NCBI GenBank assembly: GCA_946965045.2
Contig: OX337238.1
Coordinates: forward strand, 3,038,001 to 3,102,000
Direction of reading: 5' to 3'
Length of the DNA stretch: 64,000 bases
Source of the DNA: Epithemia pelagica
Taxonomy: Eukaryota; Protista; Bacillariophyta
The notes below the pieces were generated by a model. The model saw only the letters and a program-made list of their open reading frames with translations, was not told the origin of the DNA and did not search any database. Positions 1-64,000 of this stretch are shown here, piece by piece. Numbering within the stretch: the first letter of the stretch is position 1; the number at the start of each line of letters is the position of its first letter. Made by a program: the position numbers and the translations under genes.

Positions 1-778
1 TTTCATCGCTCGCCCCGGTAACTCTGACAATCATGCGTGACGATCCCCATTCCGTGTCCAGTCCCTGTGCTTGAAACACTTGATTCACCTCGTTCCGAAA
101 ATCCTGGTCATTGGCATACGCAAATGCATCATCATTTTTCACTAGTTCCAACATATTTTGGGGGTTGTGATGCCGAATGTCGTAGGCATCATGAACATCT
201 TGACAGAACAAAAGACGGCTTCTTGAATACGGTTTTTTCTCATATGCTTTCTCGGACGTTTTCACCAATTTTTGGAGAACTTGGAGGATTCGCAGATATC
301 GCTGAGCCCTCTTTTTCGTGGGAACGTCTTTCACTTGGGATAAGTCCACGGTGTCGGAGGAGATACAATCCCGTTTGATCAACCCTAGATAGTCCAGCAC
401 TGGCAAGAGGTCTCGCAATTCCACGCCACGCTCCGGAAGCGTAATCGTGTGAGTGACACTGTCGTCATTGTTGTTTTCGTTGTTACTGTTGTGGTTGTTC
501 CGGGGATCTTTATACATGAGTTCTATTGTTGGAATCATCGCAAAGGACCACTCCCCCAAATCCGTCACGTGTACTTGAATGGGGAGGCAGTACATGGATC
601 CATGCTTCGGATGAGTCTTCCACACGTCCGATGCCATGGTACTGAGCAAAGATTCCCTCTTTTTCTGGAGATCTGTTTCGTCTAGCACTAGTCTATCATT
701 GTAGGATGCCGAGTTTGTGTCTGGATTGTCGTCACTATCATCGACAAACTGGAAGTGAACTTTTGCCGTCGTTGTCAT
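1..778 (-). CDS. BTB/POZ-like small protein, copy 1 (3' end runs off the window)
   Basis: ATG at 778. Minus-strand translation MTTTAKVHFQFVDDSD...RLVLDETDLQKKRESLLSTMASDVWKT...ELRDLLPVLDYLGL is colinear with 11411-12310. It is absent from the ORF track because there is no stop inside the window. The BTB call rests on a loose resemblance only. Confidence 0.7.
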   Translation of the reverse strand, partial: MTTTAKVHFQFVDDSDDNPDTNSASYNDRLVLDETDLQKKRESLLSTMASDVWKTHPKHGSMYCLPIQVHVTDLGEWSFAMIPTIELMYKDPRNNHNSNNENNNDDSVTHTITLPERGVELRDLLPVLDYLGLIKRDCISSDTVDLSQVKDVPTKKRAQRYLRILQVLQKLVKTSEKAYEKKPYSRSRLLFCQDVHDAYDIRHHNPQNMLELVKNDDAFAYANDQDFRNEVNQVFQAQGLDTEWGSSRMIVRVTGASDE

Positions 779-1181
779 GGTGGTTCGCTCGGTTCCCGTT
801 TTCGATATTTTTTAAAACCGCGACTGACTTTTTAGCGCTATGTCCAGCGAGTCTAAGTTAGGGGGTGCCCCTCCTTATAAGTTTCATATCTTTCATCGCT
901 CTATCCACCCCCCCAAGATAACTTCTCTCTCTAAGCGAAGACGAATACGAACAGTCACCATGAGATGTGGACACTAGAATCAAAAGAGCATTTTTACTTT
1001 GGTGTACTACTATAATATGAAGGCTATCATGAATCCAAACATTTGTTTTGAGGCCGTCATTTGATCACAGCTCCTGCTCTCAGGCTCGTCAGCTACAGAT
1101 CGTGCGTCTACAAAGTCGACAAGTATGCCAGTTGGTTTGTTTTGGTCCACCGTGGTAGTCGACACCCATTTCAGCGCATTT

Positions 1182-4100
1182 TTACGAGTCGCCTGCATTT
1201 TCTTTGTCAGCGTGTTTTCTTTCAAGCTCCTTGTCGTATTTTTGTTTTGATTTCCAATTGCATAGCGTGTTCCGGGCCTCTAACAGGAGCCGAAAGATAA
1301 CGGCAGAATCCTCTTGGTTACGTTTGTCTGGGTGAAAAATCTTGGAAAGCTCGCTGAATTTGCTGCGAATAGTTTTGGCCGACGCATCCGGCGCAACACC
1401 CAAAATATCATAGTGAGTTGCATCTTCGCGGTAAAATACTGCCACATCATCTTGGGGATTGGTCTTGAATTCCAACAACAACTGGCTTGTCTTTGTTCGC
1501 GCATCATGATCTCGTGTGAAATGATCTCTACGACGACTTTCTCGCTCCTCTAGATACTTTTGCTTCACGTCATTGCTCTCAAAGGCAGTTTTGGTTCGCT
1601 TAATGCCATTCATTTCTTCCAAATACTGAAATATTTCTGAACGACTGGCCGACCCATTTGCCAATGCCTCTCGAAATGCAATAGTACGGTAGTGATCTCG
1701 TTCAGCCCGTCGGACAGTTTCTCTATCCGTACGCAGCTTTCGTCCATACATTTTCTTGCGTCGTTTGTCCAAAAACGAATACAGCTTTCTGGATCTTCGC
1801 ATCTCATCCATTTTATCACTGGTCACATCAAGTTCTTTCCCAAGTTGTTCGCCATTCAGTACCATGCTGTTGGAGGATGCAACACTGAGAGTCCACTCGA
1901 CATTCAACTTGATAGCTGCTAAAACCTGAAAACTTACCTGAAACTTCCATCCTTTCCCTGACGTGCACATCGACCTTTGATTTGCACTTCCTCCGATAAA
2001 TCTGTTGAGAAGAAAGCCTGAATGACGTGGGCCCCACCAGCTTCAAGCATCTCCATGTCGTAGTTCTTGAAATCGGTACCACGGCCGTACTCGCGAATCA
2101 TGAGTGTGATGGCATCTCTGCGCGTTGCTTTTCTGAATGAAGATGTTTTTTCAGTCGGGGAAGTTGCTTCCGTGATAACTTGAGTGACTTTGCGCAACGG
2201 TTCCATCACCGATGAGTCGAAGAACCGTAGAAGCGTTGCTCTGGAATCAAAGAAGATCAAGATACTCCGGTTGATGCTTCTGTTGCCATTCCATGGCAAT
2301 TGTCGCCTGTCAATTTCGTTCTTGATCTCCAAGAAATGATCATCTTCTGTGTCGCACAGACACACGTCTAACAACGAGACACATTTTTATGAGTCGGATC
2401 AGGGAGCATACAAACTTCCACTAGAAATGTCGATGACGTACCATGTTCTGAATCCCCCGCAAATTTCAGTTTGTTGTTGCCGTATACCGATGGAACGTAT
2501 GAGTACTTCTCAATCCCGTAATCAGTTTCAAGTACATTTTTCTCTTCTAACCTTAGGTCTTTAAGCGTACCTGAAACACCAAGAATTACGTCAAATAGGA
2601 ACGGAACTTCAGCATATGAGATCGTCCCAATTCCGATTCGAAGGTTCATGCGACTTTCGACCTGTTCAGAAGAAACATTGCCCTTCTCGGCTTCCTTCAT
2701 GTAAGTGAACAGCGTTTTGTAGCTGTAGGAATACCTTGTCGTTGTTCCGTCAAAGTATTTGTAATGGATCCTCCCATCAATTATGTTGTACGATTTATGT
2801 TTTTCTCCTTTCCCGACTGATACCGCATCTTTGATTATTCGTTTAAGTTGAAGCTTGGCAATCTCTTGCGCATCCGGCGAAATGTTCTTTAAGACCTCGC
2901 GGGCTTCCTCTGAAGCCAAGAGTTCACTCTTCTCTTTTGTCTCCCGATTTTCCCCAAAGAATTTGAATAAATCTTTGATCTCTTTGCCTTTTTCTCCATC
3001 CGCGCCCAAACGCAACTTCGAATGGAAAGTATCACCATAAACTTCAGGAGAGAACAACACGTCAGCTTCGTCGAGAAGGAGTACCCTTAGTCGCCTTGGG
3101 CCGGATTCTGATCTCCTGGTTTGAGAGTCTTCAACTACACCGCTTGATCTCTGAACATGCCTCTTGACGATGTCTCTTACTTGATCATCAGGACGAGCAG
3201 CAAAACCAAGATCCATTAAAGTCGAATAGGAGATCAGACTGCTTACTCCGAAGGCTTCAAACATACACTTGAAATCATGATAATCCCGGTTGCTCAGGAA
3301 TGCGCTGTAACAAGCACATACGACTTCACAGTTGAACATCGCAAGGACGATCGAAACCACACCAAGAACGATTGACTTTCCTTCTCCTGTCTTGATCTCG
3401 ACCAAGTGGCTCTCGAGATTTTGAAAGTTCTTGGAAGATGAGTTAAGCATGAGAAGAATTGCCACGACCTGCGCTGGGTGAGGTCGAAGAAGGTATTTCG
3501 AACTGTTGTCACGTGCAACTGAAAGAGTGTCGCTTTTGCTTAACGTCCAATACGCAAAGACGTTGGCGACCATCTTACACAGTTGAGTTTCGTATCGAAT
3601 AGAAAAATCAACAGCTGTGCTCCGCGTTGCCATAACGATATCATCAAGACATTCTTCCATTTTTGAGTGATCCGTATGCACTGGAATATAGTCCAATATG
3701 ATTTGTTCGTAGTTTGTGCTGAAACAAGCGTATGAATGCTTGAGATCCGACTTTATGTTCTCTGGCATCTGGATCCTCTCAACAACGTAGTCGATTGTCT
3801 GTTTCGCTGTCGCACGGTTGAAGATGGCGTTCTGCCCGCCCTCAAAACAGTTGTGATCAAGCAGCAATTGCCTTGCAAAGGTCGCGTCCTCTCCTTCCAC
3901 AGTATTTATCAGGAGAAAGAGATCGAGCAGAAACTTCCCTCGATCGCTAGCGGCTTGCGACGACTTCAAAATCATCTCATCGATCATGACGTTAATCCGT
4001 CCACTCCAACATGGAATCTGAAAGCTTGCCTTTTTCATGAGAATGGATTTTGACGAAACGGAAGACGGGAGAGTTTCAGTCATCCGGAGGATCTCGTGGA

Positions 4101-7100
4101 GTTTTGCTTCGAATGTTCGTGATGCATTTTCAAAATGGCCGTAGGCATTCGATGCAACTTCCGTGTCAACCGGAAAGAAGGCATCAGCGATGCATTCTAG
4201 ATGCAACAGACAAGAGTGAATTCTCGGAAATTCAACATGGTAATTGGGAAATGAATCAAGCAATTTATTCAAATGACTTGCAACGTTTCCAGACTCTCGC
4301 TTAACTTTGCTGGAAGCTTCGGCTCGTATGCGAATGATCTCATCTTTGTCCATGTGATCTTCTAGCTTGATAAGTAGTTTTGCCTTTTGAACTGTTTCCG
4401 CTACATCCATACAAACGACAAAAATAGAATGTTCGATGACGTCCACAGCTGATGTGTGGAAGGAAATCTTCTGGATTTTCTCACGAATGATGGCAATGAG
4501 ACCCTCTGCATCATATACCAGGTCGTCGTACTTGGGGAACAAAGCTATGCTCTTCTGAAGTCGCTGTGCACAGTGCCCTTTAGGTAGGAATATGACAAGA
4601 AAACCATCAAAAGCAGAAAGCGATGGTGAGCAGCGCCAAATATCGAGGAGCACTGCCAGATCTGGAATATTCATTTGATCAACTAGAACTTTCGGGTGAG
4701 CTGCAACATTGTCAATCGTGCATCGTAGACTCTCAATGGCATTTTCCAGGCCGTCTGAGAGATGACCATATTCTTGATGTTCCAGTATATGTCTTGCAAG
4801 ACACGGTAAGTTGACCTGTACTCGTATGAAAGCCAGCAAGAGTCGCAGTTGGCCAGAAAGAGTCTTCAGAACCGATTTTGCCGCAGTCAATGAATCTTCC
4901 GATGTGTCGAGAACCCAGGTAATTCTTGAGACACAGTTTAAAAGAACCTGTTGAAATCGTGAAGCGAGACTCTGCATGTGTTGTGCAAGTTCCTGGCTTC
5001 CCTTCTTATTGTTAAACCAAAAATAGTTGGCAAATCGTTGAAGAAAATTCATGTTTGTTGCCTTCGCATTATCAGCCAGTTTCTGCCAAGATGGCCAATT
5101 ATGTGGTTTCGCCACCTCGTCAAGAACCTCAGAACAACGGGACGCATCTCCTTCTGCAAGTTCATCCACAAATGTACTACATATAGTGGTCGCCTGACTG
5201 ATTTCTCGGACCAACTTTGCGGCCTCCGATTTCAAGTTCTTCGACAGATCCCTAGCCGATGCTTGAATTGCATGTAAGTCCTTTCTTTCCTCATCCATAC
5301 TCTCTTGAAACCTAGGGGTCCAATTGTCAATTCTTTCGAACACCCTTTCAACATGAGAAAGATGCTTCAGGAGACTTGTCACACTATTCTCGGCCGTGCT
5401 AGGGTCCTGGTCAGTGTCGTCTCTTATTTCAGAAAGCGTCTTTTCTCCCTCCTTTGTCGCTCGTCGAAGATTTTGAATTAGCGCACTCTCAAACGAGAGG
5501 ATAACCTCAGGTAGACCGTCGATTCCCTTGATTTTATCGAAGCCCGTGGTGTCCAACCGTTCTCGTACAACAATCAGAAGGAGACGATGCTCTTCTAACT
5601 TCACAAGGAAAGAGTTCGAAGGAAGATTGTGACAATCCATTTCACGAGAAACCTTTTCCAGGGCCAACTTTGACGAGCATAGCTTCTTCTCTAGCATCCC
5701 AAGGAGCTGCTGGTGTCGCTTGACCAGCCAATCACTTTGCTGGGTGTTTTGTCGATGAAGCATAAGCTGAGAATGAAACGCGGTGACAGAGGGGGCCAAA
5801 TCTCCAATGAATGCAAGGCAATCACAAAAACGTGGAAAGGCGCACGGCCCTAATTCAAGGAAGCTACGTGCCGTTTTTGCCATTGTCCCCGCCAGCGATG
5901 AGAACCGAGTAAACACTTCACGACTTATTCGAACACCAGCTTCAGAACCACAGCAATCCCTGAATCTCTGAAGTGCATCCTTCATTCGAAGCAATGAGAT
6001 TTTGATTGCCGTTTTTTTCGCAAAAATGGTTTCCAAATCGCCACTGTTCTTTGGATGGATGTTAAGATCAAGAATTTCCTTTCCAATACAGCGAAACATG
6101 GCTTCGACAGAGTCCTCGTAAATGGCTTTAAAATCGACGTGACACAATATTGTCAATTCTTGCATCGCTTCGAGGACATAAAGATTCTGTTTAAAACTGG
6201 CAATCGTCTTAGTAAACAATGCATGGGTGCCATCAGATGCACCGAGTTCTACCACGTGTCGATTCAGCACGTCGGCGATACGACGAACTTCAAGACGAAA
6301 TTTATCTTGAGCTTCTTTCCAGGTATCAGCTTCTTCCTCGAGAACAGATGCAATATCTTTGAGAATTCTCATTCGGGTCATGACAGCGTTGTAATTCTGA
6401 CAGGTGAAGTCTAGTTTGAGAAGTTTCAGGTTCATGGTGAGTTGGTTCTGAAGTAGACTCAATACTGCATGTGGAAAAGGGGGCGAAAAGAAATTTTTTG
6501 GGTCCCCAAGTCCACCAACATCATCAACAAGATGAGTCAAAATGCTTGAACGCGATGACTCATGTCCTTGGTTCGACGAAAGAGATACTATGGGAGCGTT
6601 GGGCGTCGTTTTCTGGACCATATCCGTCAAGAGAGGCTTGAGCCAGCTGTCGGCTGAGTCCAGATCTTGAAGTAATTTGCCCATCCTTTTGCCAATACGT
6701 GTCGAGTCTCTCTGATCCACACTCTTGGTGAACAGATAGTGAAATGCCTCAAAGTCTTTACAGTTGCAACCCGTCATTCGAGTAATCGTTTTCATGGTTT
6801 CCTTCAACCCTTGAAACCGATCACCCAGAGAGTCACAGCTAATGACCACGACTGGTCGTACCGACCTGGCACTCTGAAGGGCACGACATAGGCCCATTGC
6901 GTTGACAATTTCCATGACAGGGCCAGCCGAGTCTCCAAAACCAGGCGAATCGCACACAACAATTGTTTTTCCACATTCGAGTTTTACAGGAAAAGACTGA
7001 ATGGTTCTTGTAACAGAAGTTCCCCCACACCCAGTTCGGAAGGCCTTGAGTTCTTCGGAGGGGAACTGACATGGTTCGTAATGGTCCGACCCATCAACTT

Positions 7101-7969
7101 CTTGCTCCGCAAACTCGACACCAGCCAAGCGGAGCAGCGTGGTAGTTTTCCCGCTTCCGGAACTTCCAATCAACAAAACAATATCTTGGCCTTCAATGCT
7201 CGAGGCTTCGGTCTGACTTTGTTTCAACAGTTTGTATAGCTCGCGAAGATCTAGAGGACAGGTTTCGTGCAACAAATTCGAAATGGAATCGACAATCTCT
7301 TGTGCAAGCAATGGAGTAGGGGCTTGTAGAAAGGCATGAAGTTTTTTCATGATCATAGCCAGGACTTTAAAGGGACCTGGTAAAGAATCGACGGTACCAG
7401 GGATGCGTCGCATGCACCACTTCAGACGATCTGGGTCGCATATCTGTACTGGATCGGATACGTAATCAGTAAGAGAAGAGCAAATCTCTTGAAGGACGTC
7501 CTCCATCAACAACGCCAAGTTGTCGTCGTGTACCTTCTCAAACGAATCCGATTCACTCGTATCATTACTGGGATCCACTGGACTCTTGACCTTGAGGGGT
7601 GGTTCTTCTTTTTCTTGATCGTTCGGTCCGTTTGTGGCAATCAGGTTGTCATGAAGGTCTTTTTCGTATCTTGTTGTCGTCTACTTCTTGTCCAACGATA
7701 TCCTCATGATCACGTTCCAGTTTGTTCTCGTCTTGGTGGTAGTGGTTAACTTCCGTGGCATCCTTCTCCTTATTCAGGGTAACAATCTCCATGGCGGCAT
7801 CGTCAGGGTCGTCTTGTTTCTTCTCATCTCCAATGTCGCGTTCTTCTTCATTCCAGACGTTTTGTGTGCTTGAAACTTGCAGTTGTTGCTCGACAGCAAC
7901 TCCTTTCTTGTTGTTGCGCTGCGATTGCGCCTTTTTGCGATTCTTTTTGGACTTGTGGTTCCTTCCCAT
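1182..7969 (-). CDS. Giant P-loop GTPase + helical region + SecA-like SF2 ATPase + C-terminal DnaJ domain protein (about 2200 aa after splicing and one frameshift correction)
   Basis: Exons 7969..2442, 2367..1938 and 1866..1182; introns 2368-2441 (GTACGT..TAG) and 1867-1937 (GTAAGT..CAG) keep the frame. GTPase motifs GSSGSGKT and DSPG. SecA-type motifs TGEGKS, DEAD, GRGTD and QIKGRCARQG. J-domain with HPD. The track start at 7578 is a GTG; the ATG ORF 7969-7649 joins it by one extra base in the T5 run at 7660-7664. Confidence 0.85.
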
Positions 7970-9164
7970 GGTATGTGGTTGCTGCTCTCAATTGTTCCGA
8001 AGTTTCTTTTGTGTGAGTGGAACAACCTTTTTATGTGTGGCTCTACTCTACACTGTCCATCGACGCGGTGTTTTGAGGTGAAACACAGAAGATCTTTTTT
8101 TGGGTGGTGAATTCGCACCACACAAAAAAAGATACGCAGTCTGTGGACCACTCGTTCCTTCGACGAACGCGATCAGAACTGATCCATCCATCTTGAACAA
8201 CAGGGCCTAGCACCATCTGGTTCTTGGAGCAACAAACCCGGCAGGTGATGGTATGACATGGGTGTCTTGTCGTCGTCATGACGCGACTCGCTGTGGATTT
8301 CCTGTTAACCATGGACGGTCCTCGGCCACACTCTTGAATTGATGGTTCTCTTCCTCAGTCAAAATGTTTGTTTCGTTTGTTTTTAGAAACAAGTTTGCGA
8401 GACCCGAACAGGGACAGAGACCAAGTCTCGATTCTCCCCCTATGGTTGTGCGACCCCTCCTTCTTCTCTATTCTCTTCTGTTTTGGAATGTCGCCCAGGA
8501 CGCAAAGGCTCAGACGAAAGATACACAACAACCAGATGCCAACAAAACGATATGGTTCCTCTGTTGATTCGGACAGAGAGAGGAAGCCTCTCGGTGAAAC
8601 AACAACACCGCCGTTGTGTTGGTGTTTGCCATTGTGTTGGTGTTTGCCATGTGGATATCCACAAAGAAATGGGTTCTGTCTGTCCTCAGTGGGTCATAAT
8701 CGATCCAGGAGATACTTCGGTTTCGCTGTGGAGCAGAATGCGCAATCGTCTACCAGTTTCGGTCGTTGTCGTTCGCCATGTTCGGTTCGCCATTGCGCTG
8801 AGATCTTTTGTGCATGGTATTTTTTTACAAAGATTTGAAAGCGACTCAAGAGCGATCGGAATGGACTACTGCTCCTCATTGGGCATCGGGACATAGCCTA
8901 TTCTTAGCTCTACTGCAACAAAACAAAAAAGACAGGTCGAAAGAATGCCACTCTCAATGATATCAACTATTCTTTCTATAGTCTCACTCATTCGTCTGAT
9001 ATCGTAAATCCAACGATTTTGTGCGTGGTCGTCATAAATGAATTACGGCCCCCGCTTTGGGGCTCGTCTCTGCTGCTGCTGCTTGGGATCATTTCCAAAC
9101 GAAAAAAAAACATGTCTTCCCGCTCGACTCTATGGATACCACAACAGTCACCCCGGTACATCAG

Positions 9165-10676
9165 TTATGCAAAAAGTTTCATATAGGGGTGCATCTCGAG
9201 CATGCCATTCGGCTCTTGTGCGGTTTGTGGGTGCAGCAGGAATGCGGGACGTTGGTAGTACGACGATTGGGTCGTCCATTGCAACAAGCACGCAAAGAGT
9301 TGGGATAGTTGATCCGTCAAACCAAGGCACTGGCAAACCTTGTTGGGTGGCACTCGTGTGGTTTGAATGCTGGTGACACCACTACCCACAAGGATGAGTC
9401 CATGGTCCTTGAAGTATACCATACCACATCCGAATCGGGGGACCCGCAGTTGTGGTGCCGTCCACACTTGGTTTCGTTTCGTATCCCAAATTTGGATCCG
9501 ATTCGATTCCTGGTCGCCACTCCATGCGCCTCCTGCCATGACCAAACAGCATCCTACTCGTAAAACGGTAGCATTGCATCGATTCGCCATTCTTGTTTGG
9601 AGAACCAGGTCTGTCTGCTTGTTGTTCTGGATCCACGAGGAGGAACTGGAAAAGGTTGGCATTATGGATGGAGTACTGAGAAATCGAATACTCGTTTTCG
9701 TCGCTTTCGTACTGCTTGCAAGTAGGTTCGTTCGTTTCCTCTTTTTGCTTGACAAGTGCAGGGGTTGCGTAAAAGAAGAAGGAGGTGTTACAACCAGGGG
9801 GTCGGTCAGTTGCAGCGATTCCATGGAATTTTCTCCCACAACGTAAATCTGACGACCAACCGTAGCAATCCCACAACCAATGGGATGCACATTCAAAAAG
9901 GGTCCAGCATATAGGATTGGGCCGTTGTTGTTGTTGCTGCTGCTGCAGGTATCAATCACATGGACCGACACCAGCCAGTCCCCGACAATGACAATGTACC
10001 GATCCTGAACGACGGTTGCCGCACATGCTGCTCGGGCAATGGGCAAGCGACAAAAGCGAGTCCATGCTGCTGTGGTGTTGGTGTGGTTGGTTTGTTCTTG
10101 TTCCGCGGTCGAGGAAGGAACGTTCGTGTCTTGTCGTTCCAACATGGACCACAAGGAGGTGATTTTGAGTCGTTCCACGCAATGCAGACTCAAGTTCCGG
10201 TGGTTTTGTCCCCCAATGGTGTACACATGGTCCTTGCAAACTACAGTGGCATGATGTTTCCGGGCTTTCTCCATACGGGGACCACGTTGCCATTTCGTTT
10301 GTCCTGGTGTCCACATTAGGACGGAATTGGTGACGGTTTGTCGAGTGAGATGTACCACACCTCCCACAATCAGTATCATGGACTTGATGTCTTGGTCTTT
10401 GGATTGTGGTGCTTCCCCTTCTCGCCCTGGTCGTGAGGAAGAAGTCGGATTCAAAGGCTGTGGAATAACCAGGGAGGCATGATACATTCTGCTCCTTGGC
10501 AAAGGTGGCACTGGACCAGTCTTCCATTCTGGAGAGTCACTGTCAAACCGTAGTCCAGAGCTACGTACTTCTTCTTGTATGGTCTTTCTGCTCCATGGGT
10601 TGTTGGGAGTTTCTTCCTCCAGGAACCGTGGACCTGTCGAGGAACGGTTCATATTCCTTTCAAGTAATGTCGTCAT
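9165..10676 (-). CDS. Kelch-repeat beta-propeller protein K1 (divergent, single exon, no obvious signal peptide)
   Basis: Kelch-type blocks: ILIVGG..NSV..W..GP.M...R..HA.VV; VYTIGG; RYIVIVG; LVMAGG. First in-frame ATG at 10676. Confidence 0.85.
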   Translation of the reverse strand: MTTLLERNMNRSSTGPRFLEEETPNNPWSRKTIQEEVRSSGLRFDSDSPEWKTGPVPPLPRSRMYHASLVIPQPLNPTSSSRPGREGEAPQSKDQDIKSMILIVGGVVHLTRQTVTNSVLMWTPGQTKWQRGPRMEKARKHHATVVCKDHVYTIGGQNHRNLSLHCVERLKITSLWSMLERQDTNVPSSTAEQEQTNHTNTTAAWTRFCRLPIARAACAATVVQDRYIVIVGDWLVSVHVIDTCSSSNNNNGPILYAGPFLNVHPIGCGIATVGRQIYVVGENSMESLQLTDPLVVTPPSSFTQPLHLSSKKRKRTNLLASSTKATKTSIRFLSTPSIMPTFSSSSSWIQNNKQTDLVLQTRMANRCNATVLRVGCCLVMAGGAWSGDQESNRIQIWDTKRNQVWTAPQLRVPRFGCGMVYFKDHGLILVGSGVTSIQTTRVPPNKVCQCLGLTDQLSQLFACLLQWTTQSSYYQRPAFLLHPQTAQEPNGMLEMHPYMKLFA

Positions 10677-11410
10677 TGTTTTGTGACTGCGACTACTGCG
10701 CAAATATTACCAGAACGACAAGGGAGACGAGGACTGCTGTGATGCTTGTCCGGAACGTTCGAGAAAGAGCCATTGGGAGAAGAGGAATCATCACCATGGA
10801 TATGAAAATGGATGAGCACAGTAGAGATAAAACGATGACTGACTGTGTGACCGTCAAAAATGGAAGAGAACTCTCGCCTGGCGCGGGAACGCCGGCACAG
10901 TGGAATCTTGGAAGGACTCAGATAGGAACTGACAGAAAGTAATCAGAGTAGGTAGTACTCCTCCAGCTACTCCTAGGTAGGCAAAGGAAGGAATTCAAGG
11001 TCCACGGCCTGTAGACGAATCCAAAGTCTTTACACCTGTCATGTATCGCTTTGCACCGACTGTGAGCAAAAGTAGTTAGTCCTGTGGTCCCCATGGTTCG
11101 CCCCATCATGAATCCAACCTACCGAATCCATGTTGCAACCGAATCATCGAGACGTAGTGATACGGCATTCATCAAGCGGTTGTGCGTGTCGAATGGTATC
11201 CAAGGCAAAGATAGCTACACTTGCATCACACTACAACTGGTGCCAACAACAAACGCATAGAACAAGTCTCATTTGAATGAGTCTTTTATACTTTGGTATT
11301 TTCACGGCTCTCTTGGTTTACAACAAGCGGCTCTGTCGCAGCACAGACACGGATGGTCACTCGAATACCAATATCGCGATCCAGAGAAGAACAGGATTCC
11401 TTTTGATACC

Positions 11411-12310
11411 TTATTTCTTTCCCTCGGAGCAATTCGGGATGGAAAGATTGGATTTGGCTTTTTTCGAAGGAGGAGGACCAGGAACAATTACATCCACATG
11501 GGTGAGTGTTCCGTATTTCTCTATTTCATCGTTTGCTCCCAGAACCTTGACAACCAAGCGTGACTCTCCCCATTCCGTGCCGAGTCCCTGCCCTTGAAAC
11601 ACTTGATCAACCTCGTTCCGAAAATCCTGGTCATTGGCATACGAAAAGGCACCATCGTCTCGAAATAGGAGCAGCATTTTGTCGAGGTTATGACGCACAA
11701 TTTCATCCTCACTATGCTCGTCATGTCCAAACACAAAACGGCTTCTCATCTGCGGAATTTCTTCAATGCTCGTCTCGTACCATGCCACCAATTCTTGGAC
11801 AACTTGGAGAATTCGCAAATACCGTTTGGCCCTTATTTTTGTTGGAATGTCTTGCACTTGCGATAGGTCCACGTTCACCGAGGAGATACAATCTTGATTT
11901 ATCAAGCCTAGATAATCAAGTACTGGCAAGAGGCCTCGCAATTCTACTCCTCGCTCCGGAAGTGTGATCATGTTGCCGTTGGTAGTCTTGTTGCCGACCT
12001 TGTGCTTTTTAGCAGCATCGTCATTATCGTTGTTCCGGGGATCTGTATACATGAGTTCAATCGCTGGTATCATAGCAAAGCACCATTCGTCTAACTCCGT
12101 CATGTTTACTGGAATGGGACTGTCTTCCGTGGACCCACGCTCTGGATCAGTCTTCCATAAGTCCGATGCCATGGTACTGAGTAACGATTCCCGTTTTTGC
12201 CGGAGAGCTGTTTCGTCTAGTACCAGTCTGTCATTGTGAGATGCAGAGATCGTGTAGTGATTGCCGTCACTATCATCGACAAACTGAAAGTGAACTTTTC
12301 CCGTCGTCAT
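11411..12310 (-). CDS. BTB/POZ-like small protein, copy 2 (299 aa from ATG 12310; an upstream ATG exists at 12463)
   Basis: Open ORF. Similarity to copy 1 begins at ATG 12310 (MTTGKVHFQFVDDSD). Confidence 0.7.
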   Translation of the reverse strand: MTTGKVHFQFVDDSDGNHYTISASHNDRLVLDETALRQKRESLLSTMASDLWKTDPERGSTEDSPIPVNMTELDEWCFAMIPAIELMYTDPRNNDNDDAAKKHKVGNKTTNGNMITLPERGVELRGLLPVLDYLGLINQDCISSVNVDLSQVQDIPTKIRAKRYLRILQVVQELVAWYETSIEEIPQMRSRFVFGHDEHSEDEIVRHNLDKMLLLFRDDGAFSYANDQDFRNEVDQVFQGQGLGTEWGESRLVVKVLGANDEIEKYGTLTHVDVIVPGPPPSKKAKSNLSIPNCSEGKK

Positions 12311-13144
12311 GGTGGTGGGCAACTCTAGCAAAGAATCGTGAAAAAAGTGTGCACTGATTGATGTGCGAAACAAATCATTTTTAACTCGATGCGTTGATTT
12401 ACTGATCGAGATCGACAGAGGGTACACCACGAAAGTAGATCTGGCGAGACAACTTTCACACATGTAAAATATGATGGGATTCGATACATGCGAAAAAGAA
12501 GATGGGTTTCGTGTGTGCGCTTTTGCTGTAAGGGTTCTTATTGTTTTGCTTTTTGCGCATCATGCCCCTGCGAGTGCGAAAGAACGCAAGCACAAGAGGA
12601 ATAAAAGATCGCCTTGCGCGACGAGAAGTCGTGGAAGGACTGAGATATATTAGGAAGCGCGCGTCGACAAACAACCCTCACATTTCAGTCGCGTTGTGCG
12701 ATTCATCATCCAGCCACAGAACAAAACTCATGTTGTGCAATCAAATCATAGTCGTCCCATTCTTTTTGTGAGACACAATCATTGATGGACAAGTCTACGA
12801 GATGTTCTCGTCGACTCTGCGAGCAGGTGCTGAATGGTTTGTATGGTGTCAAAAATAACCAAAGCTTTGCTAAAAGCGACCTCGAAATTGAGCCAGCGAT
12901 GGCACATTCACGCCACAATAAATGATAATTATCAACATATGCCACACTGTACCTAACCTTCATTACCTCGCTGTGTGAGATTCAGTCAAAGGATCCATGA
13001 AGAATGCGACTTGAATTAATAGAAACTATGGACTTAAGCCTTTTATGAGAATGTGACTTGGATCAAAGAACCGTGCCCTTTGGTATTTTGATGTGATGGG
13101 CTTCAAGAATGGAGAATGATTTCCGGTCCCTCTGATAGCAATGC

Positions 13145-15787
13145 TTACCCTGTGGTAGTAGCGTCGGTTGTATCTATAAATGTTGTTGTTGGTTCCCCAG
13201 CCTCAGTGGAGGATTTTCCTACCGTGGGTGCCAATTTCAAGTGATCTCGATAGGGTCGCAGGGCTTCCAGCATTTGTTGATAAGGCGTAATATCTTCCCA
13301 TTGTCCGGCCAAGAAAGATTTGAGCATTCCAGCTCCAAAGCCACTCAAGAGAGTGACACCTAGTTGACTACAGGATGTAGGCTTTGATCGAGACGGTCGT
13401 AAATTCCAGAACACAATATGTGGAATGGCCTCTGGATCGTACCCAGCTTGTTGATATTTGGATTGAATTTGTTCATAATCCGTTTCCCACTGCAGGTTGC
13501 CTCCTCTACGACTGGCTTCATCAAATTCCATATCTGAAAAACAAAACAAGGTCGTAGGCATTTCCTCCTTGGGAACCTTCCAAAACTGCGCCGTTTCCAA
13601 AATAAGATTGAAGACCGACTGAAAATCAGTATTGAACCCCCAGTCCATATCTTGAATCTGCAAAGCGCGCGATGCCAAATTGTTCAAGGAAGGAGGATCG
13701 ACAGTATACAATTGTGGTCTCGCCGAGAAGGACACAATCTTGCCCCGCCAAGGTGACGACAAAGGTTCCAAATCGGACACCAGCAAGGACAAGGCAATGG
13801 CCACACTCATGGGTTCACCACACATGGATCCCGACACATCGCATATAGACATGGAGCGGGGAGGGAGTGCACCTGTATTGCGAATATCTTGAACCAATTG
13901 AAGCCATTGTAGATTTGACTCGTCCTCATCCAACGAACTCTGGCTGCTACTACTAGCATAGGCTTTGTCGTTGTAGAGATTGACATCCTGTTGGACATGA
14001 GCAGACAAGGCCTTTTCGACAATCTTGTGAGGCAACAAGGCACCTGCCTTGATCTTGTTGGACAAGGTGGTAGGAGCACTATCCTCCTCTTCCGACTGTG
14101 GTTCTTGCTGTGCCATCAAGACTGCCTGTGCTTCCGACTTGGCCTCTTGGAGGTATTCATGATATCGTTGGGTATCGTGTCGCTCGTAAATGTGTCCATG
14201 GATAAAGCGACAATTCGACGGCATGCGATGGTAACTGACCAAATGCCACGATCCGGAACCAATATAATGTTCGGGAATTTGCGCCGCACCGCGTTGGCGC
14301 GACACTTCCTTGCGATACCAATCACGAGCAAAACTCAAATAGTCGTCGTACGTACCATTCGGCCATTGATGAATTGCCGGGGGATACAAACGTTCGACAA
14401 TGCCATTCACAATTCCGGTACGGCGATCATGCGATTTTTTGATCGTGGGGGCCCATTTGGCGGGCAAGCCGGAAAACCACGGTACGGGCAAGGGTTCGGT
14501 GGACGAGTCAGTGGCATTGGGATTGTTGTTGTGCAGGTGTTGATAGTGTTCATCCAATCGTTCCTTGTCGTGTTCCAATTCCTGAGCAAACAAGTCTGCT
14601 ACGGCATTCCACAACCGTCGATAGTCTTGATCCGTGTCCAGCAAGCTCTGAGCATGCCGTTTCAGTTCGCTGTGCTTTTCCTGTCGTAACACCCGTGCAA
14701 CCTCTTGGCGCTCGCGGCTATACATGGTTTGGAAGGATTTATAGGCTGCACGAATGTCGTCGTCCACCCATTGGATGATTCGTTGTCCACCGGGTTTGTT
14801 GTGATTACCCTGTTGTCGTAGGGGTTCCAAGGTAAAGGCATTGTGAATGGTATATCCCCCTTGTCGGAAGAATGACACATAGTCTGGACAGGCAAAAAAA
14901 ATCCGTACCAAAAATGGTAGTGCACTACCTGTGTCAACATCTTGATAGCGTTGTTGAAACAGTCGTTGTTCTTGTGCTTCTTCGTGTTTGCGTCGTTGTT
15001 TTCGGGACCCATAGGTCCCTATAATATCGTCCAAGGCGGTTGGTCCGTACGCGACCAAGACGAGCAAATCCAAAATGGCTTTCCAGCACGTCAACTCGGC
15101 AATGGGCCGTAGATTTTGAATCACGGTATCGGGCGTTGTCTGGTACAACCAATAGAGGGCTTGATAAAAGTTGCGGCGATCCGACTTGCCCTGACGAGGA
15201 TCGCCCAATTGAACAATCAATTGCAACGTGACATGTGGATCTTCGGCCCACGCCTGACGAAGCAAGTGATGCAATCGTCGGACCCGAATGCCGGGAACGA
15301 CGTCAAAATACAAATCGACACAGGCACTGCCCGTGGCCCAATACGTGAGAGCGCCATTTTCGGTCCATCCCAATTGGGCTACTCCAGTAGTGGGCGTGGA
15401 GTTGGTTGTGGATGCCGTGCTGCTACATATGGTGGTTGGCCCATGGTCCGTGTCGCCATCAGTACCATCGTCGTCGTCGTCATCGTCGTCGTAGTAGTCG
15501 TCGTAGAAGTAGTAGTCGTCGTCGTCGTCGTCGTCGTCGTCGTGAATCTGGGTTTCGTCGTTGTCCTCGATACTGCTGAGGAGAGTCGTACTGGTGTACC
15601 ACCCACAACCAGTGCGTTCTTGTGGCATGCCAACAAACTGACTCACAGCAAGAACAGTAGCTGGTGAGGATCGTCGAACGGTGCCGTGTTGCGCCGTGTG
15701 TTTGTCATGCTGCACACGATAGGAGGGCCTCGTACCAAACGCTGCTGTCATACCTCCAGAGGATCGAGCCGCGAAATGGCACATCAA
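13145..15787 (-). CDS. DUF2828-family protein (TROVE-like helical domain + C-terminal vWA), copy 1
   Basis: 880-aa ORF with TENGA, SACVDLYF, DPRQGKSD, KWAP, KAGALLPH, MIDAS-like CDVSGSM, FSDMEFD and FWNLR, which are the recalled DUF2828 hallmarks. Confidence 0.88.
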   Translation of the reverse strand: MMCHFAARSSGGMTAAFGTRPSYRVQHDKHTAQHGTVRRSSPATVLAVSQFVGMPQERTGCGWYTSTTLLSSIEDNDETQIHDDDDDDDDDYYFYDDYYDDDDDDDDGTDGDTDHGPTTICSSTASTTNSTPTTGVAQLGWTENGALTYWATGSACVDLYFDVVPGIRVRRLHHLLRQAWAEDPHVTLQLIVQLGDPRQGKSDRRNFYQALYWLYQTTPDTVIQNLRPIAELTCWKAILDLLVLVAYGPTALDDIIGTYGSRKQRRKHEEAQEQRLFQQRYQDVDTGSALPFLVRIFFACPDYVSFFRQGGYTIHNAFTLEPLRQQGNHNKPGGQRIIQWVDDDIRAAYKSFQTMYSRERQEVARVLRQEKHSELKRHAQSLLDTDQDYRRLWNAVADLFAQELEHDKERLDEHYQHLHNNNPNATDSSTEPLPVPWFSGLPAKWAPTIKKSHDRRTGIVNGIVERLYPPAIHQWPNGTYDDYLSFARDWYRKEVSRQRGAAQIPEHYIGSGSWHLVSYHRMPSNCRFIHGHIYERHDTQRYHEYLQEAKSEAQAVLMAQQEPQSEEEDSAPTTLSNKIKAGALLPHKIVEKALSAHVQQDVNLYNDKAYASSSSQSSLDEDESNLQWLQLVQDIRNTGALPPRSMSICDVSGSMCGEPMSVAIALSLLVSDLEPLSSPWRGKIVSFSARPQLYTVDPPSLNNLASRALQIQDMDWGFNTDFQSVFNLILETAQFWKVPKEEMPTTLFCFSDMEFDEASRRGGNLQWETDYEQIQSKYQQAGYDPEAIPHIVFWNLRPSRSKPTSCSQLGVTLLSGFGAGMLKSFLAGQWEDITPYQQMLEALRPYRDHLKLAPTVGKSSTEAGEPTTTFIDTTDATTTG
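15470..15543. repeat. (GTC/GTA)n trinucleotide microsatellite encoding a poly-Asp/Tyr linker
   Basis: Direct reading: gtcgtcgtc...gtagtagtc, translated as DDDDDDDDDYYFYDDYYDDDDDDDD. Confidence 0.9.
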
Positions 15788-17223
15788 AGAGCTCGTACGA
15801 CTGCGACTACAATGGAATGTGGATCGAGCAAAGTATACACACCAGGATTGTCATTATGATAATAATATGGCACAAAAGAAACCGCAACCAAAGCACAACA
15901 GAAAAACAAAACAGTGAGCAACCAAAAGAAGAAAAAAAGAAGCGTCTCCATCCAAAAACTCTCGTTGCATGTGGCTTACCTCATGGTGAACCGTCCTGTC
16001 TTGGTGATGGTTGTAGTGGTCGGAAGGATCCAACTGGAAGCACCATATTGCATGCTGCTCCAACTCAAAAGCATCATGCCCAGGACTAATCGGGCGCAAC
16101 TGCGATTGTGCATTGGAACGAAACCCAACAATGAAATCATTTGATTGGTTTTGTTTCGATTCGAGTCGCAAATGAATACTGTGGTTCTATTGGGATTTGT
16201 TGCGAAACCGTATGGAGGATGCGATGGACAAGCCAAGCACACGTTTGAAACAACAGAATCCAATCCGCAACAGGGAAAAATGTCTTTGGGATGACACCCA
16301 GTCGTGGTGGAAAAAGATCGCAGTCTCTCTCTGTCTTGGGTGAGACTTAGTAATGGATGGTTGTTTCACCACAGTTCTCTCGCTCTCTCGCTCTCTCGCT
16401 CTCTCCGTTGTTTCGGGGTTTGGGTACACGACGACCTTCCCACAAGGGTCGCTTCAAAGTCTCAAGAGACGTCATGGTGATTGGATTTTTCGGTACTCTG
16501 CCGGGGAAACGTGCATGGTCGCGCATCGAAAAAAAAAAGATACCACATCCCTGCGCTCCATAACAGATCTGTTGGTATCAGAAATAAGACACTCAAATTC
16601 CAACGCGCTGGGGTGTATGTAATGATGCACGGCCATACCGACAGACTGCCGCGTGTTGATGTTGATGGGGAGTCGCGCGATCTGAATGTCAGTCGCGTCT
16701 ACAGGCGCGTGGGCGTGGTCGACTTCCAAATGCGACTGCTTCGCATCAGATGGGCCGACGTGCACGTCTCAATTTCATGGGGTGGAGCGCTCGCGAAAAA
16801 GAGGAGAGCGAACTATAACATGACACAGTTCGCGTTTGCTTCCGAACTTTGGCTTCGGGTTTTCACACGCAACCATCGGTCAGGTTCGCTTTTTCCTTTC
16901 TTCCTTACCGTACGACACAACAGAGAACCAAATCGTGTCGACAATCTCTATGGAATCATCACCGTCAATCCAAAACGACAAACGACCAATTCACTGCGAG
17001 GCGTAGGTTGATGCTGGATGCTTCGCGTTGTACCATTCTGTGGGGGAGAATTCATTCCTAATGTATGTGTAATGTCGGCCCTTGATTCTTAAATGATCCT
17101 TCTCAAAACTTGAACCACAGGCACGTCGAACGGCAACAGTCATTATGGAAGCAAGACTTGACAGTGGTTGCACGTTGCACCAAGCCATTAAAAACAAGCT
17201 AAAAAATTTAGAAAACCAGAACC

Positions 17224-19766
17224 ATGTCTCCCTCCCATTTCCTTCGACGGCATGTCGTCGCTCTCCTGATCCTGGTCGACCTTGGATCCATACCAACGTT
17301 GCGTTCCGTCCATGGCTTTGATACAACCGCATTCGACGCCCTGGTGGCCAAGTTTGAAACCGATACCAAAGAATTGGCCCACGAAATTGAACGTGTCTAC
17401 GCCAACCGATGTGCCCAAGCAACCATTGACACCTGCATTCGTGCCAACTATGGCGAGTGTCAAACCACAGCCTATCCCAACGAACAATGCCTCGGTGGTC
17501 CCAGCTTTCAAATTGATCCGTGTGGAACCCAAAAATCGACCAGTTGCGCGGCCTTGTGGGACTCTACTGTCACGTGAGTTCTCATTTTAAATCCACAAAG
17601 ATGAATCCGAGTGGAGAGCCTTTGAGACTGATTGATTGTCGTATCATCTCTCATCTCATGTTTTCTCTTATCTCGTTATTGTTTCTTCGTTCGCTTGCGT
17701 TACTGTTGTGGTTCTTTTTGTATGGTGGGTTCTCTTTTTCAGAACCGTCCGTATTCCAGGCCAGGATGCGGTAGGAGTTGACGGAAACCCAACCAATCAT
17801 CAATTGATTGAATCCATTTGCTTTTCTCGATACCTCGATGAATGGTTTGTCAACAAACGTGCCGCCGACGCTGATTATTGGAAATCCTTGAATATTCAAC
17901 CGCGCGACATGTACTTTGGTAGCCATACCGGTGCCTTTCGTATCTTTCCGGCCCGACAGTCGCAAAGTTGCGGCGTGTACGATCCTCGGTTACGGCCATG
18001 GTACGTGGCGGGAAGCAGCGGATCGAAAAATGTCATTTTGATTTTGGATGTATCTGGATCCATGGGCGATAAGAACCGTCTGCCCATGCTCAAGTTAGCC
18101 GCCAAACGAGTGGTGTCGACCTTGACCATTTCCGACCGGGTCTTGATTGTTCCCTTTTCGACCAATGCGCAACCCATTACCACCCAGGATGGATACATGT
18201 TCCGCGCAACCACCGACAACAAGGCATACTTGTCGAATGCCATTGATCAATTCAGTGCCCAAGGCAATACCAACTTTTACGATGCCTTTGACAAAGCGTT
18301 TGGTGTATTTGAAAAGTCGGCGGCCCACGAAATCACAGCCAGTTGCAATTCGGCCATTTTATTCTTCACCGGTACGCGCCCATTACGCCATTGTCAAGTC
18401 GTTTCCTTTGTCGACGAAAAACATATAAAGTCTAACCATCGGCGCTTTCTTGTTGGGATGAATGTTCTCTCTATCATGAACAGACGGAGAAAATTCGGAC
18501 GATAAGAACAATCCGGCAATCACAGAAATGATACAGCAACGGATTTCTGCCATGTCCGACGAGACGAAAGGACATGCGACATTGTTATTCACATATAGTA
18601 TTGGACAGGACAACAAGGCGCACACCTATCCTCATGATCTGTCCTGTGCCGTGGACAATGGCTTGTGGTCCAAGATTGGCACATCCAGCGAAATTGTCGA
18701 TTCCTTGTCCAATTATTACCAGTTGTTTGCCTTGGGATTGGGTTCGGATTTGAATCAAGACTTTGCCGCATGGGTGGAACCGTACCAATTCAAGACGGGC
18801 AATACCTGGGGCACGGCCGTGTCGGTGCCAGTCTACGATCGAAGCCAAACTCCTCATTTCTTCTTGGGTGTCGCTGGGGTCGATGTGCCCCTCCAAGCCT
18901 TGGATGCCGCATTGGCGTCGTCGAGTGCTCCCGGCACGTCGTCGCAGCAAATTCGCGACGAAAGCATTCGACAAATAGTGCAATCGTCCGATGCCAGTTG
19001 TCCAGTGGAATTGCTTTTGGACGATTGTCAGCTCCAAGCCTTTCGCATGTTGAGTGCTCCCAATAACCAAGCTCTTTGCGAGTCGGCCAATTGTACCGAC
19101 GAACCAGCACAGCTGTCGTTGCTCCAAGTCCAAGAACAAGCCTGTCCGGGTGCCTCGGATTATCCTGCTCGTGTCTTTATCGACGGTGCCTACTTTACCG
19201 GTTTGGTAGGTGCAGACCCTCTTTTGGATTATCAAAATCGAGCCTGTTGTTTGGTCAATGAGGATACCAATCCCTTGTCCTATGAAGAAGTGTGTCAAGA
19301 CAATCCCGATGACGATGATGACAATAATACCGGTCTGATTGTCGGTGTGTCGGTTGGTGGAGTAGCCTTGATTTGCGTGTTGGTGGCTTGCATGACGTAT
19401 TGTTGTAACACGGCGCCCGATCCAGATAGTACCAGTGGCCCGAACAAGACAAACACTGCCACGGTTTCCCCCGAAACAACGACCACAACGGTCCTCAAGA
19501 CGACTACTACCAACAACAACGCCCCCGAATCCTATCCAGCCTCTCCGACATCCGCGACCAGCACCACGAACCAGTTTTCCAGCACCATTGGCATGGGACC
19601 TCCACTCACGCAACAACTCGAAGAGGAGGATATCTTTGTGGGATCGACACCATCAACCACCACCGCAACCACAACGGGCTATGCGCATCCATCGTCCAAT
19701 CCAAGTTGGATTCCGCCCTCCATGAACGACGCCACGGCACCCTCCTTGCGAGAAGCCAATGTCTAA
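17224..19766 (+). CDS. alpha2-delta (CACNA2D)-like type I membrane protein: signal peptide + VWA_N/Cache + vWA + TM (753 aa)
   Basis: Exons 17224-17573, 17743-18371 and 18484-19766 sum to 2262 nt in frame. Motifs YDPRLRPWY, MIDAS LDVSGSM, spliced FFTDG and GVAGVD. TM GLIVGVSVGGVALICVLVA. Confidence 0.88.
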
Positions 19767-20795
19767 TCAAAGGAACTGGATGCATACATACATGAACATA
19801 TATATTCATGCACAACTTGTCTTGAAACGGATTGAAACCCAAAACAGACGGTCCGTCCATCCGTATAGACACTCTGCCAAAAATCATCTTGTTGCACCAG
19901 TAGTGGTGGTTCTTGTGCTGCAGAATTGCATTGTAGCTTGATATTCATAACAACGTAATATACTCTTTTCCATTAGCGAATCGATCGACAGTCCTTCCAT
20001 TCCAAATCAAATCATAGAAAGCAATCCAGGATGGTCCGACCAAGACGACGACGACGACAACTGATTGGCACTTGGTTTTTTTTCACACGATACCACCCCG
20101 ACGAGATTGACGACAGCACTTGCTTCGTCTAGTAGTGAACCATGGTAGGGGTGGTAGCCGAACATTCATCATCTCTTGAAGTGTTCCGAGCTACTACTCC
20201 TCTTCACTTGACCATTCCTATTGTTGTATTGCCGACTCTCAAGCTTGTTTTATGATTCTCATGGTGTTTCCAATACGCCATTGCTCTTTCCGCATTCCAA
20301 ATGTGGATCCAAAGATTTTGATGGCTGTGCGCGATCTTGGAATAGAGTATTCACTCCCCAGCGAGATCTTTCGAGTGTCTGAGAAAGGGTACGGGATCGA
20401 AAAGGTTGAATCACGGTTCGGGAGTCAGGTCACGCGCGCCAGGAGTGTCAGACGGTCGCCCTCGCGTGACAGCCGCACGGCGAGTCACACGCGGGGAATG
20501 ACGCCCACAAAATAATAGAGAACAGAAGGCATCACAAGGTTCGTTAACGAATGGAAGACCATGAGCGAGGCCGTTGAACAGAGGAGACAAACACATGAGA
20601 CTCGGTATTACTATTATTTGAAGTTGGGAGTGGAGTCTCCCATTCATTCTTTGTGGTGCCACAAAGTTTTGGTAGACTCGTTGCATACGCAAAAAAGTCT
20701 CAAAGAGTCTGGCAATCTTTGGAAACTTGGGTTCCTTCTCTCTCTGATTCGTGCTGCTGCTGCTACGACCAAGACTTTTGCTGCTGCTGCAAACC

Positions 20796-23708
20796 ATGGT
20801 ACTACCCGCACTCCAAACCGAAGCTCTCTTGTCGGGACTGGCCTTTCGCAATTCCGACGACAAGGACCAAACACCCCAATGGATCCAAAGTCCATGGCCT
20901 CCCATGTTGGGAGGAGGACGATCGGGTCATGCATCCATTGTCGTGGAAGAGAAGAATGATTCTACCGAGACTGGCCAACAAACTGTCCTTGTCGTCCTGG
21001 GAGGATTGGAACTAGAAAAAGAAGAACGCGTCGATTGGGGCGGTGCGTATACCAATTGTACCAATTCGGTCCTTCTCTTGAACCTAGGAGGAGGTGGAGG
21101 AGTTCAGAACCAAAAGCGACTGAAATGGAGAGAGGGACCAAGACTTGGATGCCGGCGATATGGTCACGCGGTGGTTCTTTGTAACAAGCGCATTTACGTT
21201 GTGGGTGGAAATGTGGAGTGTATTGAAACGATTGACTTGACTACCTTACTACGACCATCTTGTTGTGCTCTCCAGCCGTACTGCCATCATGATCCAGCCG
21301 CCTGGAAAAGTGTAAGGGGCTGTGAGTTGAGCGAACGGAGAATTGGATGTGCCGCTGCCGTGGTGCACAACCGTTACATTGTTGTGGCGGGAGGACACAA
21401 CGGACATTATTTACTGGGTTACACGGAAATTATCGATACCGTCGCCAAGACTGTAGTAGCAGGACCGTGCACCGGTGGGAATCGACTCTCGTGTGGAATG
21501 ACAGTCCTGGGGAATCGAGTCTATGTTGTGGGTGGTTCGGATAAGCGTGGACATGCCACGGAATGTTCTGTAGAATATCTGGAATTCCAAATGGATATGG
21601 ATGATACTGCCGACGAAAAGACAAACAAAGATGCGGCTGCCGATGATGATGAAGGCAACAAGACAAACATGGATGATCCTAAAGCCGCCATGAAAAAAAT
21701 CTTCCCGGGGTGGTGTTGGGAAAAGCATGAGCATCTCGTTCTTTCGGCTCCCAGGACCTTTTGTGAGATTGCAAAAGTAGGATCCTGCTTTGTCATTGTT
21801 GGAAGGCTCAATGGCTCCAAGGGATTGATTTCGGTCGAGGTTTGGGATACCGAGCGCGATATCCAGTGGACGTTTCCACAACAGGCTGCTGTGCAGAATG
21901 ACTTTAGCGTGGTATCCCTTTCCAGTGGAATGGCATTGATTGGTGTAGACCAAAACGGCTCGAGCTATACATTAACGTTGATGGACGCAAAAGCATACCT
22001 ACAGGTACGCGCTTTTGTTGTTACTCACTGACTCTACTGGATCGGAACCAATCCCCATTCTCACCAGTTTTGCTTCTATGCGTAGGATATGTTCTCGTGT
22101 CGAGAGGAACTTGAAACAGCCATTAAGAATACCCAGAATACAATTCATGAAGCAAGCCTTGAGTGTGAGGATGTAACTGTGTTGCAACAGGCGGCCAAGG
22201 CCGAAATGATACTACCATTCATGAAGTCACTCCGCAATCATGGCAAGTTCCGTACCGTACAGGATTTGCAAGAGGAAATTTACGACCTCAAGGGCCAAGT
22301 TCTCGAACAGCCATCGTTCCGGGAACGAATTCCATTGGCCAAACGGATTGGAGTTCGGCAGGAACTGAAGGCCAAGAATTTTGCTCTACGGGAAACTGCT
22401 GACGAGACTGATCATGCGGCATCCTCCGACGCTTCCTTCTATCATCAACTCGTCAAAACAAGCGACGCAAACGTTGGTTTCAAGTTATTCCAACTGGCAA
22501 ATCTTGTTTCGAACCCCCATCAAATGAAAATATTCTACACTTTTGCAAAGCAACTGTATCGCGCGAAACAAATCTCACATGATGATTGGACACGCTACAC
22601 ATTGAATGCACTCCAACAAGTGTCGATGAAAATTGCCAGCAGGTCAAACGAGAAGGCCCAAAGTTTGATGAAAAAGATTGTTGAGAAATGCCAGGAAGAT
22701 GGAATTAACGTCAAGGAAAACATCATTTCTTGTCCCGCAGCTTCGAAGAATTCATTATCGTCCGAGGAGTGGTCTCGACCTGATTGCTTTCCAAACAAAC
22801 ATGAATTTCGAGTCGGAGAAGTCCTTCCACTCTCCGCTGGGAAAGCAAGCAAAACTCAAAGTAGCAGCAATCATGATCGTGTTTTGGCCCAAGTCCAAAC
22901 GCTGGGACGGGCTCTCAAAGAGTACCATTCGGCCGTCGAACGAAACGATCACGGTACCATTGCGGTGGCTATCATTTGTTCGCTTTTGAATGCTTTGGCT
23001 TTTGCTTCATTATCCACTCGTTCGGCACTACATGCTCATGAGTCTCTTCTATCCACGATTGTGGACTACGCGGACATTGCTCACATTTCCTCCATAGTCA
23101 ATGAAAGTGGGAATCATTTGTTGCACGACGCATACAAGGAGGGATGTGACATTGTGGAACAACAAGTCTCTCGTGTGCCGGAGGATACTTCTCAACGCCG
23201 TGTGACGAGAAGCACGAGCAAGAATAGAAAGAAAGACTTGTCCCAGGGCACTGTCAAGGCAAACGCGTCCATCATTTTGACATCTTCACTTGGCCAGTTG
23301 GTTCCGGCAGCCGAAAAATGGATGATACACATCACCGAGGTTACAGCAACAGACGACGAGACGCGTTCTTTCGATACGGGATTAGAGGCCGTGACCCTTT
23401 TGGCGTTGGGTTTTACGATCAAATTCATGTCTCTCTTTCCTTCGGTGAAATCAGATCATTCTGCCAGTACGGAGACCAGGACGACATGCGTCTCATCGAA
23501 AGCCACTTCGCGTCCGGCAGTCATTGATATTCCCAATTCTTCCTCCAGCACTTTGTCAATGTTGGAGGATGTCCGAGAATTATGCATGTCCATCGAGTCT
23601 CGAATGGATACACTGGAAGAAGAAGTGAAGAACAGGAACGGTTTTTCGGAATTACGTTGGAAGTCGGTGGTGGACCTGATGGACGAGCATTTGGCCGACT
23701 CTGCCTAG
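20796..23708 (+). CDS. Kelch-repeat protein K2 with coiled-coil exon 2 and a long unique C-terminal region
   Basis: Kelch repeats in exon 1; phase-0 intron 22005-22085 (GTACGC..TAG). Exon 2 starts DMFSCREEL and contains KFRTVQDLQEEI, shared with K4, K6 and K9. The 5' end is uncertain: the hydrophobic leader upstream of ATG 20796 is preceded by an in-frame TGA at 20745, next to a TC repeat. Confidence 0.8.
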
Positions 23709-24142
23709 TGGTACTAGAGGCCAATGCATATGTGTCAACGATTTGAAAATAATGATTACTAAGAACCATAAGATTCGATAACAATTTCGCCTATTCTCTC
23801 TCTGGATAAACTCGTAAGTGTACATGGGAGCTTCAAGTGGAGACGAAATGGCTGTAACTTTAATGTGGTGTATTGGTCACGCTACCGACGATCGACGCAG
23901 AAACTCATGCGAGCGAGTGCAATGCCGCGCATGCGACATGATAAGAGCTGGGTCGGTGCGCACTGGAGTGTGGGGTAAACCTGATATTATCTGATAACAG
24001 AACGTAGATCTATCTATATGGTTTCCATACGTATTGAAAAGATAGGTAGTCATAACAAAGGAGTACAGTCTAACGTAATTAGTGTAGCTAAACCCACCTC
24101 CACCCGGTCTTTCGACCACTACACTTAGCACTACTAGCTAGA

Positions 24143-25037
24143 CTAATCTTCTACTTCGACTTGGAATACATCGAGGTCGTTGTTTTCGATACGAAGCTGG
24201 ACCAAATTTACCACCGCCCCAAAAACCACATTGTGCCATCCAAGGTCACCTCTGTATTTGTCTTTTAGAATGTTGTACCTTTTGAAGTAGCTGTTGACTA
24301 CTTCATGTCGTGCTCTTGCATCAGCCATCATTTTGTCCATAAAGTTGTTGTGTCCAGACGGTGTAATGAAGTATTCTCCACCATCATTGTAGCCTCCATC
24401 TGCAACCATCATTTCCCCTTCATCCACTTTGTCTATGAGCCAATCTCTGCTGATATTGAGGTCTGCCCATGTCCCACAAGGGTATGGGCCATTCCACCAC
24501 ACAATCCACCCAGTGTTGATGCATACTCCAATTTCATAACGCAGCCCAGGTCCCTTGAATTTGTGGGAAAACCACTTAGGGTCAAATGGAGCAGGCTCAA
24601 AAATTCTAAAGTCTGTTCCATCAACAGTAATGAAGCAACATTGTCCTTCTTTTCTTGCATCATATCTATTTTCCCATTTTATCTAAAGAAAACAGGACAA
24701 AGATGGTGAGAATACAATGCTGACAAACTGGTACACGCCGTCCTCATGAACACTTACCAGTACTTACATACTTATGAGCCATCAGCTTTGTCACTATCTT
24801 ACTCCACTTTCTAAAAGTCTTTCTTGTTGTATTTGCAATTGCCACCAGGACATCTTCTGAGGCGTAAACCTTAAGGTAAAGAAGTCCCCACAACAGGTGG
24901 AATGGCTTCCCTCCTCTTGGCAGAAGGTTCTCTATTTCGTCCCACACATGCACACAAAGAGAAGGGGTTAGACTGAAATAGCCTCGAAAAGCTCTATGAA
25001 ACTCATTTGTTGTTGGATTTCCATTCTTCCCCATCAT
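24143..25037 (-). CDS. Harbinger/PIF DDE transposase
   Basis: Exons 25037..24768 and 24682..24143 with intron 24683-24767 (GTAAGT..TAG). Spliced protein carries VDGTD, WFSHKFKGPGLRYEIG, WADL, ADGGY and RARHEVVN. Confidence 0.88.
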
Positions 25038-25807
25038 AGGAAGAGCACTTTAAATGAATGTTCCTGCATTCACCTCCATCGTCAGGAATTGTGAGTTTAT
25101 GCAATATTCATGTTGGTGCCCATGCCGTGCAGTGAAGCTAAGTTCCAATGCCAAAACACTATTCCTTTGCGTTCATCAAGAATTTTCGTTATAGTAGTGT
25201 TCGAATTTAATGTATGACTGTCTTTACGTGAACGCCATGGAGTAATCTAAGTACAGAAATGGTCACAGTCACTATTTCTGGGTCACTTGGGTCTGATCCG
25301 GTCAGATCTTGGATCAGACCACTGTATCAGTTTCAGTGATGAGGACCAATATTGAAACATGAATAACTTTTCGCAAGTCTCTCTAGAAACAGTATAGAAG
25401 CGACCCTCTTATTCACTGAAAAAAGAGTTAACTAGATATAACTTAAGCCTAAACATTGCTCATCAACAAGGTCGTCTGGTCTGCCAATGAAAAAGCTGCC
25501 TGGGTCGAAAAAAACGACCTGGGTCGTTTTTTTGCCACCAGACCCAAAGACAACCTACGTAATTAATCCTTATATTTAACCAACCCACAGTTAACTCATT
25601 AAATAAGGAACAAGGAGGTCGGTTCAGTATTGGCATAAGTGCCAATGTCATGGAGAAATCTTCATTTATAAGAATCAGGATCAGACCCGGTCTGATCCTG
25701 GTCAGACCAGAATACCAATTACCCAGTATGCTTTCTTGGTCATAGTTTGGTTTCGCCAAAAAAACCACCCAGGTACTAAACTCCCCAACGTTCATTCCAA
25801 AATTGTT

Positions 25808-26871
25808 ATGACACGCTCCGGTAGGAACTCCCTTGGTGAAGGTCACTTACTCTCTTGGGATTCCAGGACAGCAGACGCTGAGTACCTGGAAGACTTGGTA
25901 AAAAATCGTGCCTTTGCAGCAAGCGCTGCACCAAAGCAAGTGTGGTCTGATCATCCACAGTTCATGAAGTACAAGCTTGAATCATTTCGTACTGCATTGA
26001 ATAAACTCAAAAAAAAATATGGATACCATTTGAGAGATGGCCCAAAGGAACAGGACAGTAAGGTGACCAGCAAGGAAGAGAGTTTCAATCCATTGGAAGA
26101 TGTTGAGGATGATGCAGACGACGACCTTCCCCCTGGTTCTGGTTTGTTTGGGAAGAAGAAGGCACCAGGTGCACCAGGTAAGTCATGGTACGTGATCAAA
26201 ATTGGCGACTTCTTGGTACCTACCTAATGTTCTCTCATCTATTGCTCTTTCTATCTTTCTCTACAGATAAAATTAAGAGTATAGCTATGAATTTGTTACA
26301 AGGAAAAGAGAAAAAAAGGTCTGGAGTCGCCGTTCCAGTTGGTGGTGCTGACCTTGGAGCATTGGAAAACAAGAGAAAGAAGTCAGAAAAGAAGGATATG
26401 ATGAAAGAATGGACGCCCCCTCATGTGCTGACCCAGTGGGTGGATCAGAACAAACAAAAGCATGTGGTTGTAGTGATCAACCTGCCCACTGGGGTTGCGC
26501 ACAGAGATACAAGAAATTGCGACATTGAGGTTGGTGAGTCACAGAAGGAACTGATTGTGAAGATCATTTGGCCTACCAATAGCACAGATGTGGGAGAACT
26601 GTTGAAGCAGTTCTCCCAGGAGTGGATGGAGAAGGATGAAAACATTCGTAAGAAATTGGCTCTAGAAGATGCATTCAATCAATTGAAAGAAAGACAGACT
26701 GATTATGTGAGATCCAAGTTTGTCCTCTCTTTGCCTTTTGCAGTACAGTCAAAGTTTGACTACGAGTTTTTGTTTGACACTATCAATGGATTTCGTGCAC
26801 TGATGGTATTCCTAGACGAACCGGATGCAAAATTCGAGGGTGGAATGCGCCACAAAATGGTGGCCCTTTAG
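25808..26871 (+). CDS. Harbinger second ORF: N-terminal helical (Myb/MADF-like) region + putative alpha-crystallin/HSP20-like C-terminal domain (324 aa)
   Basis: Exons 25808-26177 and 26267-26871; phase-1 intron GTAAGT..CAG keeps the frame. The gene lies inside the TIRs. The domain calls are pattern-based. Confidence 0.7.
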
Positions 26872-27474
26872 ATAGCTGTAAAGTGTTCTTGTGTCGCGGT
26901 TGCAAAAACCGGGTGGTGGTGGGGACCGATTACACTATATTTTAAGTTACCTATTATTCTGTTGATCGTATTACTAACCTAGCAATAGCTAACATAGTCG
27001 GTCTGCCTTTCTATGATGAAGTGGGGCTGATATTATCAGGTTTACCCCACTCTCCTGATATTACCAAGACCAAATGCATGCCATTTATGCGACTGTCCGG
27101 GGACTGGAGTCTCTTTTAGTGTGCGCCACGATTTCTGTGTGAAAAAGCCAATCACCATGAAGATGCCTCTTCGAATTGCTCGAGACTGCGTGCGGCGACA
27201 CTTGGATGTGGACGGTCATGATATTATTTACTTGCCAAACCGAAACAAGAGATACGGAACTGTGGTGCAAGAAGGCCACCCAAGATAGAGAGAGTATGCG
27301 GCGTGTCATCGAAAGATTTTCGCTGGTTTCATAAGTGTACTTGATGGACATCAAGTCCTATACTTCACTCGACTATCCCACAAAATAGAAACAGATGGAA
27401 GACGTGGCACAAGATCCTTCGCGACTCAAAACGTCAAAGAAGGAATGGGAACTATTGTGCTTTCGTTATAGGTT

Positions 27475-30324
27475 ATGGGTCTTCCAGTTGGATCCTTTCG
27501 CAACAAGCAACAACAGCCGCCACAACAATCAGCAAGACACCACGTTCCATACCATGAAGTAAGTCAAATGCAACGAGATTCTTGTGTGGGGATATTTATT
27601 TCTCTACAGCACTCATTCTTGTTCTATAGGTGTAGCCGTGCACCCAGATTCTTGTGGAATGCGGCCGCTCGTCTCTCCACCTCCTCCGATTTGGGCAAAA
27701 GAGGCATGGCAGCCGTTGGTACAAGTCGTCCCTTCGATTGCCGCTTGGCGCTTCCTTCCGGTCGTCGTGGGCAGCAGGACCTCGTTGTGCGACACGGCAC
27801 CTTACAACATTCACCACCACCATTTCCTCTTCTTGCGTTGAGCCATTCCTTTTGCATGCCACAACGCATTTCTTGTTGTTGGCACTCCAGTACTACTTTT
27901 CCCAACAGTAACGAGAACCACCAGAACCAGAGTCACGACGACGGCAACGATGGCGACACGAACCATGGGCCAACACCCACTGTTGCTGACGACGACGACG
28001 ACGACTACGATGACGACGATGATGACGATGGCTACGATGGTAATGATGGCGACACGGACCATGGGTCAACGACAAGCACCAGTGCATCCACAACCAACTC
28101 CACACCCACTACTGGAGTAGCCCAATTGGGATGGACCGAAAATGGAGCTCTCACCTATTGGGCCACGGGCAGCGCCTGTGTCGATTTGTATTTTGATGTT
28201 GTACCCGGCATATCGGTGAGTCAATTACACGAGTTGCTTCTTCGGGCATGGGATGAAGACCCACATGTCACATTGCAATTGATTGTCCAACTGGGGGATC
28301 CTCGCAAGGGCAAGTCGGATCGCGACAATTTTTATCAAGCCTTGTATTGGTTGTACCAGAAAACGCCCGAGACGGTGGTACTGAATCTACGACCAATCGC
28401 CGAGTTGACATGTTGGAAATCCATTTTGGATTTGCTCGTCTTGGTCGCGTACGGACCAACCGCCTTGGATGATACCAGGTCCCAAGAATCACAACAACGA
28501 CTGGACCGACAGCAACAAGAACACGACACTAGTACACTGCCGTTTCTGGTACGGCAATTTTTTGCTTGTCCAGACTATGTACCGTTGTTCCAACAAGGTG
28601 GATATACCATTCACAATGCCTTTACCCTGGAACCCCTACGCAAAACCAACCAGAAATACCGCAACCACAACAATCCCGGTAAACAACGAATCATCCAATG
28701 GGTGGACAACGACATTCGTGTGGCGTATAAATCCTTTCAAACTGTGTATAATCGCGAGCGTCAAGAGGTAGCACGGGTGCTACGAAAGGAAAAACACAGC
28801 GAACTGAAGCGGCATGCGCAGAGCTTGCTGGAAACGGATCGTGACTATCAACGGTTGTGGAATGCCGTGGCCGACTTGTTTGCTCAGGAATTGAAACACG
28901 ACAAGAAACGATTGGATGAACATTATCAACATCTGAGCAATCGCAATCCCAATTCCACGGACACGTCTACCGAGCCCTTGCCCGTACCGTGGTTTTCGGG
29001 TTTGCCCGCCAAATGGGCCCCCACGATCAAAAACTCGCATGATCGCCGTACCGGAATTGTGAATGGCATTGTCGAACGCTTGTATCCCCCGGCAACCCAT
29101 CAATGGCCGAATGGTACGTACGACGACTATTTGAGTTTTGCTCGTGATTGGTATCGCAAGGAAGTGTCCCGCCAACGTGGTGCGGCGCAAATTCCCGAAC
29201 ATTATATTGGTTCCGGATCGTGGCACTTGGTCAATTACCAACGCATGCCATCGAATTGCCGCTATCTCCATGGACACATTTACGAAAAACACGATACCCA
29301 ACGATATCATGAATACCTCCAAGAGGCCAAGTCGGAAGCACAGGCAGTCTTGATGGCGCAGCAGGAACCAGAGTCGGAAGAGGAGGATAGTGCTCCTACC
29401 ACCTTGTCCAACAAGATCAAGGCAGGTGCCTTGTTGCCTCACAAGATTGTCGAAAAGGCCTTATTGACTCACAACGAGCTGGACAACGATCGCAACAACG
29501 AGGAATCCAGTGCTAGTAGTACTAGCAGCCAGAGTTCGTTGGATGAGGACGAGTCAAATCTGCAATGGCTTCAATTGGTTCAAGATATTCGCAATTCAGG
29601 CGCACTCCCTCCCCGCTCCATGTCTATATGTGATGTGTCGGGATCCATGATTGGTGAACCCATGAATGTGGCCATTGCTTTGTCCTTATTGGTGTCCGAT
29701 TTGGAACCTTTGTCGTCACCTTGGCGGGGCAAGATTGTGTCCTTCTCGGCGAGACCACAATTGTATACTGTCGATCCTCCTTCCTTGAACAATTTGGCAC
29801 CGCGTGCTTTGCAGATTCAAGGTATGGACTGGGGGTCCAATACTAATTTTCAATCCGTCTTCAATCTAATTTTGGAATCGGCGCAGTTTTGGAAGGTTCC
29901 CAGGGAAGAAATGCCCACGACCTTGTTTGTTTTCTCCGACATGGAGTTTGATCAAGCCAGGACTTTCTCCCACCTACAATGGGAAACGGATTATGAACAA
30001 ATCCAATCCAAATATCAACAAGCTGGGTACGATCGAGAGGCCGTTCCACACATTGTATTTTGGAATTTACGACCGTCTCGATCAAAGCCTACATCCAGTA
30101 GTCAGCGAGGTGTCACTCTCTTGAGTGGCTTTGGAGCTGGAATGCTCAAATCCTTCTTGGCTGGACAATGGCAAGATATTACACCCTTTAAACAAATGTT
30201 GGAAGCTCTCCGACCATATCGAGATCACTTGAAATTAGCACCCACGGTAGCAAAATCCTCCAACGACCCTTCAAAACCGAAATCAACAAGGATAGATGCA
30301 ACCGACGCAACTACCATAGTGTAA
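27475..30324 (+). CDS. DUF2828-family protein (TROVE-like + vWA), copy 2, inverted relative to copy 1
   Basis: 949-aa ORF with long stretches identical to 13145-15787. The true start may be a downstream ATG (MAAVGTSRP region or 27856). Confidence 0.88.
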   Translation: MGLPVGSFRNKQQQPPQQSARHHVPYHEVSQMQRDSCVGIFISLQHSFLFYRCSRAPRFLWNAAARLSTSSDLGKRGMAAVGTSRPFDCRLALPSGRRGQQDLVVRHGTLQHSPPPFPLLALSHSFCMPQRISCCWHSSTTFPNSNENHQNQSHDDGNDGDTNHGPTPTVADDDDDDYDDDDDDDGYDGNDGDTDHGSTTSTSASTTNSTPTTGVAQLGWTENGALTYWATGSACVDLYFDVVPGISVSQLHELLLRAWDEDPHVTLQLIVQLGDPRKGKSDRDNFYQALYWLYQKTPETVVLNLRPIAELTCWKSILDLLVLVAYGPTALDDTRSQESQQRLDRQQQEHDTSTLPFLVRQFFACPDYVPLFQQGGYTIHNAFTLEPLRKTNQKYRNHNNPGKQRIIQWVDNDIRVAYKSFQTVYNRERQEVARVLRKEKHSELKRHAQSLLETDRDYQRLWNAVADLFAQELKHDKKRLDEHYQHLSNRNPNSTDTSTEPLPVPWFSGLPAKWAPTIKNSHDRRTGIVNGIVERLYPPATHQWPNGTYDDYLSFARDWYRKEVSRQRGAAQIPEHYIGSGSWHLVNYQRMPSNCRYLHGHIYEKHDTQRYHEYLQEAKSEAQAVLMAQQEPESEEEDSAPTTLSNKIKAGALLPHKIVEKALLTHNELDNDRNNEESSASSTSSQSSLDEDESNLQWLQLVQDIRNSGALPPRSMSICDVSGSMIGEPMNVAIALSLLVSDLEPLSSPWRGKIVSFSARPQLYTVDPPSLNNLAPRALQIQGMDWGSNTNFQSVFNLILESAQFWKVPREEMPTTLFVFSDMEFDQARTFSHLQWETDYEQIQSKYQQAGYDREAVPHIVFWNLRPSRSKPTSSSQRGVTLLSGFGAGMLKSFLAGQWQDITPFKQMLEALRPYRDHLKLAPTVAKSSNDPSKPKSTRIDATDATTIV

Positions 30325-30625
30325 ATACCCGATCAAGGGTACTGGAACTCTTTCAAGACCATCACAACAAAACACAAAAGCCTCAAGCCCATAGTATACA
30401 CAGTTGGCATTCGAGACGGTTCATTTATCTAAGTCACATTTCATTTCTATTACTCTCACGAAGAAAATCGTTCGAGAGCTGATGGGTATTCTCGGTTGTG
30501 GGACCACAAGTACAGTGTAGCATATCTCAACTCTCGTCATTGATTGTGCCATATCTAGCAGAATTTCGAGGGCGTATAGTCTCTAGTAGCAGCCCATTGC
30601 ATTGATTATTTTCGACCTGTAGTAA

Positions 30626-31948
30626 TCATGAATTTGTTTTTGACATTTGATACGACTCATTTGGCACTTGTTCGCAGAGTCGACGAAAACACCACGTATT
30701 CTTGTCCATCAAGGATAGTGTCTCACAAGAAGGATTCGAAAGGCCACTAAGAATGGCAATACCCTTTGAGTGAACGACCATTGTGCCTTCGTAATGTACC
30801 TCTGCGAATCGTGGGAGTTTCCAGACACGGTTGCGAATTGTATCCCATACGGTCGCTGCCACTTCCACGCTGAGAATAATACAGGATCCCACAGCCACGG
30901 ATGTAATGGAGGTTCCAACCTGTGCGTCTGAAAGATCGACACCCGTGTGAGTTTGCCAAGCACAAGGCGAGAGAAAGACTTGTTGTGCTGTAGTTTCCGT
31001 CGTCTCCTTGTTGTCCCATGGTTGCTGAAACTCCAAAAACTCAACCTCTTTCAGAAAAGCACTCTCACTGCGTCCTCCCACAACAAGGATGCGATGGCCA
31101 ACGATCGCACTTGTAAACCTTGCTCGAGGAACATTCATGGATGGTCCGGCCATGACAATGTGCACAACTGTATCGATAATATCAACCGTGGACAAATAAC
31201 TCCCGTTATGGATTCCACCCATGACGACAATGTAACGATTGTGAACAGCAACAGCCGAACATCCATCTCTTTCCGTAGACAATCGACAAGTCAGGGTCGT
31301 CCATTGGTGGTTCCTGGTAGAGGAACTTGCCGGTGAAACTTGCAACAAGTCTTTAGAATCGATGCGTTCGATACTGTCCAATCGTGCACTTCCATTGTAT
31401 CCTCCCATGACATAGACGCCTCCATTGCATACCACAGCTGCATGAGAGTCTCGATTTTCGCACAAGGGTGGTCCCTCCTGCCACTGCTTGTTTTCTGCTG
31501 CGTTTTCCAAATTCAACAACAACACGGAATTGGTGGTGCCTTGATTCGCGCCTTTGTGTCCTCCCAACACGACGACCATCTGTACATTGGCCTTTTCGGG
31601 ATGATCCAGCACAACGGAGGCATGTAACCAACGGCATTCATCTCCCATTGATAAAGGAGGCCAGTCATGGATCTTCCAGTGTGGCAGCACCGCACTGCTT
31701 GTTGTGTTGTCGCTGCTGTCGGTAAAGACAAGCACCGATTGGAAGGCTTGTTCCTGCAGTGTCAATGCCGGTGTAGGTGATCGGAACAACGCCGTTACGT
31801 TTGTTGAGGAGAGGAAGTGCCATAGGGAATCAAGAATCCATGTCATTGTCACCATGGGTCTCGTTTTCGAGACAGAGAGGAGGTGGATATGGATGGAATT
31901 GCAGAACGCGACTGATGAAAAATGTGGTGCACCGATGTCGAGCGACAT
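30626..31948 (-). CDS. Kelch-repeat protein K3 (single exon; alternative start at 31855)
   Basis: Repeated VVVLGG/VYVMGG/YIVVMGG/ILVVGG blocks and W.EGP.L..R..HAAVVCNG. Confidence 0.85.
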   Translation of the reverse strand: MSLDIGAPHFSSVAFCNSIHIHLLSVSKTRPMVTMTWILDSLWHFLSSTNVTALFRSPTPALTLQEQAFQSVLVFTDSSDNTTSSAVLPHWKIHDWPPLSMGDECRWLHASVVLDHPEKANVQMVVVLGGHKGANQGTTNSVLLLNLENAAENKQWQEGPPLCENRDSHAAVVCNGGVYVMGGYNGSARLDSIERIDSKDLLQVSPASSSTRNHQWTTLTCRLSTERDGCSAVAVHNRYIVVMGGIHNGSYLSTVDIIDTVVHIVMAGPSMNVPRARFTSAIVGHRILVVGGRSESAFLKEVEFLEFQQPWDNKETTETTAQQVFLSPCAWQTHTGVDLSDAQVGTSITSVAVGSCIILSVEVAATVWDTIRNRVWKLPRFAEVHYEGTMVVHSKGIAILSGLSNPSCETLSLMDKNTWCFRRLCEQVPNESYQMSKTNS

Positions 31949-32526
31949 GCGCGACGCGCCGGACGATCTCTTTTAAATCAACGTCTAAGTCTAAAAGTAA
32001 TTAAATGCAGTCAATCAGGCGGGCGTGCTGATATGGGATTCGGAGTCATGAGCGAGCAAGACCAGATGCTCTTCCTGCGTGCCATGTGACTGCTTCCGAG
32101 CCAAGCACGCGAGGGGATCTTTATCATCGACAAAACACCCTTTGTCGCGACACACCATAATGATATGGCTTAACACCATTGTCGACCTGTCTAGAAGTGT
32201 CGATTGAAGGGAGAGTCATTTCTCCATGAAAAGACAACAATGGTCACGCCTAAAATCAATAGCCCAGGTGTTTCGATCGATTCTCAAAAGTGGGCGAGTC
32301 GATCAAAAGAGCTCGATACCGCCCGCCCACACACATGGTTGGAACGAAACAAGACATGTACATTTCGTACTATATACCACACGAGCCAGGAAAATGAGGC
32401 TCGCTGGTGTTCTGAATCGCCAGTTTTTATGTATGAAGGGTTGATGAAATGGAACAACAACTCGATCACTGGATCGTTGTCGATTGTCTATACTGTTCCA
32501 GTCTGATTCGCCACGAGTTGGCCCGG

Positions 32527-33508
32527 TTAACAAAGTCTCGATTGGATGTGACCAGACCACCACACCATGACCAGCCCACACAAAAGAACAAAAAGAATGT
32601 ATCCAGAAACCAAGAGCAGTCCAGCAAGTATCACGAAAGAGGTCCAGCCGCAACTGCTGTGGCTTGGATCCGATGCCCTTGATGTTTGCGCGACTGGATG
32701 GAAACCTGTCATACTCGAGGCGGACGAGGCTTCCCGGTCCAACAAGACGGCCTCCAAAACATGGAGGGGGAAATCAACGCCCCTTAGGAAACGAGGAGGA
32801 CTTGCCCATTGAAGACGAGTCCATTGGCTGGTGTTGGTTGACGGCTTGGTACTTATACCAGTACTCGCGTTTGAGTAGGACGCTCCCGAGTCTGGATGGT
32901 ACTGCGGTTCACGAGTTGCGTAATACGGAGAAAATCGAGGGTCGTAGGCATCACAAGTTTCGGGACATGGATCAAGATCACATGTCCAGTATAGAGATGG
33001 AGGCCTGAGGTCGAGAGACTTCCAGTAGACTTCTTGTTCCTTCCGACAATCAGCAATCCAGTTGTCCAAGGATTGGGTAAAGGCAAAAGATTCAACTAGT
33101 TCCATGTCGGCGCGGTGCTTGTTCTTTTTTGTATCCGTCATAGTTCTTGGAGCAAAAGATAAAGAAGGCAGCAACAAGCAAGGTGAATATAAATTGGCGA
33201 TCCGAAATGCTTAGTTCTATGTATTGCAGAACCTGGGCGAACGATACTTACGAAATGGACAAGTTCGTTCGAGCATTGCTTCTCGGATGGCTTTGACCAT
33301 GTTTTGTAACTCTGTTTGGAACGGTCCGACGACGAGGTTCATACAAAAATCCAGTCGCCTTCATTTCGTTCATGTCTCGTTCCAACTTGTGGACGATTGC
33401 ATCGAACACGAATGGGTCAGCACCTCGGAGGAGCACGGCCGATTGGAGCACTACAACAATTGAGAAGCTTGTTCGGAGAAGGAACGACAATCCAAGGCCC
33501 ATGGTCAT
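32527..33508 (-). CDS. Mini alpha2-delta-like membrane protein lacking the vWA domain (291 aa)
   Basis: Exons 33508..33252 and 33145..32527; phase-2 intron 33146-33251 (GTAAGT..AAG). LVESFAFTQSLDNW...YWKSLDLRP...YDPRFSPYYA aligns with IESICFSRYLDEW...YWKSLNIQP...YDPRLRPWYVA of 17224-19766. Hydrophobic N- and C-termini. Confidence 0.65.
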
Positions 33509-33965
33509 AAATGGCAAGAGTTGAAACGAGTCACCAAGAATTGTCCTGCTGAACAAGCAATGCGCGATGGTGACGGTACTTGACTGTTGTCGTTGAGTCT
33601 TGTGTTCTTTCATTCGTGCACACCTGTGGTCATTCGCACTCGATTCAACAGGGCGACTGAGCCTCTTTGTCTTTGGTTCGCAAAAGTCCACGTGGGCCCT
33701 CCAGCTGCAGCGTTGGTACAAAGTATGAGGAGACGCTGCCAAACCGCAGAACTTCTGCATCTCTTAGCTGTGTCAGATTGACTATCAACCATGTGCGTCT
33801 CTGTGCGACTTTGGTATAGTACCTAGCAATCCGGCAAATTGATTCATGGTGAGGTTATGTCCCTCAAAGCACTACAACTTCGGAGAGATCAAACATTTGA
33901 TGAAACAATACCACTGACGAATACTTAGTCTAGGTTATGCCGCTCATCGAATTCGATCGAAAATG

Positions 33966-36900
33966 TTAGGCAGATTGGGAAGTGGCCAACATGTCGTCAT
34001 AGTCTTTCCGAGCAACAATATTGCTGAGCGTTTCCCAGGCTTCCACTAAACGACGAAAGATAAAGGCCGAGTCTCCATGATTGCGATGATCGGGATGAAA
34101 TGCCTTTGATAGACTCTCAAATTTGGACTTGATTTCTGATGTCGTTGCATCATGTGAGACACCAAGGATATCGTAATGCGTTGCATTACTACTATAAAAT
34201 AGGGCAACATCCTGAGATGGTGATTTCGCATTTCCTTCTAGAAGGATGGAGACTTTCTCATGAGCTTCGACCATGCTAGCTGCATGTTCCCGAGTACGCC
34301 GTTCTCGCTCCTCCATAAACAACCGCTTTAGGTTTGTACCGCTGAACGCATAACGAGAACAACGATAACCATTCATATCTTTCAAAAAGCAGACACTTGT
34401 GGATCGATCAGTTCCTTTGCTAAGAGCTTTCTTGAAAGCAATTGTTCGGTAGTGATCAGTCTCAGCCTTATCAACTGCATCCTTCGTAGTAGCGAGTTCA
34501 TGTCCAAACAGGTCCTCACGCCGCTTGTCCAGGAAAGAATACAACCCTCTCGAGCGACGCGCATGGTCCATTTCATACAAAGTACCCTCGAAGTGTTCCT
34601 CGATATAGTCGGAGCTGACAACGATGCTGTAGCGAAAGAGGACAACAGGAGTAAGAAACAGCCAACCATTGATGATTGAAACCAAATATATTCCTACCTG
34701 AAGCTTCCTTCCGCACCCTGACGAGCAGCACGTCCCTTGATCTGGATTTCTTCAGACAATTTCGGTGAGAAGAAAGCCTGAATTACATGTGCACCACCGG
34801 CGTTCAACATCGCTCGGTCATAATTCTTGAAATCGGTACCACGGCCATAGTCGCGAATCATCAATGAGATAGCCCCCTTGTGAGTGGCCTTTATAAATGC
34901 AGAATCTTTTTCGGTGCTCGATGTCGTTTCCGTAATGACTTGCGTGATGCCCTTGTACGGTTGCATCGGTGATGAATTATAGAAACGGAGCAGAGCGTCA
35001 GTGTTATCAAAGAACACCAATACACTCCTCTTGACCTCGGGCGGACCGTTCCGGGAAACACGACGACGATCTATCTCATTTCGGATCTGGAGAAAATAGT
35101 CATGTTCGGAGCTGCATAGGATCACGTCTATGAAGGTATTCAAAAAAAGTGAGACGAAAATTTATTCACACAGGGCTGAGCTCCAAGACATCGGATACGT
35201 ACCTTCGGCACTGTCGCTGGCAAATCGAAGTCTATTTTCGCCGTAGACAGACGGAAGATAAGAAAAGTGGTTAATTCCATACACAGATGTGAGAACCCCC
35301 CTTTTCTTCTTTGTTGAGCGACTTGAGCGTTCCGGTAACACCAAGTATGAAGTCATATAGCAAAGGTACTTCAGCGAACGACACTTTTCCAATGCCAAGG
35401 ATAAAACCAAGATTTGACTTCATCTGTTCGCTACCAACATTTCCCATTTCATACTCTTTCATGTAGGCAAACATTGTGTGATATCCCATAACAGCGGTAG
35501 TTGTTAATCCGTCAAAATACTTGTATCCAATCCTTCCGTCAACAACGTTGTAATCGTGACCGCCGTTACCAACTGCCTTTGCATGCACCAGCATGGCATA
35601 CATTTCATCTCGTAACAGCTCCTGCATGTCAACAGAGAAATTTCGCAAGCACCGTTCGGCCTCGAAAGAGCCAACTACTTCAATGGGATCCAATGTATCA
35701 CGATACTTCCAGATGAATTTGATCAAAGCCTCTATGTTGTCATCGGAGAGCAGAGCACCTGGGTTGAATGTATTGCCGTAGAATTCACTGTTGAAAAAGA
35801 CATCAACTTCGTCAATCAGCAAAACTCGCATGGGCGCAACATCATGTTTGTCTTGAGTTGAATCCATATGGTCAGTCGAGGATGTTTTTCGGAAGAAGCT
35901 ATAAATCACATCAGCCGAATAATTGTTAGATGCAAACTCACTTGCAACCTCATTGAGAGTTCCGTAACGAATCGATTCAGCAACCCCAAAATGAAAGAAC
36001 ATCTCAAAGAAATCTTTGTGGTCACGACCACTCAGGTATTGACTGTAGCTTACGCAGTCCACCTCAAAGTTGAACAGAGCAAGCACAATTGAAGTCACTC
36101 CCAGAACAATGGATTTTCCCTCGCCTGTCTTAACTTCCACAAGTTGATTGGACAGCTGTTTGTAATAATCGGCACAAGAGCTCAGCATGAGGAAAATTGC
36201 CACGACTTGCGCAGGGTGTGGTTTCATGAGGAAATTGGCTCCATCCTCAACCGAAGAAAGCACAATATCATTACTGTTGTGCAGTGTCCAATAAGCAAAG
36301 ATGTGTGCCATCATCTTCGAGATTTGAACGCTGTACCCTAGTGTGTAGTCACGAGCCAAGCTACGGGTAGCCCATACCAAATGATCCAAACTTTTGGCTT
36401 TCTTTTCGGGCTCACCAAGAAGAGGAAGCCGGTCCATCACAAGCTTGTTGTAAGTCTTCTCAAAGACTTCATACATGCTCTTGAACGATTCAACACAAGG
36501 GCACTCGGATTCGAGTCCATCTAAAACGTAGTCAATCGTTTGTCGTGCTGTCACCCTGTTGAACATTTCAGTTTTCCCGCTTTCAAAGCACTTGTGCTCA
36601 GATAAAAGCTGCGCTGACATCACCGCATCTTCGCCATCCATAGAACTCAACTTCAGGTAGAGATCAAGGAGGAACTTGCCACCATCTCGTGAAGATTCCA
36701 TGGAGGATTGGATAAGAGCATCGATAGAAGAGTCGATCTTTTCTCGCCAAAGTCCAAGATCCAAAGAAGATTTTTTCAAAGCAATGATTTTCCGAGCAAG
36801 CTCGATATTATCAGTTTCGGCTTCCTCGCTGATTTCTTTCACTTTCAGTAGAAAGACTCTCGTTGCATCCTCAAGCATAGATTTTGCGTAGTTGGACAAA

Positions 36901-38690
36901 TAAGCGTCTACTCCTTCAAAGGCCTTGGAGATGCATTGTAAGTGAAGAACAGAAGCATGAATACTTGCAAAGTCATCCTCAAACTTGAGAAAGGTGGCCA
37001 ACATCTTCTTGAGACGGCTTTCCATAGTTTCCGTTTCGTCCTTCACTTTCTTCAATGCATCGGACAAGAGCGACGAATATGCCTCTTTGTCCACGTGTTT
37101 CTTCAGAGACTTGGCTTGCGCCGATGATTTTACAGATTTCGATATATCTTCGTACAAGACGGTGACGTCGTACTCATTCAATGGAATTCCTTCTTGTACG
37201 TGGAACGAAATTGCGTCAATCTTTTGACTCAAATCGAGCAAACGCTGAATCACACGCAAGCGCAAGTCCTCGTATCGTGGGAATTTGCTTGCAGAATCCT
37301 GCAACGCCACAAGACCATGCGACGAGGACTCTTGAGCCACCACCAGACGGGATCCGAACGATCGTAAGGCCCGCGGAGACGACGAGCCAAACCATAGATC
37401 CATAAAGAGACTCAAATCGCGGAACTCCATATCATCCATGCAAGAATCGATATGAGACAAAAGGCTATCAATGCTATTTACCACTGAATCATGGGTTGCA
37501 TCGAAAAGCTGAACAAGGAACGGCGATTTGTCATCAATCGCCAGAATGTCTCTTGCCAACGATGCTTCTTGGAGCGTCAACCTGGCAAATGTCAAGTACA
37601 ACGCAAGTTCGTTCCGCAGATTCACCATGATAATGTTGGCAGTCGAACGCGCGTTGCTTGATTTTGACATGCTCCTATTCAACCGATCCGAGGATTCAAC
37701 AAGGGCAGAATGAAACTTCTGTACAAGACGACTTCGAATGTTGACGAAATTGTCAACTCGGCAGTTTCCGTGGAGGCGATCTACGATCCAATCTCCCAAT
37801 TTCCGAATGTTGAATCCTTTTCGTTCCTCGACGAACTTGCTCCAGTTGTCCCATTTGTTCTGACTCGACAGTTCTTCCAGCAAAACGGCGGCAGAGAAGC
37901 CTTTCTGAAGTTGGACAAGCATTGCCTCTCCTTCCGCACAAGCATGAGCCATGATAGAAGCAGTGTCTCCCTTGTCTCCAAAGGTCCAAGATTCCTCGTT
38001 CAACATATCCGCCATGTTATCTTCTACGACGTCTTGGAATGCCCTCTTCGATAAGGGCAATGATTCCAGAGAAGGATCTTCTCGCTCCCATGTATCACTG
38101 GTTTCTAGAGAATCGTCTTCCAAACATGAGGCCTCCGGAACCTGTAGAAAAGACCGAGCTTCTTTCGCCGAGAGGATCGTTCCGGATCCCAAACTTCCCA
38201 CCTTCGAAGGAGTCGCGATCTTGTCGACATTAGGAACTGGAACGTCTGTTTGGCGTTCTGGAATGAGCGGTGTTTCTTCTCGTGCAATTGAGAAGTATGG
38301 GTGCACCATGTGGTAAATGACATTGTATACAGCGATGATGAAGAAAAAGAAGACATAGAGGAACAAAACGAAGATAGTTTGCTCGTAGCATGACTCATGG
38401 AATTGCGGAGGAGAGGAATTCGAGGTTTTCGCGTCACGCCCTGATGGACGAGTGGATGGGCGCCGCGTCTTCCGAAGGACTTGGTTGTTGTTACCTCCTT
38501 TCGCTTTTGGAGTCTCCTCATTGGACACGAGCTCCTCGGAAGGAGTACGTTCCGTGAGTGACTCATCGTCACTAACCCACTGGTTCAGTGTCATGGTGAT
38601 CGGCTGCAACTCCACCCACAGTACGGAAACAAGGATGGCCCGAACGAAAAAAACTGGAAGACCATCCAACTGGTCCGTTTCCATCTGCAC
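33966..38690 (-). CDS. SecA-like SF2 ATPase + DnaJ domain protein, paralog 2, with an N-terminal TM segment instead of the GTPase; one frameshift
   Basis: Introns 35128-35202 and 34627-34697 sit at the same positions as in paralog 1. Motifs TGEGKS, DEVD, GRGTD, QIKGRAARQG and HPD. One extra base in the C6 run at 35296-35301. 38690 is a GTG; ATGs are at 38684 and 38594. Confidence 0.82.
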
Positions 38691-39345
38691 GCAGGCAAGA
38701 CTTTGCGGTGAAGGAAGATTTTAGACTTTTCTGGGAAGATCACGTTCGCGTGATGCTGGACATCAGTCTGTGTCCCAACCGTTCAGTCACATGAAAGCCA
38801 ACCGCCATGGACGAATTCCTTTTCCGAAAGTCCGAAACTTCCGCCGTATCGCAAACGAAATCATTCATCCGTGTCGAACTTGGAGTGTGACACATGCTGC
38901 CGCCAACACGGACTCTGCGAGACACATTGCATCTTGTCGATACAAAAGAGGTCCTCGTTCGGTCCTATCAAACCAACTATCGGAAGCGCTCGCTGTTGAG
39001 TAGTACGACTGATAAGAACTTGTTTGTCATCATGGTAGGAAAGGGCGATCAGCAGTGGTGTCAATGTCATCTTGTCAGGAATTTAGATACTCAAATATTA
39101 GTGGGGTATGTGGATCTTCCAAAGGAACCAGTTGCATCTGAGGAGTAAATACAATAAAACCTTCTATATCATTGCTAGTTTAGAATCCCAGCGGTTGATG
39201 GAAGGTAGAGTTAAAGGCGTCCCTACTAACAATAGGTTATGTTGTCCGTCAGAGACGGTCAGTGACAGACTGTGGGACGATGGCAATGAAGAAGGAGGAT
39301 GACGAGGAATGGAAAAGAACCATGGCAGCAGCCACGAAAATGCGA

Positions 39346-40132
39346 GATATGGCACATCCCATGGACGACAAGCCATTGTCACATGAAACCCATCGTCCTC
39401 GTTCGTTTCACAGTTCATATTTGCGAATGGCCATGACGCAAACTCCCAAGATTACTTTGGGCGTCGCCCTGTTCGAGAGGTCTAGGTAGAGCCTAGCTAC
39501 GTTCCAAACGCCGTCCCTTACGGTTGAGACAATGATTTGATTTCTGGCCCAATACAGACCCGGTAGCAAAAACAATCCAGTGATAAAGCGAGCCAAAGCC
39601 AATCGGTCTACGGAGGGAAAGCAGAAAGCAGTCATTGTCAAAAAGCGAGAACCAAAAAGTGACAGTCAGCGCAGGGCTATTCAAGAGAACCAAACAAGGT
39701 GGTCCGAAGGAATATCTTGAGCTGCGAGTCAACCTAAATTGTACGTCATGCCTCAAATTACGAGTAATAATCTATCATCCATCGAGCCCGATCAGATTCT
39801 AGAGAGACTTATCCATTCACATTTGAAAGAGAAGGCTATAATAAAAATAAATTCAGTCTTGTAGGGACTGGGGGACTTACGTGGAAGTTGCTCTTGCTCA
39901 CTTTTTCCTTTCTGATCATATCTGCGTCGCGCATCTCTCTATCAGCCACGGAAAACCCGATCAAAGCGACGTGAGTCATATTGCACGGATACGCAACATC
40001 ACTGCTCGTCGTCTTCACCTCATCAACTTGCCCTGCCGGGAATTGGATCACTGGATTCAGATGTCCTGTTTCAAACTATGCCGTCCGTCCAAATGTGACG
40101 TACCACACAAACCACAGTGATTCGAAGGATCG
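39346..40132. repeat. Diverged direct repeat, copy A (partner at 43018-43862)
   Basis: Shared blocks such as gtgataaagcgagccaaagccaatcggtcta, ggaatatcttgagctgcgagtcaa, catccatcgagcccgatcagattcta and accacacaaaccacagtgatt, in the same order in both copies. Ends are approximate. Confidence 0.85.
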
Positions 40133-40914
40133 TAACCCTGCAACGAAGACTACTACAGCAGCAACTAGGATGATGATCGAAAAGAAAAAAATGAACAACA
40201 GCGACATAAACGACGACTGAAGCAACAACAACAAGCAACTCTTTTGACTAATAGGGTTTTGACGCGACTTTTGAATGGCAACGAGCGATCCGAATCATAA
40301 TCACCTTAATTAGTTCCTCCAAGGCCGGGTCGGCTCCTCCTACTTTGTTCTAACTCGCTGCATTGAACGAAATCATAGTCGACTTCACCGCGGCCTTGAG
40401 ATTTTGCCAAAGTTTCTTGGCGTTCCCGAAATCATTGCCGACAGCAATTTTCAAGTCAAAGGGCAAACCACCCGTGATGGTAACATCGAGTGCAGTAGTG
40501 TACATGGTCATGGTGGCTTCTTTGAGGCTGTCCAATCCACAAACTTGCTTGTTCCAATGCAATGAGTGGCAAAGGTTGTCCCGCAACACAATTTCATACA
40601 CCACGGTACATACCGGCTTTCGAGACACCACCGACGATCAGTTGCGTCACTCCACTGCCCTTGCCATTTTCCTCCATCGCATCGTTTTTTTCTACTACCT
40701 ACAACGCACACCTCGACCAGATGCTCGGCTCTTTCCCCTACTTTCGTTTAACTCGTCGTCGTTGCACTGAAAACCACACGACTCCGTGTGGACGCAGCGG
40801 AGCGTTGCTGAGGATTTTCATTGTCTATTGCAATTCTAGAAAAATGGAAGATGACCCTTCCATGCCCTGTTCTTTCATCTTGTCTCCCCCAATGGCAGCA
40901 CAGTACCCATCATG

Positions 40915-42194
40915 TTAGCAATTCGCGTTGGAAATTTCGGCGGGGGTGTCGCCTTCGACCACTGGTATCCGATTGTTGTTTCCACACGATGTGGCACCTG
41001 TCTGGTACAAGAACGGATTCTCCCGTACTTCTTCAGCCCACCCATAGTTGTTGTCCATGGCCGTGGGTTTCATCCACCAATACACCATAATCATGGGCAA
41101 ATCCAAGGTCCCTTCCCCGCCATCGTCGTCCAGATTGTCGGTGGTATCAAATTCGTGGGGCGTAAAGCTCCGGTGGGCGTGAAAGCCATACGGCGTTCCG
41201 CCAAAATTACCCTTGCTGGCAAAGGTGTGCGCTTCCGTGTCAATCCCCGACACATTGGACCAGGTCCGCCACCACCCTCGACCGGCAATTTGCCAATATC
41301 CCTCTTGAGCCGCGTGTCGGTGACTGGGATAACACACTCCCCCTTCCATGGCGGCAAAGCCCAAGACGGAATACGTGTCACGATGCGGGAACATTTGCCA
41401 AAGGTACTCCGCAACATATCGGGTGGGGCCGCCAGTAATGTAAAATTATCCGCACCCGGTTCTGGCAGGGATACTACGCCTTTGACCAAATCGACCAGGG
41501 CTTGGGGAAAGACGGCCAATTCTTTGCCAGTGGCATCGGTGGAATTGGTAAACAGAATCTCGGAGGAACCATCACGCGACGATGTTCCATTGTCGTCGTC
41601 GTCGAAAACCACCAGATAGGTTCCAAAACTCACCACCAAACCAATGAGTACCACCAACAGGATGGTATTGGTAGTGAAGAGTCGTCGAGCGCGATTGTCC
41701 ACAAGGAGCTCTGTCGGTCCATCCTCATCATTGTGATGGTCTTCCACTTCAGAAACATTTGTACGACCCGATAACCCGGCAGCACCGTCCTCGATATCTC
41801 CACCGGCTGCCATGAATTCCGGTTCTTGTCCATTATTGGCTGCCATGGATTCCGGTTCTTCCCCCTCATTTATTGCCATGGATTCCGGTTCTTCCCCATG
41901 ATCATTATTACCACCATCATTGCGCCGAGACAAATCCACCATGGCAATGTCCCCCAGGTTCTCGTCGTTGCCTGGATCCATCACTCCTTCACTACGAGGA
42001 GGCGACGACGATGGAGGAACTTCTTGGACATGCATGTCATCCTCGACAAATGCCTCCGGTGTGTTGGCAGGTTCATAAAAAATGATTTCGTCTTCTCCTC
42101 CTCCTTTTGTAGGTCCATACATGGTTTCCTCATCCATTGTTTCTTGCACCTTTTCTTCTTCTCCTTCTTCTTCTTCCTTCACGGAAAATGTCAT
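40915..42194 (-). CDS. Membrane-anchored cupin resembling DddL/DddQ DMSP lyases (PF16867-like), split across two frames
   Basis: Frame 1 gives an acidic N-terminus and TM TILLVVLIGLVVSFGTYLVVF. A second frame, open from about 41445 to 40915, gives LGFAAMEGGVCYPSHRHAAQEGYWQIAGRGWW...FHAHRSFTPHEFDT...PMIMVYWW. The frames join with one extra base at the A4 run 41442-41445, or via a weak 71-nt intron 41477..41407. Confidence 0.7.
41809..41898. repeat. 33-bp coding tandem repeat (about 2.7 copies, GEEPESMAINE-type)
   Basis: gccatg(g/a)attccggttctt recurs at 41809, 41842 and 41875. Confidence 0.9.
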
Positions 42195-43017
42195 CCCATC
42201 TTCTTTTCCGTCGTCGTCGTCGTTGGTGGTGGATCAATTAGGATCTTCTTCATTCATAGGACCGTCGTCGTCGTCGTTGTTGTTGTTGTTGTTGTCACCA
42301 CCAGTCGTCATTGTCGTCAGAGGGTCCGTCATGGCCGACGGCTCCTTGGTCATGTTTTCTTCTTCCAAATCCAACGAGGATGACATGATTTTCTGTTCCA
42401 TGCACTTTTATCCTCGGTTTTTTTGGATCTAATAGCGCAACGATGAGGATTGACGGTGTCCAAGAAGAGCCACCCAAAGTCGTGATTAGTCGATAGTTAG
42501 CCCCCAGCGAGATTAGTGACTGAGTAGGTTCCAATCTTCTGTTAGACTTAAACCACATAAAGTACGACACACATGCGACTATTTGACTATGATTGGGAGT
42601 AAACGCATGTGCCGAAGAAAAAGTATCTTTGGCAATCGGCATTCGATAAGACGACCGGAAGGCGACCAAGATTCATGGTGGCGTGAATCCGGAAGCACAT
42701 GTTCGAATTCACCCGACAATGGATCAATCCCTGAACGCCAATGATTCTTGGCCTTTCTCCCAAGCAACTACCTCTAGCTAGTTGGCGGTGTTGTACCTAT
42801 CACGTCCGTCTTGGTCCAATCACGGGCCGAGCGCATCGGTCGACCGTAGCCACTGGGAAGTTCCATCCTTCGCAAGCATGGAAAATCTCTCTCTCTCTCT
42901 CTCCTCACTATGTAGGATCTTACATCAATCAACATGCTTGGAATTGTCCATTGCTATAGATCACGATACTTGCAAACGAACCAACTGTCAAACTCACTCG
43001 GCCTTGTCTCAATCCCC

Positions 43018-43862
43018 GACATGTGGTACATTTCATGGACGACGACAAGCCATGGTCACAGGGAAGATATTGTCCTCGTTCGTGTCACAGTTCCTGTTTG
43101 CGAATGATGGTAGCAAACAGGATGCAACCTCCCAAGATCGTACTTCTACGAAAAAGGTAAAGGTCTTGCTAGAGGTGGAGGCGAGCTAGAGGTTCCAAAC
43201 GGTCACTCAAGGCTGAGAGAATCTGCCTTTTTCTGACTTGTCAGCCATTACAGAATAGAATACAAATCCGGTACCAACAACAACCCTGTGATAAAGCGAG
43301 CCAAAGCCAATCGGTCTACTCGTACGTGTAGGGACAGGTAATAGTCAATCCTCTCAATGCGAGCAGAACCAAAAAGTGACGGTCAGCTCAGGGCTATTCT
43401 AGAACCGAACCAGATGGTCCGAAGGCTGTTGACGGTCTCATCAAGCTCCATGGAATATCTTGAGCTGCGAGTCAATCAATTGTATAAGTATTTCTTCATA
43501 TTAATGTAGCATCCATCGAGCCCGATCAGATTCTAAAGACTCATCCATTCACATTGGTACGGGAGGCTGTAATCAAGATGAATTCAATCTTGTAGGGACT
43601 GGGGGGCTGACGTGGCACTCGCTCTTGCTCACTTTTCCCCTTTCTGATATTCCTCATTTCTCCATCGCGCATCTCTCTAGCGTTTAGACGACATGGGTCA
43701 TGTTGCACGGCTACAATACGCAACATCGCTTCTCGTCGTCTTCACCTCACCAACTTGCTCTGGTGGGAACTGGCTCACTGGATTTGATTGTCCTGTTTCA
43801 ACATATGCCGTCCGTCCGAATGTCCCGTACCACACAAACCACAGTGATTGGACGGATCGTGT
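43018..43862. repeat. Diverged direct repeat, copy B (partner at 39346-40132)
   Basis: See copy A. Confidence 0.85.
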
Positions 43863-44006
43863 CATGTTGGCTCAACATCTTGGAAGAACCATGTCACTTG
43901 TTTGAGATTTGTGATGGAAAAACTAACGACTCCTCACAAATTCTGAACACGAGGTCACCTCAAACTTGGCTCTCATAAAATTGTCATTTCGACAAAATCA
44001 CTCATC

Positions 44007-46396
44007 ATGTGTTCGACAACGTCCTCTCTTGCCAATTCCTTTCTGCTTGTGCTTCTTCTTGCTTTGTCATCCTCCTCAAGCCATGCCATTGAGTTTCCCA
44101 ATCTTCGGCACCTGTCCCAACTTGCGGCGCAAGGAGATTTGGAGGACCGACTTCATGTGAAATTCAATCCTCCGCAAGCATCGGCTACTACTAGCAGCGG
44201 CAACACCACCACCACCACAAAGGAGGCCAATCTCGACAATGACAGCGACCAAGAAGATGTCATTTTGTGGGAACGTGCCAACGATATCTTACAGAATGTC
44301 TTGAGCGACGACTGCCATGCCGTTGAGCGACTGTTTCGTCCCGCGGGTCGTTTCGAAGATGCTCATCGTGAGGCCGGATTGACGCGTTGGTTCGTGTACG
44401 ATTGCAGCACCAACAACAGTACTACGAACACGACGCAAGATCCACCCGAGGAACACGGCGACGACTCGGGTACACAAGCTACGGAAACCTCGGGTCACAT
44501 GGCCGTGTCGGCTCTGACCAAACTCCAAGAATGGTTCGACCATATCGACGACCCCAACCAAGATTCTGTGTGGAGTATGGAATTTGTCACTGCAGAACAC
44601 AAGGTGGAAGAAACGGTCCTTGCTGGAAGTCGACAAGACATTCCCATTTCCACGAGGGACCAAGCTTTGGAGACCGGACCTACCGGTTTGTCAACCTCAA
44701 CCACCTCGGCCATTCCGAACGATCCCTTGCTGTCATTCCAAGATCATTACGACGCCATTCAATTGCCTGCAGCATGGCAGATCATGACCGATTCCAACGC
44801 GTGGCCGCAATGCAAAAATGTGGTAGTCCAGGTACTGGACTCTGGATGGGATACCGATCATGTTGATTCGGGAGGTATGTTCGTTCCGCATCCGATAGGA
44901 CTGGCGGATTGTTTGCTCTCGTCTTTATGTAACACGTATGGAGACTCCTCACGACTTGCATTTGCTCTTCTTCTGCAGTCAATCAATGGACCAATCCAGG
45001 CGAGGACTGTTCGGGAACCGGCAGTGGCAATGGTATCGACGATGACAACAATGGTTTTGTGGACGACTGTCATGGATACAATCATGGCGATCGAACCTCG
45101 GCCAATCTCGTTGGGAGTAGCAATCATGGAAGTCATTGCACCGGTACCATTGGTGCGACCACCGACAATGATTTGGGTGTCGCTGGAGTGGCAGGAGGAC
45201 GAGGAAATCATCCGGGTGTTTCCATTTTGACATCTGTCGGATTTGGTCGAGTCGGATCGCGGGGATTTGCCGAAGCCATTGTGTACGGTGCCGATATGGG
45301 CTCTCACATTAGTTCCAATTCGTGGGGATACACCTCTCCCAATGTCGCCGATCGAGCCGTCTTGGAAGCCATTAGTTTTGCCACTTCCCGAGAGGTTCTG
45401 GTTGTCTTTGCGGCTGGCAACAGCAATTCCAATCAAGCTTTTTATCCAGCCTTTTCCAATGAAGTGGTTGCTGTGGCCGCAACCGACAATACGGGAGCTG
45501 CCGCCTCCTTTACCAATTACGGATCGTGGGTGGATATTGCCGCGCCTGGTGTCCGTATTGCCTCGACTGGATTGTCGGCGTCTCAACCCAGTGTGAATTC
45601 CGATGAATACTTGTATTTGAGTGGTACCAGTATGGCGTGTCCTCACGTGTCCGGTGTCCTGGCCTTGGGAAAATGTTTGAATCCCTCCGCCACCTCGGCC
45701 GAATTGAAAGGCTGTTTGCTAAACACGGCCACTCCGCTCAACAGCAACCGGGATCTCGGCCGAGGTATGGTCAATCCACCCGAGTTTCTCAAATGTGTCC
45801 AGACCATTGCAACGGACTCGTCACCAACCGTATCGCCCACACAGAGTCCCACCGATAAGCCATCAACGGCCACTCCGACCAGCACGCCTACTAGCAATCC
45901 CACTGCAGCTCCTGCCAACAATCAATGTCGGGTCGATCAATGTCAAGAGGCCACACCGGATATTGCGGGATGTGCCAGCTGCCGTTCTTGTCAAGAGGCG
46001 GTTTGTGAAGCCGATGCCTTTTGTTGTGGCAACGAATGGGATGGTCTTTGCGTGATTCAAGCACGCGATTTGTGTCCCTGTCCATGCGCACGAAATGACG
46101 ACGAATGTACTTCAGGCTGCGGCAATTGCCGTCAAATACGAAGCAACGAAGAAGGCTGTTCCTGTGAGTCCTGTCGTGACCAAGTGTGTGCCCTCGCTCC
46201 CGACTGTTGTACCCAAGGCTGGGGACTCTTGTGTGCGGTCCGTGCCGTTTTGTTTTGTGACACTTGTACAAGTAGTGCTGCATCCACCACCTCGTCCACC
46301 AAAGACCATCCATTGGACGCTCTAGAACTCAAGCATAAAGATCAGGAATCCATGATTGCGGCCCTCTTTTCTCCCACAGATACGAATCATAATTAA
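44007..46396 (+). CDS. Secreted subtilisin-like S8 serine protease with prodomain, Thr/Pro linker and two Cys-rich C-terminal repeats (761 aa)
   Basis: Exons 44007-44874 and 44979-46396; intron GTATGT..CAG. Signal peptide present. Catalytic triad VLDSG, HGSHCTG and GTSMACPHV. Spliced NGIDDDNNGFVDD motif. Confidence 0.92.
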
Positions 46397-46650
46397 GCCA
46401 CAAAAGTGCTCTTCTCATCCTGCATAAGGTGCTGTGGATCGGGACACCTCGGTTCATTCTTTAATTGAATAGCTCATGTCATAATCTTCGCACTAGATGA
46501 AATTTGAAATAGACTGTTCTCCTTTTTTATTCCGACGACAGCAGCTTCTATGAGGACAAGCAGCAGCAAACACTAAACAATCAAGAATCTCCTGGCTCCA
46601 AGGTAGCCCAATTTTTCATAGAGATCTGTCGCCTTTCAAGAGATAAGCGT

Positions 46651-48257
46651 TTAAGAGGACTGATCCTGCACAAAGCTTAATGCATCCATTTCTTTCTTGC
46701 ACGAAGCAGTGTACTCATGATTGATGGCAATTCTGGATTCAAGAGACTTCACTTTTCGGAGAAGATGAATTTTTTCGTGGATGCCTTCGATCGTTTTCAT
46801 TTCGGACTTTGTCTTGTCAGTTTCGTCTTTCATGTCTTTCACAGAGCGAAATTTGTCGTCGCTGGCAAGAGATTGAAGAATGACGAGCAAATCTTGTGCA
46901 TCGGCGCCCTGTTGCAAAATATCTTGGTCGTTGTATTCCATTCTAGCCTTTTGGACGATGGCTTCGAGGTGTTCCATTTCTTTGTCGAGCTCGGCACGAC
47001 ACGAAAACTTGTTCTGTAATGGCGCCATGCAGAAGTTAAGATATGAATTAAAAAAAAATCAATTCTCACAGTAACAGGATGCAAGGATAACAAAAGTGTT
47101 CGTACCTTGAGTTGTTGTTTCTTTGTGATCGGTGGAAGTGTTTCACAAGTGTTAACCTTGTATCCAGCAATAACAACAAGCCCATTTGACGTCATAACCA
47201 TGCTACATCCGTCTCGTACCTTCGTTAAATTTGGTAGATACCAAACCACGCCGTCTTTTGTGTCCAGCACTTTTACCGAGTTTAAGCTGGTCAGTCCCCT
47301 GCTACCTCCTGCCACGACAAGATTCGACCCCAGACTTGAAACAGCATGTGAACTTCTCGGCTCAAGATGAGCTAGATCTGGGTCAGTAATCCAAGAGGAT
47401 GCAAAGGTGCCCTCGGTTCTGTTCACATTTCCATGAAACTCCAAATACTCCAAAGAAGATCTTTCTCCACGAGCACTGCGGTAGGCATGGCTCTCTGTTT
47501 CTCCGCCAACAATGTAGATGCGGTTCCCAATTGAAGCGATTCGAAGCCGACCGCGAACAATGTTCATTGAGGGTCCCTCAACTACCAAATGTTCGCGTTC
47601 ATTTGATGTATCAATCACGTCCAAGGATGGCGAAGCAGAATACGAATGCTCTCCTCCCGCAACAAAAGTATACCGATTGTACACTGCGACTGCAGTCCAT
47701 TCTCTTCTCGGTTTGTAAATTCGATGCTTCAATGTTCTCCATCTCACTTTTTTGTTTCCTGGGTTTGACATCATCAAATCAGCAACGCTTATATATTCAA
47801 TCGTAGACAAGTAGGAATTGCCATCATACCCTCCAATGGCAAACACCCAACCATTGCAGACCACAGCTGCATGTCCATTCCTCTTTTCGTTCATTTTTGG
47901 TCCCTCTCGCCATTTCTTAGAGTCCTTTCCAACATACAATACAATCACGGAGTCAGATGCGGATTAAGTCTCAGTCTGTCCGCCCAAAACCACAATAGCT
48001 TGCTCCTCTTGATTTTCAGGATTCTCAAGGACTACTGACGCATGATGGGATCGCCATCCACCCAGAAGTGGAGGAATTTCTTTATCTTTCCATTGCGGCT
48101 CTTTGTTCTCTGCCAAGTTGGTGAAAACAAGGCCCGACAAGGTTGCGTCCTCTTGCACGGTACTTGCTTGTACCACAACAAGCAAGCCAACGAGCAGCGC
48201 GACGAACCACCGCCACTTAATAGAGGATTCATGTGGCTTTGAAGCGGAACGATGCAT
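46651..48257 (-). pseudogene. Kelch gene K4 (signal peptide + Kelch + coiled-coil exon) with an in-frame TAA
   Basis: ORFs 48257-47964 and 47948 onward are in one frame, separated by TAA at 47964-47966. Phase-0 intron 47014-47105 after KKQQLK. Confidence 0.8.
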
Positions 48258-48967
48258 CCTCTATGTTTGTGTGTTTACTCTTTTGTGCTCAGAGTGTGTG
48301 ATCAATTCCGCGTTCAGAAGGTTGTGTGTGCGATGCAAGTCTATGGTTCACACAGAGAGAATGTGACAGGGACAGACAGGGACGCGTTTGCGAGAAAATC
48401 CCATCCAAAACCATCCCCTTCGTCAACTCGGTCGCTTTTCATGATCACGATCGGATCGGGACTCGTTTGGAACTTGGAATTCTTTCCATCCTTCTGTATT
48501 CGTCTTGTCGTATTCGATGCAAGAAACACATATTATCATATCCGTTCGTTCATCATTGAGGCAACTCTCCTCTCTTCGATGCCTTGCTACTCACAAACCG
48601 TAATGTCACAATAATTATTTGTTGTGGGCTGAAACACGCGCGCACGTCGACATGAAAAAGGAGGCAGCCGAGCATGCCTGTGCTCGGATTTCACATGTAA
48701 ACTTGAAATATTTCTTAAATGTATTTCGGATAGTAGCATGGCTCGCGTCACATGCTTCTCACCCGCATGCCTTTCCAGACCATAAAGAGAATGGAAACTC
48801 ATCCGATGCCAAGGATGAAGATAAAAGACACCATGACGGCTTAAAGCAATGAACCACACTACCACTGCGAAGATTAGCATACTTTGGCAATCGATTCGTG
48901 GCGAGTTAAGATTGAATGTCGCCCGTCGCACCACCATACCGTTTGCAAATACACACGTCGACAATGA

Positions 48968-50902
48968 CTAGATTGCATTTGCTGACTTCGATAGTCTTTG
49001 TCTCTTGATGTGCGTGTTCCCCTGTTTCCGCAGATCTGGCTGCTTTCTGACCCGTGTGTTCCCAGTGGCAGGCAAGGGTATGTTTTGGTTTTTGAGACGG
49101 ATGGTGTAATGATGTCCTTCGATCGTTTTTCCAACCCTTCCGTTTTCAATTTGAACGCAGAGATTGTTCCAATGTTCTTCGTTGGAAGCGGCTGTTGGAG
49201 CAAAGAGACGCATCACATGCCCGAGAGAGTACCAATCATGGATAGGCTTTGGCTTAAGAAGCTCATTCGGAGTAGTTTCGGTAGCTTTTCTTATAAAGCC
49301 CTCAACATCAGGATGGCGCTTGCCATCTAAAGTCAGCGGCTGAAGTGTGGTTGGGTAATATTCAGCCCCGACAAAATCAAAGTCAAGCACTTCTCCGGAG
49401 CTTAGCAGGTTGGCAAGGCGAATGTCTCCGTGAGGGCCGTGCAGATTGTGAAGACTCCGAAGCTTGCCAATGATGTCCCTGAAGCAGAACCAACTCAAAC
49501 CTTCTTGCTTCCAGTCGCTTTTTACCAGCTTCATTTTGATGATATCGATTTTTCCGTCTGCGGATGATAACAGTTCCGCATTTTCGTCGAAGATATTCTG
49601 CACCACCTCAATGTTCGGTTTCCGAGTTTTGTCATTGTCGTAGACTTTGTAAACAGAATCATCAATGGTACCAACGACAGGACCAAGGCGGCTACCGTAA
49701 TCCTTCAGAGCTTGAGGAAAGCTTTTCTTCGCTTCCAAGAGACCGTACGCAACAAGCACAATCGCTTCAGGCCCTTTTCCCGAGTACAGAGGCGTTTTCT
49801 CCCATACATGTTCTTTCTCGGAAAACTCCGCTGGAACGAGTCCTCTTGCAGAGACCACCCACTGTTCGAGGTCGTCCGCTCCAGCAATATCAATGACTAT
49901 GCATGGTTTTTGGTGTAGAATGAGAATGTTGCTCCCATACATGTCCGCTTGAGCTTCGCGCTCTTTTTGGTCGGTGTTGCTTGGTTTATATTCGCAAGCA
50001 GCAAGGACGCACGCCCCCAAGGCAGAATCCTTGTGGACGAACCAGGCGCAGATATCGATTTGATCCACTGCCTTTTTCTCTTCTTTACTAGAAGCCCTCG
50101 CTTCACCGGTGGAATCTCGTTTCTTCTGTTCCTTCCGAATGATTTTGAATGGTTGGGAACCATCATTCGTTTTGAGATCAGTCACAAGATGTTGTTGGTG
50201 TGTCACTCTTAGAATACTGTTCTCAGGTGCGGTTGCCCCTTGATGCTCGGATTGGCTCCGCAACTGCAACATATCGATGGCCAGCTGCAACAGTTCAGAT
50301 CCTACCGCTGATTGCGGCGCCTCCTCATCAAGGTATCCAGAGTTGAACAGAGAATGGTCTACTCTATAACTTTCCTTCAGGACGTTTCCTAGACCCCGGA
50401 CGGCTTTCACCACCTCACTCTTATTTCCCAAAGTCTTTCCTTTAAATTCCCCAGCGGCAAGAACGAATTCAAGATAAAACTTTTGGGCGATGAATCCACC
50501 TCGGCAAGGCTCGTCCGCCACTTGATGAAATCGAAATTTCTTTCGTAGAATGAAGTCTTTCGACACCGCGGAAGGACCCAAGACTAAATACTGCGTCTTC
50601 TCCTCCTTCTCACTTTCCACTCGATCAGCCTCCAACTGCTGGATTTTATTTTGCTGCTCTTGGATTACTTTCGCCTTCTCCTCCAAAGCTTTCGCCTTCT
50701 CCTCCAAAGCTTTCGCCTTCTCCTCCAAAGCTTTCGCCGTCTTTACCAAAGGTTCCCATTCATCATCGCCAACCTTGACCCTCGCGGCCATACTCTCGAG
50801 AAACTCCCAATCCTTGTCCGAAACTTCAACCTTCGCCATCCTCTCAAATGCTTCCTTGGTCCATGGAGGGTCAGGAGCGGAAGAGCCTTCATCTGTCGCC
50901 AT
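48968..50902 (-). CDS. Crinkler-like protein: coiled coil + PD-(D/E)xK restriction-endonuclease-like domain + kinase-like domain (644 aa)
   Basis: DQIDICAW...AACEYKP...EAQADMY fits a REase D..ExK..Q pattern. HGDIRLANLL and VLDFDF fit kinase catalytic-loop and DFG-equivalent motifs. Confidence 0.7.
   Translation of the reverse strand: MATDEGSSAPDPPWTKEAFERMAKVEVSDKDWEFLESMAARVKVGDDEWEPLVKTAKALEEKAKALEEKAKALEEKAKVIQEQQNKIQQLEADRVESEKEEKTQYLVLGPSAVSKDFILRKKFRFHQVADEPCRGGFIAQKFYLEFVLAAGEFKGKTLGNKSEVVKAVRGLGNVLKESYRVDHSLFNSGYLDEEAPQSAVGSELLQLAIDMLQLRSQSEHQGATAPENSILRVTHQQHLVTDLKTNDGSQPFKIIRKEQKKRDSTGEARASSKEEKKAVDQIDICAWFVHKDSALGACVLAACEYKPSNTDQKEREAQADMYGSNILILHQKPCIVIDIAGADDLEQWVVSARGLVPAEFSEKEHVWEKTPLYSGKGPEAIVLVAYGLLEAKKSFPQALKDYGSRLGPVVGTIDDSVYKVYDNDKTRKPNIEVVQNIFDENAELLSSADGKIDIIKMKLVKSDWKQEGLSWFCFRDIIGKLRSLHNLHGPHGDIRLANLLSSGEVLDFDFVGAEYYPTTLQPLTLDGKRHPDVEGFIRKATETTPNELLKPKPIHDWYSLGHVMRLFAPTAASNEEHWNNLCVQIENGRVGKTIEGHHYTIRLKNQNIPLPATGNTRVRKQPDLRKQGNTHIKRQRLSKSANAI
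50668..50738. repeat. 21-bp coding tandem repeat (3.4 copies, KALEEKA heptad)
   Basis: ctttcgccttctcctccaaag at 50668, 50689 and 50710, plus a partial copy. Confidence 0.95.
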
Positions 50903-51429
50903 CGTCTGTCTTTAAGAGAGGATGTTTTTTTTTCGACAGAGCTCGCGACTTTTCGGTGAAAGCTGTCGCGGATACATTTTTAGCGATCCGACGAGCCACA
51001 ACCACAATAGATCAATGCACAATCTCAGACTTTCAAGTAAAATGCCTTCTCAATGCGCGACAAACGTGCTCGACACGTGTAACCTTTTACGCTATCGTTG
51101 GAGCATACCCACAATAACCGCGACCTTCATCCACTTTGCTTTCATAAGTTCATCAACAACCCGAAGAACATGCGCTCCAAAGCTCTTGAAAATGAAAATG
51201 ACTATCGTTCCCGTAGAATTGTTAGATTGAGAAACCGACAAGTCGAATCTGGAGTTGGCATGGGGTGGTGTTTGCTGACCGTGTTACTTGGATGATCCAA
51301 TGTGTTGGAAGGCAAGTACCGTGGAAGAAGAAGCAGCCCTTTCTGAAATGGTCTTTCTTTCAAGTGAATCTGAAACTCCAGCATGGAATTCGTTTTAACT
51401 ACCACAAGCTGGATGATCCTTGTCGCAAT

Positions 51430-52450
51430 CACCGCTCCAAACAAGGACCCAACGACCCAGTCTCCTTCTTGTGCTTTTGCTTTGCAAGGTGCGATCCTTC
51501 TTCTTGTGTTGTACCGACTGCTAGAAACGAAACCGAACCAACAAATCCTCCGCATACCGCGAACCATGTTGGTTGGGACTGAGTTGCACTCTCGACGACG
51601 TCCCACGGGTCGGCCCCCAACTGTCCAGTGGACTAAAAGATCGTGCTGGTCTAAAATACCATGTAGTAGTAGTTTGGATGGTTGGTTCTTCCACACACCA
51701 TACGAGTTTGGAGGAAGGAAGGAACCAACAACAACGAGACCCGGTCTGTTCCAAAGGGACTATGGACCAACGTAATGGTCCAACATGTTGTCGGGAGGAG
51801 GAATACCATGGGTGAGTTCCACATTGAGAACTCAACACAGAGTTTCGGAGGAAAAAGAGATCCATCCAAAACCAGAAACAGCAACAATAACCCCGAGACA
51901 CGTGTGTTCGTTCCATACACAAGAGTTCGACCACACACACGTTTCCCAACCAAACCAGTGCTGTTGCTTTTCTGGGGGGAGGATGAAACACGTGCGAGTT
52001 TGTCATTGGTTGGGAGCCAGGAATCCAAGAAACCAAACCGAGAGACACAAATAATACTCCACAGAGTTTCCTTGTTGTCGTCGTCGTCGTCTCGTTGTTG
52101 TCACTGTCGAGATCCTTGCCGCCGCCACCACCGCGCCATGAACCCAACGACCCAGTCCTTCATTTCCCCTGCTGCTGCTTTTGGAATGGTGCAGTCCTTG
52201 TTGGTTTTGATACCGACTGTGGGTGCTAGGTGAAAACAACGAACCATCATGCCGCGAACCATTCTCTTGTCCGGTACAGTCTTGTACTCTCGATCGAGTC
52301 CTACGGGTCGGTCCGAACCACACCAATTCCTCCACGCAGAAAGAAATTCCCGCTGTGTGTCCTTTTTTCAGGGGAACAAAGGCGATACCAACCTTGTATG
52401 CCGCGTAGGTGGTACACGGGGAACTGGAGAACAACCAAGGAGGAGCAGCG
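51430..52450. repeat. Degenerate tandem duplication, possibly decayed gene copies on the minus strand
   Basis: acccaacgacccagtc near 51447 and 52141; tgcactctcgacgacgtcccacgggtcgg versus tgtactctcgatcgagtcctacgggtcgg. The homologous frame (DPWDVVES / DP*DSIES) has stops. Confidence 0.5.
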
Positions 52451-52904
52451 GGTCCATTGGTTCCACAGTTTGCCGGTATTTGTTGTTTGGGCGATTCGAT
52501 CGACAAACGTTTCGATACCGTTGGATTCGTGGTGGTTGTGTCTCCTGTTTCCGAATCCAATTCTCTAAATCCGCGAATGCCCGGAGCACGAATTGGTGGT
52601 GGTGGTACTGCCAATAGCGCAGTGTGTTGTTGGTCTATCTATTATATATTATGAACCCAATGGCGCACAGTCGTTGTTGCCAGTTTCTTCAGGATTGTGG
52701 GGTGCGCTGTGTGCGTGCAGGGTTCATGGTCGTCTTGGTTTTCTGGAACAAGTACCTTGGCCGAATCCATTCTCCACCAGAGTGCCTGAGTGAAGGACGT
52801 GTTGGAGGAACGCTCCACCATGGGGTAGCAAAAAGTTAGCAAGGCCGTTCCCACAGACTCTTGCAGTCGTGTTGCACAAACATGAATTGCGCGGTGGTGT
52901 TGAA

Positions 52905-53580
52905 CAGTCGTCCCAGAGTGTCATTCCCACTTGCACTGAATAATCAACCATCTCTCTTGGCTTTGTTCCCTGTCGCGATGCTGCTGACCGAATGGTCAGT
53001 GGCGACCAATATTGTTCTTTGTTGTCATTGTAATCATGGCATTTATCTTGGTGTCATCTCTTGCACGGCTGTTCCCTTGTTTTCTCCGAGGAGACTGCTG
53101 TTTCCTTGTTTTGTGTTCGTCAGTTATTTAAGTATGTCACTCATCACAGCAATTCACAACACTGGATTGCAATGGTTCCTTTGGCAGCAGCTAAATTCCG
53201 AATCCTGTGCCGTTGTATCCGACATCAACTCTTTCCTTTTCTTACTCATGCCGAACTGGCGAATCACCAGTGCCAAAGCTCCAATCTTTCTGATACAATG
53301 AATTGTCAAGGTACTTTGCCGTAACGCATACGTTCCTACGAGAAAATATAACATGCCATGGTGTCGAGAAAGTCTCTGATAGAAAGATACGATGCGGGTC
53401 GACGGACGGACGAAAGATCCAATGGGACTGGGCTTTCACGGGACTTCCGTGCGATCTCCACTTCCCGCGATCCCAACGCGACCAGAAAAGATCCAAAGTC
53501 CAAAAAGCGTATCTTTTTCTCTTCGGTTGCTCTTGCAAGGAGTCCACAATCCCATGCCCGTTATTGATTGTGGGCATTGT
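52905..53580 (+). repeat. Upstream block type B of the Kelch array (second copy about 57588-58253; partial copy about 59890-59990)
   Basis: agagtgtcattcccact at about 52917 and 57597; ggagt(c/g)cacaatcccatg(c/t)cc in three places. Confidence 0.8.
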
Positions 53581-54971
53581 ATGAATCAGCAATATAAAAT
53601 GTGTCGGGTATATCCTCATTCTGGTCGTTCCTTGGTGCTTGGTAGCAACGTTCTTCCTCGCCAGATGATTTGGTCACTGACGCTGCTGCTCGGATGGTTT
53701 GTCGTGGCAAAAGCAAGAACTATGCAACAGAACGCTACCTTATCGGGCCTAGTGTTCGCCAACATGGCAGACGGCGAAGAGCCACGATGGAATGATCAAG
53801 AAATACCTCCTGTTCTTGTTGACAATTGGTCGGTTGCCTGGCATGCATCAGTGGTCGTTGAGGATCCAGACAATGAAGACGAACAAACCATTGTTGTTTT
53901 GGGAGGATGGACAATGGCAATGTCATCGTCTGATTTGGCGCTTTTATGGAATGTTGGCAGCGATACCAAAGAATGGCGACAGGGACCAAAGATGAATCAA
54001 GGTAGAAAGTATCTTACCGCTGTGGTATGCAATGGTTGGGTTTATGCCATTTCAGGGAGTGACGACGTCTCATATACTGTTACGAATGAACGAATTCGCG
54101 TTTCTGACTTGCTGGCAACGCCATTGGAAAAGAAAGGAAAGAATTGGACGACACTTGATATTCGATTGACAAAAGACAGATATATGTCGGCGGCAGCGGT
54201 TGTTCACGATCGATACATTGTCGTCGCTGGAGGATACAACAGAGTTGAATATTGTTTAACAACGGTTGATATTATTGACACGGCGGCAGAAGGCGGACCT
54301 GTTGTCTTTCAGGGGCCAGATCTGAACATTGAACGATGAAGTCCTGGAATCGCGGTGATTGGGAACCGTGTCTTTGTCGTTGGAGGCGCCCACGAAACAA
54401 GTTTATCCTCGGTGGAGTATTTGGAGTTTAGTTCTGCGACCGAGAGCAATAGAGATGTCATCTTTGCCTCTTCGTGGGTATTGGACAAGAAACTTTCTCT
54501 TGTGGAAAGGCGGCTTGGACACGCCGTTTTAGGTTTGGGTACCGGTCTTGTTGTGGGAGGAGGGCACCCCGGATCAACTTTTTCCGACGAGTTTAACTCA
54601 GTCAAAGTGATTGACACTGAAGCCAGTGTGGTTTGGAACCTACCAAATATGACCATAGCACGATCCGGGTTCAGCATGGTGGCAACTTCAAACGGTATTG
54701 TTGTGATTGGCGGAATCGGGGGTGAGACACTTCCACTCCTCACCAAGAAACAACAACTCAAGGTATGATATCAGCACACATGACTGGCAGTGAATCTTTG
54801 TTATTTGGAAATTTCCTCATTCCTGTCTTTATTATATGAACATATCCTCATCTGCTGTGATCTCAATCTTCGATGCTACAGAACATGCAAAAGAAATTGG
54901 AGAAGCTCGGGGCAGCAAATGAACGTGCCGAAAGTGAAGGACTGGTTTGTGACAAAGAATCAGAAAATTGA
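53581..54971 (+). pseudogene. Kelch gene K5 with in-frame TGA and a short exon 2
   Basis: TGA at 54337-54339 where K6 has TGG; the frame continues after it. Intron 54763-54881; exon 2 reads NMQKKLEKL...ESEN*. Confidence 0.8.
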
Positions 54972-55324
54972 GAGTAAAAAAAGAAATGCAGCAATACAGG
55001 GGCGAAAGAACGCTTCGCCTCTTATTTTGCCGTCCATAACCACTAATACATGACAAAGCGAAAAGATGCACCATAGTCCTTCTCAGGGAAGCCAGATCAC
55101 GTATCTCCAGGTGTTGTGAAAGTTTTCAGTGATTATTGTCTTGAACAAATGCACGAGACTCTGGTTCTCGGTGTTGCCACCGCATAATAGGCTCCAACAT
55201 TGTAGTCGCGGGAGTGGTTGCCGGTCCTTGATCTTTGCTTTTCTGACGTTGGTTGCACATCTGGAGGCACCGTCAAGAAACGAGATCCTCCACCATTCAC
55301 CAATGACGCGTGTTCCTCGAAACT

Positions 55325-55382
55325 TCTGATGAATGAATGGCCAAAACAGGACCAGCAGTGTTCCCGTCAAAACTTGATCTGT
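55325..55382 (+). promoter_or_regulatory. Conserved upstream motif A (TCTGATGAATGAATGGCC...TTCCCGTCAAAACTTGATCTGT), one of five copies
   Basis: Other copies at about 58788, 59051, 62019 and 62295, all upstream of K6, K8 or K9. A regulatory role is inferred only. Confidence 0.45.
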
Positions 55383-55525
55383 TATGTATCGCTCGAACTT
55401 CACTGCACAACTTTCACCGAAAAGTCTCATTTGGGTCGGTATGATACAGTTTCCAGTTTCCGCAATCTCATAAAGCCTGAAGGATCAGATTGGACTTGAT
55501 TGAAACTGTTGTTGGGCTTTCTACA

Positions 55526-57491
55526 ATGGCGCGTTCCTCTCGTTCGCATCGATCCTTGTCGCTGCACACAGTTGTTCCCTTGCAGTGGTTGCGGTCCCTG
55601 GTGTTGCTCTTTGGCTTGCTTGTTGTGGCACAAGCAAGTACGGTGAAAGACGACGCAACCTTGTCGGGCCTTGTCTTCACCAACTTGGCAGAGAACGATA
55701 AGCCGCAATGGAATGATCAAGAAATTCCTCCGCTTCTGGGTGGATGGCGAGACAATCATGCGTCGGAAGTAGTTGAGATTCCGGGAAATGAAGAGGAGCA
55801 ATCGATTGTGGTTTTGGGAGGATGGATAGAAGTTAACCCTTCTACAGACTCCGTTATCTTGTTGAATGTTGGGAAAGGGACTAAAGAATGGCGAGAGGGA
55901 CCAACACTGAACGAAAAGAGGCATGGACATGCAGCTGTCGTCTGCAATGGTTTGGTATTTGCCATTGGAGGATCGAATGGCGACTCCTATTACTTGGATA
56001 CAATTGAATACATTCGTGTTTCGGATTTGCTGGAAATGCCATTAGGAAGCCAACGACAGAATTGGGTGACACTTGATGGTCGATTGTCCTCAAAAAGACA
56101 TGCATTGGCTGTGGCTGTCGTTCGGAATCGGTACATTGTCATTGCTGGAGGAAAGCCTCCTTGTGATTCTTTGTCGACGGTTGAAATTATTGACACGGAA
56201 GCAGAACGTGGACCAGCTATCATTTCAGGGCCATCGCTAAACAATGCGCGATGGAAACATGGAATCGCGGTAATTGGAAATCGTGTCTACGTCGTTGGAG
56301 GCTACAGCGCTGCAAACACGGGCTCGGTTGAATATTTGGAGTTCAGCACAAATGAGATCAAAAGCGACGTCACTTTCTCGCACTCTTGGATCGTTGACCA
56401 GACGTTTGTCGAGTCACGTAGAAACCACGCTGTATTGAGTTTGGGGTCAAGTCTTCTTGTGGCAGGAGGAACGGACCGTTCTGGCTGGTTGAAGTCGGTA
56501 CGAGTGCTGGACACCAAAGCGAGTGTTGCTTGGAACCTTCCAGCTACGACCACAACACGGTCTGAATGTTCCATGGTCGGAACATCCAATGGGATTGTTG
56601 TGATTGGCGGAAGCCAGCTGGACTCTTGCGCGACACTTCCACTTATCACAAAGAAACAACAACTCAAGGTATGACATACATTCACATGATCGCGAATCAA
56701 GTACTCTTGTGATTGCGAATCAAGTACTCTGACACTCATCCGATGGTGTGACCGTGTTACAGAACATGTACTCTTGCCGAGCCGAGCTTGATGAGGAAAT
56801 GGAGAAGATCGAGCATGCAATTCAACGGGCCAAGAGTGAATACGTGGATGTAGAAGTATTGAACGAGGGTGTCAATGCTAAGAAACTACTTCCATTTTTA
56901 CAGTGTCTTTGTGATGAACCGAAATTTCGCACAGTGCAAGACCTTCAACAAGAAATTGAAAAGCTCAATGTTACTGTGAATAACATGGATGAGTTTCAAG
57001 ACAGGCTCCCCATTGCTCAACGAATCAACAAGTTGCAGTCTCTTGTTGCGTTGAACGAAGACAAGGCCAAGAACATGGACGCTGTTGCTCCGGCTATCTC
57101 GGCAACAAATGACAAGAACATGGATGTCGGTTTCCCGGCTATCACGGCGACAAATGACATGAATGTGGATGCCGGTGCTTCGACCATCTCGGCAACAAAT
57201 GAAAAGTACATGAATACCAGTGATCTGACTATTACGGCAACGAATGAAAAGAGTTTGGATGCCGGTAATGCGGCTTTCGTCGTATGGAATTGGATTGTGA
57301 TGTACCGCTTTTGGGTGGCGGTCGCAATCATTATAATTCTGCTCATGATGTTGGTTTGCATCATGTTAATTTGCGTCATGTTGGTTTTCGTAAACAAGCA
57401 ATCCTCTCCGAGTGAATGCAACGTTGTAGAAACGCGAGAGCAAGATAGTTTGGTTGCAAAGCATGTGACAGTTTCGTACGGAGCGGCATAG
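55526..57491 (+). CDS. Intact Kelch protein K6: signal-like leader + Kelch propeller + coiled coil + 15-aa repeat stalk + TM (623 aa)
   Basis: Exons 55526-56668 and 56763-57491 sum to 1872 nt with no internal stop. Leader WLRSLVLLFGLLVVAQA; TM FWVAVAIIIILLMMLVCIMLICVMLVFV. Confidence 0.87.
57069..57266. repeat. 45-bp coding tandem repeat (about 4.4 copies, NMDxxxxxISATNxK)
   Basis: Units start at 57069, 57114, 57159, 57204 and 57249. Confidence 0.85.
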
Positions 57492-58253
57492 CCATACGCC
57501 TGGAAAAAACTACTCCTACTCCTATGCAAGCTTCTTGGTAATAGGAAACAGTTAGCATGGCAGTTCCAATAGACTTTATGTTTCAGCAATCGTCCTAGAG
57601 TGTCATTCCCACTCGCACTTAATGATTAACCATCATGCTGCTGACCAGCCCTACCAAGTCAATGGCGACCATTGAAATGACGACATGTGTGTCTAGTGCC
57701 ATCTCTTCCACGGCTGTTCCTTTCTTTTCTCCCGGGAGTTCCTTGTTTCGTGGTTGATCACCATTTTAGTGCACCAATCACCACAGCAACTCACATCATT
57801 GGATTGCGATGGTTACTTTGGCAGCAACTAAATTCAGAATCCAGTGTCGACTGTCGACAGTACACATGTTTTGTCACGGTGTATTCGACATCAACTCAGT
57901 GCAATGCCAAAATGGCGAATCACCTGTGCAAAAGCCGCAATCTTTCTGGTACAATGTAAAGTAGTCTTGTTGTTAAGGTACTTTGTCGTGACGCAATTCA
58001 TTCCGACGTGGTCGTCGTGATGTCTCTTGCAGAAGATATGAAGCGTGTCGACGGATGGACCAAAGATCTAACGGGACTGAGTTTTCACGGGACTTTGATC
58101 AAGGTATCTCCGTTACCCGCTATCAAAAAGCGACCAGAAGAAGATCCAAAGAAGAAAAAATGGCGTATCTTTTTCTCGCTGTTGCAAGGAGTGCACAATC
58201 CCATGCCCATTGTAGATTGTAGTGCGCAATTGGATTGGTTGAGCGTGTTGTGT

Positions 58254-58492
58254 ATGAATCAGCAATATAAGATGGGTCGGGGAGCTCCTCATTGTGGTCG
58301 CTCCTTGTCGCTTCGTAGCAACGTTCTTCCTCGCCAGTGGCTTTGGTCCGTGGCTTTGCTGCTCGGATGGCGCAAGCAAGAACGATGCAAGAGAACGCCA
58401 TATTGTCGGGCCTTGTTTTCACCAGCTTGAACAATGACGAAGAGCCGCAATTGAATGATCAAGAAATTCCTCCGCTTCTGGGTGGATGGCGT
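58254..58492 (+). pseudogene. Kelch 5' fragment K7 (frameshifted, truncated after LLGGWR)
   Basis: Start MNQQYKM matches K5; a small deletion after LLGW shifts the frame; similarity stops near 58492. Confidence 0.75.
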
Positions 58493-59234
58493 TGCAACAG
58501 GTGTCACTGTCGACCAACGACATCAGTTCCAGAATTCACGTCAAAATCGCAACAATACCATGAATGCTGGGTTGTACTCGCCTACCTTGTGGACATTCAA
58601 ATTATACGGGACCATCTGATGTTCTTGTTCCTTGCATTGCTTGCAACTGAAACTCTCGCCAGGACTGGCTTGTGCTGGACGGTGCATCTGCTTGCTTTTG
58701 CTGACTTTGCTTGGAAGATGGAAGCGTTTGGCATCAGTCAACAAACGAGATCTTTCTGTTCATTCGCCTCTGACGCATGTTCGTCACTCTGATGAATGAA
58801 TGAATGGCCAAAACGCTGTGAAGGGCCAGCGTTCTCCTCACAACTTGATCTGTTGATTGGTTCAATCATCGTACAATGGACCGATCGAAAATTTCTCCTG
58901 TGTGAATTCTCTTCTTGTACGTCAGGATTGTGTTCCTGGGAGGTGCACTTTCAACCATCTGCTTGCTGTTGCTTGCAAGATGGAACCATCTGGAAGCAAA
59001 CGATGTACATCTTGTTCTGTTCTCAATCACCTCTGGCGCATGTTCCTCACTCTGATGAATGAATGGCTTGAACTCGTTGAAGGGCCAGCAAGCGTTCCCG
59101 TCAAAAATTGATCTGTGGTTGATTCGTTCCCCGTGGAATGAGCCGCTCGAAAATGTCTCCTCTGTTTTTTTTTCGCCTATTTCTGTAGGTCTACAGTTAC
59201 AGCAACCTCATAAAACCCTGCGAGCATTTCGACA

Positions 59235-59890
59235 ATGACGCTTTTGTCTGTTTGGGATCGATACTTGTCGTCAAAAAAATTTCTTCTCCGTCAGTGGTGG
59301 TGGTCCGTGGCGCTGCTCTTTGGCTTGATTGTTGAAGCATAAGCAGGTACCGTTCAAGAGAACGCAACCTTGTCGGGCCTGGTCTTCGCCAACTTGGCAG
59401 ACGGCGAACAGCCTCAATGGAATAATGAAGAAATACCAATGCTTCCGCTCGGAAAGCGTTATGACCATGCAACGTTAGTCGTTGAGGATCAGGAAAATGG
59501 AGAGAAAGAATCTATTGTGGTTTTGGGAGGACGGGTACATTCTACATACTATCCAGGCTCTGAACCTGAACCCACCAATTTCGTGGCTTTGTTGAATGTT
59601 GGACAGAATACTAAGCAATGGCGTTATGGACCAGAAATGAACGAAAAGAGGTATAAACATGCCGCTGTGATATGCAATCGTTCTGTTTATGCCATTGGGG
59701 GAGCGAGTGGCAAATATAGTTGGGGGATAAAAACAAGAGGTTTGAATTCGATTGAATACATCCGAGCTGTAGACTTATTGGAAACTGCATTCGAAAGCAA
59801 ACAAAAGTCCTGGACGACACTTGATGTCGGAATGTCCACAAGCAGAGCTGGATTAGCAGCAGCTGTTGTCAACAATCGGTTCATTGTTCC
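59235..59890 (+). pseudogene. Kelch gene K8, with a nonsense codon and truncated in the third repeat
   Basis: TAA at 59340-59342 where K6 has CAA. Kelch similarity ends at VVNNRFIV, where a copy of upstream block B begins. Confidence 0.78.
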
Positions 59891-62515
59891 GTATCTTTTT
59901 TTCTGCGGTCTGTTGCACGGAGTCCACAATCCCATGTCCGTTGTAGTACCCAATTGGTTGTGCGCATTGCATGGAATCAGCAATAGAAGATTTGTCGGGT
60001 AGCTCCTCGTTCTGGTCGCTCCTTGAGGTCGGTGTAGTTCTTTGTCATTGAAATTGAGGCTTTGTTCCCTGCTCTCACATATCCGACCGTCCATGTAGTG
60101 TGGTCCCCCGCCATGTCAGTGTACCAAACATTCCAGTAATCCATCAAATATGAATGTGATGGTTCCTTCGGCGGCAGCTACATTGGAAAATACCGAAGGT
60201 AGATTGGTCGTTCTGGAATCCGGTGCCAAGATTTTGGTTGTCACATAGGTCAAGAAGAACTCTTTCGACCTCTCAACCCATGAAGAAATGGGGAATCATC
60301 AAAAGCTTGAATCTGAGTGGTACAATGAATATTCTCATTGTCCAGATACTTTGTCTCTGCGTTATTCTTCATTCCTACGAGAATCCGTCCATCACATGCC
60401 GTCGTTGTGGTCGAGAAAGGTCTCCCAAAGAAAAAGATATCAATAGTGTCGATGGATGGACGAAAGATACGATGTGACTGAATCTTTTGTGGGACTGAGA
60501 TATGTACTCCAATGTGCTAAGGTTAAAAGAAGAAGAAATGACTCTTCCAAAAAAAATCAAAAATCGACTTCCACTGTCTTTGGTTGCTGTCAGCGACGAC
60601 CCGAGAAATGATGATTTCGACAAATATTGGGTGGTCCATGTTTCACTCCGTTCAATTCCGTGCATAGCGTTGACTCCTAGTTCCAGCTGAACGAGAACAC
60701 AGGATCATCGAAAACTTTCATGGCCTTGACTCCTAGGTCCAGTCGAACGAGAACAAACGACAAAGATTCCACCGTCCACGATGAAGTCGGATCATCGAAA
60801 ACTTTGACTATCAAAGAGCGATAGAAACAATCGGATGGATGTGTGTGGAACTGTTCTGAGAGCCACCAACCATCGCGCTCTCCCTCGAGGCTGAAGGCTT
60901 CCAAACGGAGATGTGGTGATGAAACACTAATCAGGGTCATATGATTGGGTTTGTTTCATCACAGCTAACTGAATATTGGTCCGTTCTCGTAGGGAAGGGA
61001 TCATATGGTCGAGCAAATTGTTTCTTTGTGGATGCGCATAGCGCATGTCGAAAGTCGAGAGGTTTTGTGAACAGACCAGTCGCGACATCGCTACCGACCC
61101 GTGAACTGCCGCGAGTGCCAAGATCAGCGTGTGACTGATACACGGCATTACAGGACTTTGGTCTTGATCGGATGCAAATTGGGTTGGCTCGCGCGAAAAC
61201 GTCGCGTCCAGATTTTTTGAAAAATGCCACGATCCACGATGATCTCGCCCCGATTCCAGATGCCGATGCGCTGCTTTCGACTTTCGACGTGACGAGACAA
61301 CAGCACACGCCATGCATGTGTGGTTCTACCTAGGTCAATTGATTCGCATCGATTCGAGCATCTCGACTGCAACAATTGGAATACTACATCCGTCGAACTC
61401 AGGAATAATTTGGTGGTATTGTTATACTGTGCATGTCGGTCCTTTGAGTTGTGTGATTGCGAGACATGGAGACAGAGGCAAAAGTGAAACAAGGATGACC
61501 TTTCATATTTGAATCATGACAACGAAAAGAACCATTCAGAGGTGGCTTCAGCACAGTCCAACACCACGACGACACTGACACTGCAACAATAACCACTGAT
61601 GGGTGGTATCATTAGATTGTTCGTCCTTTGAAGTTGTCCTGATCTTTACCACATCTTCACACAGTCTCAATAATCGCACATGAACAAGTGTCACTATCGG
61701 GATAGTTCCAGAATTCATGTCAAAATCGCTACAATGCCATGCTTCGTGGGTTGCGGGCCTTGGATTCAAAGTATTTGTCTAGAAACCATTTTCGGATATG
61801 GTTCAAGACTTCACGTGAAAACCGCCAACAAAGATCGCACCATGTCTCTGGAACAAAATTTCTTTCCATGTTGAACATGTCTCAGTTCTCTTCTTGTACG
61901 GAGGAATCTCTCGTCAGGATTGGACGGTGAACCTTCTACCATCTGCTTGCTTGCAAGATGGAACCAGGCACTTGTCAACAAACGAAATTCTTGTTTCTAT
62001 TCTCATTCACCACTGAACTCTGATGAATGCCGTGCTGAAGGGCAAGCGTTCCCTTCAAAACTTGATCTGTTGGTTGGTTGGTTCCTTCTTAGTGCAATGG
62101 ACCGCTCGAAAATTTTTTCATAGACACCACTTTCACCGCAAAGTCTTTGTGAGAACGGTTCCGTCAATTCAACGGGGCGGGGCGTCTTTCCATGTTGCAA
62201 AGATTGTTGCCTTGGCTGATATTGGTGGAAAGAGAGAGTCACCTGTCATCTATTCTCATTGATCAATGACGCATGTTCCTCGAAACGTGGAATCTCTGAT
62301 GAATGAATGGCCAGCAAAGGGCCAGCGTTCCCGTCAAAACTTGATCTGTTGTTTGTGGTTCCTTCTCCGTGGAAGGGACCGCTCAGAAAAATGGCTTCTT
62401 TCACCGGAAAGTCTCTGTAAGAAAATATTTCAATGGATATGATCAGATTCAGCAATCTCATAAAGCTTGAAGGATCAGATTGGACTCGGTTGAAACTTAT
62501 TGTTGGCTTTCTACA

Positions 62516-64000
62516 ATGTCGCGTTCCTCTCGTTCGCATTGATCCTTGTCGCCATACACAGTTGTTTCCCTGAAGTGGTGGCGGTCCGTCGCTGTGCTCT
62601 TAGCCTTGTTTGTTGTGGCACAAGGAAGCATTGTAAGAGACGAGGCAACCTTGTCGGATGACGAAGAGCCGCAGTGGAATGATCAAGAAATTCCGCCGCA
62701 TCTGGGTGGATGGCTTTACTATCATGCCTCGGTAGTAGTTGAGAATCTGGAAAATAAAGAGGATCAAACGATTGTTGTTTTGGGAGGACAGACAGAAGCT
62801 AAAGAAGGTACTGATTCCGTTATCTTGTTGGATATTGGACAGGAGGACACTAAACAATGGCGAGAGGGACCGAATATGAACGAAAAGAGACAAGAACATG
62901 CCGTTGTGGTCTGCAATGAATGGGTGTATGCCATTGGAGGGTAGGCTGGTCACCGTTTGGATACGATTGAATACATTGGAGTTGGGCATTTGTCGAAAAT
63001 TCCGATGGAAAGTAAACCAAAGCATTGGACAACACTTGATGCTCGCTTGTCCTCAACAAGAGTTGGATTGGCTGCGGCTGTCGTTCGTGATCGGTACATT
63101 GTCGTTGCCGGAGGTTACAATTCTGCTGGTGGTTCTTTGTCCACGGTTGATATCATTGACACGGAAGCAGAAGGTGGACCAGCTGTCACTTTAGGGCCAT
63201 CTTTGAGCGAAGCACGATGTAAACATGGAATGGCTGTCATTGGGAATCGTGTCTACGTTGTTGGTGGAGGCTACAGCTCTCCGAACACGTTGAGCTCGGT
63301 GGAATATTTGGAGTTTCGCACAAATGAGATCAATAGCGACGTGACCTTCTCCTCTTGGACTGTGGACCAGAATCTTGCTCTTGCCGAGCCACGGAACTAT
63401 CACAGTGTGTTGAGATTGGGATCGAGTCTTGTCGTGGTAGGAGGGGGTAGCAGATCGTCCCCGTTGAAGTCTGTAGAGGTCTTGAACACTAAAGACAGTG
63501 TGTCTTGGTACCTTCCAGAGATGATTAAACCACGGGATGGATGTTCCATGGTTGCAACATCCATTGGAATTGTTGTGATTGGTGGAAACTGGAAAGCCTC
63601 GGCCTCTTCGGAGATACTTCCCCTTATTACAAAACAACAACAGCTCAAGGTATGGCAAATATTCACATTATTGAAACATATTTTGAATGAATCACTCTTA
63701 TACTCATTTGTTGTTTTCATGTTCCGTGTTTCAGAACATGTACTCTTGCCGAGCCGAACTTGATGAGGAAATAAAGAAACTAGAGGCCGCAATTCAACGG
63801 GCCAAGAGTGAATACGTGGATGTAGAGGTATTGAACGCGGGTGCGAATGCTGAGAAACTGCTTCCGATTTTACAATCTCTTTGTGATGAACCGAAATTTC
63901 GCTCAGTGCAAGACCTTCAACAAGAAATTGAAAAGCTCAATGCTACTGTGACCAACATGAATGAGATTCAAGACAGGATTCTCATTGCTCAACGAATCAA
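62516..64000 (+). pseudogene. Kelch gene K9 with two in-frame stops; exon 2 runs off the window
   Basis: TGA at 62540-62542 (CGA in K6) and TAG at 62942-62944. Intron 63650-63734. Exon 2 NMYSCRAELDEE is nearly identical to that of K6. Confidence 0.8.

What the first reader, a model, noticed from the sequence alone, without database searches (positions are those of the whole stretch)
1182..7969. GTPase + SecA-like ATPase + J-domain fusion protein of about 2200 aa
Seen: a P-loop GTPase (GSSGSGKT, DSPG), a long helical region, the SecA-specific motif set (TGEGKS, DEAD, GRGTD, QxxGRxxRQG) and a terminal HPD J-domain in one spliced ORF. Established: true SecA is a bacterial/plastid protein-translocation motor and J-domains recruit Hsp70. 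Divergent SecA-DEAD proteins of unknown function occur in some protists and animals. Inference: a GTP-gated polypeptide-threading machine that hands substrates to Hsp70, plausibly in immunity or proteostasis. I do not recall this three-enzyme architecture being characterised.
Basis: partly seen in the sequence, partly recalled or inferred. Interest (0 to 1): 0.75.

Follow-up and report, generated by a model that had tools for sequence, protein, structure and literature searches.

The report
Giant GTPase–SecA-like–J-domain protein gene
A diatom nuclear gene encodes a soluble protein of about 2,100 residues. It joins a GIMAP-like GTP switch, a long helical arm, a motor built like the bacterial protein-pusher SecA and an Hsp70-recruiting J domain, and it belongs to a widespread family that no searchable paper has studied.

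Summary
Two short introns (2368-2441 and 1867-1937) are spliced out in cDNA-like contigs of one public run. This joins the J-domain exon to the motor. The 5' join (7580-7690) is unresolved.

- **N-terminal domain:** GIMAP/AIG1-like by fold (Foldseek top hit GIMAP7, E 6e-8).
- **Motor:** specifically SecA-like. The family profile hits only SecA/SecA2 first (E 1e-15). A model of an intronless 38%-identical homologue gives SecA Z 29.7 over about 550 residues, against DEAD-box Z 20 over about 330. It keeps the insert at the PPXD site and the long scaffold helix. No wing domain, finger or C-terminal tail was detected.
- **Not the plastid SecA:** the genome has its own true SecAs (350-385 bits against 36).

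The GTPase plus SecA-like core is not unique. It occurs in ciliates, Hydra, Diplonema, metagenomes and giant ORFs of intracellular bacteria (Legionellales, Chlamydiae). Wolbachia carries the SecA-like motor, but its GTPase was not detected. The J-domain tail recurs in four paralogues here and in two other organisms. This scan had already found the family on other DNA of this genome.

The function is inferred: a nucleotide-gated polypeptide-remodelling motor that hands chains to Hsp70.

The parts
7652..7969 (-). 5' ORF (ATG at 7969): basic then acidic low-complexity N-terminus. It is homologous to the N-termini of the paralogues. Its frame differs from the main exon and the join is unresolved.
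   Evidence: 'GDEKKQ..AME' shared with P0002-4; no strong donor; DNA-like runs show no indel here
2442..7680 (-). Main exon. The frame is open from 7680 and the listed ORF runs 7578-2371. The exon ends at 2442 (phase 1) before a GTACGT donor.
6589..7200 (-). GIMAP/AIG1-like G domain: G1 GSSGSGKT 7144-7167, G2 TSVTR 7006-7020, G3 DSPG 6940-6951, 'LFTKSVD' at the G4 place 6715-6735
   Evidence: GIMAP4 is the only long PDB sequence match; Foldseek: GIMAP7/5/2, Toc34, GBP1
3829..6483 (-). Fast-evolving alpha-helical arm of about 885 aa, with no Pfam family and no transmembrane segment
   Evidence: (44-46% identity to same-genome paralogues; the first half is not recognisable beyond them)
3469..3831 (-). 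Conserved helical bundle just before the motor, shared across the family
   Evidence: helices 4-120 of the proxy model at pLDDT about 90
2443..3468 (-). SecA-like NBD1 with a 160-aa insert at the PPXD site: PHPAQV 3466-3483, Walker A TGEGKS 3373-3390, family signature CACYSAFLSNRD 3283-3318, LLDEADV 3058-3078, motif III GVSGTL 2563-2580
2368..2441 (-). Intron A, 74 nt, GTACGT..TAG
   Evidence: prediction; joint 2367->2442 in an X4 contig, absent from X1-X3
1938..2367 (-). Exon 2: SecA-like NBD2 (GRGTD 2072-2086, GGAHVIQAF 2012-2038, QIKGRCARQG 1955-1984)
   Evidence: 53% identity to P0008; contiguous in the Amphora transcript P0007
1867..1937 (-). Intron B, 71 nt, GTAAGT..CAG
   Evidence: prediction; joint 1866->1938, 77 letters on the short side; Amphora 'GSFSMVLN' matches the joined reading
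1182..1866 (-). Exon 3: about 150 aa of charged helical linker, then a type-III J domain (1221-1415, HPD 1326-1334). The stop is at 1182-1184.
   Evidence: DnaJ E 7e-14; conserved at 75, 73 and 47% in three paralogues

Best explanation
SHOWN. This is one intact nuclear gene. It has three exons verified at the 3' side and an unresolved 5' join. It encodes a soluble protein with no signal peptide or transmembrane segment, made of these parts in order:
- a GIMAP/AIG1-like G domain;
- a fast-evolving helical arm of roughly 900 aa;
- a SecA-type two-lobed DEAD motor with all ATPase motifs intact, an insert at the PPXD site and, in the modelled homologue, a long scaffold helix;
- a charged helical linker;
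- a C-terminal J domain with HPD.

It belongs to a large unnamed family whose constant core is the G domain plus the SecA-like motor. The ends vary: J domain, vWA, transmembrane segment, U-box, ankyrin or LRR.

INFERRED. It works as a nucleotide-gated protein-remodelling machine in the cytosol. The G domain acts as the assembly or activation switch, by analogy with GTP-dependent dimerisation of GIMAP, septin and Toc GTPases. The SecA-like clamp grips an unfolded or extractable polypeptide segment and moves it with ATP. The J domain next to the motor fires Hsp70 so that the emerging chain is captured. This would put a SecA-style pusher and a Sec63/BiP-style ratchet in one protein.

The process it serves is probably protein quality control or a host-microbe conflict. 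The grounds are the paralogue expansion, the swapped end modules and the repeated sharing with obligate intracellular bacteria.
For: - **Gene unity:** spliced joints at exactly the predicted GT..AG introns occur in X4 contigs only. The open frame is uninterrupted.
- **G domain:** invariant G1, G2 and G3 columns in 17 homologues. AF2 model pLDDT 81. Foldseek top hits GIMAP7 (E 6e-8), GIMAP5/2, Toc34 and GBP1. Atlas neighbours are AIG1/MMR_HSR1 clusters.
- **Motor, by sequence:** the family profile hits 24 SecA/SecA2 sequences at E 8e-16 to 6e-8, spanning SecA residues 95-553 including the end of the PPXD. The next best hit is Mss116 at 1.8e-5.
- **Motor, by structure:** proxy model pLDDT 83. 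Foldseek ranks 1-36 are all SecA (4e-19 to 2e-9), and the next hit is at 9e-7. VIA Z is 29.7 with about 550 aligned residues, against about 20 with about 330 for DEAD-box proteins.
- **J domain:** DnaJ E 7e-14 with HPD.
- **Conservation of the three-part layout:** four paralogues here and two other organisms at 36-38% identity.
- **Conflict or proteostasis hints:** at least 9 family genes in this genome, some clustered. Fused U-box, ankyrin and LRR modules occur in giant intact ORFs of Legionellales, Chlamydiae and unclassified proteobacterial MAGs, and Wolbachia carries the motor. Bacterial and eukaryotic rows interleave in the tree. A Legionella SecA-DEAD-like protein was listed as eukaryote-derived (PMC4256840).
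Against: - No substrate, partner, localisation or expression condition is known.
- The run with spliced contigs is not on record as RNA, and it does not cover the G-domain part of the gene.
- The SecA wing domain, two-helix finger and C-terminal tail were not detected. The region after residue 700 of the proxy model has low confidence, so SecA-style pushing is not established.
- The structural evidence for the whole motor comes from a 38%-identical homologue, not from this protein.
- The G4 motif is degenerate (FTK, no NKxD), so guanine specificity is unproven.
- The G-domain homodimer prediction gave no answer.
- SF2 motors can also act on nucleic acids.
Confidence: 0.45

Rival explanations
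1. The motor is a nucleic-acid helicase or translocase, for example an RNA sensor or remodeller. It would be an SF2 motor acting on RNA or DNA. The G domain would serve as an oligomerisation switch and the J domain as an adaptor, as in RIG-I-like or DEAD-box systems.
For: The two RecA lobes align with DEAD-box helicases at Z about 20. Helicase_C gives a weak hit on exon 2. From my own knowledge, GIMAP- and GBP-like GTPases and SF2 helicases both occur in innate immunity.
Against: The sequence profile and both structure searches put SecA far ahead of any helicase. The insert sits at the PPXD site and keeps the SecA-like 'Y.V.DG ... EA.KG' stretch. No RNA-binding accessory domain was found.
Confidence: 0.13
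2. It is a true membrane translocation motor. It would dock on a channel (Sec61/SecY-type or an organelle import pore) and drive proteins across a membrane. The Toc-like GTPase would act as the receptor or gate, with Hsp70 on the cis side.
For: SecA is the closest fold. Toc34/33 are among the G-domain matches. One paralogue in the window was noted by another reader as having a transmembrane N-terminus (s1-257160); I did not check that.
Against: This protein has no signal peptide, transit peptide or transmembrane segment. The wing domain and the two-helix finger that insert into SecY were not detected. The genome keeps plastid and nuclear true SecAs for that job.
Confidence: 0.1
3. The gene model over-merges. 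The G-domain part, or the 5' ORF, would be expressed apart from the motor/J part through an internal promoter. Alternatively this copy could be decaying at its 5' end.
For: There is a frame change between the 5' ORF and the main frame with no good splice donor. X4 contigs do not cover 6390-7789. One X4 contig lacks 2 letters at 2537.
Against: The 1,736-codon frame has no stop. The G domain is the best-conserved part among paralogues at 76%. The same G domain plus motor sits in single ORFs in many organisms.
Confidence: 0.07

Closest known systems
SecA / SecA2 (bacterial and plastid preprotein translocase ATPase)
   Same: Two-lobed DEAD motor with SecA-type motifs (TGEGK[ST], DE.D, GRGTD, GR..RQG). 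An insert of about 150-160 aa sits at the PPXD site with a SecA-like C-terminal stretch, and a long helix follows NBD2. SecA is the best sequence and structure match by many orders of magnitude.
   Different: Only about 16% identity. Pfam SecA_DEAD scores 34.5 bits by hmmscan, or 36 in the six-frame search against 350-385 for this genome's true SecAs. There is no SecA_PP_bind Pfam hit. No wing domain, two-helix finger or Zn/SecB-binding tail was detected. The motor is embedded in a protein of about 2,100 aa with a G domain and a J domain. No membrane or SecY link is known.
GIMAP/AIG1 (and Toc34/159, septin-related) GTPases
   Same: The fold and the G1-G3 motifs ('D[ST]PGF.D[ST]'), with an 'FT[KHR]' strand at the G4 place. 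GIMAP7/5/2 are the top structural matches.
   Different: The AIG1 Pfam score is below the cut-off (15.9 against 27). There is no clear G4 aspartate. Here it is the N-terminal module of a giant motor protein, not a small stand-alone or tandem GTPase.
Divergent SecA_DEAD domains in giant bacterial proteins (Omnitrophota, Actinobacteria; bioRxiv 10.1101/2023.11.21.568195) and 'secondary SecA_DEAD proteins' (PMC4452313)
   Same: SecA DEAD motor plus preprotein-binding-like part, without the scaffold and wing, embedded in very long multidomain proteins.
   Different: Those proteins are membrane-rich bacterial proteins linked to secretion or predation. This family is soluble, carries a GIMAP-like G domain, and is found in eukaryotes and intracellular bacteria. 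I did not test their relation in a tree.
Sec63-BiP and ClpB/Hsp104-Hsp70 (functional analogues, from my own knowledge)
   Same: A J domain or a motor placed next to a polypeptide conduit, so that Hsp70 captures the chain. That is cooperation between an ATP motor and Hsp70.
   Different: No homology to Sec63 or the AAA+ disaggregases. The cooperation here is only inferred from the fusion.
Legionella fallonii lfa2470 and other 'SecA DEAD-like' eukaryote-like proteins (PMC4256840); T. congolense SecA-DEAD-like orthogroup (PMC6199001)
   Same: They carry the same Pfam label. Giant relatives in Legionellales, Chlamydiae and Wolbachia carry the family's NBD1 signature, and many also carry the same G domain.
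   Different: In those papers they are only listed, with no function or architecture analysis. I did not retrieve lfa2470 itself.

Membership tests
SecA (protein translocase subunit) | DEAD-type NBD1/NBD2 with SecA motif set | tested here: met
   Motifs located. PF07517 is above its cut-off. Profile against PDB gives SecA at E 8e-16.
SecA (protein translocase subunit) | Preprotein cross-linking domain (PPXD) inserted in NBD1 | tested here: inconclusive
   A 160-aa insert lies between DEAD and GVSGTL. Its C-terminal half aligns with the SecA PPXD end and stem. The proxy model shows a two-strand stem plus an alpha/beta bulb, and about 160 more residues align with full SecA than with the PPXD-less motor. 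There is no PF01043 hit, and the insert was not folded or searched alone.
SecA (protein translocase subunit) | Helical scaffold, helical wing and two-helix finger | tested here: not met
   Only one long helix (proxy residues 647-688) follows NBD2. Alignments to SecA end near model residue 714. The rest has low confidence and runs into the J domain.
SecA (protein translocase subunit) | Orthology with bacterial or plastid SecA | tested here: not met
   The genome's own plastid and nuclear SecA score 350-385 bits on PF07517, against 36 for this gene. Identity is 25% over 59 aa. The two groups are separated by very long starred branches.
SecA (protein translocase subunit) | Works with the SecYEG channel at a membrane | not testable with these tools
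   No transmembrane segment or targeting signal. No partner data.
GIMAP/AIG1 GTPases | TRAFAC G-domain fold with G1-G3 and closest similarity to AIG1 | tested here: met
GIMAP/AIG1 GTPases | Pfam AIG1 (PF04548) above the gathering score; G4 guanine-specificity motif | tested here: not met
   AIG1 scores 15.9 bits against a cut-off of 27. The G4 place reads FTK with no invariant Asp.
J-domain proteins (Hsp40, type III) | J domain above the Pfam cut-off with an HPD loop | tested here: met
   PF00226 scores 52 bits against a cut-off of 27.8. HPD lies at 1326-1334.
J-domain proteins (Hsp40, type III) | Stimulates Hsp70 ATPase | not testable with these tools
   A biochemical assay is needed.
Unnamed G-domain + SecA-like giant protein family | NBD1 signature TGEGKS .. 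C[AV]CYS.[YF]LS.RD .. DE[VA]D[VL]F, with the A1-type G domain upstream | tested here: met
   (99* clade with Amphora P0007, P0008, P0009 and the paralogues)

The most novel reading that the evidence does not exclude
Eukaryotes possess a cytosolic, SecA-derived polypeptide motor family that is switched by a GIMAP-like GTPase. In this diatom clade it is wired directly to Hsp70 through a J domain. It would act as a protein-extraction or unfolding machine in cell-autonomous defence or quality control. Obligate intracellular bacteria (Legionellales, Chlamydiae, Wolbachia) would have repeatedly captured or exchanged it as an effector scaffold.
Probability: 0.25. Interest if true: 0.8.

Novelty: new variant of a known kind. 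Interest (0 to 1): 0.62.

Why it matters
SecA is textbook-restricted to bacterial and plastid secretion. Eukaryotic cytosol is thought to move and unfold polypeptides with AAA+ machines and Hsp70. A conserved, catalytically intact SecA-type motor in the cytosol would be a new class of eukaryotic protein-remodelling machine. This one is fused to an immunity-type GTPase and to an Hsp70 recruiter. It would combine the two known ways of driving a chain through a conduit, the SecA push and the J-domain/Hsp70 ratchet.

The family's spread offers tractable systems to test it: ciliates, Hydra, diplonemids, foraminifera, diatoms and intracellular bacteria with effector-type modules. That spread also points to a role at the host-microbe interface.

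Tried and rejected
- Exons were handled by reference. The intronless homologue P0008:1100-1951 served as proxy for the whole motor.
- **RNA runs:** no run is on record as RNA. Only X4 behaved as cDNA, and it left 6390-7789 uncovered.
- **5' intron:** enumerating all frame-restoring GT..AG pairs gave no donor like the two verified ones. The join is left open.
- **G-domain homodimer:** Complex prediction gave no answer, which is no evidence either way.
- **Helical arm:** the ESM Atlas feature search on the arm gave no usable hit.
- **Bacterial scan:** It was redone with the NBD1 block A4.
- **Literature:** five searches found only listings of 'SecA DEAD-like' proteins and no functional study.
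- **Other-species claim dropped:** loci L001 and L002 first looked like another species. They are the same organism, at 100% and 90% DNA identity to own-genome paralogues, so they are not counted as independent conservation.
- **Plastid SecA rejected:** this reading is ruled out.
- **Big representative search:** not used, because no claim here rests on the absence of relatives.
Full report
**What is there**

The feature lies on the minus strand. The ORF listing gives four co-linear pieces:
- 7969-7652 (106 aa, starts with ATG);
- 7578-2371 (1,736 aa);
- 2374-1937;
- 1970-1185.

Pfam finds SecA_DEAD on residues 1320-1451 of the large piece (E 1.7e-8, above the cut-off). The P-loop region (115-268) gives only weak AIG1, nSTAND and AAA hits. 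The third piece gives weak Helicase_C and P-loop_SecA hits. The last piece carries a clear DnaJ domain (E 7e-14). There is no hydrophobic segment of transmembrane type. The single peak is the buried strand after Walker A.

**Gene structure**

Reading the junctions, I predicted two introns:
- a 74-nt intron at 2368-2441 (GTACGT..TAG, phase 1);
- a 71-nt intron at 1867-1937 (GTAAGT..CAG, phase 2).

No public run is on record as RNA. One small run of the same study (X4) nevertheless behaves as cDNA. Its contigs carry joints 2367->2442 and 1866->1938 with CT..AC ends on the plus strand. They cover exonic patches only and end in an Illumina adapter. The three DNA-like runs carry the unspliced sequence without any difference. 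So the J-domain exon is spliced to exon 2, and exon 2 to the main exon.

The joined reading is also what an Amphora transcript (P0007) shows as continuous protein.

X4 does not cover 6390-7789, so no RNA evidence bears on the G-domain part. That part shares an uninterrupted 1,736-codon frame with most of the motor.

The 5' ORF is real coding sequence by homology, since its 'GDEKKQ..AME' stretch matches the paralogues' N-termini. It sits in another frame, and no frame-restoring GT..AG pair has a good donor. That join stays open. The protein is therefore about 2,085 to 2,182 residues long.

Exons were used by reference.

**The G domain**

I aligned 17 homologues (A1). Invariant columns are G1 (G..G.GK), a Ser/Thr pair at G2, D.PGF.D at G3 and a later Asn. 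The G4 place reads FTK without an invariant Asp.
- Against PDB sequences, most hits are P-loop-only. The longest and most significant match beyond the P-loop is GIMAP4.
- The AF2 model (pLDDT 81) finds GIMAP7 first (E 6e-8), then GIMAP5/2, Toc34 and GBP1.
- Its Atlas neighbours are AIG1/MMR_HSR1 clusters.

It is a GIMAP-like TRAFAC G domain. Guanine specificity is likely but not shown.

**The motor**

A 36-row alignment of the motor module (A2) has the intronless metagenomic homologue P0008 as first row. P0008 is 37% identical to the main-exon part and 53% identical to exon 2.
- **Sequence profile:** it hits 24 SecA/SecA2 sequences at E 8e-16 to 6e-8 over SecA residues 95-553. The next family (Mss116) is at 1.8e-5 and matches on NBD2 only. 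The alignment runs through the C-terminal half of the PPXD, where the window reads 'YNIIDGRIHY ... YMKEAEKGNV'.
- **Model:** the P0008 model has pLDDT 83, above 90 for most of residues 1-700.
- **Foldseek:** SecA fills ranks 1-36 (4e-19 to 2e-9). The next entry is at 9e-7.
- **VIA-align:** Z is 29.7 with about 550 aligned residues. DEAD-box proteins give Z about 20 with about 330 residues. The PPXD-less SecA motor gives Z 26.8 with 391 residues.

The model shows a strand-stem plus alpha/beta insert between DE.D and G.TGT, and a 42-residue helix after NBD2. It shows no confident wing domain or finger.

The motor is therefore specifically SecA-derived but trimmed. The same trimming is reported for divergent SecA_DEAD domains of giant bacterial proteins (bioRxiv 10.1101/2023.11.21.568195).

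**It is not the plastid SecA**

The genome (60.5 Mb, 23 contigs) has a plastid secA on two contigs and a nuclear SecA. These score 350-385 bits on PF07517, and this gene scores 36. Identity to the plastid SecA is 25% over 59 residues.

In a quick maximum-likelihood tree of 67 rows, the two true SecAs are split from the family by long starred branches. The window sits in a 99% clade with its paralogues, Amphora P0007, P0008 and P0009. Rows left out of the tree: P0010, 11, 18, 25, 41, 54, 57, 58 and 59, and L030, 32, 35, 36 and 40.

**The family**

The word search returned 60 relatives. About 28 share the same G domain upstream of the motor. These include Tetrahymena, Hydra, Diplonema and many metagenomic proteins.

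Per-region identity to the same-genome paralogues:

| Region | Identity |
|---|---|
| G domain | 76% |
| J exon | 73-75% |
| Motor | about 60% |
| Helical arm | about 45% |
| N-terminus | about 38% |

This genome has at least 9 family genes, including a four-gene cluster on contig 8. Four of them carry the same J exon about 0.6 kb downstream of the motor exon.

Loci L001 and L002 turned out to be the same organism. Independent support for the three-part layout comes from two sources:
- P0009's scaffold, with the same three-exon layout at 36% identity;
- P0008, with SecA_DEAD and a C-terminal DnaJ in one ORF.

A scan of prokaryotic genomes with the NBD1 signature found 30 loci. Most are in intracellular lineages: Parachlamydiaceae and other Chlamydiae, Simkaniaceae, Legionellales and two Wolbachia. 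The rest are mainly unclassified Gammaproteobacteria MAGs, with a few others.
- They are intact ORFs of 0.9-3.5 thousand residues.
- 11 of 21 carry the same G domain. The two Wolbachia ORFs did not.
- Some carry U-box, ankyrin or LRR modules.
- The Wolbachia wCon copy lies beside a Mur ligase gene, so it is not a stray eukaryotic contig.

Bacterial and eukaryotic rows interleave in the tree. A Legionella SecA-DEAD-like protein had been listed as eukaryote-derived (PMC4256840).

**How it probably works**

Shown:
- an intact ATPase motif set of SecA type;
- an intact P-loop, G2 and G3;
- an HPD J domain;
- one gene at the 3' side;
- a soluble protein.

Inferred: the G domain gates assembly, the SecA-like clamp handles a polypeptide, and the adjacent J domain loads Hsp70 onto it. 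I give this about 45%. The rivals are nucleic-acid helicase (13%), membrane translocation motor (10%) and over-merged or decaying model (7%).

The variable end modules and the traffic with intracellular bacteria lean towards quality control or conflict. No expression or interaction data exist. The G-domain homodimer prediction gave no answer.

**Novelty**

Five full-text searches found the Pfam label only in lists (Legionella, trypanosome and Daphnia transcriptomes) and in two bacterial studies. None describes this eukaryotic architecture.

This scan had already reported the same family on other DNA of this genome. The closest case is a paralogue 24 kb beyond this window (s1-248322), with the same reading. 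My results were obtained before I read those notes, and they agree with them.

Noticed in passing
window 33966-38690 (-): A second family gene sits in the window. It has SecA_DEAD on the 1,139-aa ORF and a DnaJ exon at 33966-34685. It is 44% identical in the motor and lacks the G domain. It is also noted as s1-257160.
   Followed up: partly
window 9165-10703 (-), 13145-15787 (-), 27475-30324 (+), 30626-31948 (-): Each of the two SecA-like/J genes lies beside a Kelch gene and a DUF2828+DUF7788 gene. This looks like a duplicated block. From memory, DUF2828 proteins are annotated as vWA-containing in plants. That would echo the vWA tails fused to the motor in other family members. I did not test this.
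   Followed up: no
window 2537: One X4 contig (2514-2705) lacks 2 letters here, at depth 5.35 of 8.75. That would shift the frame of the main exon. It could be an error, an allele or cross-mapping from a paralogue; this is not resolved.
   Followed up: no
window 2304-2341: DNA-like runs X1 and X2 break their contigs here. The 38-40 nt pieces have about four times the flanking depth. This is a short stretch of exon 2 that is probably identical among the paralogues.
   Followed up: no
G000:C14:17882-18997, C23:25206-26321, C1:1821870-1823135: The genome carries a plastid-type secA on two contigs with identical scores. It also has a nuclear SecA whose match holds one in-frame TAA, probably an intron.
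   Followed up: partly
L018 1191-10337, L035 591-9710, L019 3-9788, L036 5202-9743: Giant intact bacterial relatives carry eukaryote-like N-terminal modules: U-box in a Pseudomonadota MAG, ankyrin in Legionellales and LRR in Parachlamydiaceae. The Wolbachia wCon copy lies next to Mur ligase, COQ9-like and ankyrin genes.
   Followed up: partly
L038 (Simkaniaceae MAG) 7050-10067: This 1,006-aa ORF branches between the true SecAs and the family in the tree. It may be an intermediate or a secondary SecA-type protein.
   Followed up: no

Follow-up and report, generated by a model that had tools for sequence, protein, structure and literature searches.

The locus at positions 40,915 to 42,194 of the window (the whole 64,000-nucleotide stretch of Epithemia pelagica DNA that was analysed) raises the question of whether two reading frames on its minus strand encode an intact, membrane-anchored DMSP lyase hidden by a frame break, or whether the break is itself a lesion. 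The original prediction favored the former: one added base, or a weak 71-nt intron, would fuse an acidic N-terminus and a single transmembrane segment to a DddL/DddQ-type cupin, possibly acquired horizontally, yielding a 426-aa protein. The two frames lie where that prediction placed them, with ORF calling on the window recovering a 367-aa ORF (42194..41091, ATG at 42194) and, in a different frame, a 159-aa ORF (41394..40915, stop codon 40917-40915).

The upstream reading frame runs for 271 codons (41382..42194, minus strand), from the ATG at 42194 to an Ile codon at 41384-41382, and covers an acidic low-complexity N-terminus, a membrane helix and the start of a conserved, putatively extracytosolic domain. 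The anticipated acidic N-terminus and single transmembrane helix are both present: 48 D/E stand against 10 K/R in 185 aa, and the helix LFTTNTILLVVLIGLVVSFGTYLVVF (41604..41681, minus strand; Kyte-Doolittle maximum of 2.76 at residue 178) is preceded by RARR (41693-41682) and followed by DDDD. By the positive-inside rule, this arrangement suggests a single-pass type II topology with the N-terminus inside and the C-terminus outside. Where the conserved domain begins, the frame reads ...ALVDLV..LP...PPDMLRSTFGKCSRI and aligns with the N-terminal part of the homologs P0004-P0009, and a further protein, P0040, encoded on the contig L001, is 84% identical to this upstream part. The downstream reading frame (40918..41379, minus strand) supplies the C-terminal 154 cupin residues (DTYSVLGF...NANC), 98% identical by tblastn to residues 140-293 of the L001 domain. 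No second paralog was found in the window.

Comparison with the homologs locates the break precisely. Family homology of the upstream frame continues to the Ile at 41384-41382, and the downstream frame is homologous only from the Asp at 41379 (DTYSVLGFAAMEGGVCYPSH); the approximately 134 residues between these two points are present in every full-length homolog and absent from the window. Between the stretches matched by the two window frames, P0004-P0023 carry some 130 residues (WQC...WCGMP...YW..CV.PRAGYFNVLQC). Public contigs compared with the window revealed a second form bearing 403 letters between 41381 and 41382 in the sequencing runs X1, X3 and X4, and 403 equals 3 x 134 + 1, that is, the 134 conserved residues plus the single base needed to bring the two frames into register. 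A 30-nt loose end, read on the minus strand, runs into the window as ...CEDETDPRT-C-DTYSVLGF, which is the family motif C.D......C.T, and unitigs spanning the deletion junction were recovered at 75 nt in X1 and X3 and at 456 nt in X2. P0040 led to L001, a contig of an ENA assembly that is syntenic with the window, aligns collinearly to it across 12 kb at 91-94% identity, holds exactly 403 extra nucleotides (L001 6982-7384) after window position 41382, and carries all conserved blocks in one continuous frame save for a TAA. The SNPs separating L001 from the window are the same alternative letters seen in the runs, and L001 therefore represents the second haplotype. The window copy is thus a minus-strand deletion allele, lacking 403 bp at the junction 41381|41382 and shifted in frame.

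Three other interpretations of this region were considered and set aside. The deletion ends share no bases, and a microhomology-mediated deletion was rejected when this comparison of the breakpoints found no microhomology; the 403 bp were also rejected as a transposon insertion in the other haplotype, as they encode the conserved residues of the family in frame. A downstream-frame stretch, YVAEYLWQMFPHR (41430-41380), had been read as the family's YQYW..CV.PR block and was dropped, since the upstream frame over the same DNA is the true homolog of the ...PPDML....GKC block.

The second haplotype retains the 403 bp but is itself interrupted, in that the Lys codon of FGKCSRI (41394..41396, minus strand), AAA in the window haplotype, is TAA in L001, giving FG-stop-CSRI through a T>A change on the plus strand at window position 41396. 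This premature stop lies 12 nt upstream of the deletion point on the haplotype that bears the insert. For X1 and X3 the change at 41396 was inferred from unitig boundaries together with one unnamed alternative letter, not from a direct reading. A 75-nt unitig covering 41352-41426 with zero differences represents the deletion junction with AAA (depth 94 in X1, 49 in X3), and a 478-nt unitig (30 + 403 + 45 letters) has one other letter in 41382-41426 (depth 76 in X1, 80 in X3). The allele-specific unitigs end at 41426, which equals 41396 + 30, and the unitig common to both forms starts again at 41397, as is characteristic of a k=31 bubble at this position, 41396. X4 contains the insert-bearing form only, in a contig whose 6 differences within 41382-41520 comprise the five listed plus 41396. 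Across the three samples of this one study (X1 and X2 counted as one, X3, and X4), the deletion with Lys and the 403 bp with TAA are completely linked, and no intact allele combining the 403 bp with AAA was seen. An uninterrupted frame across the conserved domain was accordingly found on neither haplotype, one carrying the deletion and frameshift and the other the TAA. Because no intact copy was seen in three samples, the gene is most likely inactivated in Epithemia pelagica, and intact alleles may exist elsewhere. Among the four runs, no RNA run containing the locus was identified, and X1 and X3 resemble genome assemblies.

The upstream end of the gene may hold a further lesion. L001 opens its ORF about 65 codons further upstream (MSSSLDLEE...), through an acidic extension that is open in L001, and the in-frame extension of the window carries TGA (42234..42236, minus strand) where L001 has AGA (Arg). 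This TGA may mark a third lesion on the window haplotype or may simply fall in the 5'-UTR, and reads were masked at 42164-42285, the stretch that covers it.

Base differences between the two haplotypes, which could also be very close relatives, amount to 6-9% over 12 kb (window 37524-48390, L001 1-12969). The mosaics of SNP sets vary by run, extending up to 41058 in X1, up to 41338 in X2, up to 41751 in X3 and throughout in X4, which suggests old haplotypes recombining in a sexual population. Imperfect EEPESMA repeats occupy the acidic N-terminal region (window 41800-41900 against L001 6440-6555) and vary between haplotypes in number and sequence, with several small indels that keep the frame overall. 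Just downstream of the gene, L001 repeats a 384-bp unit 4.7 times (98% matches, L001 9067-10891) that is single copy in the window at approximately 39416-39782, and copies of this unit account for the four 50-aa genes called in L001. Just 12 nt separate the TAA from the start of the deletion in a gene that spans about 1.8 kb, a proximity that by a rough estimate would arise by chance in about 1-2% of cases.

These observations bear directly on whether the window gene could be intact. The two frames are indeed parts of a single gene, and shifting by +1 or -2 joins them arithmetically, as a one-base sequencing error or a weak intron at 41400-41480 would require. An intron there would, however, remove the conserved ...LP...PPDMLRSTFGKC block, and it is excluded by the conserved residues that the upstream frame, homologous through 41382, encodes across this DNA; a base error is excluded because the reads reproduce the window exactly across 41400-41480 and the junction, with zero indels and no sequence-skipping joint in any run. 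The fused 426-aa product would also be without the 134 residues found in every full-length homolog, including the first strand of the barrel and three Cys that are nearly invariant, and we regard a functional type II DMSP lyase encoded by the window copy as scarcely credible. It is very improbable, too, that both lesions are artefacts of assembly or of mixing between related strains and that a normal intact copy exists. All runs do come from one study, X1 and X2 are probably the window's own sample, and Logan contigs drop rare variants; against this, the deletion junction accounts for roughly half of the local depth in each of two samples (X1/X2 and X3), with the unitig carrying the insert and the SNP making up the other half (94 vs 76 and 49 vs 80), while the separate ENA assembly has the TAA and X4 only the TAA haplotype. 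The hidden intact gene of the original prediction thus gives way to two disabled alleles, and in place of a missing base or a 71-nt intron there is a deletion of conserved codons.

We then compared substitutions between the two haplotypes. Over the cupin part (462 nt), window and L001 differ by 14 synonymous and 3 non-synonymous changes (dS 0.154, dN 0.008, omega 0.054), and the part spanning the helix and early domain has an omega of 0.27. The cupin value shows that the gene was under constraint until recently. Inactivation is recent because dN/dS in the cupin part is only 0.05 between haplotypes, and the omega values imply that both lesions are young relative to the haplotype split.

To what family the inactivated gene belongs was addressed with profile and motif comparisons. 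The sole Pfam match of the 159-aa ORF in hmmscan is PF16867 (DMSP_lyase; E 6.6e-5, residues 10-44 only), in line with the original prediction, but the score of 23.2 bits for the window piece, like the 21.6 bits of the L001 piece, falls below the gathering score of 27 bits. All ten family members scanned matched PF16867 and no other family at E<0.04, with scores of 13 to 33 bits; four reached the gathering score (P0009 30.5, P0011 32.7, P0016 27.9, P0023 32.6) and six did not. The matches always fall on the motif region and take in approximately 35-75 of the 162 profile positions. An NCBIfam scan of the window protein gave no match.

The motifs that had been read from the sequence are nonetheless present, namely HRHAAQEGY, PHEFDTT and PMIMVYWW, and the His/His/Glu/His set with its Tyr is kept; what required correction was the spacing, which is G-F-x8-YP in place of x6, and the pattern H-x5-PH, which was off by one. 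Motif 1 (41296..41322, minus strand; H-x-H-x3-E-x-Y) provides two His, the Glu ligand and the Tyr of the cupin-DLL signature, motif 2 (41140..41160, minus strand) the predicted third His ligand, and the YWW that closes motif 2 (41074..41082, minus strand) a predicted aromatic active-site residue equivalent to Trp195 of the DddQ structure 5cu1. In the family, H, H, E and Y of motif 1 are invariant or nearly so, H214 and E215 of motif 2 and W241 are at least 90% conserved, and motif 1 is kept in nearly all members scanned, the exceptions being the complete sequence P0005 and a few fragments. Motif 1 aligns to HQHPAEEIY of 5cu1 (H139/H141/E145/Y147), the motif 2 His aligns with His180, and PHE(F/M)DTT and YWW align to PHA...LW. 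A profile of 26 members searched against the PDB matched only DddQ (5cu1, E 0.14), pairing VCYPaHaH..eEaYW with YYPFHQHPAEEIYF and h....PHE..t....M..vYWW with H...HPHATRT...FMALVLW. The residues that define the cupin-DLL superfamily in 5cu1 are His141, Glu145, Tyr147, His180, itself a metal ligand, and Trp195, together with the other motif 1 His (bioRxiv 10.1101/161257), which by our reading of the alignment is His139. In the algal family, whose sequences are otherwise 17% identical, each of these six residues is either invariant or conserved in at least 90% of members. Collectively, these data uphold the prediction of a eukaryotic gene for a cupin with a putative DMSP-lyase-like (cupin-DLL) metal site.

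Structure prediction was consistent with this assignment. An AlphaFold (AF2) model built for the intact L001 domain (293 aa) from a 26-sequence alignment (pLDDT 85, pTM 0.87) shows a helical N-terminal part followed by a cupin barrel (strands 118-244). In Foldseek searches against the PDB, DddQ entries occupy ranks 1-4 (E 3.5e-7 to 2.6e-6), ahead of auxin-binding protein, DddK and a large number of further cupins, with more than 300 cupin matches at E<=1e-3 and DddQ at the top. VIA-align likewise places DddQ first (Z 9.6-10.1, approximately 160 aligned residues) but by a small margin over generic cupin-2 proteins (Z 9.7-9.0), and the best structural matches include DddQ, DddK and DddY. AlphaFold DB clusters returned generic cupins only, and an ESM Atlas feature search gave only meaningless low scores of 0.61 or less. 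Mapped onto the model, the 134 residues deleted from the window correspond to helices 14-18, 44-53, 61-65 and 101-117 and to strands 83-85 and 118-127, so that an in-frame fusion would still miss part of the fold. The deletion would thereby remove the predicted helical N-terminal part and first barrel strand.

We next considered who carries this gene. An exhaustive phmmer search with the downstream frame against 1.84 billion representative proteins returned 38 representatives at E<=1e-3, whose full-length members (including P0004, 447 aa; P0005, 624 aa; P0006, 459 aa; and P0009, 344 aa) share one long conserved domain. Its blocks follow a fixed order, beginning with ...ALV..V..LP....L.PPDM...L.G.C...D.Y, WQC, Y.PS...L, TG.SL and WCGMP, continuing with YW..CV.PRAGYFNVLQC, AVLG.AA.E..VCYPAH.H...E.YWQI.G.GWWRTW, PHE.DTT and M.VYWW, and ending with NY, SCG..R.IP and a C-terminal Cys. 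The named members come from the diatom Thalassiosira exigua, the pelagophyte Chrysophaeum taylorii, whose protein KAJ8598537.1 is annotated as a cupin domain-containing protein, and the dinoflagellates Durusdinium trenchii, represented by CAK9048574.1, and Polykrikos kofoidii; the remaining members are short contigs from environmental and run assemblies. No bacterial relative was present among the 38 phmmer matches or the 9 matches of a profile word search, and a pattern scan of 185,579 prokaryotic genomes found no prokaryotic relative. As far as these sequence searches reach, this is a small eukaryote-only family of diatoms, a pelagophyte and dinoflagellates, and the proposed horizontal acquisition is therefore unsupported. 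A literature search for a diatom or algal cupin-DLL family found no paper.

One lineage departs from the active-site pattern. In the P0005 cluster (7 members; ENA contigs up to 62.8 kb) the motifs read HRYNFESAY and TTIELDTT, with three of the four metal ligands lost, and P0005 itself has its ligands replaced and the rest of the domain kept. Given this loss, catalysis is not universal in the family, and the cluster may be a pseudo-enzyme branch.

Several features point to a lumenal or extracellular position for the cupin domain. The RARR before the helix and the acidic residues after it, six nearly invariant Cys in the family, and N-termini in P0012, P0016, P0022 and P0023 that are hydrophobic and by eye resemble signal peptides all argue for such a location, and the type II topology of the original prediction, with a lumenal or cell-exterior cupin, is supported as a probable N-in/C-out arrangement.

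Taken together, the locus is very probably a recently arisen null allele of a single-exon minus-strand gene, and its family a eukaryote-only, secretory-pathway branch of the cupin-DLL proteins that would be a metal enzyme if intact. The intact product would comprise about 560-616 aa, made up of a cytosolic N-terminal stretch rich in acidic residues, a single membrane helix and a Cys-rich extracytosolic domain of about 300 residues, the C-terminal half of which is predicted to form the metal-binding cupin barrel. In intact members, a transition-metal centre of His/His/Glu/His type with adjacent Tyr and Trp may bind a small carboxylate substrate, and such proteins would act in the lumen or at the cell surface, in a lyase-type (beta-elimination) or related reaction.

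Placing this branch among known cupins sharpens both its affinities and its differences. With the cupin-DLL superfamily (PF16867; bioRxiv 10.1101/161257) it has in common H-x-H-x3-E-x-Y, the motif 2 His, the terminal Trp/Tyr and the cupin barrel. The algal clade differs in being apparently eukaryote-only and situated behind a signal peptide or type II anchor, in an additional N-terminal part of about 140 residues with conserved Cys (WQC, WCGMP, CV.P..GY.NVL.C), and in that PF16867 covers the motif region only, most algal members scoring near or below threshold. DddQ of Ruegeria/Roseovarius (PDB 4LA2, 5CU1, 4B29, 5JSP) is the best structural match, over about 160 residues that include the DddQ N-terminal helices. 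It is, however, bacterial, approximately 200 aa long, and 15-17% identical to the algal protein. To our knowledge, DddQ has no signal peptide, no membrane anchor and no conserved disulfide cysteines. DddL has the cupin-DLL motifs in common by way of PF16867, and no DddL sequence or structure appeared among the matches of any search. Membership in the characterised DddL/DddQ-type clade is not borne out at the sequence level, with a bacterial Ddd protein in 0 of the 38 phmmer and 0 of the 9 profile matches, the Pfam score under its threshold, low identity to DddQ, and DddQ barely above generic cupins in the structure searches. Alma1-type algal DMSP lyases fill the same proposed ecological role in algae and are unrelated in fold and mechanism, belonging to the Asp/Glu racemase superfamily and depending on Cys instead of a metal cupin (bioRxiv 10.1101/161257). 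The implied absence of cupin lyases from eukaryotes no longer holds, as DddF, a fungal cytoplasmic DMSP lyase that is DddK-like (approximately 30% identity to DddK), was published in 2026 (ISME J, PMC13738216). DddF demonstrates that Ddd-type cupins occur outside bacteria; by description it is set apart as cytoplasmic and fungal from the algal family, which is probably extracytosolic.

Whether intact members cleave DMSP is a separate matter. The case that they are genuine DMSP or DMSOP lyases, carried by marine algae on the cell surface or within a secretory compartment and now being lost by this diatom, draws on the six retained active-site residues, on PF16867 as the sole Pfam match, on the Ddd proteins among the best structural matches, and on named members from marine lineages. 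Dinoflagellates, including Symbiodiniaceae, and pelagophytes are rich in DMSP. Such cleavage is possible because the motifs fit, the members are marine algae and fungal DddF offers a eukaryotic precedent. Weighing against it, DMSP lyases make up only a small minority of cupin-DLL proteins, and the activity of DddQ itself is weak and argued to be promiscuous (Lei et al., bioRxiv 10.1101/161257). The identity to DddQ is moreover low, the Cys-rich N-terminal part has no Ddd counterpart, some family members have lost ligands, and the gene is dispensable in Epithemia pelagica. We consider this account of the family rather unlikely. DMSP or a related sulfonium compound stands as a minority candidate for the substrate, another substrate being more likely, and DMSP or DMSOP lyase activity of intact members would be a possible but not the default expectation, and one that we consider unlikely.

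A non-catalytic alternative, in which the family consists of secreted binding or structural cupins resembling auxin-binding protein or germin-like storage cupins and the metal site is structural, we judge improbable. Auxin-binding protein 1 is at Foldseek rank 5, the P0005 lineage has kept its domain after losing three ligands, and disulfide-forming Cys are abundant in what is probably an extracytosolic protein, as in germins. Yet among sequences that otherwise share 17% identity, H, H, E, Y, H and W never fall below 90% conservation or do not vary at all, a pattern typical of a catalytic site. The preferred reading is a putative metal enzyme in intact members and a recent loss in Epithemia pelagica.

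The locus is therefore best annotated as a pseudogene allele and not as a corrected 426-aa protein. Two independent lesions on very divergent haplotypes (dS 0.15), following long purifying selection, make it a case of recent gene loss. It is quite unlikely that the family represents a second, unrecognised class of eukaryotic DMSP/DMSOP lyase, a disulfide-stabilised surface or secretory metal cupin of diatoms, pelagophytes and dinoflagellates including coral symbionts; if it did, this class would explain lyase activity not covered by the Alma enzymes, and Epithemia pelagica would have been caught losing its lyase through two independent null alleles 12 nt apart. Were an intact member to cleave DMSP, the family would add an algal route, facing outward, by which DMS and acrylate are released in the lineages that are dominant DMSP producers, and would provide marker genes for metatranscriptome surveys. 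Even with another substrate, it would be an uncharacterised, conserved family of candidate extracytosolic metalloenzymes in marine algae with a clear predicted active site.
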